A stretch of 64,000 nt of DNA, from NCBI GenBank assembly GCA_965113315.1, contig OZ220365.1; one strand, written 5' to 3'. Below the pieces are notes generated by a model. The model did not search any database and was not told where the DNA came from. It saw only the letters and a program-made list of their open reading frames with translations. Shown piece after piece: positions 1 to 64,000 of the stretch (position 1 is the first letter of the stretch; the number at the start of each line of letters is the position of its first letter). A program made the position numbers and the translations under genes. The DNA comes from Podarcis vaucheri. Its lineage: Eukaryota.

Positions 1-949
1 TGATCACAAAAGATAGCCGCTATCCTGTTGTAAATTCTACAAGCATTGAGTTCAGTTCAGTTCTGGGTTTTCCTTCAACATCTAGACCATATTGGGGGCT
101 GTGGTAGCAGGAAGAGGAAAGGGAGAGGATGTGCTGTCTTAATTGGATGGCTTCATCAAATATAATCCTCACATACCCCATTGTCAGGGTTGTTAAGTGG
201 GTAACATGTCAGGATTGTCTATGGGGAACCCAGTCCAAACAAAGGTTACTGGATGGCTTTGAGTAAGTGATGAAAGTGAGAAGTAAGGCACTGTCTACCT
301 CACAGGATTGTCATGAAGACAAAATGGGAAAAAATGAAATTAGAGACATGGTCATGTGGTTTAGGCAGCTTCTCTTGTAGGATTTAGCTTTGTGCTCATA
401 ACCTGTCATCTTTTGCAGCTTTCCCTCTTGGAAGCAGGGGGGAAAACCTATTCCAACTGCAGAGTAGAAAAGTGGAAGACATTTCTTTTTTCACAGTTAT
501 GAAGAGCAAATCAGCTTACTGCTTTGCAAAGATGAAACGTGTATGTCAGTTCATCATGTGTTTACTTTCCTCTTGTAGCAGAAAAAAGAAAAAGGCGAGT
601 TATAAAAGTATGAATCCTGTATATTTCAGTAGAATCCTGAAGGGGATTCTTTGGAGCGAGATATGTACATATTTCCTGCCTCAGAACAATGGCTTGCCTC
701 CTGAGCATCTGGAAAGTGACAGAGGAAAAAACCTGCTGAAAGAATGAATTATATTTAGACAAGTGAGACCATACCTTTCCTCTCATTATCCTCCCAGTAC
801 TATTTTCCTCCCTCCTGTCATGTTAAAAAAAAAAAAAAGCCTTCCCCCAGGCAACTGGCTGCTCCCTTTCAGGCGTTCAGTAACTCAGACAAAGCTGGAA
901 AGATGTGGCAGGGAAGAAGATGCAAGTTTCTGAGAGATTGTCTGAGAAT

Positions 950-1079
950 TACTACTCGAATATACACTTATATAAGTGGTGAACCGGCTTATACTCGTCA
1001 ATAGTTTTCCCAGTTTTCTTGTGCTAAAATTAGGTGCTTCGGCTGATATTCAGGTTGGCGTATACTCGAGTATATACGG
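950..1079. mobile_element. Tc1/mariner-pogo (Tc2-like) MITE remnant
   Basis: Ends in TATACTCGAGTATATACGG followed by TA, with internal repeats of the TATACTCG motif. Confidence 0.6.
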
Positions 1080-1819
1080 TATCTTAATAAACAGAAATAC
1101 TTGAACCGTTTAAAAGCCTATAGAATTGTTGCCACTTTCAATATGGCAGTAGCCGAAGTTTAGAGCTGGAAGCCCAAATTTACAATTTTGATGTAATTCT
1201 TTTGCAACAAAGAGTCTTGTGGGACTACCCTTAGGCCTGGTTCGGAGGCTGGGGCAAAGCACTGCAGCTAGAATGTTGACAGGAAGAGATACTGCTTAGA
1301 GATTATTGTGATTAGGTGGCAGATACATTGACAAATACTGCTGCTGCCACTGCTACTAGCTAACAAATTGATTACGGCTTAAATTTTCATGGACCAGAAT
1401 CAGATCCAGCTTCACAATCCATAGTTTAAAAGTTGCTTTAAAAAACACACAGAAAAACAACAACCCTGACCCCTTTGTTTTCAACCAGCCTTGGGTTTAT
1501 ACACACATAGTGCTAAACCTTGGTTCTTTGAAATTGAAAGTAAATACTAACCACGTCCTTCTGCTGCCCAGACAAAACAAGGAAGGGGGGCATCAAGCCC
1601 AAGGCTTCATTCAGCTCATTATAGTGAACCGTGTGTTAAACTATGGCTGAGCATTACATGCAAGCCAGCCGCACATCATTCCATTCCTGTGCACTTTTAA
1701 TTCAGCCCATCAGTTATTCCATAACAAATATTCTACAGAGCCTCATAAACCACCACGGAATATTTGGAAAGTGGTCTTCACTCAGTCCTCTGCATTGCAT
1801 ATTTTGTTTTTGTACTCAG

Positions 1820-1970
1820 ATGTTGAAAGATCCCACAAGAGGCACTAATGGCCACCAACCTGGATGGCTTTAAAAGAGAACTAAGACAAATTAATGGAGG
1901 ATGAGATTATCAGTGGCTACCAACCACAATGACTATACTCTGGCTCCACAGTTGGAGGCAGTATGTTTCC
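1820..1970 (+). mobile_element. CR1 LINE 3' fragment
   Basis: ggccaccaacctggatggctttaaaagag...gacaaattaatggaggat resembles the end of reptile CR1 ORF2 and 3'UTR. Confidence 0.6.
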
Positions 1971-1984
1971 ATAGGTATCATCCA

Positions 1985-2650
1985 AAAAACATTTTGAGTC
2001 AAATCACACTTGCTTATAAGCTCTCTTCCTCTCATTCACACACTACATATACCTTAAATATATTACTAATATCATCAGAAGATTTATGAATTTAAAATCA
2101 CTTATGTATGTAGGCTACTATAAAAAATATTTAATAGTAGAAAAACCTTTTTTATTTACAAAAACACTCCTTATAATCAGAAATAATCAATTTCTATCAC
2201 CCTTATTTCCAATTCTTGCTTAATATATCGCATGACTAAGTTCAATTTATTTAAAGACTCACTGGAGGTAGAGCATAACACTGATGTTAATTTTATCAGT
2301 CCTAACTGCTCCCATCATTTCCAAATTAATTCCTGTTTGATTGATGCTTGTTCTTTCTTCCAAGTCTTAGAATATAATATTCTTGCTATGGTGAGTACAT
2401 TCAACACCTGGGTTTGAAATTTCTCAAGAGCTACCACACATTGCGATTAATTTAAAAGGCATAATGAGAGGAAAGTAATTAGACTAACTTGGAAGATTTC
2501 TTTGATCATATTTATAGCCACTGACCAGAAGCTTTTCACCTTCTGGCATTGCCACCAGACATGGAGAAAATCTGCCTACACTTCTTGAGCCAGCATTTAC
2601 CTTCTCTGGTCTTTTCAGCCATCTTTAACATTACAGCACATACCTTGGGG
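1985..2650 (-). mobile_element. Degraded L1/Tx1 LINE ORF2 C-terminus
   Basis: Minus strand reads KCW..KC and ADFLHVWWQCQKVKSFW, then LTIARILYSKTWKK; this is the L1 CCHC knuckle region, with frameshifts and stops. Confidence 0.7.
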
Positions 2651-2697
2651 TCAATCAAGTTTCCTGTTCCACCCCACATGTTCTCCTCCTGCACATG

Positions 2698-2892
2698 AAG
2701 AACATGGGGAAGTGCATTATACTGAGCCAGAACATTGGTCCATCTAGCTTAGTACTGTTTGCATTGATTGGCAGTGGCCTTCCAGGGTTTCAGGCAGGAG
2801 GGTTTCCCAGCCCAACCTGAAGATTCCAAGGATTGTATCTGAGAGCAGCGGCATGCCAAGCATGTGCTCTACCACTGAGTAGAGCCTTTCCC
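2698..2892 (-). mobile_element. tRNA-derived SINE (partial relatives at about 32330-32440, 48470-48717, 53520-53665 and 54700-55095)
   Basis: Head ctcagtggtagagcacatgcttggcatg; body tgcctgaaaccctgga...tactaagctagatggaccaatg is shared among the copies. Confidence 0.7.
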
Positions 2893-3091
2893 AGTAGCTA
2901 GGATGGAAAAGATCATTTCCTTCACAATTAGAAGGCTTTGCTAATGTGCAAATTAAACCACAGAGCATACAATAACCAGCAATGGGGTCTCAACATTTTG
3001 TAGTAATTTGCCTTTATTAATGTTATGATGTGGGGGAAAGATTAGAATCTGTCAAGTGATTTTAAATACGATAATGGTTTTAAAAGAAATA

Positions 3092-3334
3092 CAGTGGTAC
3101 CTCGGGTTAAGTACTTAATTCGTTCCGGAGGTCTGTTCTTAACCTGAAACTGTTCTTAACCTGAAGCACCACTTTAGCTAATGGGGGCCTCCTGCTGCTG
3201 CCACGCCGCCAGAGCACAATTTCTGTTCTCATCCTGAAGCCAAGTTCTTAACCTGAAGCACTATTTCTGGGTTAGCGGAGTCTGTAACCTGAAGTGTATG
3301 TAACCTGAAGCGTATGTAACCCGAGGTACCACTG
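3092..3334 (+). mobile_element. pogo/Tigger-like MITE, family A
   Basis: TIRs CAGTGGTACCTCGGGTTA / TAACCCGAGGTACCACTG; TA on the left and CA on the right. Confidence 0.9.
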
Positions 3335-3336
3335 CA

Positions 3337-3492
3337 ATGAGCTTTTGTGTGCATGTATCTGAAGACGTGTGCATGCACACAAAAGCTCATACCAATAACA
3401 AACTTAGTTGGTCTCTAAGGTGCTACTGGAAGGATTTTTTTTATTTTGTTTCGACCACGGCAGACCAACACGGCTACCTACCTGTAACTAGG
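3337..3492 (+). mobile_element. Penelope-like retroelement end with an inverted arm and a hammerhead-like motif
   Basis: ATGAGCTTTTGTGTGCATG...CATGCACACAAAAGCTCAT hairpin, followed by ttagttggtctctaaggtgctactgg...cagaccaacacggctacctacctg, typical of squamate Penelope ends. Confidence 0.75.
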
Positions 3493-6005
3493 TCTTAAAA
3501 GAAAAACTAAACAACTGGTTTGTCCTTTGAAAGGAAAATAAAGATCACACACACACAAATAAAAATGCATCCTATCATTAAAGCAACGGCTTAACTGTAT
3601 TAGTCAGAAATCTAGTCGAGCCAAGCTATTTTTTTCTTTTGTACTATACTATTTTCAAAAATAAAATATACACAAGCTTTCATCACAACCATTTGTGACA
3701 CTCTCAAACTCTTCACAATGCTGGTTCTGGAGGAAAGTTGCTCCTCTTTGTAGGCAGAGAGAGTTACATCACAATCTTTCCACATGTGCTGGACTTGTTC
3801 TATAAAAGTCAGAAGCCTGTGGGCTTTTTCACGTCAGCATGTAGATCAGCAAAAAGACTAGCTGTTCTCTCCACCAGGATTGCATTTGTGAGTTTCCCTT
3901 AGTTGTGCTCATACCCCACAGCAGCTTCTGGAGACAGCTTCTCTACAAACCCAGATTATGATGGACCATTAAATGGTGCAAGTTAATGAAAGAGTCACTA
4001 ACTCTGTCTCTACCCACGCCCCAAAAATCAGAATCTTAACCTCAGCACTTGATAAGCATGGTCAGTTTTTCTACACCAATGTGATAAAGCTATATGTATA
4101 CAGAATAGAATCATAGAAGGGACCACGAGGCTCTAATCCAACCCTCTGAATTACCAACTCAGCTTTTCATCTTCCCTATTCATGGAGAGAGAAAGAGGTG
4201 GGTGGGACTTTCTTCTATCCTGCATCCAACTGCTCAGCCTACCTCTCTCCGGAGCAAGTGCCTGAATGGATTGCACCAGAAATTCTGGCCCCATAAAGCC
4301 TTTTGTCTCTTCTGCAGACTGGGATGCATAAGTTCATAGTTATGTAAGTGCAAATGTCAGCATAGTTCCTATGTCACTTGAATGAACTGGAGAGAGCAAA
4401 ATCAGCAAACCCAAGTCCTGCCCCAAACATCATGCAGATGTAACATGAAATGTGCATCCAGAGCCTTTGAAGAATGCGTTTTCTGCCCTAGAGGTTCTCA
4501 AGGTGGCAACAAGAGTTATGTTAGACTATTTCTACTTACCTACCATTCCCCAAATAGCCCTGATCACAGGGTTATCTTTTCCCACTCCCACAGATTTTTT
4601 TTTTACAGAAAGGGCAATGCCTGGGGTAAGCTGGCATTTATTTTGAAGGCCAGCTGAGGCACCATAGAGTGTTATATGGAAACAGAAAGTTCCTGGCAGA
4701 AGATGTAGACCAGAGAAAATGAAAGGGCTGGGGAAACTGCCACTGGTTTCACTGGCTCTGACCCACCTTTAACTCTATGCAATTAGACAACTAATGGTGC
4801 ACTGGCCACGTCTTGCCAATTCAGTGTGGGCTGGATGAGCAACATGAAAATGAGCATTGAGATGCACGTTTTCATCTGCATCAGTTATGCAAGTGGAAGG
4901 CTGCTTCTCTCCCCTGCTGGATAGATGAAATCTATGGTGCTTACAACCAAGTCTTCCTTAAAGTCATGGCCCAAATAGCATCCTTTCCCTTTGAAAACCC
5001 TGGAAGGATCATCAAATGCCATTTTTCAGCTGGCACTGGTTTTCTGCCAGTCTGCTGATCAGATTTGTATATTCATGGGGCCAGCACAGTCGGTACAGTG
5101 TGCATCATCCATAATGTTGGTTCCCTACATTAAATTGCATAAAATTGTAGCCTTTGTGCCTATGCTTTTTCCCCAGGTATCCAACTGTTTTCATGCTCTG
5201 GATTCTCTGAGTTGAACTGATTTCTGACATGTTCTGTGAACAAGCTGGCTGCGTATGGATGCTATTTGACATAGTTATATTAAAGGATACTGTTTTGCTT
5301 TTAATCTGATTAATGTGCCTTGACAGTTGCCCCATGCAATGCAGCAGCATTTTTTAAAAAGAGCACAATCATGATTCTTGATGCTGTGAAGCCTCCTGCT
5401 GCAACAGCAAATGAAATGAGCTCAGGTGCTCTGTCAACAGAGGAAATCAAATGCCAATGTTTTTTAGTAAAAAGTCACGCAAGTTGTTAGCAATTTTGCT
5501 ACCACTTCTCACAGAAAACAAGGCAGGCATTTTGTTTTGTTTTTAAAGAGCACATTGCCACACCATGTACAAACCTATGCAGCAGCTATGTCATTATTTG
5601 TAAACAACTGACACCCCAAGTTTATTTTAAAGGCAGGATAACCCTGAATGAAACTAGATGTCTGAGGGAAATGGCATTCCTTATCGCAGGGATCCGTAGG
5701 TCAACTGTCCCCTTCAGAGGGTATACCAGTGGAGAAGCCTAGTTCAGCTACTGGTGAATCTACAGGTGGCAAGCAGAGCTGTTGCATAACTGAATCAGAG
5801 GAAAAGTAAATTTCTCTTACTCAATTTGGGCACCATCTTAGACCATGAAGATAACCCAGCCTTCAGCAACCTGAAAGCTCCCATCACAGCCATGCTGGGT
5901 AGTTGTAGTGCAAAACATTTGGAGGCCATATTGTTAGGCAATTTTCTTCCAACCACAGCAAAATGCATCTAGACACCCTCTCTTATTATTTATTAAGATG
6001 ATGAG

Positions 6006-6253
6006 CAGGGGTCAACATCCTAAGGCCCACAAGTGGCCCATGGGGGTGTTTAACTGGCCCACAAGCTGCCCCCGAACCGAGCCGCCCACTCGGCAAGTCC
6101 CTGCGCACTGTGCTAAACCAGCGCAGCACAGTGCGGGGACTCACTTCTGCGGCGCTGGAAATCACGTCTGCACAGATGCCGGAAATTGCAGGCCACAGAG
6201 GGATCTCCGCTGGAGTGAACTGGCCCAGGCGAGGAAAACCTTGCTGACCCCTG
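6006..6253. mobile_element. hAT MITE, CpG-rich
   Basis: TIR CAGGGGTCA / TGACCCCTG; perfect 8-bp TSD ATGATGAG (5998-6005 and 6254-6261). Confidence 0.85.
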
Positions 6254-6410
6254 ATGATGAGACTAGAGGGGAGAAACAGAGGAAGCATTACACACGTTTC
6301 CACTGTTTTTCTTCTGCCTTTCTTCCACTGCTGTTAGGTAACTTGGGAGAGAGCCAGGTTCCCAGACAGATCTTCTGTCAAATATCAAGTCTGGCTCAAG
6401 AAGAAACACA

Positions 6411-6630
6411 GGAGTCAACACTGGTTGTGTAGCAATGGTGGGAGTGTTGAACTAGGACAAGGCAGGCACAGGTTCAATTCCTCACTTAGCTATGGAACTC
6501 AACAGGTAACCTTGTGACAGTCACAATTCCACAGCCTAATCTATCTCACACGCTTGTTTTGAGTATATGAATGGTGGGCATGGGTGAACCATTACACAAC
6601 TTTCAACTCCTTGGATACAAATGTAACAAA
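6411..6630 (+). mobile_element. Old Ther1/Squam3-type SINE
   Basis: tRNA-like head (ggttcaattcctcacttagctatg) and core (cagcctaatctatctcaca). Confidence 0.6.
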
Positions 6631-7773
6631 CAACCCCCCATTTAAAGCAGAGGAACCGAGCTTCTGATTTAAGCGTGGATTCATCAGCCAAGAAGAACTA
6701 TATTTCTCCTGGTGTGGATGCTATTGCAGTTGGCTTACTCATTTAAATATTTGCATATGCATGCACCATAGCACTGTGGAGGGGTCCCCTTCTCTTCTGT
6801 ACTTTGTACAAGTAACCTAACCAAAATAATGTCTGTACTGGCTCACTGGATCCGCCGCCCCTTGGCAACGTCATGAACCTTTAAGATTGTATCTAGTGCT
6901 GCCAGTCCACTTGTGCAGTCAAATTTTCCCCATATCTCCACTCACCATGCTTTTCAGGCCCCATAAAATCTGCTCCAGAAGGCAGAGAGACACTCTGGAA
7001 CATACTTTGAGGGTACATGGGGGAGAGGAGAGAAAGGGGAAACCCTATTGCGCAAGCAAAACCCTGTGCATCTCACATTAAGCACAGCCAAGTGGGTTTT
7101 TATTTTAACTGTTCAAAGTCTCTGCACACCACATTTCCAAGCACAGCTCTTAATTCCTGTGAGCATTTTTTTAAATTGTAAGCAGAAAGACAGCTACGTC
7201 CCCAACATGATATTCTGCCTTCCTGCAATGGATAGGTAGAAGCGTCATGCTATCTATTATAGAAAGGCAGAATATCATGATACTTATGATGGATCTAGGA
7301 GAGCTTGAACATAGTGCTAAGAGAAAATTGGTGTTTTAAATCATCCAGAGATATCTGAACAGTATTGAACCTGTAATGTATTATCTTGGGTTCCCACATC
7401 TAGAAGCACCACTTTAAGTTAATTTTTCATTTACAGTTTTTTGAAAGGACATCATCCATAATTCTTAAACCACGGGATGTATACTTCAGTGATTCTGTGA
7501 GGCACTTATTTTATATCATAACAAGACTAACTCAAGTGTCAGATTATATTATATTACTATGTTAAGCATATAAACATTTGTTTACCTACCAACATCTAAA
7601 CATTTTAATTTTGAATACTTTGGTTACAGATCAACATTAGCTACACAGTTTTAAAAAATGCATCTTTCTTGACTCCTTGAATACAAGAAATTGACATATC
7701 ATTAAAGAAATCCACAGAATCAAATGCCTAGTTTTCACTGAATGTAAGGGTGCCTGGGCACTATATTCTAGAC

Positions 7774-8089
7774 CGGGGTGGAGAACCACATGCCAAATGT
7801 GGCCCTTCAGGAGAGTTGACCCTCAGGTGACATCCCACACTTGCTCTGCTTCACACCCAAACCTCTTTGCCTGGCTGGAATGTGTCCCTGAACTCTGATA
7901 ATTCCTCTTTATTGGAATTGGAGTAAAGAGAAGAGGGTGTGCAGCACCAGACCACTGTAGAATAGCAATTTTTGTATTTGTTGCTATATCCACTTCGGCA
8001 TTTGGCCCCATCCACCAATGGCATGTGGCCCTTGGAAGTTGTCCACAGAGGAATGTGGCCCTCAGGATGAAAAAAGTTTTCTAGCCCCA
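7774..8089. mobile_element. hAT (Charlie-like) non-autonomous element
   Basis: CGGGGTGGAGAACC start, repeated subterminal TGTGGCCC motifs, degenerate TSD TTCTAGAC/CTTTAGAT. Confidence 0.6.
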
Positions 8090-11000
8090 CTTTAGATTGC
8101 AGTTTAGGGTGCATATAATTCCTCCAGATGAAAAAGTCCCTTTTGAGGAACCGGTGGCCCTTCATATTTTGTTGGACTCCAGCTCCCATGAACCCACTCA
8201 GCACTGCCAATGGTCATGAGGTGATGGCAGTTGTGGTCCAACAACATCTGAGGGGCTCCAGATCCTCCATCTTTGCTCTACAGAAAAATGTGGATTTGAG
8301 GAACGAGAGCCTTCTCCCTCACATGCTACCTTTCTATGTGGAAGGAATTTTGTTCAGGGGACAGGGGAAGCTAGAGCAGCTTTCAGTCCTATACGCTCTA
8401 AGCTGCATCCTGAAGTGCTATACCCAAGACCCAGATTTACCACATCAAGAATGCTTGTGGGGTTGGGCCTGGCCCTGTTTGTCTTTTCCCTTCAGGTTCA
8501 GAGGACTCCTCCTCACCTCCAGCATCTGACAAAGAGGAATCTGATTCCTGGCCCCTAACGGTTTCCATCTTAGGCAACAAAACGCCTTGGGCTGGCCCTG
8601 CTGAATACTCAGTAAATAAGGTAATATTAACACTGTAGGAAAGGGAGGTGTGGGTTGGCGGCCAGCAGCAGTGTCAAACTGCTCTGTTGCTGCTTCTGAC
8701 ATGAACAAAATGTGGTTTATCAACCTTGCTCTACTTAGTTATGGCTAACTCCAGAGAGGAATGTATATTCTTGAGACCATTCAAGTTATTTTTGGCTTCC
8801 ATTGTCAAACAGCTTTTCCTTTCAGCGCAGCACAATTTACTTAGGCTTATTCAAGACCTGGATATGCTGATGCGGCAAAATAAAATAAAAAAGAATAAAG
8901 GCAGCGATTATTTTTATACAAACATGTCTCAATAGGTGATGACCGCTCAAGTGTGGAGAAACATCAGTGCTGGGTCAATTTTCAGGAGGGCAGTCTGCAA
9001 ATGCACAATGGCTGGTCTTGTGTGCAAAAACCACAAGCAGCGGTGAAAGCAGATACCTGATCATTTTAAATAAATCAAGGTAATGCAAAAAACCAAAAAG
9101 GACATTCAACCATAGCAGAAATTATAAGAGCAGCAGTATGGCTTGCTGAGTATTCCTGGTGGTGGTTGTTTTAAAGCTGTCACTCAACTGCCAAGTGGGG
9201 GAATGCAGTTCTTTCATTTAAAAAATGACATAAATGAGCTGTGTGTGCGATTCTCATGTTTTTACCACTTTTCCAATTAAACTATTTTCTGTGCTGGTGA
9301 ACGGCTTGTGAAATTGTCTCTCCTCTGAAATAAGTAACGTGCACAACTGCAATGTGCTTTTGGCATTTTACAAAAAGTGTGAAGCATTTTCAGGTCATTG
9401 CCCAGTCCTTTGTAGATTTCTCTAGTTATTGCAGATGTTGTTATATTATTTCTTTAATGTTAATATTACTGAACTTGTTTCATTTTTTCCTGTGAGCTGC
9501 CTTGGGATTTTTAATGAAGGGTGGTATAATGGTGTTTTAATTAAATAAATATCTAATACTTAATGAGGGGCTGGTTGAACATCCATTTCTTCGGTCACCC
9601 ATACTTGTATCCTTCCGTCTCCTCCTCTGCCTGCCACTTCAACAGAATTAAGGGGAAGTGGCAGCAAATGTTTAATACCCCTCTGATGAACTCCTATACT
9701 CTGATGTAGTTCTATAAAGCCTCCTAGAACTTCTGGAAATCTCAGAAGAATGGCGAGTAAGCATATCCATAAACTATGAGCAAGCATATCCTGTCCTTTG
9801 TCTTTGAATAAGCTTCCAGGAGATATAGCTGGTTTTCACAATGGTTCAACAGGACTGAACTGGTTAAGACCTTTAGTAATGTAAGTTCAGAGTCCTTAGG
9901 GATGTGGAGCTAGCTTCACAGTAATTTTCTGATTGGCCAAAAAGGCCCCTGACATCACAGATGGAGCAAATTTCATGGTAGGGTCAAACAACAATTCATC
10001 TTGGGAAGGAAGATGGCTTCTATTGGTCTCCATATGAGACTTTACTCTCTACTTTTGACTTCAGGGAAATGTCCAAAGATGCTGACTCGCAGAAGCTCTC
10101 TTCTACAAGGAACTCTGCATATCTTCTGAATCCCAAGAGCCTGCTAAAGCAGATAGCATGGAACTAGAGCTAGACTGGCTTTGGCTTTTTAAATTTTAAA
10201 TAGCACGCAGCTATTTACAAACTGTTCCTAGAATGCGATGGTAGCTCTGTCAATGTTATTTATTTATTTATTTATTTTTACACTGTGGAATAAAACTAGC
10301 CTTTTCCATGTGTCTGTGATTCTCTTCGGTAATAACCTAGTTATTATATTACCAGACAGAGCATTCCACACTGCAAGAAAATGCAGAATAAAATAAATAT
10401 AAAGCAATTATAGTTAGGAATTAAGCTTCAGAACAAAATCTAAGTCATGTGACCCTTTAGCAACCCTTTGATCTATTAGACCAAAAATTTGAGTTGCGAA
10501 ATGTACATTCAATAGCTTCCATTTGTTCTCATTCCTAAGTCTGAAGATGTACCACAATACAGTATTATAACAAAGTTCTCACATCTGCTGATGTAACCAC
10601 AGTCTTTCATATCAAGTATTTCTAGCTTAGTATATATTTAATAACAGGCTTTATTTATACTTGGAATTTTTAAGGTTTTAACTTCTTTTTTGTTACCAAC
10701 ATCTGACTTTTATTGACAATTTTAAGGTATGTTTTGCATTCTATGTAAACCGTTTAGAGGTTCTGACAATTAAGCACTATTAAAAAGATAACAACAACAA
10801 CGTATTCTGCATGAGCCCCACTGGAATGAATGGAGAGCTGAGGAAGAAAAAAATATTTTGAAAAGCTTTGGCCACTTCAACAGACATGAGAGCTGTGTTA
10901 TACAATATCTGGCATTTTTAAAACCTCGGTGAAGAAAAAGATTGACGGTCCATTTCTCAAATAAAATCATTAGTCTCATAGATTTCTAAAGGAACGTCCA

Positions 11001-11312
11001 AGTCTCATAGCTTTCATTTCCATTCTGTAAATTAATTCCTAACTGTAATTTCTTCCAGTTATTTTTGGCAGAACCTCCTAAGATGGAATGTTTTGTTTCT
11101 TTCTTCTAGTCCAACCCTGTCTAAGAGGATAATCTTGAAAGCTTGCAGCTGTAGTTGATTAAAGCAATTAAATCTTTTTTTTAAAAAAAAAGCAAAAGGT
11201 ATCCCCAATTAATTGTGCAAGCCGTTTTTTTTAGAAAAAATATTATTTAAATGCAAGCTCTTATGAAAGGTGCAGGTGGCAGGCACAACCTGAGAAGAGA
11301 CATTTCCCGGTA

Positions 11313-11538
11313 CAGTGGTACCTCGGGTTAAGAACTTAATTTGTTTTGGAGGTCTGTTCTTAACCTGAGACTGTTCTTAACCTGAGGTACCACTTTAGCT
11401 AATGGGGCCTCCCGCTGCTGCCGTGCCACCACCACGCGATTTCTGTTCTCATCCTGAAGCAACGTTCTTAACCCGAGGTACTATTTTTGGGTTAGCAGAG
11501 TCTGTAACCTGAAGCGTCTGTAACCCAGGGTACCACTG
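11313..11538 (+). mobile_element. pogo/Tigger-like MITE, family A
   Basis: Same TIRs and body as 3092-3334; TA TSDs on both sides. Confidence 0.9.
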
Positions 11539-12050
11539 TACTTTCATTTATACAGCATACATAAGGGAATGTCTCTTCCAAAATGGCACTTACTGGATGC
11601 AACGCAAGGGTGGACTAACCTGTTTTAGGCCCAAGGACCACAACCATTCTTGGCTAACTCTCTGGGGGCTGCATGTCAGCTGTGCATGTGGCCATCACAG
11701 AGACATATTCTCACATGCGCGCACACCATGTACACAGGCACACAGTCTCCCCCACTTCAACTGATTTTTGCATTCCTCCCTATTCTTCAAGTGATTGAGC
11801 CAATGAACAGAGAGGAGGCAATCTGCATCCCCATTGCAGTGCTGAGCTGGGCAGCTGAGGTTTAAACTGCCAGTACGGGGATGGAAACCACTCTGTCCCA
11901 GCTTGACTCTAAAAACAAAGGCATTAAGCCTCTTTGTTCAAAAAACTAACCAACAAACTGAAACTGACACGGGGACAAACAGAAGAGGATGCCTTCACCC
12001 TGGTATGGTTACCCTTTATCACATACACAGCCCAACAAGACAACAGCAGC

Positions 12051-12100
<50 letters not shown>
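12051..12100. repeat. (AAT)n microsatellite, tail of an L2 3' end (about 12051-12170, minus strand)
   Basis: About 17 AAT units followed by tttgtaccccgcccatctggctgggtttccccagccactctgggcagct. Confidence 0.9.
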
Positions 12101-12101
<1 letters not shown>

Positions 12102-12179
12102 TTATTATTATTTGTACCCCGCCCATCTGGCTGGGTTTCCCCAGCCACTCTGGGCAGCTTCCACAAAGACCAAAAATAC

Positions 12180-12585
12180 ACTAAGGTGTAAGAACTTGCT
12201 AACAGCGTTCGAATCAATCTGGCTAACCTGATCCAAAAACACAAAAACACCCCACTCACACACAAAAACATAGTTCACCAAAGACAACCAACCACACCCC
12301 AGGCCGCCCCCAACATCTCTCACAACCAAAGGAATGTAAGCGAATAGTAAAGAGAACTCACACAAGTGACGCTGACACAAAACCCCACACATACACTAAG
12401 TAGGATAAAAGCACTGCCACCCGACCCCACCCCACTCACCATTCCCCCCTTCCCCCTTTGTCTTCCTAATGTAACACTAATGTTACAAAATGAAACTGAT
12501 TTGTAGAAAACGCAACTTGAAAAAAGAGACAATGCATATACTTTTGTAAACTAAGAAATTTTTAATAAAAATAGATTTTAAAAAA
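12180..12585 (+). mobile_element. L1/Tx1 3' end with polyA signal
   Basis: ORF2-end-like AFESIWLT*, a C-rich UTR, and a tail aatgaaactgatttgtagaaaa...taagaaatttttAATAAA shared with 46420-46690. Confidence 0.65.
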
Positions 12586-13789
12586 CCGACTGTTTCATTC
12601 ATATGCAAACTTATGCCATATTACTGATTGATCTATTAAAATAACTCAGGCTAATGAAGAATGCTTGCTTCAGCTATGCGACAGCCCTATTAAAAAGAAC
12701 TCATGTAGCCTAATATGAGGGTAATGAGATGACTATCATGCTTGTGTGCAGCTGCCTTTATTCCAGGCATACCTTCCCCATAGACAGGACACTAGGTAAG
12801 GCAGAACCTCAAGCTGATCACCTACCCGATCTTAAATGCATCAACAAATTCAAAATGCCAGCTGAAATGAAAAGAATTGCTTGAGGGGTTCTTCTTGTTG
12901 CCGCTGCTTGCTTAAAAAACAACAAAACTAATATTGAATGCAAGTACCGTTTCTATTCTCCATCTCTAAAATTAGGTAAACCACCATATGGTTGCTTCTT
13001 TGCAAAGCTATAATTTCCCCACCCCCCTCAAATGTTGACTGAGATTCTGGCAGTTCTTCTTTAAACATTAGGCCTAAAATATAAACAAACAACTCCAGCA
13101 ATCATTCATTCGAAAGATCCTTTTTTATTATTTTTTCTCAAAACACAGCTCTCCATAATGAAAAGGAATAAACATGAACCAAGATTGCTGTAGTGCAACC
13201 TATAATCCTCTTGATGGAGGAATGGGGGGGGGTGTCGGGGGGGAGCACTGCCGCCCCTGAAGAAGCAATGCTTGATTTCTGGCAGCTTTTTTGGAATTGG
13301 GCTGGCGCATAAGCAGCCATCGAGGGAGATCGCTGTGCTTCCTTGCCACCCCCACAACTCCAAACAATATACAAGGGAAGAAATGTACGGCACAGCTACT
13401 CAACTAGGAAGTCTACGGGGATGTTCTTCCCCAAGCAACTGCGCACATGGTGAAAGGGAAGAGACAGAATCCTTTACATTTAGACAACAGATCATTTGTA
13501 GAATGATTCTATCACATTTCTTAATAAAAACAATGACTGGCATTCACTCTTGGGGGAGTGGGTAAGCACTCTGGGACACAGCCCCTGACACTGGGATGCC
13601 CGGCCTCCACTGAAAGGGATTGGGGGGGTGTGTCTGTGTGTGTGTGTGTTATAGAGCATACAGAGATGCATTGTGTGCTCCCAAGAGTATCTGCAACTTG
13701 CCCTCCCAGTGGGAATTTTCCTAGTTTTAAGTACCAGTAAATGAAAATGGGTTAACTCAGCCCTTGGCTTACAGACAAAGACAACAGTA

Positions 13790-13926
13790 TCACAGAACCA
13801 CTGAGCTGGAGGGGACCCTGAGGGTCATCTAGCCCAACCCGCTGCACTACAGGAACTGTTTGCCCAATGTGGGACTTGAACCAACGAAGCTGAGATTCAG
13901 AGTCTCATGTCTACCACTTGAGCTAT
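13790..13926 (-). mobile_element. tRNA(Lys-like)-headed SINE with CR1-type tail
   Basis: Minus strand atagctcaagtggtagacatgagactctgaatctc...ggttcaagtcccacattgggca plus gggttgggctagatgaccctcagggtccc. Confidence 0.7.
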
Positions 13927-15972
13927 GTATCCCCTACCTGTAAGGTCAAACAAAAAGTGACGAAGGTTCACAACCGGATCTTCCAACTTATTTCTGTTGA
14001 CACTTAAAAGCAGGTATGAGAGGGGATATTGACTGGGATTTTCCCACTGGGATTTACTTTTCCCCTCTGTGCTCTTTCTCCAGTTTGCCTCCCTAAAATA
14101 GCTGTTAATTTGTGGGGTCTCGTCTCTTTATTCTTTCCACGCTTTTTGGTGGATGAAACTGGATTAGCTATGTGATTAAGACACAAAGATTCTCAAAACT
14201 AAAATCCATTGTCAAATGAAAATTCTGGCAAATCAAGGAACACAACCAATTCCTACTGAGAGCTAGCTACATTATTTGGGTTTTTTATCATAAAATGAGC
14301 ACATGGAGGTATCTTTCCTATACAGCAGTGAAAGATACCAGAGAACCCTCTGGGATGATCATTAAATCAGTAAGAAAAAAGCAAGTCATGGCAATACTGC
14401 CACATGTTTGCTTCCACCAAGATATTTCTCTCTCTCTCCTTTGCTCAAAGGTCATCACCATACTTCATTCCTTGTTCCTAATGATACCAGTGGGTGTGCT
14501 TTTGATGTTTTCTCCTATTCAGAATGATATATGGCATTATTCACCCCACTAGTTGGCTTTCTAGCCTTGCAAACAAATATAAACATTAGGGGAAGAGAAG
14601 CAGCCACCTGTAAAATTGGTGAGAAAAACAAATACACGTCCTCCAACACAGACCCAGACTGGCAATCTTGCAGCCCTCGAAAATGCTAGAGGGGTTGGTG
14701 TACTCAAGGGTTGGGGTATGTGTCAATATCCATGATATTGCATCAAATGGATCATGCCCATGCACAGTCCTTGGATTTATTTCTTGCATTTACAAAGTGC
14801 TACTTTGGTTTCACTGGCTGGTATTCTGGAAAACAGCAGGAAGATGGAAGGTTCTTTCTTACCCATCAGTCACTTAGCATGGAAATAATATTTGGTGTGC
14901 AGTATGCTAAAAAGCTCTTACACAAGGGGAAGACAGAAGGCCATGATCCTTTTGCTGCAGATTCTAGAGGAGTCTGGTGCTGAAATCCAAAACACAGAGC
15001 AACCTCAGTGTTGATTTTATACTCCACAGAGTCCACTACAGGATACGCTTCCCAATATCCCAGTTAAATAAAAGTACTTGTATTTAATTTGACAGTGGTT
15101 CTTAAGCACAGCTGCTTCTGGAAGAAGCCCCTAAGGTCCTCATGGAACTTTTTTCCAGAGTAAACTCTGTAGGATTGCACCCTTGTTGGATTTGAATCTA
15201 AACAATTTGACTTAAACTGGCCAGCATGAAAGGGCAACAAAAGCCAACTTCTCTCTTTCTTTCACCACCTTTATTTTTTTTTGGGGGGGGACCCCAACCT
15301 AAAACAAAACCCTATTATAAGATTTAGAACTACCAAAGAATAGAGAGGAGTAAGACTCAAACTTTACAGTATCAGATCTGAAAGACGCACCTTCAGGTTG
15401 AACAAGGAAAGGGAAAAAAGGTTGAGAGAAGCAATAACAATCATGGGCAACATAGACACATTTTGGGAGAATTTATTCATTTTCATGAAGTCTGCTTTCT
15501 AATGCTAAGGGGTAGAATTTTCTGTGCTTAAATCAAGAGTAGTGGGTTGAAGTGGAAACATTAAAGGAGCAAACTTCAAGCCACACACACTGGGGCTGCA
15601 AGAAGTGACAATTTTCCTGTTTCTTTTTTCACTAGTTGTCAACAACAGCTTTTATCTGAATGCCTCAGCTGGATCAGAAGCATTCATCACCTTTTTGCTG
15701 TGGACCAACTAAAGATGCTATGTATCCCTAGTATACAATCTGAACTGGGACTGGTGTGCTATAAATGCCAACGCCAGTTCTTAATCCCAATTCATTGTTG
15801 TCCCCAAAGCAATGAATAGAAACTGTTCTGTACACACGCAAGCATCTACGCTTCATCTCCATTGCTTAGGCCATGTACGTATAGTAGTCGGCAGTATTTT
15901 CTCCCTTTACCATATATAAGCATAGGGCAGGATAGCAACCTTCTTTGAGCAAAGACTTTCACTGGTGGCCTC

Positions 15973-16325
15973 TAGGGATAGGTGATCTATTGGTACATCG
16001 CCCAAAACCAGTTTGAAGTCCATATTGTGATATCGGTTTCATAGTTCTTGACCTGGCAATATATCGTGAATCATGATATGTGTGTGTGTGTTATGCAAAA
16101 ATCACAATGTGGGAAAAACCGTGAAGCCAGCCAATGCCTCTACATAGCTCCATCCTTATTTCAGACACTGTGATATATCAGTATATTGCGATGTTTAGCT
16201 GGTAGTGTATTACGAAGCTGAAAACAAGCTCCATCCTTATTTCAGATATCATGATATGTCAGTATATCACAATGTATAGCTGGTGATATATCGCAATGTT
16301 GAAAACCAGATCTTGCTCAGCCCTA
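15973..16325. mobile_element. Old hAT-like element (TAGGG...CCCTA termini) with an internal tandem duplication of about 80 bp
   Basis: GATATC/GCGAT-rich subterminal motifs; agctccatccttatttcaga repeated at 16146 and 16227. Confidence 0.55.
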
Positions 16326-17120
16326 CCTAGTGACCTCTGGGAATATGATGTGTTTGTATGATTCTTCTAACTCCATTTTTTATTTATATAGTAAAGACTT
16401 TCTCTGACTGAAATGCTTCAGACTGCAAGTGAGGAAGGGATTGCATGTGTGCTGCCTAGGAGGAAAAAAAGAAGTTTCCTGCCCATAGAAAAAGAGCATA
16501 ATCAGGAAGAAGGTTGGGATGAACCCATCTCTTGTTTCCTATATGTAGTAGGTGCTTTAATGCGACAGCAAAAAAGCAATCCTCCTTTACTTGCAACCTG
16601 AAAGAACTCAGTCCAAGGAAGGGGAAATTGCCATTTGTTTCTGCTGAATGTATAAACTGGCCTTGGCCTAGTTCACTGAGATCTTTGCTAGAAAAATGGC
16701 TCCACTACTAGTCTAGACAGTCTGGAACTACCTTGTATCCTTTTGGCTGCTTTTCCCAACCACCCCCTTGCTTCTGTCTGCTAAGCTTTGGACTGACTCC
16801 TGCATTCTTGTCTTGACAACTGGATCTTGCATGCCTGCTGTAAATACTATGTACAAAAACTCCAACTGCCATCCTATGTGCTCTCCCAAGCCACCCTTTG
16901 TGTGGCGTGAAGAGTGAGTACTCTACATTGCCGAACACTGTGGCTACCCCAGCTGTTTCTCTAGCACTTGGTGGAGATGTAAGCTCAGATTGGTGCTGCT
17001 TTTCTAGAGATATAGCAATGCTGTATTATTATTAATGCAATGCTGCAGAAGCTGCCCACATATATGTGCTCTGTCTCCTGGCTTGACAGGACTAGGTCTT
17101 TTAATGCCAGAAGAAACTAA

Positions 17121-17355
17121 GGGTTCCAGCATGGTGTTGTGGTTAGAGTGCTGGACCAGAACCTGGAAGAACAGGGTTCAAAACCCCACTCAGCCATGAA
17201 GCACACTATGTGACCTTGGGCCTGTCACTGTCTCCTAGCCTAACGTACCTCACAGAGTGATTGTCAAGATAAAATTAGGAAGGAGGCGAACCATGCTGGC
17301 TGCCTTGAATTCCTTGTAAAAAAAGCTATAAATATAACAATAAATAAATAAATAA
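17121..17355 (+). mobile_element. Ther1/Squam3-type SINE
   Basis: ccagcatggtgttgtggttagagtgctggac head, tgaccttgggcctgtcac core and (AATA)n tail. Confidence 0.8.
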
Positions 17356-18462
17356 TGAATAGAAAGTTCACAATAGGTTAAAATAAATGTTTTTGCAGTG
17401 AGCACTGATAGGAAATGGAATGTATCCTAAATAAATGGAATTTTCCCCAAGCAGAAAAGTATATGCTGATTATCAGAGGACGAAGGAAGTTTAGCAAACT
17501 CACATTATTCAAGAAATGGGTGATGCGCTGGAGTGAAGCAATGCTACACAGAAAGATGTTCTGCTTATTTTGTTTGTTTTTGCAAGATGTCTGCCTATCA
17601 TTGTCCTGGAAACGATTCAATAATCTAAAAGCAAAACAGGATGTAAATATCTCTGGCAACTGACTAGAAGCATTACTTCAAAAAAGATTAAACCATTACA
17701 AGATTACAGCACTGTCCTTCATAGGACTATACATATTTGCTTTTAGAAAGTTGTGTTTCATCATTGGCACAACACACCTCACTTTATCAGCGATGAAAAC
17801 CTACATTCACACTGCCTCCTTTTCATAGCTGTACTTCTCAAGTGTCTGCATTTAAGAGCCCTCTCTGAAAAATGTGAATACCTAACACAGCACACAGAGA
17901 GCAGGTCATACCAAAACTCAGCCACAGGTAGGACTGTGAGTAAACCACAATTATGTGTAAGCTGAAGAGAGACCACGGACTGTTACGTGGTGGGGAGTGG
18001 GTCATCTTCCTACCAACTTCATGTTTCATTTAGAACGAACATGAAAATAAGCTTCTAGCCCTTCTAGTTGGTGAGCAGTGTTTGAAATTAGCCTGGTGGC
18101 AGACACATTTTGCTACTGGCTGGCAGGTCCAATTGCGACTACGTGGAGATTTCTGGGTGCCAGCTTGGCAGCCACAGTTTAAAAACCTCTTCCTTAGTCC
18201 ATCGTTAATATCGTTTCCATTTCCACTGTGTGTGTTTCTCCTTCCTGAACTGGGAAAAGTGAATTGTTGTAAGAGCAAGCTACAGTCAAGCAATATAGCT
18301 GAGATCGTAGAATTGTAGCGTTGGAAGGGACCCCGAGGGTGATTTAGTCGAATTCCCCAGTGAATAGACATTCCGTTGTGCTGACTGCAACCTAGATTCA
18401 AGATGCCATTTGGCGCTCAGCTAATATACCTGAGTTTCTAACACTGTAGAGATCTCACTGTA

Positions 18463-18717
18463 GAGAGCCAGTGTGGTGTAGTGGTTAAGAGCGGTAGTCT
18501 CGTAATCTGGGGAACCGGGTTCGCGTCTCCACTCCTCCACATGCAGCTGCTGGGTGACTTTGGGCCAGTCACACTTCTCTGAAGTCTCTCAGCCCCACTC
18601 ACCTCACAGAGTGTTTGTTGTGGGGAAGGAAGGGAAGGGAGAATGTTAGCCGCTTTGAGACTCCTTAAAGGGAGTGAAAGGCGGGATATCGAATCCAAAC
18701 TCTTCTTCTTCTTCTTC
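18463..18717 (+). mobile_element. Young full-length Squam3B-type SINE
   Basis: GAGAGCCAGTGTGGTGTAGTGGTTAAGAGCGG head with A/B boxes, core, intact CpGs and a (CTT)n tail. Confidence 0.85.
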
Positions 18718-19496
18718 TCAGAAGAGAGGAAGGCAGTGCCTGCCTGTCTTTGCATCAGATATCACTGCTTTCTACCTCCCTCTAGAACACTGTTCTACTA
18801 AGTATAATATCTAGTGCTGAGCATCAGCACCACAGTGGTGACTTCTGCAGAAACGGCTATCTCCCCAAGATCACTGCAGTCTCGTTCAACAGCAGTCCAT
18901 TTGCAGACCAGCCACAGGAACTTTGAGATGGCTGTGGGAAGTCCTTACTCAATAGCCTAAGAACAGAGTGCAAGCTCCATACAAAAGGAAATGTTTTGAA
19001 TACAGAAGTTCTCGGGTTCAATCCCTGTCACCCTCAGTTAAAAGTGGATTTTCATTGTTGAGCATGCTCCTTCTTATGTGAATGTAGGGTTACAATCAAG
19101 ATTAACACTGGTCTAGGTGAGAGCTAGGAAAGAAGTCTGGTTGGTGAGAGACATGCCGCCACCACCACCTGCCATGGTAGGAAAGACCTTCTTTTGGGCA
19201 ATTCTGGAGGTCTGTTTTGTTGATAAATTGCTACTGCATTGGGTTGCGATGCTTTGCTTTTAATAACTGGCATAGTATTCCTCTTTTTAACAGCTGCTAT
19301 ATATTACTTTAAAAACACCTGGGTGTTGTGTTATATAGCTCCTGGTGTTCTTATTCTTCCCCTTTATGAGAAGCACATGCATTTTAACAAGCTTAGGGAG
19401 GGCAACGTGGGCCTCCCAATCATCAGCATTCTCGGTAGGGGCGATAAGGTCGTTGTGGAACACAGATGGGCCCATTAAGGGAAATGGGGATATTTT

Positions 19497-19800
19497 ATTT
19501 TATTTAAACTTCAAGGCTACCCTTCATCTGGACAGATTCCTGGGTGGTTTACAAGGAATTAATAAAGCACAATTAAAACCATGAAACAAAGCAACCGTTT
19601 AAAATAATGCCATACAAAATGGGCAAATAACAGCAGCAAACATAACACACCCATACACCCAGGGCTTCCACAATCTAAACAATTCCATGAAGGGCCAGGG
19701 TGAGCAGGTATGTTCTCACTCGGTGCTGGAAGCACCAACTGCACCTCCAGTGGAAGGGAATTCCACATTTGGGACACCACTGCAGAGAAAGATCTTCCTA
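19497..19800 (-). mobile_element. L2 LINE 3' fragment
   Basis: ctacccttcatctgg...gggtggtttaca tail and gggaattccacatttgggacaccactgcagagaaag ORF2-end motif. Confidence 0.65.
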
Positions 19801-22565
19801 AAGGGTGTATCCCTCTTCTCTTATGATGTTTGGATTCACAGAGCTCCATGTTGCATTTTATTCTGCCTTGGAAATAATGTATGAACAATTCTGGCTTATG
19901 CATGGACAGTCCAAAACACTGTGGATGGTTTGTAACACTATTGAGATTCCTCAGTCCCCACTGTCCTCAGGCAATTGTTCATCTACTTAACCAAATCAAC
20001 CTTTGTATTTAATTTACCTTGTGCTGCACTACACACTGACCTCATTCTTTCTATTTTTGACTTCATCCTTGTTGTCTCCTGAGTTAGCCTTCGGTTTCTC
20101 ATTCCCCCTGGTTGCAGTACACAACAGCTGTTGTTGATTTCTGCTGCAAATGCTCCAAAGATATGTTTTGCAAAACAGACGGTAGCATTGTAGCATTACG
20201 TATGGTCTGTTAGCATTTTAAAACTATGCCTACAATGGATACGGTTGTCCTCTTTATGCAGTAGAACCACCATTAGTTTTTCATTCACTTTATTTCGAAA
20301 AAAAGGTGGCTAATCTACCGCATCAGTACCTCCAGACAAGCAAGTCCACTTGGAACCATTCTAACCATTGGAAGCATTTAGTGAAGGACCAGCCAGCTGA
20401 GATCAGTGATGTGCAAGCAAGATTTCAGGTTCCATCCTTGACATATGATGAAAAATCTCACAAAGATGTAGTCCAAAATATCTGGAAGGCACCAGATTGG
20501 CAAAGGCTATGCTATACACATGTTTTTTTTTGCAAATTGTGACATATAAGCACACACCACAAATCAGAGGAAAACAAGGGATAGTTAGAAACACTGAAAT
20601 GCAGAGGATTTAATGTGGATGCTTTGTAAAAAGTGAGAGAACAAAAGGTTGAAATTCCACGGGGGGGGGGGAACAGGATTGAAACATGTTCTGAGACAAC
20701 CAGAGCTTTCTGACTGTAGGGACTTTGAGGCTGGGGGAGAAGTGGCTGGCTGCATGCTCTCTTTCTTCTACATTGCATTTCCTAATGGTACTGTGAACGA
20801 TGGGTATCTCTCGTTCGTCCCTCCAAACTTCCAAAAGAGACACAACCATCTCTTTTGCTCAGTACTTCCCGGTTCTCTAGGTCTCAAGGCTCATCAGTCC
20901 CATGTCCCTTCTAAGGGTCATGGTGAACATGCCCCAACCAAGTACACCACCGATGCAGGAAAAGGACAGTGGGGAATGCAGAAAGAAATTTTAAATGAAC
21001 ATATTCCCGAATGAAGACAGAGTAAGCACACATTCATGCACCACTAGGTTATTGAAGCTGGCCCAATCTCAGTAAAAAGCTAGCCATAATGGTCAAAGAA
21101 ACTCTACGGAAAAAAATAGTTATGTCTTGATATAAAACATGATAAAAGCAATAATAAGATCTTCCCTGGTTATAAAACCAATTTAAAGTAAAAGGCCTGT
21201 GACAAATGGAGCCTATGTACATGCAGGCATTTATGATTTAAAGCACAACTGGCCAAAGAATTTGTACTAGTGAAACCTACGCCAATTTTATAATTATCTT
21301 CAGTGGGACATGAATGCGATGCACTAAGCATAAATCACATTTTACCGGTAATTGCATAGCCACCTCATCTTTTCTGCACGTTCTGTTGATACATTAACTC
21401 CCTGCTGCCAACTTCTTGCTGTTCATATATCAAAGCCTTCCCCTTGTCCTCGTCCCCACCCCTGTACTCAATTTAGTTCATGTAGCAATCTACTTCCCTG
21501 CTTTCTGTGCCTGTGGACAGCTAGCATCCCCAGGTGGTCTCCCATCCAGACAAAGGTCGGGATGGAGCCTGCTTAGTTTCTAAGATCAGATCCATAAACG
21601 TATCTCTGAAATTGCCAATTTCTTAGGAGTTATTGGTCAATGCAGCTCCTGTTTATAGTCAGCACAAATTATGACAACCCTGTACATGAGTAGAATTTAC
21701 TTCTGACTCCTTAGCAATGGTATCTCGTAAGGAATCAAAATTTGCAGAGGGGGCCTTATTGGTTAACCCTCCTCTTTGCAGCACACAGACATACATTTCC
21801 CCTCCTTTCCATATCCAACCGTTAAATCAGGGTTGGGAACATTCCGCAGCTGGAGGGTTACATTCTTTTGTGGGGAATCTTCCAAAGTCATATGCTAGTG
21901 GTGGGTGGGGTGAGAGGTGAAAAGGGGGCAATACAATATATGTGACTTTGACATGTACACTGTGCTATGTTCTAGTCATGCAAAAGTGTTTCTGAAAGCA
22001 CACATGCACACACCACCATCCAGGCAAGCTAGACATTATCATAGTTCAAGGACACATTTCAGCCAGGGGGTGGTGAGGGGTGTGGACTAGGAAGGACGTG
22101 GAGCTTGTGGAGCGCTCCAGAGGTTGGAGAGAGAAGCTACCATCTAGTGGATCTACACAGAAATATTGATTGCCCTTAAGTCATAGGAAAGGTATCACAG
22201 ATTTCAACAGCATCCCAGTTTCTGATTTCTTCTAACTGGTAGGTGCTCTTCTAGCATTTTCAGATTATTGTTCTGAAGACCTCCCTCAGCCTACAATCCA
22301 AGACCTTTTTGGACTGCCAAAATATTAGCATCCAAATAACGTTTTTCTATATATTCTAGGTCTTATATTTAAGAAGCCCTGGAGGGTTCTAGTTATGTAC
22401 TCTTTAGATACCTGTCAGAATTAGGCTGTATAAACTGACAGAATACTATTTAAAAAGTCAAAACAACTGAATGAAGACCGCACCTGCCTGTTGGCAAGAT
22501 GGCCTAAGATACCAATAGCATGAAACACGTATTGCTTATGCATATTTCTGTCCTATGGGCTGGCG

Positions 22566-22616
<51 letters not shown>

Positions 22617-22619
22617 ACA
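22566..22619. repeat. (CT)n(CA)n compound microsatellite
   Basis: Read directly. Confidence 0.95.
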
Positions 22620-22974
22620 TTCTGGTTTCCTACAAATCTGATCAAATTTTGCTCAAACATTTTGATACATTGTATATATTCTTTTCAATGTAGTGATTAT
22701 TTATTAATTCAGCTTAATAATATTTTTGAAATCATTTGTATCTGACCTTTTAGGCTTTTCTCTAAAGCGGCTCACAAGAAGACGGAAAGAAAACATGACA
22801 ACATCCAGTCAAACCAAGTCCAGAACAAAATTAGCCAAAACGCAAGAATAGAGATCAAACATTCAAACCAGATTAAAAGCCAAGCAAAATACAACAAAGT
22901 CTCAGCAACTCACTTAAAAGCTTAAAAGGGAGCCAATCTAATCTCTCATGGAAAGGAGTTCCACAACTGAAAAA

Positions 22975-23460
22975 TTTCTCCTAACATTTCGTTGAAACTT
23001 GCTTCAATGCAATTTCTACCTGTTTCCTGTGCTCTGGAGCAACATATTCTGCAGAACAGCCCTTCCGACATCCGAACGCCCCTGTCACGCCACACCAACC
23101 ACACCCAACTCTTTCAACTGTTCCTCAAAGGACTTAATTTTCACACTCCTCGCCATCTTGGACACCTTCCTCTGGACATGCAGGAATGACATGATCAATC
23201 TAATGTCTGTACATTACAATGTCTTACAATGTGGAACTCAGAACACTGTACTTCAGATGCAGTACAGAACAGAGTGGAACTATTACTTTTCATATTCTGC
23301 TCCCATTAATGCAGCTTAATACTGCATTAACTTTTTATCACTCACATTGCGTCGCTGGCCCATGTTCAGTTTATGATCAGCTAAGTCACCTAGATGCCTT
23401 TCATGTGTACTTCTGCCATGCCTGGTTTACCCATCCTATATTGGAGAATTTGTTTCCTGG
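22975..23460 (-). mobile_element. CR1 LINE ORF2 fragment
   Basis: tccttttcaactgttcctc...ccatcttggacaccttcctctggacatg and tgtggaactcagaac...gtacttcagatgcagt are typical antisense CR1 RT 3' sequence. Confidence 0.7.
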
Positions 23461-24944
23461 TTCCAAAAGGCAGGATTTAACATTTACCTCTAAGCAGCAT
23501 TTGCTATAGCATTTCTTCTGTGTAAGGAAAAAGAAAGCACAAAATAGCACAGGCATGTGGGTTTAGAAGCATAGCTTTAGACTACAGTCTAGTTCTCATT
23601 AAGCTAATAAACCTATGTCTCACCTACACCTCTTAATTGCAAGTATACCTCAATATTTCTACTTGCAGGAGAGAAAGGCCCAAAGAGGTAACAAGGCAAA
23701 GAAAAATTAGTAAGAAAAATTGGAAGGAGATAAGCTATTAGTGTGAAACAAGCCCTTGTTGATGCATGCGCTGTGTGTGCTTATACTTTGGTGTATCTTC
23801 TGCATAAGGCATTTTGGATGGATGTTGAGTTTTGGTTCCCTTCATTCACGAGGAGAAAAATATTTGTCAGTTCTAAGGTGGTAAAACAGGAAGACTCAAG
23901 ACAAACCTCTTCTTCGTACTGCTCTCATGAAACAATTACACTCTGAGAGATTAACCAAGAGCTTATTTGTTATTAGTACAAGGACAAGGGCCTATATAAT
24001 TTGCTCCCTGTCCTAGAACAAAACAGCTATTGTACCGACAGGCAATTATTCGGAGGACTGTGATCAATTACACTGCGAACTGTTTCTGGTGTTTAATTGG
24101 GTTCTTAACCATTTAAACTATTAGATTTCATCTTTAGACAAGTCACTTTAATCAAGGTGGAATTGTTTTCTAGCTATTACGGCTCAGAAATGCAGCCTTC
24201 ATCCTCAGTACTTCTCCCCTGGGATAACTGGTAGATTGTATAATTCAGGTTTTGTAAAATGTTCCAAGATATGGTCAGATTTGTTCTCATGTTGAAGGAT
24301 CTCTCACAAAAGCAAGCAGGTAGGTAGTTTGCATCTCCCTGGCCAAAAGGCCTTCTTAGTATTCTCCGACCCTTCACAGAAATTAATGTTGGCCTGTGTA
24401 GACTCACTCCCAGAAATCAGTTTTAACAGTTGAGCAGAAGTTAAAAGCAAATTAGTTTTCCGTTTTGCTGAACATGCTAACAATTTTGGTTTAATTCACA
24501 AAAACATTAAGTCACTTGCACGTAGACAGGAGTCACTGGGAAGACATATGCAGAACCTCACACTCCATTTTAGTAGGACAGATTTAATTCTCAGGCAGGC
24601 ATACAGAACTCTACGAAACACTGTTAAATAATCAGAAACAGCATATTTTTTATTTTAAAAAAAAAAGTGTGAGCAAAACCAATCCTTCAAAAATCTTCAC
24701 ACGAGCACCAATTGTAGGACCTCAGAGCCGCATCTACAAGTAATTCCAAGCCAAGCAATTCGCTCTCTGGTGGTCACTCTCAGCACTCTTCCCCAGTGTA
24801 GCCCCTAACACTACTTTCTTATACATCCCAAATCCAAACAATAACCTTTTCATTCTGCCTCCCCACTCAATCTCTCCCAAACAACCATGATTCCAACTCA
24901 CTTGTACTTTCTGGCTTGTATCCAACCAAGTTTCACTCAGAGTT

Positions 24945-25170
24945 GAGCAGTTTGGCTGGTGCCTTCATCAGACACTTTTAAGCACCAGGTGTTCCTCTTC
25001 AGCCATGCCTTTGGCTAATTAACATCCACTACCCTTTTAAACGTGTTGTGGGAGGGGAGAGTATCGGTTTGTTTTTGCTCTTATTTTTATTATGTATTTT
25101 GTGGTTTTATAGTGTACTTTTATGTTGTGAACTGCCCTGAGATCTACAGGATGAAGGGTGGTATACAATT
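24945..25170 (+). mobile_element. L2 3' end
   Basis: gtgaactgccctgagatctacaggatgaagggtggtata tail; similar tails at about 9490-9550 and 63900-63970. Confidence 0.65.
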
Positions 25171-25937
25171 AATTGATTATCAATGGACCAAAAATAGTCA
25201 TGTTCATTAATTTCAATGGTCCTATGATGAATAGGGCTAGCACTGGATACAACCCTCTGTCTTATTCTCTAGATTCCCCATGGCTTTTTCATGCCAAGCA
25301 ATGCTCAATTCTGCTTTTAGAATTGTACTAGAATCCCTGTGTATTCATCTCAGCCCTAAACAGAAGAGCAGGCAAAAGCCACAACTTGTTAGAATCTCAG
25401 CAGTGAGGGGGATGGGACTGGGGACTGCTCTTTAATTAGTTGAAATTGTCTGCCACTGTTTGGCCAATTCCTCTAATACACATATTAAAAATGCAATTAT
25501 ATTATTTGGTTTTATGATTACGTTGTACGCCACTCTCGGTATCTCCCAGATGTTTTTGGCTACAGTTTCCATCATTGCCATCATCCGCCATGCTGTCTGA
25601 GGCTGATGGGAGTTGTAGTGCAAAACCTCTGGAGGTCCCCAGGTTGGGGAAGGCTGAACTAGGAGAAGCACTTCTGCTGATGCAAGGCACAGCCCCTGAT
25701 TTCCACCAGTTCCTCCTACCCAACAGCCCCCTATAAGCTTCTCCTGAGCTTTGGGTGGCCTTCTGTAACAGCGTGAGACAGAGAAATCAACCGGATGTCA
25801 TTTTTATGACATCATTCTGTACTGAATTCATTACAACCCTTTGCACATACAAGACATTCCTCTATACATCATTATTTCCACTTTGTAAATGGAAATTGGA
25901 AGCTGAGGGATAATGGACTTGATAAAGCCATCCAATG

Positions 25938-26107
25938 GCCTGGTTTGCACATAACACTAAGCTATAGTTAACATTAATCAAGCTTTATAAACCAACAACA
26001 ATTTACAAACATGGTTTGTCTGTGGTTAAGAAACTATGGTTTAGCTGCTGGGCTGGGTTCTGGTGATCAAATTAAAGTATGGTATAAGTGCTATGCGCAA
26101 ACCAGGC
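25938..26107. mobile_element. Palindromic MITE (PIF/Harbinger-like)
   Basis: GCCTGGTTTGCACATAACACT ... AGTGCTATGCGCAAACCAGGC inverted termini; relatives near 1490-1670 and 43730-43960. Confidence 0.6.
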
Positions 26108-27460
26108 GTGTTCATGGATGAGCTGTGATTTGATGCCTGGTCTCTTATGTTAAACTCCCATGCTAAATTTCTATATATCAATCAAGATTGCCCCTGATCA
26201 AAATCTAAAACAGTACTTTTATGGCCATTTTGGACCTTGCTTTAAATCAAGCTCATAAAAGCTTTTAAACCAAGTTAGGGTTAGCATAAGTCTGCTTTAG
26301 AATGAAGCATTATCTTACAAAATACAACAAAAAACTATGCTTCATTCCACACATTTTTATATTGGTACGTGTGTGCCATTTTTAAAGAGACTTTTGGATT
26401 GCTCGTAAGAATAAGCCATTTTTCAGTTTCAGGCTCTAACCATTATTTAAATCTAATTACTTTGCAGTAGTGGTTTTGTTTTGTTTTTTAAGAAAAAGCA
26501 CCACCACAGCTGCACTGTGGAGGCTGTCATATTCAATTGCTTATGGCTCTATGAGTCATTTAAGAGGTCTCTGTTCCAGGCATTCTATGTAATCTGTTAT
26601 CAGAGGGTCTTCCCTAGAATTGGAGAGGAGCATGATTGAGGCAGGTTTCTACAAGTGGCTTTTATTGGAATGCTTTCCATTATAATTCTACTATACTACA
26701 AAGTATTCAGCAGCATTTAATTTCCACCTGCATTTTACAAACAGATTCTAAGGGACACTATGCCCACATTTTCCTGCAATTATAGCCAATACGATTTTTT
26801 TACAGCATAAGAATAGAAAAATATAACTAATACAAGCAGGCAGTAATAAATTAAATACAAAAACAAAACCAGTAGGATCAAAAAGCAAACAAAACAGTTG
26901 CAGAATCAGTCCTCATATCTTGGAACATGAGTTTCACTGCACAAAGGCTTCATTCTCAAAAGACCTGGTACAACAATAGTACTTTTGTTTGCCTCCAGAA
27001 AATAAAAATAAAAATAAGGAAGTGCTTATGCCCTTGGAGATAAGCAGTACTAGAGTAGAACATTAGCAGATCTTAAAAGTTCACACACCAGAATGGTGCT
27101 GACAGCAAAACCCTATATTCTGATGTAGATGTTCCCAATATGCCATCTCCAATCAACTTCTATGGAAGTTTGCAACACAAAAGCATCCTGTCTCTGGCAT
27201 GCCCACTGTATCCCCAGTTCCTTACATATACACATTGGATTTCACACCTGTACACAGCCCACATTTTATGATGTATACTTTGGTCCCTATATATTCTTAT
27301 GCAAACAGGTTGTTCAATGTGCAGGTGTCGGGAGAGCCCAGGAGGATAGCAGTGGGAGGGTATAGGCCTCACCGTGCACCATTCCTGATCAAACTTTGGC
27401 CTGCATCTTACATTTCCTTTTTTATTTGGAACCTGTTTGGTCTTGCTCTAAAGGTAAGCC

Positions 27461-27604
27461 CAGGCATAGCAAATTTAGTGCCCTGCAGGTGTTGTTTTAC
27501 TCCAGCTTCCTTTGTCCGTGACCACTGGCCAAGTTATCCGGGGCTGAACGGAGTTGGGGTCCAACAATATCTGGGGAAGGTAGAGACCACGTGGGCTACG
27601 TCTG
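27461..27604. mobile_element. Old palindromic hAT MITE of about 140 bp, about 260 nt into the intron after the TULP4 donor
   Basis: Similar to the 136-bp family (tgaccactggcc...ggagttggggtccaacaatatctgg). Other old copies at about 5857, 8140, 25535, 52037, 53866 and 55147. Confidence 0.6.
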
Positions 27605-27866
27605 CTTTCTCTTTTAAGACAACCAATGCATACATTACAGCAAGGCATTACCAATGATAAAGATTACGGCAAGGCATTGCTGATAATAAACTTTAATCCA
27701 TCACAGTTATTTACTGAAGCAGGTGGGGCGATGGCAAGCAGCAATTTCATTTATTTTCCTAAGGCTTTTCTGTAATCTACCTATTTGGCACAAATGCCCT
27801 TTTATCAAAACAAACCACTGTGTTCACCTTTCTAAACTGAAACTTAAGAGCTTAGCATTTACTCAC

Positions 27867-28118
27867 CTCACTGTTGTGGCCCCTTAAATTGAAGTTGATG
27901 CGTTGCGGAGTGTTCCGGTCTCTTCTACAATGGCTGGAGGTGAACGTAACACCCACAACTCCTCTGCCATTGCCCGTCGCCAACCAGCCTTCCTCATAAT
28001 ATCGCCTGCGGCATACAGGCTTCTCCTTCTCACTTTTAGGAACCCTGCCTTTCCAAGAGAGGCAGAGGATGTTGGAATCACTACAGAGAACAGGCCCATG
28101 TTCCACTGCGGCATACAT
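27867..28118 (-). CDS. TULP4: Tubby-related protein 4, first coding segment (codons 1-84, start of the WD40 region); 3'-partial, continues beyond the left edge of the window
   Basis: Translation MYAAVEHGPVLCSDSNILCLSWKGRVPKSEKEKPVCRRRYYEEGWLATGNGRGVVGVTFTSSHCRRDRNTPQRINFNLRGHNSE matches the vertebrate TULP4 N-terminus as I recall it. ATG context GCAAAGCATGT has A at -3. The 252 nt end in phase 0 at a GAG|GTGAGT donor (plus strand actcac 27861-27866). Confidence 0.97.
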
Positions 28119-30172
28119 GCTTTGCTATATATTTCCCTTTTGGCATAAGAAAGTACTATGTCTAGTGCAGAAAGTGTAAATCTGACGCTTCTGTTTTATT
28201 GATAACCTCAAGAGTTTCGACAGATCAGAATACGAAGTGGGGAGGAGAGAGAAGGTCAGTTTTTATAAATATCCACCAAATGCATAGTGAAAAATTTCTC
28301 TATAAAAGATGACGACAGTCGGCTAAGAAAACGTAATGCTTAAAAAAACCAAAACAAAACCAGGTTCATTTTGATTTGGAGTCATTGGAGTGAGGGTACA
28401 CTTATCCTTTGGAGAAAGAGCTACTGCAGAAGAGGCGTTCAAGGAAACGGCAAGCCGTCTTTTTGCTCAAATGGATATAATCATCGTACAGCCTGAGATT
28501 TCCAGTATAGCATGATGCGATTCCAGAGACAAAGGTTTGCAGATGTGTGGGTTTCAAGTAACTTAAGGCTTTAAAAATATTTCCTTCAGTTGGATTTTCA
28601 CACGTTCATAAATCTCGGACATTCATCTTTCCTCAAAGCCACCCTCTGGCAGATCTTCCCCGTCAGATGAAATTTCCGCTGCTAAAGCTGAAATAGATTG
28701 CATAAAGGGGTGGGGGGAAAGGCACACAGACCGCGCGAGACCGAAGACCAGAGTTCTGGGCAGTTACCAATGTGCCAAGCCAGGTGGGAAAGCCCTTTCT
28801 GAACTCAACTGCTCACTGTTCAACCCAGCAGTCTCTGCAATCCAAAGGCTGCCCCATTTCCTTTGCAGCTGGCGGCTTCCCCACCACCTCCAATGGAGTC
28901 CCTGTTTATCACACTGCCTTGCCTGCTTCCTCACAACTCACAGCCACATGCAGGCTTGAAAAGAAAAGCCCCTTTGCACTTAGCTGTCGTTGTGTTCTTG
29001 TTGTTCCTTAAATGCTCTGAACCTTTTAAGCTTCTCAAACAAAGACATTCACCTCATGTAAACTCCAATAGTTTGGGCTGTTTTTATTTTATTTTATGCC
29101 TTTGTCTTTTCCCTTTTTTCCACTAGGAGAGAATTGTAGGACTCGCTTTTCATCCTCTTGTTAAAAGAAGTGCCAGAGCTGAAAGCATATCAAGTAAGCG
29201 ATTATTTGCAGATCCTGATGGATTCAAGAAGGCCAATTAGAAATAGTCTGGGGAGCCGCACAGAAAATCCAACTTCCCTTTCCTTCTACGGTTTCCCATC
29301 ATGCCTCCTCTGTGCATCCAATAGGTTCCTTCCTTATTGATATTTCTCCAGAGTGCAGATTCATAATTTTAACACGTTTGCAGCTGTAGAATGCGTTTAA
29401 AAAGTGTTCCAAATGCTTTGAGTAATATTTATTATCAAATATTTGTACCATGATACAAGGAACCCAAATAAGAACTGCATTAACAGTAATCAGGAGAAGA
29501 AAAAGCAGCAAACCGAGCTGCAAAACTCAATACAGGATGATAAAGTCTGGGAAGCTCAATCCCTAGATCTGTCCCACTGCTCCTAAACTTGCCTGCTTTC
29601 AGTCATCAGCACACGGTTACTTGTCACAACTTAACAGGCGGACATATGAAAACCCCACTGCATCAATCAAAGTCCAGTGCAGAAAAGCACCAGAGATTTG
29701 CGCATTATTCCGCTTTCAGGGATGCCAATATCAATCTCCCCTCCGCTCAGACTGTTTTATTTATTTCATAGAGGTATTTGTGTAATTTGCTCTGTGCAGA
29801 GGATGTTTTTCTTATGCTGCTTCTTGGAAGGGGTTTTCCCCCACTTGCCACAGACCGTATGGCAAACTGACCACTAGTAGCAGATGGCATTCCATGGGAT
29901 TTTGGTCTTTGTGCTGTCAGGTCGCTCCATCTGGTGCTTGAATTAATTTTCATCCATGGCAAAAACTCTCCAAAGTATGCAACTGCCAGTCTGTGGGTTT
30001 TCAGAAATGTGTTTGTATATATATGTGTGTGTGTGTATGCATACATACAGTATGTACAGGCACTCCCTCAACTTGGCAATTTGGGCTGCATCTGGTGCCG
30101 CAGTTTGGCTATGGCAGTCTAGCAAGCCATCTGTCACTTATTTGAGTTGGGACTCCTTGGGTGCTTCCAATT
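27867..30172 (-). other. TULP4: Large TULP4 exon (2306 nt): about 2.05 kb 5'UTR plus the first 252 nt of CDS
   Basis: Strong acceptor on the minus strand, TTCTTTATTTTTTATTTTACAG|AATTGG (AG at 30174-30173), and donor at 27867. The interval has no recognisable transposons, unlike its flanks, and retains CpGs. Confidence 0.75.
27867..30172 (-). ncRNA. Predicted single-exon circular RNA, putative lizard orthologue of circTULP4
   Basis: Inference. The mammalian exon carrying the TULP4 start codon is a known source of an abundant brain circRNA of about 2 kb. Here an equivalent exon has both splice sites and long, repeat-rich flanking introns. No expression data. Confidence 0.55.
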
Positions 30173-30503
30173 CTGTAAAATAAAAAATAAAGAATTATAT
30201 ATACACACATGTACTGAAATAGCAGGACTGTACAACTGTGCACATTGAAACTGAGGGTGCCAAATGAGATGGCAGATCTTGTTCAGTATCATGTACTGAC
30301 AATATACTCTCGTTTTGCAACTTTGGTGTGAAAAATATTTCAAAACCTTTTTTTAAAAAATTAAATCACATAACATGCAGGACTTGAAAGTGACACAATA
30401 GGTTTTAAATAAAAGGAGGAAAGGTGGGTGGGTAGGGTACATACACTATAGCGACCACTGATTCCAAAATGATGAATGAAACTTGTCAGCAAGTCTGTAA
30501 ACT

Positions 30504-30727
30504 GAGAGACAGTATAGAGTGTTGGACTAAATCCTGGAAAACCAGAGTTCAAGTCCCTGGACTCAGCCATGAAGCACACTGAGATGGTCACTGCCTCTTA
30601 GCCTAATGTACCTCACAGGGTTGTGAGAATATCATCAGGAGATGACATGGAGAACCATCTACTCCACCTTGAACTCCATGGATGAAAGGAGGGATATAAA
30701 CGCAATAAAACAAAACAAAATAAAACA
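30504..30727 (+). mobile_element. Ther1/Squam3-type SINE
   Basis: gagttcaagtccctggactcagccatgaagc...tacctcacagggttgtgag core with an A-rich tail. Confidence 0.75.
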
Positions 30728-31022
30728 AAGAGGAATAAACGGGTTGTCAAACCTCCACAAATGAGTCTTTTGGTTAGCACAAAGCAAAACAGGAAGAGGA
30801 GATAATTATTTCTTCAGCTATTATTCCTCGGATAAGAAGCTTCAATTCTTGGGATTCCTTCGACAAAATATTTCTCAGCAACTGCTACTTAACACAAGAC
30901 TCAGCGTTAGCTCTAAAAGATTAAAAGGTGCTTTTCTGTTTGACTTTAAACATTTGATTCTCAGAAATATGAATAAGCTGCTCTTCAGTCACACCATTAC
31001 TTGATCACACTGTCCAGGGTTG

Positions 31023-31068
<46 letters not shown>
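31023..31068. repeat. (TTA)n microsatellite
   Basis: Read directly; about 15 units. Confidence 0.95.
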
Positions 31069-31069
<1 letters not shown>

Positions 31070-34000
31070 TACCACTACTACTACAGTAAATGAATTTGCT
31101 CAAATATGCCTGGTATTAAAAAAGAGGACACTATAATCCCCTATCTAATACTCAGTATGTTCAAAGGAGCTTTAGTGACTTACCAAGTACAAAAACGGGA
31201 GAGAAATAGAGAGCAGAGAAAGAGCAACATAATAATGTTCTGCATTTGGAGATGGAAAAATTCATCCCTGGGTGTATCAGTGTTATCAATTTTTAATATG
31301 TTAAACCGAGAATATATACCAATCACATCCTGTCTCATTCTATTTAAATCCGTGGTTCTCCAAATATGGAACTGGGATTTCCTAAGAAGAAGAGAAGCAG
31401 TTGCTATGTAAGGCCCAAGCTGCTCCCTGATGCAATCTATACTGTCTTAATTGGAACCAGAAGAACAGTGTCATGTCAATGCTGTGGACAAAATAAGTTG
31501 ACTGACAGTGAAAGAATCTAACCGTGCTAGCTCATGTTCTTTGCTTCCTTGTGCGCCTCCACATCTAGCATCCTGATGTAGTTTTCTAGCAGATACCTAT
31601 CATATCATAGAATTGTAAAGTTGGAAGGACCCAAAGGGTCGTCTAGTCCAATCCCCTGCAGCATCAGGTATGTTATTCTCAGTCCAGAGATATAAATACA
31701 TCAATAATCTTTCTACTAGTCAACTACTAGCTAATCAACCCATATTTTACTTTGCCTTAATTGCTTTTGATCATGGCTAGTTACACTGTGCAGCATCCAG
31801 CTCATCCCATGTACTTATTCACTGATATTTTATATTTTCCCAGTTTGCAGGACTACTGATCTCATTTACAAACACAGTAGCTGCCATTGCTGACTTTTTC
31901 TGAATATAATTATCTGATTTCTATTATTGTTGTTAAATTTACAAACACAACAGAAATACTAAAATCAATGATAATAAACACAATCAATAGGTGAGGAAAC
32001 ACCACATTATGCAAATATGAGAGGTCTAGCAGATTCTGCCTCATCCAAAGATGCCACAAACACTTTAAAACTTCAAATTAAAGGCCAAAAGCACAGGTAA
32101 AAATGAAAGTTCTGGCCTGTCGCCTAAAACTAGATGTAGTCACCTCTGCTACAAATATAGCCACCTCTTAAAAGACAACCTTTTGGTAGTGTTGTGGTAA
32201 GTGCAGGATTCTCCCAAACCTGAATACCACACAGTTTTTACAATGTTAAAAACAAAGAACAGGTCTTTGCTACATAGTTGAAACATAAATATTTCCCAAT
32301 TTTAAACATAGGGAGCTAACTGATGTATACCTAATTCGGCCACTTATCCATCTAGCTCAGTACTGTCAACACCGGCACTCCAGAATTTCAAGCAGTGGCC
32401 TCTCCCACTCTGAGCCCCAACTGGGGATGCTGGATGGAATCAGTCCTACCCTATTCCAACAGATTATTCAAAACAGACCATTCTAATCTCATAGATTGTG
32501 CTTTACAAACTTCTAGGTAGATCAGCCCTCCTCTGTCCCTCCATCTTTTTCTTCTTAGCTTCTAACCAAAAAGAACAATTCTTCTCTGCCAATCTTGGCA
32601 GAGCAGAGAAGCTTCTTTACAGCCAATAAACATTAATCCCCCCCTTTGAGTGGTGTTTTTTATCCAATAGAAATTAAGTATTCTCAATACCTTCTGATAT
32701 TCCATCTCCTCTTTATCCTCATTAAGTGGTCCACCACTTAGAATACATACTGCATGCATACTAAAATTGTAAACAACATTTTTTGTAAATTAAAAAATAA
32801 AATAGAAATAATTTTAAAACCAAAATTAATGCTTACTCTTTTTCATTCAAACGCTAAGAGCCAAGATGCTCCTGGAGGTAGAATTCTGGAGTAGAGATCT
32901 AGTTTCAAATACATGCCAGGTCATGAATTCTCCAAGTGGACTAGACCAAGCCACCAGTTATCAGTATTCCACTTGTAAAATATGAGTAACAGTGACCTAA
33001 CTTAAAAGTTTGTTGTGACAAAGTCGCAAATGGGGATTTAAAGTTCTCCCATCATCATGCAACACATGATGAACTGGACACTCCATTGATATTGCTAGAC
33101 TTGCCTACTCAAACGCATGACCCACTGAGTTCACTGGGGCTTACTCACAGGTAAGGAGGTATAGGATTGGAGCAGAAATGTTTTGTAACACTCACAGAAT
33201 CGTCATACAAGATACACTTGATTCTTTGGAGTTTGTGCATGCATGCTCCCCAGTGTAGTCACAGGAGAACTGAACATCAAGACTGCCGCTTTTGATGAAG
33301 CCAGTAGCAGCTCTTAAAAGTTCCCTGTTGCTTTGATCTCTGCCTAGAAAGGTGGCTAGGTATAGGTGTCCTAGTTTGCTACTTAATGCTCTAGATATTT
33401 TTTTTAGAGTGCGCAAACAGATGACCAATGATAAAGCTCAGAACCGCTCCTCCCCAATGCAAAAATGAGCACTTGTGACTTTTTGCAAAACAGCTCTAAA
33501 ACAGGTTTCTTCCCATTTCATTCCTCCTGCCAAGTGAAAAGCTGGCAAAAGGACTTACAGGCCTAGTTTCTGGTACTACATAAGACCCCACGGTGCTTAC
33601 AAATGATCAACAGCTGGCTGGCACTGTGCAGAGGAACCCCACACAGTCACTTTTTCTCATCGACTATCAATCTCATGACTGCTATCTGCTAGAAAGTCAC
33701 AGCTTTGGCCTTATCTATGGAAGAAAAGAAAAATGTTAAAAACTGGATACAGTATATATTCTGTCATTTATTTTTATATTTATTATATTTAGTGGTTCCC
33801 AATTAATACCGTTTACCAGCCAAAGCCAACCGAACTGTTAGAGGAGAAGACCTAGTATGTTCCTGATTTATCCCCTTGTACTCACTACAGGTTAGAAGAA
33901 CACACATTTCTAAGCTGCCAGTAGTCTGTGCAAGGGAATAATTCAGGTGGAATCCACATACCTTTGAAATCGAAAGCAGAAGCTCATAATGCATCTGGAA

Positions 34001-34364
34001 TCTGCTCTGAAATTATCTGCTCTGAAATTGTCAAGTGGTGCTGCAGTTCACAGCAGGCATAAATACCTGGGATTCAATAGATTTAGGTCAATATATTTAG
34101 ACCATAAATTTTAACATATTTATTAGAAAGACAGTTCCATTTAAATAAATGGGACCTTCCCCCAAATGTAAGGCTTGAATGTTAGAAATTTCCACTGGAC
34201 AGGACCCAATACTTCAGTACAACTCTTCCCACACATCCTTTGCTTGCAATACATGATGTCCAACAGCTAATACCATACTCAAAGGTATTCTTCCACTTAA
34301 TTTTGTTTGTATGTTCATTAGTGAATTCTTAATGTTAATTAGTGAAATCTTTTTTATTTTTATT

Positions 34365-34750
34365 ATTTAATAAATTTCTATACTACCCCTCATCTGAAGA
34401 TCACAGGGAAGTTTAGAATATAAAAATGCAAAAATGGAACAAAAACAATACCCTCCCACAGTTTAAAAGGCCACAGAGTGTTTAATTAGCCAAGGGTCTG
34501 GGGGAGAAGAGGACTGTTTTTGCCTGGTGCCTAAAGCTATCTGGTGCTTAAAGAGTGGCTGGGAAAACCCAGCCAGATGGGTAGGGTATAAATAAAGTTG
34601 TTGTTGTTGTTAAGCAAAGTGCATCAGACGAGCCTCCCTGGGAAGAGCATTCCACAAGCAGGGAGCCACTGCGGAAAAGGCCTGTTCTCATGTTGCCACC
34701 CTCTGGACCTCTCATGCAGTGGGCAAATGACGAAGGGCCTCAGAGGATGA
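34365..34750 (-). mobile_element. L2 3' fragment with an oppositely oriented short L2 tail nested at about 34545-34610
   Basis: ctccctgggaagagcattccacaagcagggagccactgcggaaaaggcc motif and ccctcatctgaagatcacaggg tail. Confidence 0.7.
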
Positions 34751-36597
34751 TTGCAGAGTTGGCAAAACATCACCTCCACCCCTTCTCCACACCCACCTTC
34801 ATTTTCCTCCTTTCACCTCCCCTTTTTCACCAGGGCCAGCTCTTAAGCAACTGTTTGTCCATTTTGGTCTCCCTGGTAAAAGAGAACCCCCTTTTTCTGG
34901 ATGTCTATGCAGGCAAATAAAGGTTTCTGTATACTTTTAGGCTCATTCAGAGGCTTCTCCTCAGCAACAGCCTGTGGGTGGCAATGTATAATACTGTGAA
35001 GGCAGATGTTAAGAAACTAGATTTTAAATAATGACATGTGGCCATGTCAGCTGCAGGTAATCAGTTCCTAATTTTAGAATACCAACCCTGTTGACATCCA
35101 CTTTGCTGATTAAAACCTTCTAATCAGCCCCTCTGGCCTATATGACCTGATAGGAGATGGTTGATTTTGCTTATTAACATTCCAGGAGCCTTCTCCTGTT
35201 TCTCCAAGCCCACATTTTATATAAATGTAAGTACTGAGGACTTCTGGAGGCTTCAAAATAAACAAAGATGCTCTGATAACATGAAGAATATTACATCTGA
35301 TACAATCATCCTTATGAGGATTTTCTGTGACTACATGGCGATATCTCACCCACACATTAAAAATAAATAAAAAATGAGGTGATAGCTTGGTTGTACAAGA
35401 AGAAAGCTGCTATGCCCCTCCCTGCACATGGCCTTCAAATAAATAATAAATAAAAAGTACCAAATATTCGGTAACAAGGTCATCACAAACAATATCCTGT
35501 TGGTACCACAGTCCAACGAGCAAACATGGTACTAATTTATGAACTAGGTCAGGAATATCATGTCCCCCTCCCCTGTCCCCCATACAAGATATACATTGCA
35601 CACTCAGAAAATAGAATATCTCCATGACAAAAGTGCTACTCTCAGGGAAATTGGCCATACCACGTACAACATATGAGGGGAAATGTGCATTTATTGCATT
35701 AAAAGAAAGTAAAGAAAAAGATCCTTAAAGATTACTTGCACAGTTGCTTTACACAGAGAACCCGTCCTTCAACAGGGAAGGATATTCAATTTATAACACT
35801 TTCGGGCCAGTAAAAAGAAGTTACTTTCCAATCATAGTACATAAAACCAACAGTATTTGCTACACAGAAGAATCTGAAAGCAAAAGTGTATGCAAAATAT
35901 TCGATTTTCTGGTTACGCAGAACAAGGCAGAATTTCCTCAGCAGAAATATGCTTACTGTAAGATCTCTTTTTACAAAATGAATAATGCTTTTGCCTACAT
36001 TGCACAGAGATAATGCGTGGAAGTGAAGATACTACCTAGCTTTTGGTCTTGGCAGATGTGGACTTGGCAAGTGTGCATAGCTACAATCACACTGCACACA
36101 GCAAAGCCCCACTAGTGTGGCATTTAGAACCAGTAAAGTATTATGGATGATACAACTCCACAACCAAGCACTGTACACTGAGTGCTCTCTCCACAAGACT
36201 GTCCACTTCTGAGAATGCTTTTTGTTGTAAACTTCTTGGATGAAGGGAAGTATATAAATAAAATAAAATAAAAATAAATAATACTATTCCAGAGTCTTTC
36301 CAAATGCCTCCTACTTCTAATCAAGAGGCTCTGAGAAAATCTGAGGTTCCCAAATACAAGTGGGAGGAGAGGTGAGGGAAGAATCTATGCATTATCTCCC
36401 ACTCATTCAGTTGTATCTTTCAGACGGGGAAGTCTACAAAAGCAAAGGCATTTATGTGCTTTTCCTTTGACTAGTCTTCCTCAAAGACTGGAGGAAAGGA
36501 AGCAAAATTTGTGATCCTACTTTTAAAAGTTGCTTTCTCTTCTCGCTCTCTCTGCCCAACCCGCACCCCTCACCAAAGCAACTGGAGCTTCCAAGTA

Positions 36598-37070
36598 CAG
36601 TGGTACCTCTGGTTACGAACTTAATTTGTTCCGGAGGTCCATTCTTAACCTGAAACCATTCTTAACCTGAGGTACCACTTTAGCTAATGGGGTCTCCTGC
36701 TGCTGCCGTGCGATTTCTGTTCTCATCCTGAGGTAAAGTTCTTAACCCGAGGTACTACAGTGGTACCTCTAGATACGAACGGGATCCGTTCCGGAGCCCC
36801 ATTCACATCTAGAGGTAAACGTAGCTAGCGATGGCACATCTGCGCATGCGCATGTCGCTTTTTGTCGCTTCTGCGCATGTGCGTGACGTCATTTTGAGTG
36901 TGCATGCGTGAGCAGCGAAACCCAGAAATAACGCGCTGCGTTACTTCCGGGTTGCCATTGAGCGCAAATCGAACGTGCTCAACTCGAAGCATATTTAACC
37001 CGAGGTATGACTGTACTTCCGGGCTAGCGGAATCTGTAAACTGAAGTGTTTGTAACCCGAGGTACCACTG
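36598..37070 (+). mobile_element. MITE family A host copy, interrupted by a nested MITE
   Basis: TA-flanked family A TIRs; the body resumes correctly after 37015. Confidence 0.9.
36758..37013. mobile_element. Nested pogo/Tigger-like MITE (CpG-rich, distinct body)
   Basis: TA|CAGTGGTACCTCTAG ... CCGAGGTATGACTG|TA inserted at an internal TA of the host. Confidence 0.85.
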
Positions 37071-38750
37071 TAAATGCTGCTTGCTTCCAAGGAACATGCA
37101 CCGTCGCAATTTACTTTGAATGTATCAGTTTAGAGCCCCCTTGGCTATCTAAATTTGTTTTTGGATGGGTAAATCTTTGTATGATCTAATTTAGTATGGA
37201 ATACATAGAGTTCAAACAGCATGTTTGTTTTAGTATAATACTGTAACATATTGTTGAGGAGTGCTCTTTTTGTGAGGAACTTGGGATTTGATCAGCTTGA
37301 ATAAGAAGCTGATAATGCTACATACAGCTTGGTTTGGTTGCTTTAACTGGGTTTTATCCATTAGAGGAAACAAATTGAAAAACCAATTTCACCTCAACAC
37401 ATCTTGTACAGAGACACAAAATATGCCCAATTGTTTAACCAGTATTCCATGTTGTTCCAAGCTGCCTGATTTATTTGGGCAATTTCCTTCTGAATTAATA
37501 ACATGTGTTATTTATATCAATTTATGACACATGCAAAGAGATGTGAAGCGCATAATGGATTAAAAAAGAAAAGGGGGAAACTACCAGCAAGGTTTAATGC
37601 CATCTTGTACATCAAGCTCTTGAGCTGTGAAATCATGATTAAGATTTAAGGCAAAGTACTTTCTGAGGCCTCAAAGTGACAAACAACGAAGAACTGAGAG
37701 CCATGGCCATATCACAGCTGCATTTCAAGTTTTGGTTAATAGTCATGTAGCCAGTTGGTGAACATTATGCTCTGCATTTCACACAGTTGATGTTGACTGG
37801 GCAGATGCTAGGTGGATAAATTTTACTATACAGTATATGTTAATGGGGTATTTGAGCAGGCTTCATCGTACCTACTACTTACTATACAAATGATTTTTTT
37901 CATGATTGTGTCCATCAGAATGAGGAGCAGGTTGGATATTTTTGTCTAAGAAAAGGAAACTGAACAAGGCCAATATTTCAGACCTGAGTTGTGTAATCAG
38001 GACAGCTGTAGCCCAGATGCCTTTGTAGCCTGTGAAAGCTCAGAGATCTTGCCATCATCATATCTTTACAGGGTAGTGACCCAATCAATTAACAAAGACA
38101 AAAACTACCTATTCAAAGAGGGCCATCAGAGTTATTTGAATGACTATCACAAGTTATTTCCTTTCCTTAATATATGACGAAGATAGGGCATCTTCAGTTT
38201 ATAAGCCATGTGGACTCTGCTCTTCAGTCTTCCCCAGCTGGCCACAAAGCTACTTCCATAGCTATTCTACTGGTCTACATGGACTTATTTCATCTCCCAG
38301 TATATAAAAAAGAATGTAGGCAGGACCACACCATGTATGTGAGAAACCTAGAGCAGCCTTATTATATACAATGGCTATTGGGACCGGAATCCGTTCAGAT
38401 GCATTGCCAGCACTGGAGATATGTAGCTATATCAGGGTAGAGGATAAAGGGGTTGCTACTAATTCTAGGATAAACAATGACTTTTGCAATGGTCAAATAA
38501 AGGTTAAAGGCTTCTCCATCTTCATTGCTAAAGATGAAGTCTAGTTGCTTGATATTCTTGCCTTGACTTTACTTTTCCTCTTTAGAAATTTAAGCACCTG
38601 GTAAACCACAACAGACGGTTAATAAGCTGTGCAGCCTTTTACAACATCTCAAACCTTCAAAACCTTGTTGCAGAAGTGACGGGAGAATACACAAGCAGGG
38701 GTGCTTCCAAGCAACAGCAGATGTTTTTTAACACTACGGTAGCACTAATC

Positions 38751-38886
38751 CAGGCTTCCTCAACCTTGGCCCTCCAGATGTTTTTGGCCTACAAGTCCCA
38801 TGAGCCCTAGCTAGCAGGACCAGTGGTCAAGGATGATGGGAATTGTAGTATCAAAACATCTGGAGGGCCAAGGTTGAGGAAGCCTG
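38751..38886. mobile_element. 136-bp palindromic hAT MITE
   Basis: Long TIR CAGGCTTCCTCAACCTTGGCCCTCCAGATGTTTT; perfect TSD CACTAATC. Confidence 0.9.
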
Positions 38887-39014
38887 CACTAATCCCAGTC
38901 CTGTTCAGTGCTAATTGTGCATTACTTAGTCCCCATGTAAATGTAATCTGTCCATAATTAAAAGAAAGAGTGGGAGTCTGATCTGGACTAAAACTACAGC
39001 AGAGTTACAGCCTG

Positions 39015-39895
39015 GACTGTCTTGCCTTGGTAAAGGATTGGATGAGAGCCAGTAAACTGAAGCTCAATCCAGATAAGACTGAGGCACTGTTAGTGGATCA
39101 TTTCCTGGGCTGGATGGGTGGACGATTGCCTGCTCTTGAGGGGATCACACTCGCTCTTAAGGAGCAAGTACGTAGCTTGGGGGCGCTTCTGGATCCACTA
39201 CTGTCACTTGAGGCCCAGGTGACCTCAGTGGCGGGAGAGCCCTCTGTCAGCTTCAACTGGTGGCCCAACTACACCCCTATTTGGACAGGGATAGCCTAAC
39301 TTCTGTGGCTTATGCTCTGGTAACATCGAGGTTGGATTACTGTCATGCATTATAAATGGGGCTGCCTCTGAAGACAGTTCAGCTGGTGCAAATCCTGGCA
39401 CAACTGCACTGGCTGCCAATTAGTTTCTGGACCCAATTCAAAGTGCTGGTGTTGCACTTAACATAGCTCAGCACTTCAATACCTTAAGGATTGCCACTCC
39501 CCATACAAACCAACCTGGACCCCGCACTTGTCATCTGAGGCTCTTCTCTATGTGTCCGCTCCAAGAGGTTCAGAGGGTGGCAACAAGAGGATGGGCCTCT
39601 TCTGTGGCGGCTCCCCAATTGTGGAATGCTCTCCCCAGAGAGGCTCATCTGGCACCATCATTACATGTCTTCAGATGCCAGGCAAAAACACTGTTGTTTA
39701 CCTATGGCTATTAAATAATCTATGTCCTGTGTAAGTGTGGGGGAGAGGACGGTTATGATTATTATTTTACTGTTAGGCTGTCTATCAGCATGCATTTTGC
39801 TATGTTTTTATCATTGATGTTTTGTAATGCGTTTCTAATGTTGTACACTGCCCTGAGAGCTTTTGATAAAGGGTGATACATAAATTGAATAAATG
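39015..39895 (+). mobile_element. L2 LINE 3' portion (degraded RT C-terminus and 3'UTR)
   Basis: DWMRASKLKLNPDKTEALL and VRSLGALLD are hallmark L2 motifs; frameshifted; L2 tail near 39850-39895. Confidence 0.85.
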
Positions 39896-39929
39896 ATGGT
39901 GGTGGTGGTGATGATGGATTATTCACTGG

Positions 39930-40180
39930 ATGTCCTTGAGTTCTAGCATTACAAAATGGGGGAGGGGGGATTTTTCTCTGCCCACATTCTGTTGGCTAAT
40001 ACTTCCATGGGAAAAATATACCATGCATATTTTTATACACCTCTATCATATCCCATTTCACTTGCCTTCTCTCTAAATTAAAGAAGCCCAAATATTATAG
40101 TGTTTCCTCATACAGGAGATGTTGCATCCCCTCAATCATTTCAGTTGCCCTTTTCTGAACCTTTTCCAGCACTACAATCT
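39930..40180 (-). mobile_element. CR1 fragment
   Basis: ccatgcatatttttatacacctctatcat...ttgcatccccctcaatcatttcagttgcccttttctgaaccttttccag. Confidence 0.7.
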
Positions 40181-40359
40181 CTTTCAATCTGTTCCTCTGC
40201 CAGCCAGCACAAGAAACAAATGGGATTCACCAAAGAGAAGACAAAATTACATTAATTGCACCACCACTGCTGCTGTTCTAAAGAGGGGACTTGTTTTTAA
40301 ATGGAAATTTGAGTGCCCTATCACTGTGAAACCAACAAGGCAGTTGTGAAACTGACATA

Positions 40360-40584
40360 CAGTGGGAGCTCGGGTTACGTACTTAATTTGTTCTGGAGGT
40401 CCGTTCTTAACCTGAAGCACCACTTTAGCTAATGGGGCCTCCTGCTGCTGCCACGCCACCGGAGCATGATTTCTGTTTTCATCCTGAAGCAAAGTTCTTA
40501 ACCCAAGGTACTATTTCTGGGTTAGCGGAGTCTGTAACCTGAAGCGTATGTAACCTGAAGCGTATGTAACCCAAGGTACCACTG
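40360..40584 (+). mobile_element. MITE family A
   Basis: TA-flanked family A TIRs and body. Confidence 0.9.
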
Positions 40585-43500
40585 TACCTCCCTCCCCACC
40601 TGCCACACACACCACTGGCAAGTTGAACAGAGGGTGGGGAAGGCACTGATAGAAGCGCTGGGAGATGACAAAGAAGCAGGGTTGCATGCTGTCACCAGCC
40701 ACATCAAAAGCTGCACCTCAAGACTCGAAGAAATAGTAGTGTGCTCCCATCTGAAAGCTTTGTTCTGCAGTTGTGTCCAAAGCACTAACATTTCCTAAAA
40801 ACTGGAGGAACAATTACACTGCAAGACACCAACAGGGAAAAGATATGAATGCAACCGTGGTGGTGAAAGATGTCAAATGATTTCTCAGGAATTGTTCCAT
40901 GGGTGAATAGTAGGCGAGTGGTGAAGAATTTCCATGCTTTCTAAGCCTTATGTGAAGGGGAAACATACACACCTGTTGATGTTGAGGACTTTTCATCTAC
41001 GCTATTGCATTACTGCTGTGCAGCTGGCACTCTTGTCACCCGCTAAATGCAATAACGTTATCACTTCTTATCTCTTCACTAATACTTCCATGGGAAAAAG
41101 CAATTCAGTCTAGAGAAAAGAGCATGGCCAAATTGCCTTAAAAGCCTTGGGCATGGCTTCATATTGATTATTGCCAGCAGAACTTCAAAAAGCTTTACAA
41201 AGTTAATACATTCACATAATTCCTTTGCAATGGACAAGCTGTTTCAAAGCTGATGAATCACATTAATGGCACGGTAACAATACGCAGCAATTCAAGAGAC
41301 TGTTGAAGACAGGAGAGTTCCCTAATCATACTTAATGCACAGCATTAATATCCCAGGATCATATTCCAGGGGATTGCTACTCATATACAATGAAAAGGAG
41401 CCTTGTTTCTCAGCCATAGCCATAAAAAGTGGCTGATGAAACTCCACATGGCATTTCAGCCCCGACTACTTCACAGCTGGCAGCCTACAACCGGCACCAT
41501 CATTGCTAATCAGACTTTTTGCTAACCAATAATGTACAGCAGCAGCAACAGCAGCAGCAGCCCTGCCAAAGAATATTGTATCCCTGATCACCAGTGCAAA
41601 GCAGGGGACAGGAAAGGCATGCAGACACAAGCAGAGAATCATCGGTTTATCAGATGCAGACCCTATCAGAAAGCTAGGCAAGGGACCTTGAATTAGGAAT
41701 CTCTTTCAGTTTAGAGAATACTTTTATTCTGCCATCTGAAGCAAGAGAGATTGGGGAAAAGAGAGAGAGCATAGGAATGGCAGAAGGAAGATATACAACA
41801 AACAGTGACAAAATATTCCCAACCCTGGAGAAAGGAGAAGCACCCCATATTGCCCCGGCAGTATTCCAGCCACTCACAGCATGTTCAGAATCTGGTAATT
41901 CAAGGCAGAATGTGACAGTGAGAATTTCTTATTTATTTCTAGAAACAAACAAACAAACAAACAAACAGCCATGACCCAAGTTCCCTACAAGCAACTAATT
42001 TGTTTGGGGCCAAGGGAACTATGGATCCTAGGTATTTCGCTTCAAAACTATGTAAAGAGACAAAATGCCAAGGCCCCAAATTAGCACCCAGCACTTCCAG
42101 TCCCTTCACTTCTAGAAAGCATACAGGAGGAAACTAGCAGTCAACTCACTAAAATGGGAAAGTAACAGCTGGATTTACTTAATAAGCTGAGGCAGGGGGA
42201 GGGGGGGAAAGGGAAACAACTCTGGTGAAATACAATTTAAGGCAAGTATTTAACCTTAATCCAAAAAGGAGGGATGAATCTCAATAAAATTCAGCCTCCC
42301 AGACGGTGAAGCTGCTGCTGGATAAATGCTACCAGATTAGGTGGTTTCATTTTTCTCCTGCACTGTTAGGCTCTGGATGATTCTTTTGGCTAATTCTCTC
42401 TGTCGCCTCCTCGGCCCTTTTTTCCTCTTTCAAATGTTCAAGCCTCCTTCTCTGAATCTCTTCAACTCCCATTTCTTAGAATCTCCTCACCATCTCCTAA
42501 ACCACCTGCTACACAAAGTACCTTTTAAAGGGCAACCTACCGCAAGAGAATGGGCCTTCCACAATAGACCATTACACAATTGTAGCCTCTGCTTTTGTAC
42601 AACACATACACAGAAAAATACAATTTCTTGCTGCAGACCCTAAGAGCAAAGTACCCTTTTTTCATAGCTTTCCTAGAAATAAGGAGCGGGGGGAGCAAAC
42701 AACACAGAACTAAAGAAAGTAAGGGAAATCAATTGAAACCTTCAATATGCTGCTTCATAACATCTGGAACAAGATAGCTGGTGCACAACATAGACCTTGA
42801 CATGCCCAAGAAAGGATTATTCACCAGCCATTTAGAATTGGGCAATTAGGGCAATTATTAATTACCGAGGGATTTCCTGGAAGCTGCTATATATTGCCAG
42901 GAGTCTTGAATCTTGGGGAAGCTATGGGTGAAAGAGCTCTGGGTCAGAACCTAAGGCAATGGTTACAGAGTTTTCCCAGGTGCCTGTCTAGATGAAGCAA
43001 CGTGGGCAGATGTAAGCTACCGTATAAGCTTGAGAGATAGGAGGTTACTCTAAGTACCTAATGTCACTTGGGAGAAAGCTTTTCCGCCTTTCCCCCCCAA
43101 CACTTGGGTGAATGTTCCTTTCACGGGGGAAACGTACACCAGATAGTACAGCTGGTATTAAAACAGTTTTCTCTCAAGTAGATGTGAGCAAACTCCACCC
43201 TCAAACTTGTAACATCTTGCTCTGGCCTCCTCTAATTTTAGGTAAGTCTTTTTTTAAAAGAATTTATATGTTGATTTGTAAGTTTGTTTTAAAAGAGGGT
43301 TTTGCTCTAGATTTGGGGGTATAAAAACACTAAATACAATTTTGGCAACATTTGGCACTTTCCAAGAATGGTAGTTTTCTGCATTACCTTCTACCAATAA
43401 ACATACTAGGATTTGGCACGCTGTATTGTGTTAGACCACTGACAAGTACCTGCTTTTCTTGCACAAGATATAATACCTCATTAAAGAGGTACCAACTTTT

Positions 43501-44790
43501 AATTAGTCTGAATAGAATTCTCATGGCATTGCATCTTTGTGGTTATTGCCCTGTCTATTGGAAAATACTCCCTTTGTTTTTAATGAAATTCTAATCTGCA
43601 TAAGTGAGAGCAACCTTTTTTACTACAGCACACAGGGAATGGAACTCCTGCCATCCAGAGATGTGGTTGGCTCTCTGTTTTGAAAGCTTTAGATGGGCTT
43701 TTAAGAGCTTTTCAGTCTCCAAGCATTTAACAGTTCATTTTTCACACAATGCTAAGCCAAACCAAGACATCAGTGTGAGCATGGAAGACATGCAGTCTCC
43801 TCAAGAGAAGATTAGGGACACTTTGGTCTTGCTGCTGTTAACTAAGCCATGGTTTGCACCAGCCTGTCTCTGACAAACCACAGGCTGTAAACCAGAAAGG
43901 CAGAGCAATATAAACCATGAAACTGGGTTCAGAGGGCATGTTAAGCCAAACCATAGCTTAGCTCACAACAGAATGACTAGAGGAAGAGCAAAGCAGCCAC
44001 AATCTCCTCCCCAGAAACCTGCACACTCACACATTCAATGCAGGTCAATGCAGATTAGAGTTTTTGCATCCCTGCTTTTATGTGGAATTGTTTTCATAAA
44101 ATCAAAGAGCTGAGTGTAACCTTGGATGTCATCTGGACCAACCTCTGCTTGGCACAGGATCTGTTGTGCAGGATGCAACTACAGCACCTCTGACCGATTT
44201 GGCCTCAGCCTGAATACCTCCAGCGACAGAAAACCCACTATACCTCTTGAGGTAGATAGACTGTTCCACTGCCAAACAACTCTCATCATTTTAACCTGCT
44301 CTTAGTTTTATAGTACAATACTGACCTCAGATATTTTGGGTTTGTTGTATTTATTAGGTTTTATATATTTTGGGAACCTTGCAAGCCCCTTTGATTTATT
44401 TAAAATGAAGAGCAAGGCAGCATTTTTAAAGTCTACCAGTTGTGAGTACTGATCTAGAAGTGCTACTTGTTCGGGATTAAATAATAGAGTACAAGGGTAT
44501 GCGGCAGATGAGATAAAGGAAACAGTGCGCAGTATCAGGAGCTCAGCCACTAAATGGTTTTACCATCCCATCGCTATTCAATGGCCTGCAAGAGGGAGCA
44601 GAGGTTTCTTCTGCCTTTCTTTCCTTATATGCAGAACAGACACCACACTTTGGGAGCTATTATTTTGATTGCAATATGAAAGAGTCCAAGCTTTAGATGC
44701 CCTTGACATATAATTGAAATCCTAGCCCAAACAAACAGGCACGGTAAGCAGCAGCTGCCTTGTTCTAAGTGAAGCCACTTGATGCAAGTA

Positions 44791-45123
44791 CAGTAGTGCC
44801 TCGCAAGACGAAAAGAATCCGTTCTGTGATTCTCTTCGTCTATCGGTTTTTTGTCTTGCGAAGCAAGCCCATTGACGGATTAGAGGATTAGCGCTATTAG
44901 CAGCTTTTAGCAGCTTATCAGCTTATCGGATCAGCTGATAAGCGGCTTAGCGGCTTAGAAAAAAGGGGGGAAGGGAAAAAACCCGCAGGAACTCGCAAGA
45001 CATTTTTGTCTTGCGAAGCAAGCCCATAGGAGATTTGTTTTGCGAAGCACCTCCAAAACGGAAAACTCTTTCGTCTAGCGAGTTTTCCGTCTTGCGAGGC
45101 ATTCGTCTTGCGGGGCACCACTG
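44791..45123. mobile_element. pogo/Tigger-like MITE, family B
   Basis: TA|CAGTAGTGCCTCGCAAGACGAA ... TTCGTCTTGCGGGGCACCACTG|TA with an internal (tagcggct)-like minisatellite. Confidence 0.85.
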
Positions 45124-45316
45124 TACATTTTTCACACATCACTTTCCTTGACGAAGCCCTCGCTTAACTTCCAAGCGAAAGCAAATTGTATCCCTGTGCT
45201 CATGCTTTGTTCAGGTTAGGGAAGAGCGACTCACTTGGTTGGCTGTTTTGACTAATAAGCACCTACTGGCAACCAAACAGGGAGGTTTATGTAAATTGAA
45301 AGAGTTGGTTGTTATA

Positions 45317-45570
45317 AGAACATAAGAAAAGCCTGCTGGGTCTGGTCAATGGTTCATCTAGTCCAGCACCCTGTTCTCACACTGGCCAACCAGATGCATG
45401 TGGGAAACCAGCAAGCAGGATTTGAGCACGTGAATACTCTCCCCTCCTGTGGCTTCCACCAACTGGCATTCAGAAGCATTGCTGGAGGCAGAGCACAACC
45501 ATAAAGGCTTGGAGCCATGGATAGCCCTCTCCATCATGAATTTGTCTAATCCCCTTTTAAATCCACCTAG
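45317..45570 (-). mobile_element. CR1 3' end
   Basis: aagaacataagaaaagcctgctgg...catctagtccagca...catgaatttgtctaatcccctttta. Confidence 0.8.
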
Positions 45571-46419
45571 TCAATGACTAATAAATGTGGGCATGTGGGC
45601 TGGTAAAATGATGTTTATGGACTAACATGCAAGCCTGCTTTCTTTTGCATCTTTGTCCGAGAACATTGGCTTTAGACTGTGTCTTTCAGTCCAACGAGCT
45701 TCAGTGCTTCCCATCAAAAGAAAAGCAATTCATGTACTAAGCATCTTTTTATAAGTCAACAACCCTGCCTAAGCTCATATTAAGCTGACCCACAGCTTGA
45801 GTGCTCCTACAGAACAACAGTGGCCTGATACACCTCTAGAGAGGTGATGTACTACGTACTCACTGATTCTGAGAATCTAATGAAATACCCAAAGGGATAG
45901 AATGCATTTGTTATTGCTCTGCAGAGAAATACATTTGAATGTAGTTGTACTAGGTTTTTTTTAAAAGTAATGTTAACTACAGAGAGAAATTGCTTGGCAC
46001 AATGGATATCCTTTAAAAAGTGGGGGGGGGGCAACTTTAGGCTTGTGGGTTCTTTCTTTCTTTCATTTAGCATACCACCCTTTATCTGTAGATCTCAGGG
46101 CAGTTCACAACCTATTTTATTAAAACTAAAAGCCCACCAGCCTGAGCCAGGTGAACAAAACATTGGCTGGGGAAGGCAACACACTCATAAAATGAAGGAA
46201 CAGGGTGCTCAGAATTTTTTTCCCCAGTAACAAGACTGAGCTCACAGTCCTGGTTTCCCCCTCCCAAGATTTCTTCATCTCAGCAGCCTAATTTAGAAGA
46301 GAGGGAAGCCTTTTGCTATTGTCAAGAATCAGAACCCTTCAAATTGCTTCCAATCACCCAGAGATCTACCAGAAGCACTTTTGCTCACACCCACTGTAAA
46401 CTACACCAATACTACAATT

Positions 46420-46690
46420 ATTCCCTCCCAGGTCTTCTAGAAACAATAGCTAAAGGAGTTGTCAGAAAAGGTATGGCCATACACTACCATAAGTGGAAGA
46501 ATAGAAGCATCCCCACCCCAACCCCACCCTCCCCCTCTTTTCTTCCCAAACTTATATTGCATGCGACACTAATGTCTCATAACAAATGAAACTGATCTGT
46601 AGAAAAAGCAACTTGAAAAAGAGAAAATGCACATGTTTTTGTAAACTAAGAAATCTTTAATAAAAATTATTTTTTTAAAAAAGAAAAGTT
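46420..46690 (+). mobile_element. L1/Tx1 3' end
   Basis: VRKGMAIHYHKWKNRSIPT resembles the L1 ORF2 end; the tail is homologous to 12440-12585. Confidence 0.65.
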
Positions 46691-46816
46691 ATGGTGACCT
46701 CCCTTCTATAAGAGGGGTTCTGAGTGCGACTGGCCTGCAGCAGCAGGGGTCAGGAGCAGAGACTGCACAGTAAAAGCTCTCAAAACAAACTTGCTGGACC
46801 CCAAATAAACCCAATA

Positions 46817-47066
46817 GAGCCGTACCTTGGTTTTCAAACAGCTTAGTTCTCGAACGTTTTGGCTCCCGGACGCCACAAACCCAGAAGTGACTGTTCCGGT
46901 TTGCAAACTATTTTTGGAAGCCGAATGTCCAACGGGGCTTCCGTTGCTTCCGATTGGCTGCAGGAGCTTCCTGCAACCAATTAGAAGCTGTGCTTCGGTT
47001 TTCGAACATTTTGGAAGTCGAACGGACTTCCGGAACGGATTCCATTTGACTTCCAAGATGCAACTG
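46817..47066 (+). mobile_element. pogo/Tigger-like MITE, family C
   Basis: TA-flanked; reverse-complement homologue of 54795-55039. Confidence 0.85.
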
Positions 47067-47139
47067 TATAGGCAATATATTTTACTTTTATGTATTTATT
47101 GTTATTACATTGCGACCCACCTTTCCTTCAAGAATCTCA

Positions 47140-47305
47140 AGATGGAATACATGGTTCTCCATCCTCTCCACTGTTATCCTCACAACAACCCTGGGAGTAA
47201 GGCTGGACTGAGAGACTGGGACAACGTCACCCAGTGAGCTTAATGGCTGAGTGAGGATTTGAATGCTAGTCTCCCAGGTCTGAATCCAGTTCTCTAACCA
47301 CTACA
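47140..47305 (-). mobile_element. Ther1/Squam3-type SINE
   Basis: tatcctcacaacaaccctg...cacccagtgagcttaatggctgagtgaggatttgaa...tctaaccactaca. Confidence 0.75.
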
Positions 47306-47883
47306 GCTCTCTCGCTGCACCTCTCAAGAGGAGATGTGTTAACAACAACAACCAAAAACCCCATGGCTGGCTGCCCATCTGTTCACCCTGTCTGAATTAG
47401 AAAATATAAAAAGTGAAATGTGTATTTGCAGCCTTCCCAACATGTAAGACAGAGCTCAGGTGTGTGTGAGCATGCACAGCACTCAGGATCAACGTTTCCC
47501 TTTCTTTGCCCATGCAGTTTGTGTGTGTGAACTCCGGAGAGCCCCAAGCCGTTTATTCCCCTGAGACATTGCTCCATCAGTACCAGAAGCAGAGAGCTTA
47601 GTCTGAATCAGAGTTATATTCTCTAGCAATCGACAAGAAGTCTCCTTGCGAGGAGAGCTAGACTCATCGGCTCCTGGGAAAAGGGCTCATGTCAAGCAAT
47701 TGCTCAACCTAGAAAACGCACGGCAAATGTCAAAACACATCACCCTTCGCCTTTCCACCCCCACAAAACAAAAGCATAATCATTCATCTGAACACACATA
47801 CCAGTAAAAACCCACACGCAACTCATTACGGAGTCACCAGCAATTCAGGACTCTCACAGTGGGACACCCACTCTGTGTGCGCG

Positions 47884-47885
<2 letters not shown>

Positions 47886-47918
<33 letters not shown>
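47886..47918. repeat. (GT)n microsatellite
   Basis: Read directly. Confidence 0.95.
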
Positions 47919-47919
<1 letters not shown>

Positions 47920-48512
47920 ACTATATTAAGCTCAAAATTCAATGATAAACTGGTGCTAATGAGATATTTTAACAGAAGGGCCAGGGAGTGGATTCCAGTG
48001 AAATATGGTTCAATTTTAATAAAGACTCTTAAAATAGCTTTGCAGTTTTGAAGCTGGCGGCTCGTCCTCCTACACAACGCATTATCCAAAAGGGTTGCCC
48101 ATTATTAACTCCAGCAGACTGGAGTACTAACTCTTAAATGCATGTCCTTCTTGTCAACACTGCAGCAGGAGCTGGGTTATTTGGGGGCAAGATTAGCTAC
48201 TCCCAGGCAGTTTTCTGGACCCCTGAGTTTGTTGCTTCCTCGCCTGTTTCTCTTACTGCTCCTCAGCAAAGTTTTTTCCTTTCTCTAGCTAGTTCTCCCA
48301 GTAGCTATGCTCATCTCTCCTTTAAAGGAGAAGCAATGGCCACGGAGAGAGGGTGAGAGAATAGCCATCAATGGTTAGCTTTTCCTGTTCTTCCGCTACT
48401 TTGTTCCATTTTGGACCATAACTCGGCGGCATAGCATCTGCCTTGTACACAGAAGACGATCCCACATAGGGCTGGGAATGTCCCCAGACAGCTCCTGCCA
48501 GTCAGTGCAAAC

Positions 48513-48650
48513 CAGGGGTAGCCAATGGGATGCCCTCCAGACACTGTTGGACTACAGGTCCCATCAGCCCCAGCCAGCACAACCAATGGTGAAGGATGAT
48601 GGGAGTTTTAGTCCAACAACATCTGAAGGGCAGCAGGTTGGCTGTCCCTG
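48513..48650. mobile_element. Older hAT MITE inserted into a tRNA-SINE body
   Basis: CAGGGGTAGCCAA...TTGGCTGTCCCTG termini; degenerate TSD GTGCAAAC/GTGTAGGC. Confidence 0.75.
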
Positions 48651-48720
48651 GTGTAGGCAATGCCAAGTTAGACAGACCAATGGGTCCGACTCGTATAAGG
48701 CAGCTTCTTATGTTCCTACA

Positions 48721-49010
48721 TAGCTCAGTTGGTTAGAGCATGGTGCTGATAACACCAAGGTCACAGGTTCAATCCCCGTATGGGACAGCTATATATTCCT
48801 GCATTGCAGGGGGTTGGACTAGATCAGTGTTCCCCAACCTTGGGCCTCCAGCTGCTTTTGGACTACAATTCCCATCATCCTTGACCACTGGTCTTGCTAG
48901 CGAGGGATGATGGGAGTTGTAGTCCAAAAACAGCTGGAGGCCCAAGGTTGGGGAACACTGGACTAGATGATCCTCAGGATTCCTTCCAACTCTACAATTG
49001 TATCATTCTA
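48721..49010 (+). mobile_element. tRNA-Ile-derived SINE with CR1-type tail, interrupted by a MITE
   Basis: TAGCTCAGTTGGTTAGAGCATGGTGCTGATAACACCAAGGTCACAGGTTCAATCCCCGTATGGG head, with tail gggttggactagat...gatcctcaggattccttccaactcta. Confidence 0.8.
48825..48960. mobile_element. 136-bp palindromic hAT MITE
   Basis: TIR CAGTGTTCCCCAACCTTGGGCCTCCAGCTG; perfect TSD GACTAGAT (48817-48824 and 48961-48968). Confidence 0.92.
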
Positions 49011-49767
49011 CATTGCTTCGTGCAGCTTTTTCTGTTATTTCAGTATTGGACTGATGCAGAAAGGTGGAAGCCCATCACCACAACTAGTGGCCCAGCGAGA
49101 AATACATGCGGAAATATGTAAGGAAAACCCAACTGTTTTCTAGTGACTCGCTTGCTGCCAGTTCTCCTATTTCCTCTCTCTCTCTCTCATATCAAATAAC
49201 TGAATGACTACTGCAAACTTTAATTGGTTTAATCAGTGGATTAATCAGCTAAAGCTTTAAGATCAATTTTAATCAGTGAGGGCAACCTTTAATTGCTAGG
49301 GCTGAGAGTTAAAGACACACTTTTTGAGGCTATTTTGATTCTGGTGTGTTACTGTAACATAGGAAATGAAACAAATATTAAAAGACAAGCCTTTCCTTCA
49401 AATTGTGATCTGTAGATTTGTTTATTAAACAGTAAATTGTTTCACAGTTCCTTTAGTATCTCAAAAAGAGATATTTGATATGTTCTAGAGGTGTAGCTCC
49501 ATTATTTTGTTGCAGCAAAGACTAACACACTGCTTGTGGACCAAAGTGTACAGACGGTGAGATCCTTGGCTGGCGTATTTTATACAAAACACAGGAGCCA
49601 GTTATGGTATAGTGCAGGAGTGGGGAGCCTCTGGCCTGTGGGCCAATTCTGGCCCACCAGGAGGTCCAAGTTGGCCTGAAAAGCCATTCCCCTCCCCCAA
49701 CCATGCCCTCCTGCGGAGGTAGGGTTCAGTCTAACTGGGTGCTGCTTCACCACTGTGTTCCTTACAG

Positions 49768-50386
49768 CAGTGTTTCCCAACCTTTTTTGGGCAAAGGCAC
49801 ACTTGTTTCATGAAAAAAATCTCGAGGCACACCACGTTACAGCCCCGTGACGTCAGCGCGCAGCGTCACGCCGGGAGGGACGCACGAAGGAGGGGGGGAG
49901 GGCGAGCGGAGGCAGCGGCGAGCCCCGTTCCTCCCCATCCGCCCCTTTCCGTGCAAGGAGCGTGAACAGCTGTGATAAGGGGGTCAAACCTGCAGGCCGG
50001 CGCCGGGGAACCTCCAAGCTTTGGGGGTGGGGGGGAGGAGGCAGCAAAGCGAGGCAGGAAGGAGAGCGCGGCTTGGCTGGGTGAGCTTTGGCAGGGGCAG
50101 GGAATGAGAGCCGCGAGGCGGGCGCTGCGGATGGAGGCGCTGCCCGCCGAGCTCGCAGGCAGCCAGGCAGGCAGACGGCGAGAGCCCCGCGCTGGGCGGC
50201 CTCTCCTCGCCGCCGCCGCTCCGCATCTCGCCGCCCGACTCGCTCGCCTCCCTCCGGGGACGGCGCCCCAATCGAAAATTTGACTTAAAAAAAAAAACTT
50301 TCGATTTTTTTAATTTTTCCCACGGCACACCAGGCAACATCTCGCGGCACACTAGTGTGCCGCGGAACAGTGGTTGAAAAACACTG
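49768..50386. mobile_element. Young non-autonomous hAT element (619 bp) with a CpG-island-like interior
   Basis: TIRs CAGTGTTTCCCAACC / GGTTGAAAAACACTG; perfect TSD CCTTACAG (49760-49767 and 50387-50394); subterminal GGCACAC repeats. Confidence 0.9.
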
Positions 50387-50537
50387 CCTTACAGGGAACA
50401 TGTTGCTGAAGCAGAGTTCACTCCCCAGGAGCACAAGTCATCATGATGCGAGATGACTTGCCCCACCCACCCATCAAAGTTGACCTGTGGGGGTGGAGGG
50501 AGATAAACATAGGGCCCACAGAGCCAAAAATGTTCCC

Positions 50538-50715
50538 ATCGCAGTATAGCGGTTGGCCTCATACTGCAGAGAGTCTGGTTCAAACTCCTACTCAGCAACA
50601 GAGGGCACTGGGTGACCTGGGGCCTATCACTGCCTCTAATTATAACCTACCACACAGAGTTGTTGTGAGGGGAAAGGAAGAGCAATGTAGGCTGCCTTGA
50701 CTTCTTCAAAGGAAA
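50538..50715 (+). mobile_element. Old Ther1/Squam3-type SINE
   Basis: tggttcaaactcctactcagc...ctgggtgacctgggg...cacagagttgttgtgaggg. Confidence 0.65.
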
Positions 50716-50724
50716 ATGCTCATA

Positions 50725-50966
50725 CAGTGGTACCTCAGGTTACATATGCTTCAGGTTACATACGCTTCAGGTTACAGACTCCGCTAACCCAGAAATAGTA
50801 CCTCGGGTTAAGTACTTTGCTTCAGGATGAGAACAGAAATCGTGCTCTGGCGGCGCGGCAGCAGCTAGAGGCCCCATTAGCTAAAGTGGTGCTTCAGGTT
50901 AAGAACAGTTTCAGGTTAAGAACAGACTTCTGGAACGAATTAAGTACTTAACCCAAGGTACCACTG
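50725..50966 (-). mobile_element. MITE family A, inverted relative to the other five copies
   Basis: TA-flanked; the body is the reverse complement of 3092-3334. Confidence 0.9.
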
Positions 50967-53900
50967 TAAGGGGTAAAGACAGAGGCATCAGGCAGGGAGA
51001 ACATTTCATGAAGCAAGATTATAGGGCCCAACCCAACAGATAAGTGAAACGCATGATCTTTTTGAAAGGGCAGCTGCTTGCCCCATCAGCCTTCCCCGCC
51101 CCAACTGCCAATGTACAAGTTGCCAAATACCAGGCTGAGCTACACATTCAGCCCACATGAGAAAAGGTCCTACAAGCATACAGCTATGCATACAGAGAGC
51201 ACCTCCACATGGGAGGGGGAGTGTCCTCTGAGTTAATCAGAATCTGCCCCCCCCCGGGGGAATTCTACATGCATACGTTGGTACATGTGTGCATATATCC
51301 ATGTACACTGAATGTGCACATGGCCAGAAGGAGCATAGCTCTGGGGTACGTAACTGGTAGGAGGCAAAGTCAGTCCAAGCCGCCCTATGGACACCTCACA
51401 CTTTCTTCTGATGCATGTGGGGATATATTTGAACCCCCTCCCTGAAGCAGATCAAATCAGAGCAAGCAGCCTATTCCTAATTGGTAATGAATGGACAATG
51501 CAACACAAATAGTGTACACTGACACCTAAAAAGGTGTTCGCAGTGAGTTAGTCTCACAGGTAATGGCTAAGTATGATCATTTGCAGATTTTACAATAATT
51601 CCAGTTTCATGCTGGAGAATCTCTTTGAAACTTTCTTTTTTAGGTATGGCAGCTTTCAAGTCTGCTAGAGAATGCCCAAGGGGATTGAAACATTTCCCCA
51701 CTATTATCAAAGTGTTGGCATCTTTAATGACTGGTTTGTTTAACTTATTCTCTTTGCACTGAGGCAGTCTGGCTTGTCCCCTTGAAACAGCAAACGGGCA
51801 AACTGATGAGCAAGACTGATTATTTATTGATTATTTGTATTTATTAAAACACCTCTTAAAATTATTTCTGTGTTATGCATACACATTCACCCCCTACCAC
51901 AGAGGCAGGAAAAGTCAAGGTCTCAAAATGCTATTGTTTTATTATTTTTTAAGCCTGAGAGATCAACATTGGCCTTGCACCAAAAGGAAAATATGGGTGC
52001 CAGGCAAGCTTCCCTAAAGAGATAATTTTATAGAACAGGTTGGGAAACATCTGGCTATCCAGATGTTGCTGAGCTACAACTCCCATCATACCTGGCCATT
52101 CTTACTGCAGCTGATTAGAGTTTTAGTTCAGCAACATCTGGAGGGCAAACTGTTCCGCACGCCTGCCATATATTATCAGTTTAGAAAATGTGGTATGGCT
52201 GATGTTGTTGGCTCCTGTGCTTATGCCATAATACATTTGTTAGCCTTTAAGATAGTACCAAACTATTTTGTCTTTGAGATATTGAGTTTTGCTTAATACA
52301 TATTTAATACATCAAATTAATGACTGGTCTGTTTAAAAAGAATAATATTAATCAAGTAAAAGTTATTTGATCAAAAGCTCTCAGTTTAATATGACTGTCT
52401 ATGGGTGCCATATATGTTATGTGCCACGGCATTCTCATCTTACTTTTAAATGAATTTTCTAGCTCTTGGGGATATCAATAAAAGTTGAAGAGATAATCTG
52501 AAATGTAACAAGATCAGACACCCGTTTTTAGGATGCTGAATTGCCATAACACAAAGGACAGCTTGCTCAAATGTAGCTACAAAACAGTGTGCTAGGAGAA
52601 GTAAACCCAACCTGCACATGCAGCTTTCCTAACTTAGGATCGCTATTTGTGACATTATCAAATACTGCAATTCCCAGTATTGACTCTCCCCACCCCTTCA
52701 GTCCTCTGTCCTGTTCATAAGCGAGATTAGGTGAGGAACCAATATTGTGGAATGCCCTCTCAGTGGAGACCTGCTGGGCTCCCTCTCTGCCTGTCATTCA
52801 GTGGTTAGGAAGTGCTTTATAAACATTCAACCTAATTCTTAATGCATGGTCTGCTATTCAAAGAGTTTTAAACCTACTATGCGCTAGAGATTTGAGTTTT
52901 TAATAACTGCTCTCTTCCGAATGTTTTCAACTGTTGTCATTTTTACTGCTTACAGCGGATTTAGTGTTTTAATTTTGTTTATTCTTGCCTTGATGTATTT
53001 TAATCCTTTTTACTGTAAGCCACTTTAATTGTTCCTACAGAAAAGCAGGATGTAAATAATAAACAAAAATGAAAATAAACTAAACTAAACTGAAAGGCTT
53101 TGTGCGGTGCTTTTATTCCACACTGGACTAAAGGTCTTATTGGAACAGCACTGAAATTTTGAAACTTCTCGGGTTGGTGCCATACCACAGGTCAGAACTG
53201 TGGCCTGGCATAGCAGTCACTGTATCTCAGTTTTGTTGGCACAGCAAGCTATTTGGATCGGGCCATTAGAAACCAAAAATGGAAATGAAAAGACCATTTT
53301 CAGGGCATTATCTACTCATCGGCAAGTCTACTCAGAAGAAGCAAGTCACACTGAGTTCACTGAGCTTATTTCCAGGTTGAACTGGAGCCCATAAGTGGTA
53401 TTCAAGTAAGTAGTTCTGTCAGCACAAGGATTTATATTTGTGCCACAGAACCTCCCCTGGGGAAAATCCTGAGGGCCAGAGAGAGAGACCTGGGGGCCAT
53501 ATTTGGTCCACAGCCTTAGGTTTCCCACCTCAGTCTGCGCTGACTGGCCACAGTCTTTAGGCTTACAGACAAGGGTCTTTCTCAGTCCTGCCGTGAGATG
53601 CCAGGGTTTGAACCTCAGACCTTCTGTACACGAAGATGCTCTACTACTGAGCTGCAGCTCTTCCCCACCAGGGCAATGTGATCAAACCACTTAGTCCCAA
53701 AGCTGCAAAAGCAAGGACCTTTACACTGCCAATCAATGTATATGGTACTGAATGAGAAAGGCAGTGGTTTGACTCAGTACAACATAGGTTTGTATGTAAG
53801 AGATAAATTAAAGTACTGGTGAGGCACACAACGCTGCCCTCTTATAGGACTTTACATCCTTTAAACCAGTCTCTCCTGCTCTTGCGTCCTCTTGTTTTGG

Positions 53901-54794
53901 ATTATAGCTCTCATTAGTCAACATGGCCAATGCCTAGTGGTGACTGATGCCAAGGTTAAATATATCTGGAGAGAACCAGGTTGAGGAAGGATGGTGTAAG
54001 TTAAGCAAACTCTATCTAAATTACAGAGCTCTCTCCACATCCCATAAATATTCTCCATTTCATTTTTAAAGCTGCTCAACATACAAGGCTACGTAGAATC
54101 ACATATAAGAAAGTTAATAGTAACTATTACTCACTCTTCTAGGTGTTTGACAGTTGCCTTCCACAAAAGTTGATTCGTACATACCAATTATTTTCTGAAT
54201 CACTCAATTGAAAATTGCTCTACGCAGCATTTATGAAGTGAAGATTGCCCATCATAACGGTGACAGAGAATAAGTTAAGTTGTAATTTTTTTTATTTATT
54301 TTTTACTGGACCCATCAATTCTGATATTTTGCAAGATTTCAACCCTTTTCCTGAATAGCAAAACAGATTCATGGCAAAAAGGGGGGCGGATTTATTACCT
54401 AGCCAACTGGTTAGGCACTGCCCTGTGAGCAGATTATGGTGCTGGCCACATGAAGCTCACTTCAATTTGCATGGCTGTGAGCTTGCTCTACATTTGCAAT
54501 AAGTCACTAGTTTAATATGACAAGCCCAGAAGGTTGTGCTGCCACTGGGGCAATTTAACAGCTCCCATGGAACTACTTGCTGACACATACTAGCCCTTCA
54601 GTTGGCAAATTAGAGGTTGCTATGCCTTGCTTGAAGAAAATGAACAAGAATCGGCTCTCGATGAACTCTTCACAAACAATGCAAGGGACCACAGCATGAA
54701 GAAAGTCTCAGGTTCCATCCCAAGCTTCTCAGATAAGGCTGGGAGAGACCCATGTCTGAAGCAGCAGCTGCTAGTCAGTGCAGTGTATACAGTA

Positions 54795-55039
54795 CAGTCG
54801 CACCTTGGAAGTCAAACAGAATCCGTTCTGGAAGTTCGTTCGATTTCCAAAACATTCGGAAACCAAGGCACGGCTTCCAATTGGTTTCCGATTGCGCAGG
54901 CGCAAACAATAGCGGAAGCTGCGCCGGACATTTGGCTTCCAAACAAAGTTCGAAAACCAGAACACTCACTTCCAGTTTTCAATCTTCTGGGAGGTGGAAT
55001 GTTTGACTCCCAAGGTGTTCGGGAGCCAAGGTACGACTG
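54795..55039 (-). mobile_element. MITE family C inserted in a tRNA-SINE
   Basis: TA|CAGTCGCACCTTGG...CCAAGGTACGACTG|TA; the SINE resumes with ctgagctagatggaccaatgg. Confidence 0.85.
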
Positions 55040-56043
55040 TACTGAGCTAGATGGACCAATGGTATGACTCAGTATAAGTCAGGCTCCTTTACTCCTAACA
55101 TAGCAACTTTTGAACTAGGCATTTCCCTATTTCCTCTGCAATAGAGCAGGGGGAGCCAACATGGTGCCCTCTAGTTGTTCTTGGACTACAATTCCCACCA
55201 GCCCCACACAGAGGTGATGAGAGTTGTAGTCCAACCACAGCTGGAGGACAATACGTCAGATCAAGAGGAATTCATGTGAGAAGAACATTAACTGGAATGT
55301 CAGATCACACTGACTATCACCTCGCCCTTGTACAATGGTACTAGCTTGCAGATGCACAATATGTAATATGAAATTCATAGTCTCGTGAGACTCTGGCAAC
55401 CATGCATAGAACAGCCCACTCCATATAGGGTAAGGGGGAAGAAAGGCGAGGAGAACTATGGCTGACACAGGCAGGCAAAATAAAATAAAATAAAATAAAA
55501 TAATACACTGGATACAATCATAGCATGCCATGGACTTAAACCAGGAACACTGTGTTGTGAGGCTGGGACACATCCTACAGAACTACTAAGGACTGTATGT
55601 GTTTAGGCCTCAGATACCTCTTCTCGTGTGGGAGAATAGAGTTGTCCAACATCAGCTTCTGCAGTTGGTGGGCAGGATGATACCTCTCCACTGGCCAGGT
55701 CAGCTTCTACATACCAGAAGCCTTGCTTTTTGCCTTTGCCTATTCAGAAGGGTAGTATGTCCTGCCTGCTACACTTCAAGTTCCACTTTCCCCAACTCCA
55801 CCCACTAATCTCAGTGTACTGACCTGGAAAATATGCCCTCTGGAATTGCAATATTGCCACCCACAACCCACCTTGTCCCAACAGCACATTGTCTTCTACC
55901 TAATCCTTTACAGCACAGAAGTTCTCTGTCTCACGTTGTTGTGGCCACACAGTCACCCTCTTATGATTTTACTTGGGACATTATGCTTAGGGCGCGATGC
56001 AGTAAATATTCCCGCAATTCCCTCTTTCTCTATCTTTCTAGAT

Positions 56044-56179
56044 TGGCGTTTCCCAAAGTTGGGTCTCCAATTGTTGTTGGACTACAACTCCCATCATCCC
56101 TAGCTAGCAGGACCAGTGGTCAGGAATGATAGGAACTGTAGTCCAAAAACAGCTGGAGACCCAACTTTGGGAAACCCTG
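56044..56179. mobile_element. 136-bp palindromic hAT MITE
   Basis: gtttcccaaagttgggtctcca...tggagacccaactttgggaaac; degenerate TSD TTCTAGAT/ATCTACAT. Confidence 0.85.
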
Positions 56180-58355
56180 ATCTACATCAATAATAAGGCA
56201 GTCATTATTATTACTACTATAATACTAATATATTTAGATAGCACATTTCCTAGCTCAGTGAACAACAGCCATGCATCATACTCCAGTATTATTATCCTCA
56301 TAACACAGACAGCACACTGAGACTGAAGTGTAGCTTAGTTGTCTGCTAAGTTCATAGCAGAGGTGAGATGTGAACTGGGACTGTCCTAGCCCACATCTGA
56401 TTCTTAATCCATATGCTATTCTAGTTCTCAGCTAGAGTTTATGCAAAACTATGATGAATAAACCTAATCTTATTTTTAAAATTATTTTTATTTAAAGAAA
56501 AGATCAATGTAAATGAAATATTAGTAAAACTAGAAAACTCTAGGAACCTCATCAGAAGAATCATGAACATGAAATAATTTTCAGAGCTTGCAACCATACT
56601 ATGCTAAATGATAGGGCTACTTTTCTTATTTTGATACCATCCATTTAAATCTGATTAAGTGGGAGGGATGAGGAAGCATGAGAAGCTTTTAGTTCAGCAT
56701 CTTCCGCTTCACAAACTTGTCTTGCAAAGGCTGGCATTTAAAACTAATTTTGCCAGTGTCTGGTTTTTGATGTTGCAAACCCCATCAGAATACAAACACC
56801 AAAGCCTCTCATTTGAGAGCACAGCGTGTGGCTTAAGAAAGGGATGCCTTGGGCAGACAAATTTCAGCATGATAAAATGGACCTGCCAGTGAAACATACT
56901 ACATAACATATAGTTGTATGGCCAACATCCTATTGCCTACCTAGTCAAAACTATTCCTGCACTTTGCAAGAATAACTAAACACAGATATATGTACCAGCT
57001 ATGGTGAGGGGTAACCTGGCAAGTCCATCACCAACTCTCCTTTTTATTTGAAATAAACAAGCACTAGAAAGAAAATGACATGGCTGGAGATCTTGCCTAT
57101 TAACCTAGAGCTGAGAAAGTTATCACACTGTCTGATTAGTTGTAGTAGCAGAAAAAGCTCACAGAATCTTTTTCCCAGGACCTTATTGATTACTTGTTCC
57201 CTATCTCCTAAGTTTTTTAGGTAAAAGGTTTAGTGATCCCATATTAAAATTGTGCATAAATTAGCATCATTTGTAAGAAGTGGAACACGGTAGCAAAAAC
57301 ATCCAGATCAAAACAAGACTTAGCCATAAGTCCAGCACTACAGGTAAATGACATCAGTATTTTTCAGACAACAACTAATGCTGTTTCTCCTTCTTTCTTC
57401 TGTCCTTAAAGCTGGCAGCTACTGCCAGGTCCATCTTTAGCAATGCTGTATATTCCATCCAGCAAGCTATATTACACAGGAAGGTTCAGAAAATCAAAAT
57501 TCATTCAATGGCATGACACATAGGAAGGAAGCACAGGGAAGGGGTTTGAGAAGAGGAAAGAGGGGTGGTTTTGCTGCAAACCTACACCACAAGCAAAACA
57601 AGGGGCTCCATTCCAGTCACTGCCTCCTTTCCTACATAGCCTCCTGGATGGCTGGCTAGTTGGCAGGCAAGACTGTAGACAAAAACAGCGCACCCTGAAG
57701 GGGGGGCAAAATAAGGTGGTCCATCAGAACAAAAGAACCACAAACCAGAAGCCACCTAGCTCCTTGCATGACACAACAACACACAGCCACCTTCCCACTC
57801 ACCCACCCACCCACCCACCCGCCACAGCCACCACCCCGACCCCAATCGCCTCCACCCCCACACCTCTGGGCAGCCTGTATTTTTGCTGCTTTCAGTGGTC
57901 CCACGCTCTTCTCGCCCACCCTCTCCTTTAAAATAATAATAATAATAATGAATATAATAGAGGAAATGAAAATAAAGCCACACGAAATCTCTTGCCGAGC
58001 GAGAAGCAGCCCTGCTCCATCGCGAGAGGAAAAACAAACAAATAAAATACCTCAACATTCACAAGCAGCCGGAGCATCTGATCTGACATGGAGGGGAGAT
58101 GGGCAGGATTTTATAGGCATCAGCATCAGCCCTGACGAGGTTCTCCCGCCCATACACAGAGATCCTGCATCCTCCTCCCGCGGGGAAGGGAGAATCATAC
58201 CGCCAGGAGGGAATGCAATTGGAGGAGGGGGGAGAGAGAAGAAGAAAGAAAAGAGAGAGGGGGATCCAGTGTCCACATAGCAGCTAATAGGGTGGGTGGA
58301 TGCAGTTAAAAGAAAATGGGACACACACACACAGACAGACAGGCCAATTCCTTAC

Positions 58356-58560
58356 CTCCGTCCAGGGCGCAGCAGACTAAACAGGCAGCGCCGGCGGCAG
58401 CCACTAGAGCTCGTCCTGTGTGGCTTCCGCCCCGCCAGCCCCGTCTGCCTGCCGTTGCTCCTCCCCAACCAGCCCGGAGTCCAGAGTCTGTCTGTGTCTC
58501 TGTCTCTCGGTACTGCTGCTGCTGCTGCTGCTGGGCCTGACTCCCCTTTCACGTGACGCA
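58356..58560 (-). other. TULP4: Probable non-coding first exon of TULP4 (5' end approximate)
   Basis: Inside the CpG island; ends at a GAG|GTAAGG donor (plus strand ccttac 58350-58355); contains (CAG)7; same strand as the TULP4 CDS. Confidence 0.6.
58513..58533. repeat. (CTG)7, read as (CAG)7 in the putative first exon
   Basis: Read directly. Confidence 0.95.
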
Positions 58561-58570
58561 ACCACATGAC
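58549..58570. promoter_or_regulatory. CLEAR/E-box (TCACGTGAC) next to an M-box-like CACATGAC; a further CACGTG lies at 58720-58725
   Basis: Motifs read directly; they match USF/MiT-TFE bHLH-ZIP consensus sites. Confidence 0.55.
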
Positions 58571-59516
58571 CCAACATGTTACTTGCTTCTCTCTCTTTCT
58601 CTCGCCGCCCCCTCCCCACCCGCAACTCCGCCTCGGCCCCCCCCCCTCTTCTTCTCCGTGTCGGGGTCTCTCACTCGGTGTCACGCGAGGAGGGCCAAAA
58701 GGCGAGCCGCGCCTCTGAGCACGTGCAGAGCGCTTTTGCCCCTCTGCGCGGCGGGGCATCGCAGCGTTAGCCTGTCCACCCCGCTATACGGGAGCGGAGG
58801 CAGTTGCTTCGGGTCAAAGGATGCGGCTTTCAGGCCTCGGCCTGGTGCTGCCTCAATGCGATTCCTTTATTTTCATCGCGAAAGGAAGATCCCGTTATTG
58901 TTTTATCATTTGCCACTGCGTTTTTTGAACGTTTGTAATAACATTAATAACTGCATTGCTTAACAATATTCCCGTGATTTAAGACATCGTTCTGGGGTGT
59001 TGTGCAACTTCCCCAAGGGATGTGTTTTCTTTTTGGTATATTTAAGTACAGATTCTTAGGTGGTTTATAGGCCGTTGGTTTTTTCTGGAGCAACAACTGC
59101 AAATTATGTCTTATTGCTGCCTACAGCGCCAACCTTGATCCAGCATCAATAGCTTTATAACTGTCATATATAATGCGCCTCCCAGGATGGAAAAGGGTGT
59201 GTCCTCGCTTTCCTAGTTCCTAATTGCAGCCATTCTGCCTAATCCTCTATAATTCAGAAAAGATGTGTTTGTATTTAGAATGATTGTTCAGAGGCGGTTT
59301 TAGGGTAGCACTACCAGTTCAGTTGCACTGGGCTCTGGCACTGCAAGGGTCGCTGGAACAATAATGTAGAATGGGCAGGCCAAATTTTAGCATTGCACAG
59401 GGCACCACAGAAATTTGAGACCCCCAAGTCTGCCGCTGGATTTATAAATCATTTAATCAATGTAGTATACATAATAAAAATTTAAAAACAATAAAATAAA
59501 AACTTAAAAGAAATGT

Positions 59517-59884
59517 AAGGTAAAGGTAAAGGTACCCCTGCCCGTACGGGCCAGTCGTGTCTGACTCTAGGGTTGTGCGCCCATCTCACTTAAGAGGCCG
59601 GGGGCCAGCGCTGTCCAGAGACACTTCCGGGTCACGTGGCCAGCGTGACGAAGCTGCTCTGGTGAGCCGGCACCAGCACAGCACACGGAAACGCCGTTTA
59701 CCTTCCCACTATAAAGCGGTACCTATTTATCTACTTGCACTTAGGGGTGCTTTCGAACTGCTAGGTGGGCAGGAGCTGGGACCGAAAGACGGGCGCTCAC
59801 CCTGCCGCGGGGATTCGAACTGCCGACCATGCGATCGACAAGCCCTAGGCGCTGAGGTTTTACCCACAGCGCCACCCGCGTCCC
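59517..59884 (-). mobile_element. Full-length young Sauria SINE (Squam1)
   Basis: 5' GGGACGCGGGTGGCGCTGTGGGTAAAACC, B box GTTCGAATCC, (ACCTTT)n tail, CpGs intact. Confidence 0.93.
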
Positions 59885-60929
59885 AACGTTATTACTAGCA
59901 CCCTCATAACTTGCATTGCTCTGGAATTCTAATAAAACAAAAAATCAGTGCAGTTTTGAAAGTTTGGGTCCGCCTTCTTGATTCAAAATGGCAGGCAGTT
60001 GCATCCTCACAGATGAAAACCATGCGCATTTAGGTTACATCTTATGAGGTGTCCAAACACAGAGCGAACACACCACTCTGCAAAATGATGACGATTTAAA
60101 TTTCTTACTTGCACTTCACCATAAGGTCCCAAGGCAGCTTACCGTGGTTTGTCAATGCAATATTAAAAAAAACAATTTAAAACAAAGTACAGCCAGGAAT
60201 AGGGTGTGTCCTTAATAATATACCGTATCTCTAAAGGCTAGAGTGAAGAGGTGCATCTTCAGCATTTGATGCATAATAAATTCAGACACACCTCTGTGGC
60301 AATAGATTATATGTTTAGGTAGGCTTGCTGAAATAATAAAAAATGGAATTTACTAGAATGCATATAGCTTCTGTTCCAGCTAATTTAACTTTGAAGGAGA
60401 ATTTCACTTTAAAATGACAAGAAATAACATGATGGGGACTTTTTAATAATCGCTCAAATGTTGTCGACATGGGAAATAGACAAACTATTATCCTTTGAAG
60501 TTATGAGGCAGAAAGTCGCAAGTGCCCTGTTGATGAATAAACTATTAATTCAAATAAGATTCAGATACAGGTTTAAAACTGGTATGAGCTGTGGATAAAA
60601 CAATAGAGTAGGAGTACGGGCATGGGTTCACAGACAAAGGTGCGATGGATATCCACCTCACCCCCTGAAAATAAGGAATGGTGTTTTTATTTGTATAGAC
60701 TTGTTATAGTTTGTATTATATTGAAAGTCTGGAGTGTATTACTGGTGTCTCTGCGCCCCCCACCCCACCCCCTCTACTTTGATATTTTAATACCTATTTT
60801 CTGTGATTATTTTGTTGTATGCTTGATTTAGCATTTTAATAAAATAACCTGGCATGAGCACTGGAGTTAGAGGGTGTCTCTGAAATGGAATGGGTTTCTG
60901 AGCAATAGTTACACTGAAATTTAAATCAA

Positions 60930-61560
60930 AAGAAGAGCCGAGCTAGATCAGGCCCAAAGACTCATCTAGTCCAGTATCCTGTTCTCTTCATGGCAAACGA
61001 GATGCCTATAGGGAGCCCACGAGCAGAGCCTGAGTGCAGCAACATCACTCTCATAATAATAATTTTTTTATGCCACCTTTGCACACACAAAAATTATGCA
61101 CAATGCAATTTACAACAAAAAGAGCAGCAGTACGTCTCAAAAACGACAATCACACAAAAAAATTCATACTAATAAAACAGCACTATAATAGCATATAAAG
61201 CATCATACAAAGAACATTTCAATGCTGCAAATATAATAGCATAACAGCAGAAACAGCAAGAGAGCTTGAAAGCTTCACCTTCTTTCCTTGAAACCCCTCC
61301 CATGGAGAAGTCCAAACCGACCCTCCCATGATGCTGCTCGCAGCCCCTTTCCTACAGTGGCATATTACAAGGCTTCCGAAAGCAGGGGTTTGGGATACCT
61401 GGAAAGACCCTTCCCGTGGTGTTGCTCTCAATCATTCCTTGCTAGTATTTCCCAGCAACCGGCATTCAGAAGGATACAGCTTCTGACAGTGGAGGTAGAA
61501 CATAGGCAACATGACTAGTAGCCACTGATAGTCTTATGCTCCTTAATCTGCTGTAAAAGT
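60930..61560 (-). mobile_element. CR1 3' end split by an L2-like insertion (about 61052-61430)
   Basis: catctagtccagtatcctgttctc...gagtgcagcaacatcactctc resumes as cccagcaaccggcattcagaag after the insert. Confidence 0.65.
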
Positions 61561-62520
61561 CTTTGTCATTGTTCTAGGTACAGTACTTGTTCTTGCTTTT
61601 TCAGGATATTGCTTGACATGTTGCAAAATCCTGTAAAATTGGTTTCAGCAAAGTCATGGTGGGATATTTGCAGCAATAAGCAATGACAGCCTGGAGGAGA
61701 TGTTGCATGTTGTAAATTGTCTTCTGTTAAAAAACACACACACTTAGCTCTCCTAACTCATAGTATACATAATCCAGCACGGCAAATTTGTTGGATTGAA
61801 CAACAATAAGCATAATTGAGTTTTGCCTTGATTGCACTATAATTCTTGCATAAACACCATCCCAGATAAAATCTGTTAGAGGGCAAAACTAGATTTCTCT
61901 TGGTTGGGGAATGAGTGTGGCATATTCACCATGGATCCTGTTTCCTTCTGTCATACCTGCCTAGCAGTATCACACTAGTTTTTTGATATTTTATGCTCTT
62001 GGATTTTTCAGAGTCTTGATAGAAAACCTTACCAGCACACAGTGGTATCATGTTACCACATCTGTTGACTGCTGAATCCCAAGATCACCTTTTCTAATAC
62101 AGTAACAGGAGAGTAATTTCCCTGACGAAAACAATAACGCCAATACTATTCACAAATCCAGAAGAAAGTTGCAAATTTCAGAACAAATCATGTCTGTGGC
62201 ACAGAATGTCTACCATGTTTTTTAATGGGAGTGATTTGTGAGTGCCCTCCTGTGAAAGCAACAAGTATTATCAGAAGCAGCTGTGAGTTGGTGTCAATCT
62301 AACACTCAGTTGTTAACTGATCTGTTAAATGAAAGGAAGTGGGCTATCCCTCAGTGAACATTTTTAAGGCGAGGCTGCAGCTCTGTAGTTCCTTCACTGA
62401 GCAAAGCTTGGACCAGAAAGCCTAAAAGGTCCCCTCCAACTCTATGGTTTTATATAAGATATAATAACTTTGGATGGTATCAAATGCTAATCCTACTCAG
62501 AATTAGACCCATTGAAATTA

Positions 62521-62749
62521 CAATGGTACCTCGGGTTAAGTACTTAATTCGTTCCGGAGGTCTGTTCTTAACCTGAAACTGTTCTTAACCTGAAGCACGA
62601 CTTTAGCTCATGGGACCTCCTGCTGCTGCAGCTGTGCCATCGGAGCACAATTTCTGTTCTTATCCTGAAGCAAAGTTCTTAACCTGAAGCACTATTTATG
62701 GGTTAGCAGAGTCTGTAACCTAAAGCGTATGTAACCCGAGGTGCCACTG
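62521..62749 (+). mobile_element. MITE family A inserted into an older short palindromic repeat
   Basis: TA-flanked TIRs; flanks cctactcagaattagacccattgaaat / tcatttcagtggg belong to one older element. Confidence 0.88.
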
Positions 62750-64000
62750 TAATAGACATGACTTAACTTAGGGTTATTCATTTCAGTGGGAGGAGTTCAA
62801 TACTTTATAGCTCTATGGCAATCATTCTGTCAGCGCAAAAAAATTCAGGTTGCCAGACAGAACGATCCCTATCTCCTTCCATGCTTTTCTCAGTGTGCTC
62901 TTCACACTATCCCAAGCCAATTGCATAGAAGTGGGGGAAATCCCATTGCTCTTGCAGAAGTCCTTGCATAGGTTTCCACAAGAATGAAGCATTAGTTGAA
63001 TCCTGCACATGGAATCTACTGAATACAACTCCATCTCTCCACAATCTACTTGACACAAGAAATAGGAGCCCTATTCACTTGTTCCTCCTGTGTGTAGGAA
63101 CCAGGGCTTTTTCTCACGGGAACTCAGTTCTGGCACCTCAGGTGGCTGCCATTGTCATTATAAGAGAACAAGGGTGAGTTCATGGTGAGTTCTCTTTTTC
63201 TAGAAAAATAGCACTTGTAGGAACCATACAAAAGAGGTGAGCAGGATCTCATCTGTCTAGCCCGGCTGCTCCCAATATTACCATGCCCACTGTCCCCCAC
63301 CCCATGTCTGTGCTGGAAGAAAAGAAGAAAAGGAGATGCACAAACACTTGTACACACATAGATTCTCCACATGTTTGGAAATCTCAATCGTGCAGTGCTC
63401 TTGAACTTGTGCAAAGCCTGAACATGTATGTAGGATCACCTTTCAGGCAGATATAGGATCACCTTTCGGACATTGTGCAAACAACTTTAGTTGTTAAAGA
63501 CATTACTCTAGTCCATGCACACCTTCGATTTATCACGCTTGTTAAAGCCCAAGCTTAAAAATGGGACACATGCAAACACTAGCCATGACAAATGATGTCA
63601 GCCACAAGTGGAGTGTTTTGAGTCCTGAGAAATCTGGAAAGGCTACTCTTCAGCTTTTTACTCACTTCTTGTAATACCTGATTATCCGGATTAATGATTG
63701 CTGAGCTGAACATCCTGCCTCACCGAATTAGTTTCTTCTCATTTGTGTTAGAAGCATAAAAATCAGTATAATACAGAACACGCACAATAGCAGTCTGTTC
63801 TTTCTTTTAAGATATATCTCACAGACACATGATATCTAGAGTGAATTGGGATAGCCCTTTGCAGTTGCTCAGTTCAAGTTGTTACTTCTGGATAATTATG
63901 CTGTAAACTGCCCTGTGATCTTTGGATGAAGGGCGGTATATAAACTTAATGAATAATAAAATAAATTAATAATTGTCTGAAATCAGCAAATTAAAATTTT

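Follow-up and report, generated by a model that had tools for sequence, protein, structure and literature searches.

Positions 27867..30172 (minus strand) of a 64,000-nt stretch of Podarcis vaucheri DNA (contig OZ220365.1 of assembly GCA_965113315.1; hereafter "the window") very probably correspond to the second exon of lizard TULP4, a linearly spliced exon that is the counterpart of the mammalian (mouse and human) circTULP4 exon, the source of an abundant brain circular RNA, and that, in some pre-mRNAs, may also be back-spliced. In mature linear mRNA, as seen in transcript contigs, exon 2 is joined to exon 1 with removal of a 28.2-kb intron and to exon 3 with removal of an intron of at least 27.9 kb. 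Based on the architecture shared with the mammalian locus, we infer that some pre-mRNAs are back-spliced from the donor at 27867 to the acceptor at 30172, which would yield a circle of 2306 nt. Its elements are the size of the single exon, its strong splice sites, the great length of both flanking introns and the SINE-like copies that lie in inverted orientation across it; they would make the exon prone to circle formation.

Identity and Structure of Exon 2

RNA evidence was obtained from three sets of transcript contigs, each from a different study (X1, X5, and X9), and from one run of raw reads (X23), over positions 27067-30972. Exon 2 and its parts were located as follows.

27867..30172, minus strand: TULP4 exon 2, internal, 2306 nt (transcript contigs from three studies and visible splice signals)
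30173..30200, minus strand: acceptor, a long run of pyrimidines and the AG (ttctttattttttattttacag), ending in ttttacag (sequence; exon 1 is joined here in the X5 contig)
27858..27866, minus strand: donor, intron side, gtgagtaaa (exon 3 follows in contigs X1 and X5 and in three raw X23 reads)
27867..28118, minus strand: coding part, with the ATG at 28118 and 84 TULP4 codons, phase 0 at the donor (open reading frame)
28119..30172, minus strand: 5'UTR part of exon 2, 2054 nt (computed)

On inspection of the minus strand, the acceptor at 30172 was found where the intron end ttttattttacag meets the exon start AATTGGAAGCAC, and the donor at 27867 where the exon end CACAACAGTGAG is followed by gtgagtaaa. 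The splice sites, the 2306-nt interval and the start codon that had been described in a first-pass annotation of this DNA were all present at their expected positions.

The 84 residues encoded by exon 2 showed 94-96% identity to fish and frog proteins that are named Tubby-related protein 4 in their sources, and the boundary after ...RGHNSE was retained even in distant relatives with an identity of only about 50%. In RNA, the start of exon 3 encodes VVLVRWNEPFQ, in frame with exon 2. Judged from its sequence, the gene whose start-codon exon lies at 27867..30172 is TULP4. It is established that exon 2 is unexceptional and well conserved, as is the gene to which it belongs.

Comparison of the 64-kb window with itself yielded zero further matches to exon 2. 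TRF reported zero tandem arrays in the exon, which contains one short CA/TA simple repeat at approximately 30005-30052. The earlier description of the exon as transposon-free is consistent with the absence of in-window repeat matches, a comparison whose scope is repeats within the window rather than a transposon library. Pfam returned nothing for the 84 residues or for three open reading frames within exon 2, and Rfam returned nothing on 26000-32000.

The leader in exon 2 (28119-30172, minus strand) contains 36 upstream ATGs, against 37 expected from its base composition. The last of these lies 28 nt before the main ATG and opens a reading frame that overlaps it. On this mRNA, few scanning ribosomes would arrive at the TULP4 start.

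Linear Splicing and Flanking Introns

In a search of sequencing runs, one species, presumably the source of the window, contained the stretch in full. About three quarters of the 31-letter words of the stretch occur in a second species, represented by genome-sized as well as many small data sets; X1, X5, and X9 are three of the small ones. The contigs of X1, X5, and X9 spanned 27864-30174 and differed from the window at 18 of approximately 2300 positions (about 0.8% divergence), and the 800 nt of intron on either side was empty except for one X1 piece. Since the contigs cover the exon only, with 18 differences in approximately 2300 positions, they are spliced RNA from a close relative, in which exon 2 forms one uninterrupted block. 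The contigs overhang exon 2 by 2-3 nt, since the intron ends are matched by the AG at the end of exon 1 and the GTG at the start of exon 3. All 18 raw X23 reads on the stretch lay in one orientation, as a stranded library should give for a gene on the minus strand.

The 7.4-kb X5 contig carried 202 loose letters past the acceptor, and the 30 of these that were printed were an exact copy of 58358-58387. From this match, exon 1 ends at position 58356 and the length of intron 1 is 28,183 nt. The junction from the donor to exon 3 was seen in the X1 and X5 contigs and in three raw X23 reads. The start of exon 3 was absent from the window, even when 3 mismatches were allowed, so that intron 2 measures at least 27,866 nt. 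These data yield the following additional features.

58356..58559, minus strand: exon 1, non-coding, at least 204 nt, ending in GGACGGAG and followed by the donor gtaagg (X5 contig)
30173..58355, minus strand: intron 1, 28,183 nt (exon 1-exon 2 junction in the X5 contig)
1..27866, minus strand: part of intron 2, whose length is at least 27,866 nt (exon 3 falls beyond the sequence available)

The 5' limit of exon 1 at 58559 was derived from the length of the loose end of the X5 contig (202 letters plus the shared AG). Exon 1 sits in a GC-rich promoter region (GC 0.56). At 58500-58600 (minus strand), just upstream of the 5'-most transcribed base of X5, a (CAG)7 repeat was observed together with the palindrome TCACGTGA.

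Both intron lengths agree with the first-pass annotation, which had estimated about 28 kb upstream and at least 27.8 kb downstream of the exon. The same annotation had named linear reads that do not use the acceptor at 30172 as an outcome that would refute it; in the X5 contig this acceptor is used, in the linear splicing of exon 1 to exon 2.

Two of the contigs showed further peculiarities. In X1, a separate low-depth contig of 172 nt was located in intron 2, at 27188-27366, approximately 500-680 nt past the donor. It has a 7-nt deletion relative to the window and may represent pre-mRNA or a repeat transcript. The X9 contig corresponds almost exactly to exon 2 alone: at the donor end (27864-27875, minus strand) it includes 11 nt of exon 3, after which Illumina adapter sequence begins. 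This adapter end indicates that the assembly in that library did not extend into the remaining mRNA.

Comparison With Mouse circTulp4

Mouse circTulp4 (mmu_circ_0000723) is a single-exon circle of 1946 nt (Giusti et al., Sci Adv 2024; PMC11122670). Like lizard exon 2, the exon that forms it combines a long 5'UTR with codons 1-84, and its size is similar to the 2306 nt of the lizard exon. The donor follows codon 84 in both species, and the last 15 nt of the two exons are identical, both ending in GGCCACAACAGTGAG. In the 5'UTR, one block was found to be common to both species.

28520-28567, minus strand: 5'UTR block shared exactly with mouse circTulp4, consisting of CTTAAGTTACTTGAAA (16 nt), a 13-nt spacer and AAACCTTTGTCTCTGGAAT (19 nt)

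The pattern of 16 plus 19 nt, taken from the mouse sequence (PMC11122670 supplement), had 1 match in the window, with 0 expected. At the start of the exon, 14 of the first 24 nt agreed between lizard and mouse circTulp4 by eye. The mouse-lizard comparison as a whole consists of this one short pattern and of matching by eye. Based on these sequence similarities, the donor and the 3' third of exon 2 are clearly orthologous to the mouse circTulp4 exon, and the acceptor of exon 2 is likely to be the same as that of the mammalian circle. For the exon boundaries, whose alignment to human and mouse had been suggested in the first-pass annotation, comparison with mouse gave the same position at the donor end and the by-eye agreement of 14 in 24 nt at the acceptor end. 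The central claim of that annotation, that the exon is the counterpart of the mammalian circTULP4 exon, is borne out by the shared donor codon, the shared GGCCACAACAGTGAG end and the exact UTR block.

Further near-identical blocks of the mouse circTulp4 and lizard 5'UTRs were noted by eye at 28250-28740 (minus strand): TGCCAGAGGGTGG, GCTCTTTCTC(C)AAAGGAT, TCTTTTATAGAG, and TTTGGTGGA. The blocks of this region represent non-coding conservation across mammals and reptiles.

In mouse, the open reading frame that crosses the back-splice junction encodes 95 aa, consisting of Tulp4 residues 1-84 followed by SCKSPSRTFQS; its translation was looked for, and circle-derived peptides were not detected (PMC11122670). 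Translation of the joined lizard sequence gave a would-be junction reading frame of similar length (84 + 12 = 96 aa) with a different tail, NWKHPRSPNSNK. A comparable architecture, a large start-codon exon between very long introns, is found in circ-ZNF609, which is translated (cited in PMC11122670). That comparison concerns architecture only; as in lizard exon 2, the reading frame of circ-ZNF609 runs on across the (would-be) junction.

Two further differences from the mouse system were apparent. The circle has been demonstrated in mouse, whereas the lizard observations comprise the exon and its linear splicing only. Moreover, the main linear Tulp4 transcript of mouse does not use the circTulp4 acceptor (PMC11122670), whereas in the lizard relative this acceptor is joined to exon 1.

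Repeats in the Flanking Introns

The window contains six SINE-like copies of approximately 255 bp that are 82-93% alike (3090-3346, 11303-11525, 36596-36757, 40358-40586, 50714-50968, and 62519-62739). Five of them share one orientation and only 50714-50968 has the other. The copies that can pair across exon 2 or compete for such pairing are listed below.

50714..50968, plus strand: SINE-like copy in intron 1, upstream arm of the cross-exon pairs, 20.5 kb from the acceptor
3090..3346, minus strand: inverted copy in intron 2, pairing at 92.6% over 257 nt; distance to the donor 24.5 kb
11303..11525, minus strand: another inverted copy in intron 2, pairing at 88.3% over 223 nt; distance to the donor 16.3 kb
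40358..40586, minus strand: competing same-intron partner in intron 1, 84.6% over 246 nt
36596-36757: further competing same-intron partner in intron 1, 82%, nearer than the cross-exon partners

The two best inverted matches of the whole window, which holds only part of intron 2, bridge exon 2. Inverted SINE-type repeats occur in the flanking introns of both mouse and lizard, the repeats themselves being lineage-specific. Judged from these positions and identities, the repeat setting is permissive for circle formation, and not striking. The first-pass annotation had proposed that the circle-forming architecture is conserved to squamates. The exon and the long introns are in line with this proposal, and cross-exon inverted repeats are present as well; the back-splice joints that would complete it numbered zero, in data of low power.

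A CpG-rich insert of approximately 560 bp was also observed in intron 1, at 49830-50390 (minus strand), in a kilobase with a GC content of 0.55. Its ends are inverted relative to each other (CAGTGTTTTTCAACC ... GGTTGGGAAACACTG), and the motif GTGTGCC recurs in it. This GC-rich segment was considered as an alternative promoter; with its inverted ends it looks more like a transposon insert, and an alternative first exon there is conceivable.

Back-Splicing and Alternative Explanations

No back-splice joint between 27867 and 30172 was found in contig sets X1, X5, and X9 or in the 18 raw X23 reads, a search of low power. This negative result is weak because assemblies drop minor forms, the raw reads number only 18, and neither the tissue nor the RNA selection of X23 is on record. 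The search for junction reads recommended in the first-pass annotation, as carried out on these 18 raw reads and three assemblies from a close relative, thus returned linear joints and zero back-splice joints. The junction tail was also absent from all 57 short-protein matches that share the 84-aa N-terminus. This absence is uninformative, since the mammalian 95-aa junction reading frame is missing from the same set. The 57 matches themselves were rejected as back-splice reading frames: nearly all continue from GHNSE with V and unrelated sequence, which corresponds to genomic intron read-through.

Contig ends provided a different type of information. The X1 and X9 contigs, from different studies, both start 3 nt before exon 2, with one unaligned letter followed by AG. 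The terminal bases are ...GGAG in exon 1 and ...TGAG in exon 2, so that the last three are common and the fourth differs. With this shared GAG and differing fourth base, a k-mer graph in which exon 2 is entered both from exon 1 and by back-splicing would break exactly at this point. A branch of unspliced intron (cag) would place the break one base later than the observed contig starts. These starts are a hint, that is, a lead for a back-splice branch and not evidence of one. The X5 contig passes straight through both ends of exon 2 and the X1 contig passes the donor into exon 3. Because a well-covered back-splice branch should interrupt contigs, this read-through counts against a circle.

The strongest version of the circular reading holds that lizards have an abundant, brain-enriched circTULP4 that was inherited from the amniote ancestor and for whose function the 5'UTR blocks were kept. 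The donor codon, the similar size and the exact UTR block common to mouse, the long flanking introns with inverted repeats and the two contigs that begin 3 nt before exon 2 are all in line with it. Zero back-splice joints in four runs speak against it, and a role of the UTR blocks in the linear mRNA would explain their conservation just as well. A comparison of five mammals found few circles from orthologous loci, even these being tied to young, species-specific transposons, and argued for repeated, independent origin of circles in genes with long, GC-poor introns (PMC8516420). This result weighs against widespread inheritance and, since circles at orthologous loci are often independent, a lizard circle from exon 2 alone would be no proof of inheritance. 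Literature searches yielded no report of circTULP4 from lizards, from birds or from elsewhere outside mammals, in agreement with the first-pass annotation, which knew of no description in lizards; for an inherited circle, this lack of non-mammalian reports is a further point on the negative side. Taken together, an inherited and abundant lizard circle is possible, with the balance tilted against it. The specific proposition that circTULP4 is an ancient amniote circle, abundant in lizard brain, and that the blocks shared by mouse and lizard were retained for the sake of the circle rather than of mRNA translation, appears somewhat unlikely.

At the other extreme, exon 2 may be purely linear in lizards, with back-splicing absent or at the level of noise and the likeness to mouse reflecting conserved gene structure only. 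Every junction seen was linear, the X5 contig runs through both exon ends, and the inverted repeats lie 16-25 kb away, with competitors in the same intron. These observations have to be weighed against the very low power of the test (18 raw reads and otherwise assemblies), against the typical origin of circles from large exons between very long introns, and against the identical contig starts in two studies, which need a second upstream path. A purely linear exon is regarded as a somewhat unlikely account of the data.

That second upstream path need not be a circle. A different first exon, or a different donor of exon 1, with the same GAG end might instead account for the break at the acceptor in X1 and X9. 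The X1 contig is interrupted at the acceptor and continuous across the donor, which fits alternative upstream exons better than a closed circle path, and several transcript starts are present in mouse Tulp4. An alternative exon would, however, have to share its GAG end with exon 1, an agreement estimated at about 1 in 10 for an arbitrary exon end, and no candidate exon was found. We consider this explanation of the contig starts unlikely.

That circularisation acts as a regulatory sink, removing the only start codon and thereby setting TULP4 protein output, is highly improbable: exon 2 does carry the start codon, and the lizard acceptor is common to linear and putative circular products and would thus place them in direct competition, but in mouse, mutation of the acceptor lowered circTulp4 by 65% and left linear Tulp4 mRNA and protein unchanged (PMC11122670). 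In the lizard relative, exon 1 was never seen joined directly to exon 3, in data that could hardly reveal such skipping of exon 2. The mouse result also weakens the suggestion in the first-pass annotation that circularisation could limit TULP4 protein output. It does not transfer cleanly, since the lizard linear mRNA uses the acceptor and the main mouse linear transcript does not. Speculatively, direct competition between linear and circular splicing may be mechanistically more plausible in lizard than in mouse.

Implications

A conserved exon in a conserved setting is expected for a conserved gene, and the lizard circle is a testable prediction rather than a discovery. By analogy with mammals, back-splicing of exon 2 would probably be detectable in lizard brain total RNA; that the lizard circle would be as abundant as its mammalian counterpart is doubtful. 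The many upstream ATGs in the leader put in question how TULP4 is translated, or whether the leader has another role.

circTulp4 is among the few brain circular RNAs for which a knock-down mouse with a physiological phenotype is available. Mammals and reptiles split an estimated 300 million years ago, or rather earlier. If the prediction is true, formation of the same circle from the same exon in a reptile would be a rare case of true inheritance, and the UTR blocks conserved between mouse and lizard would become candidate functional elements.
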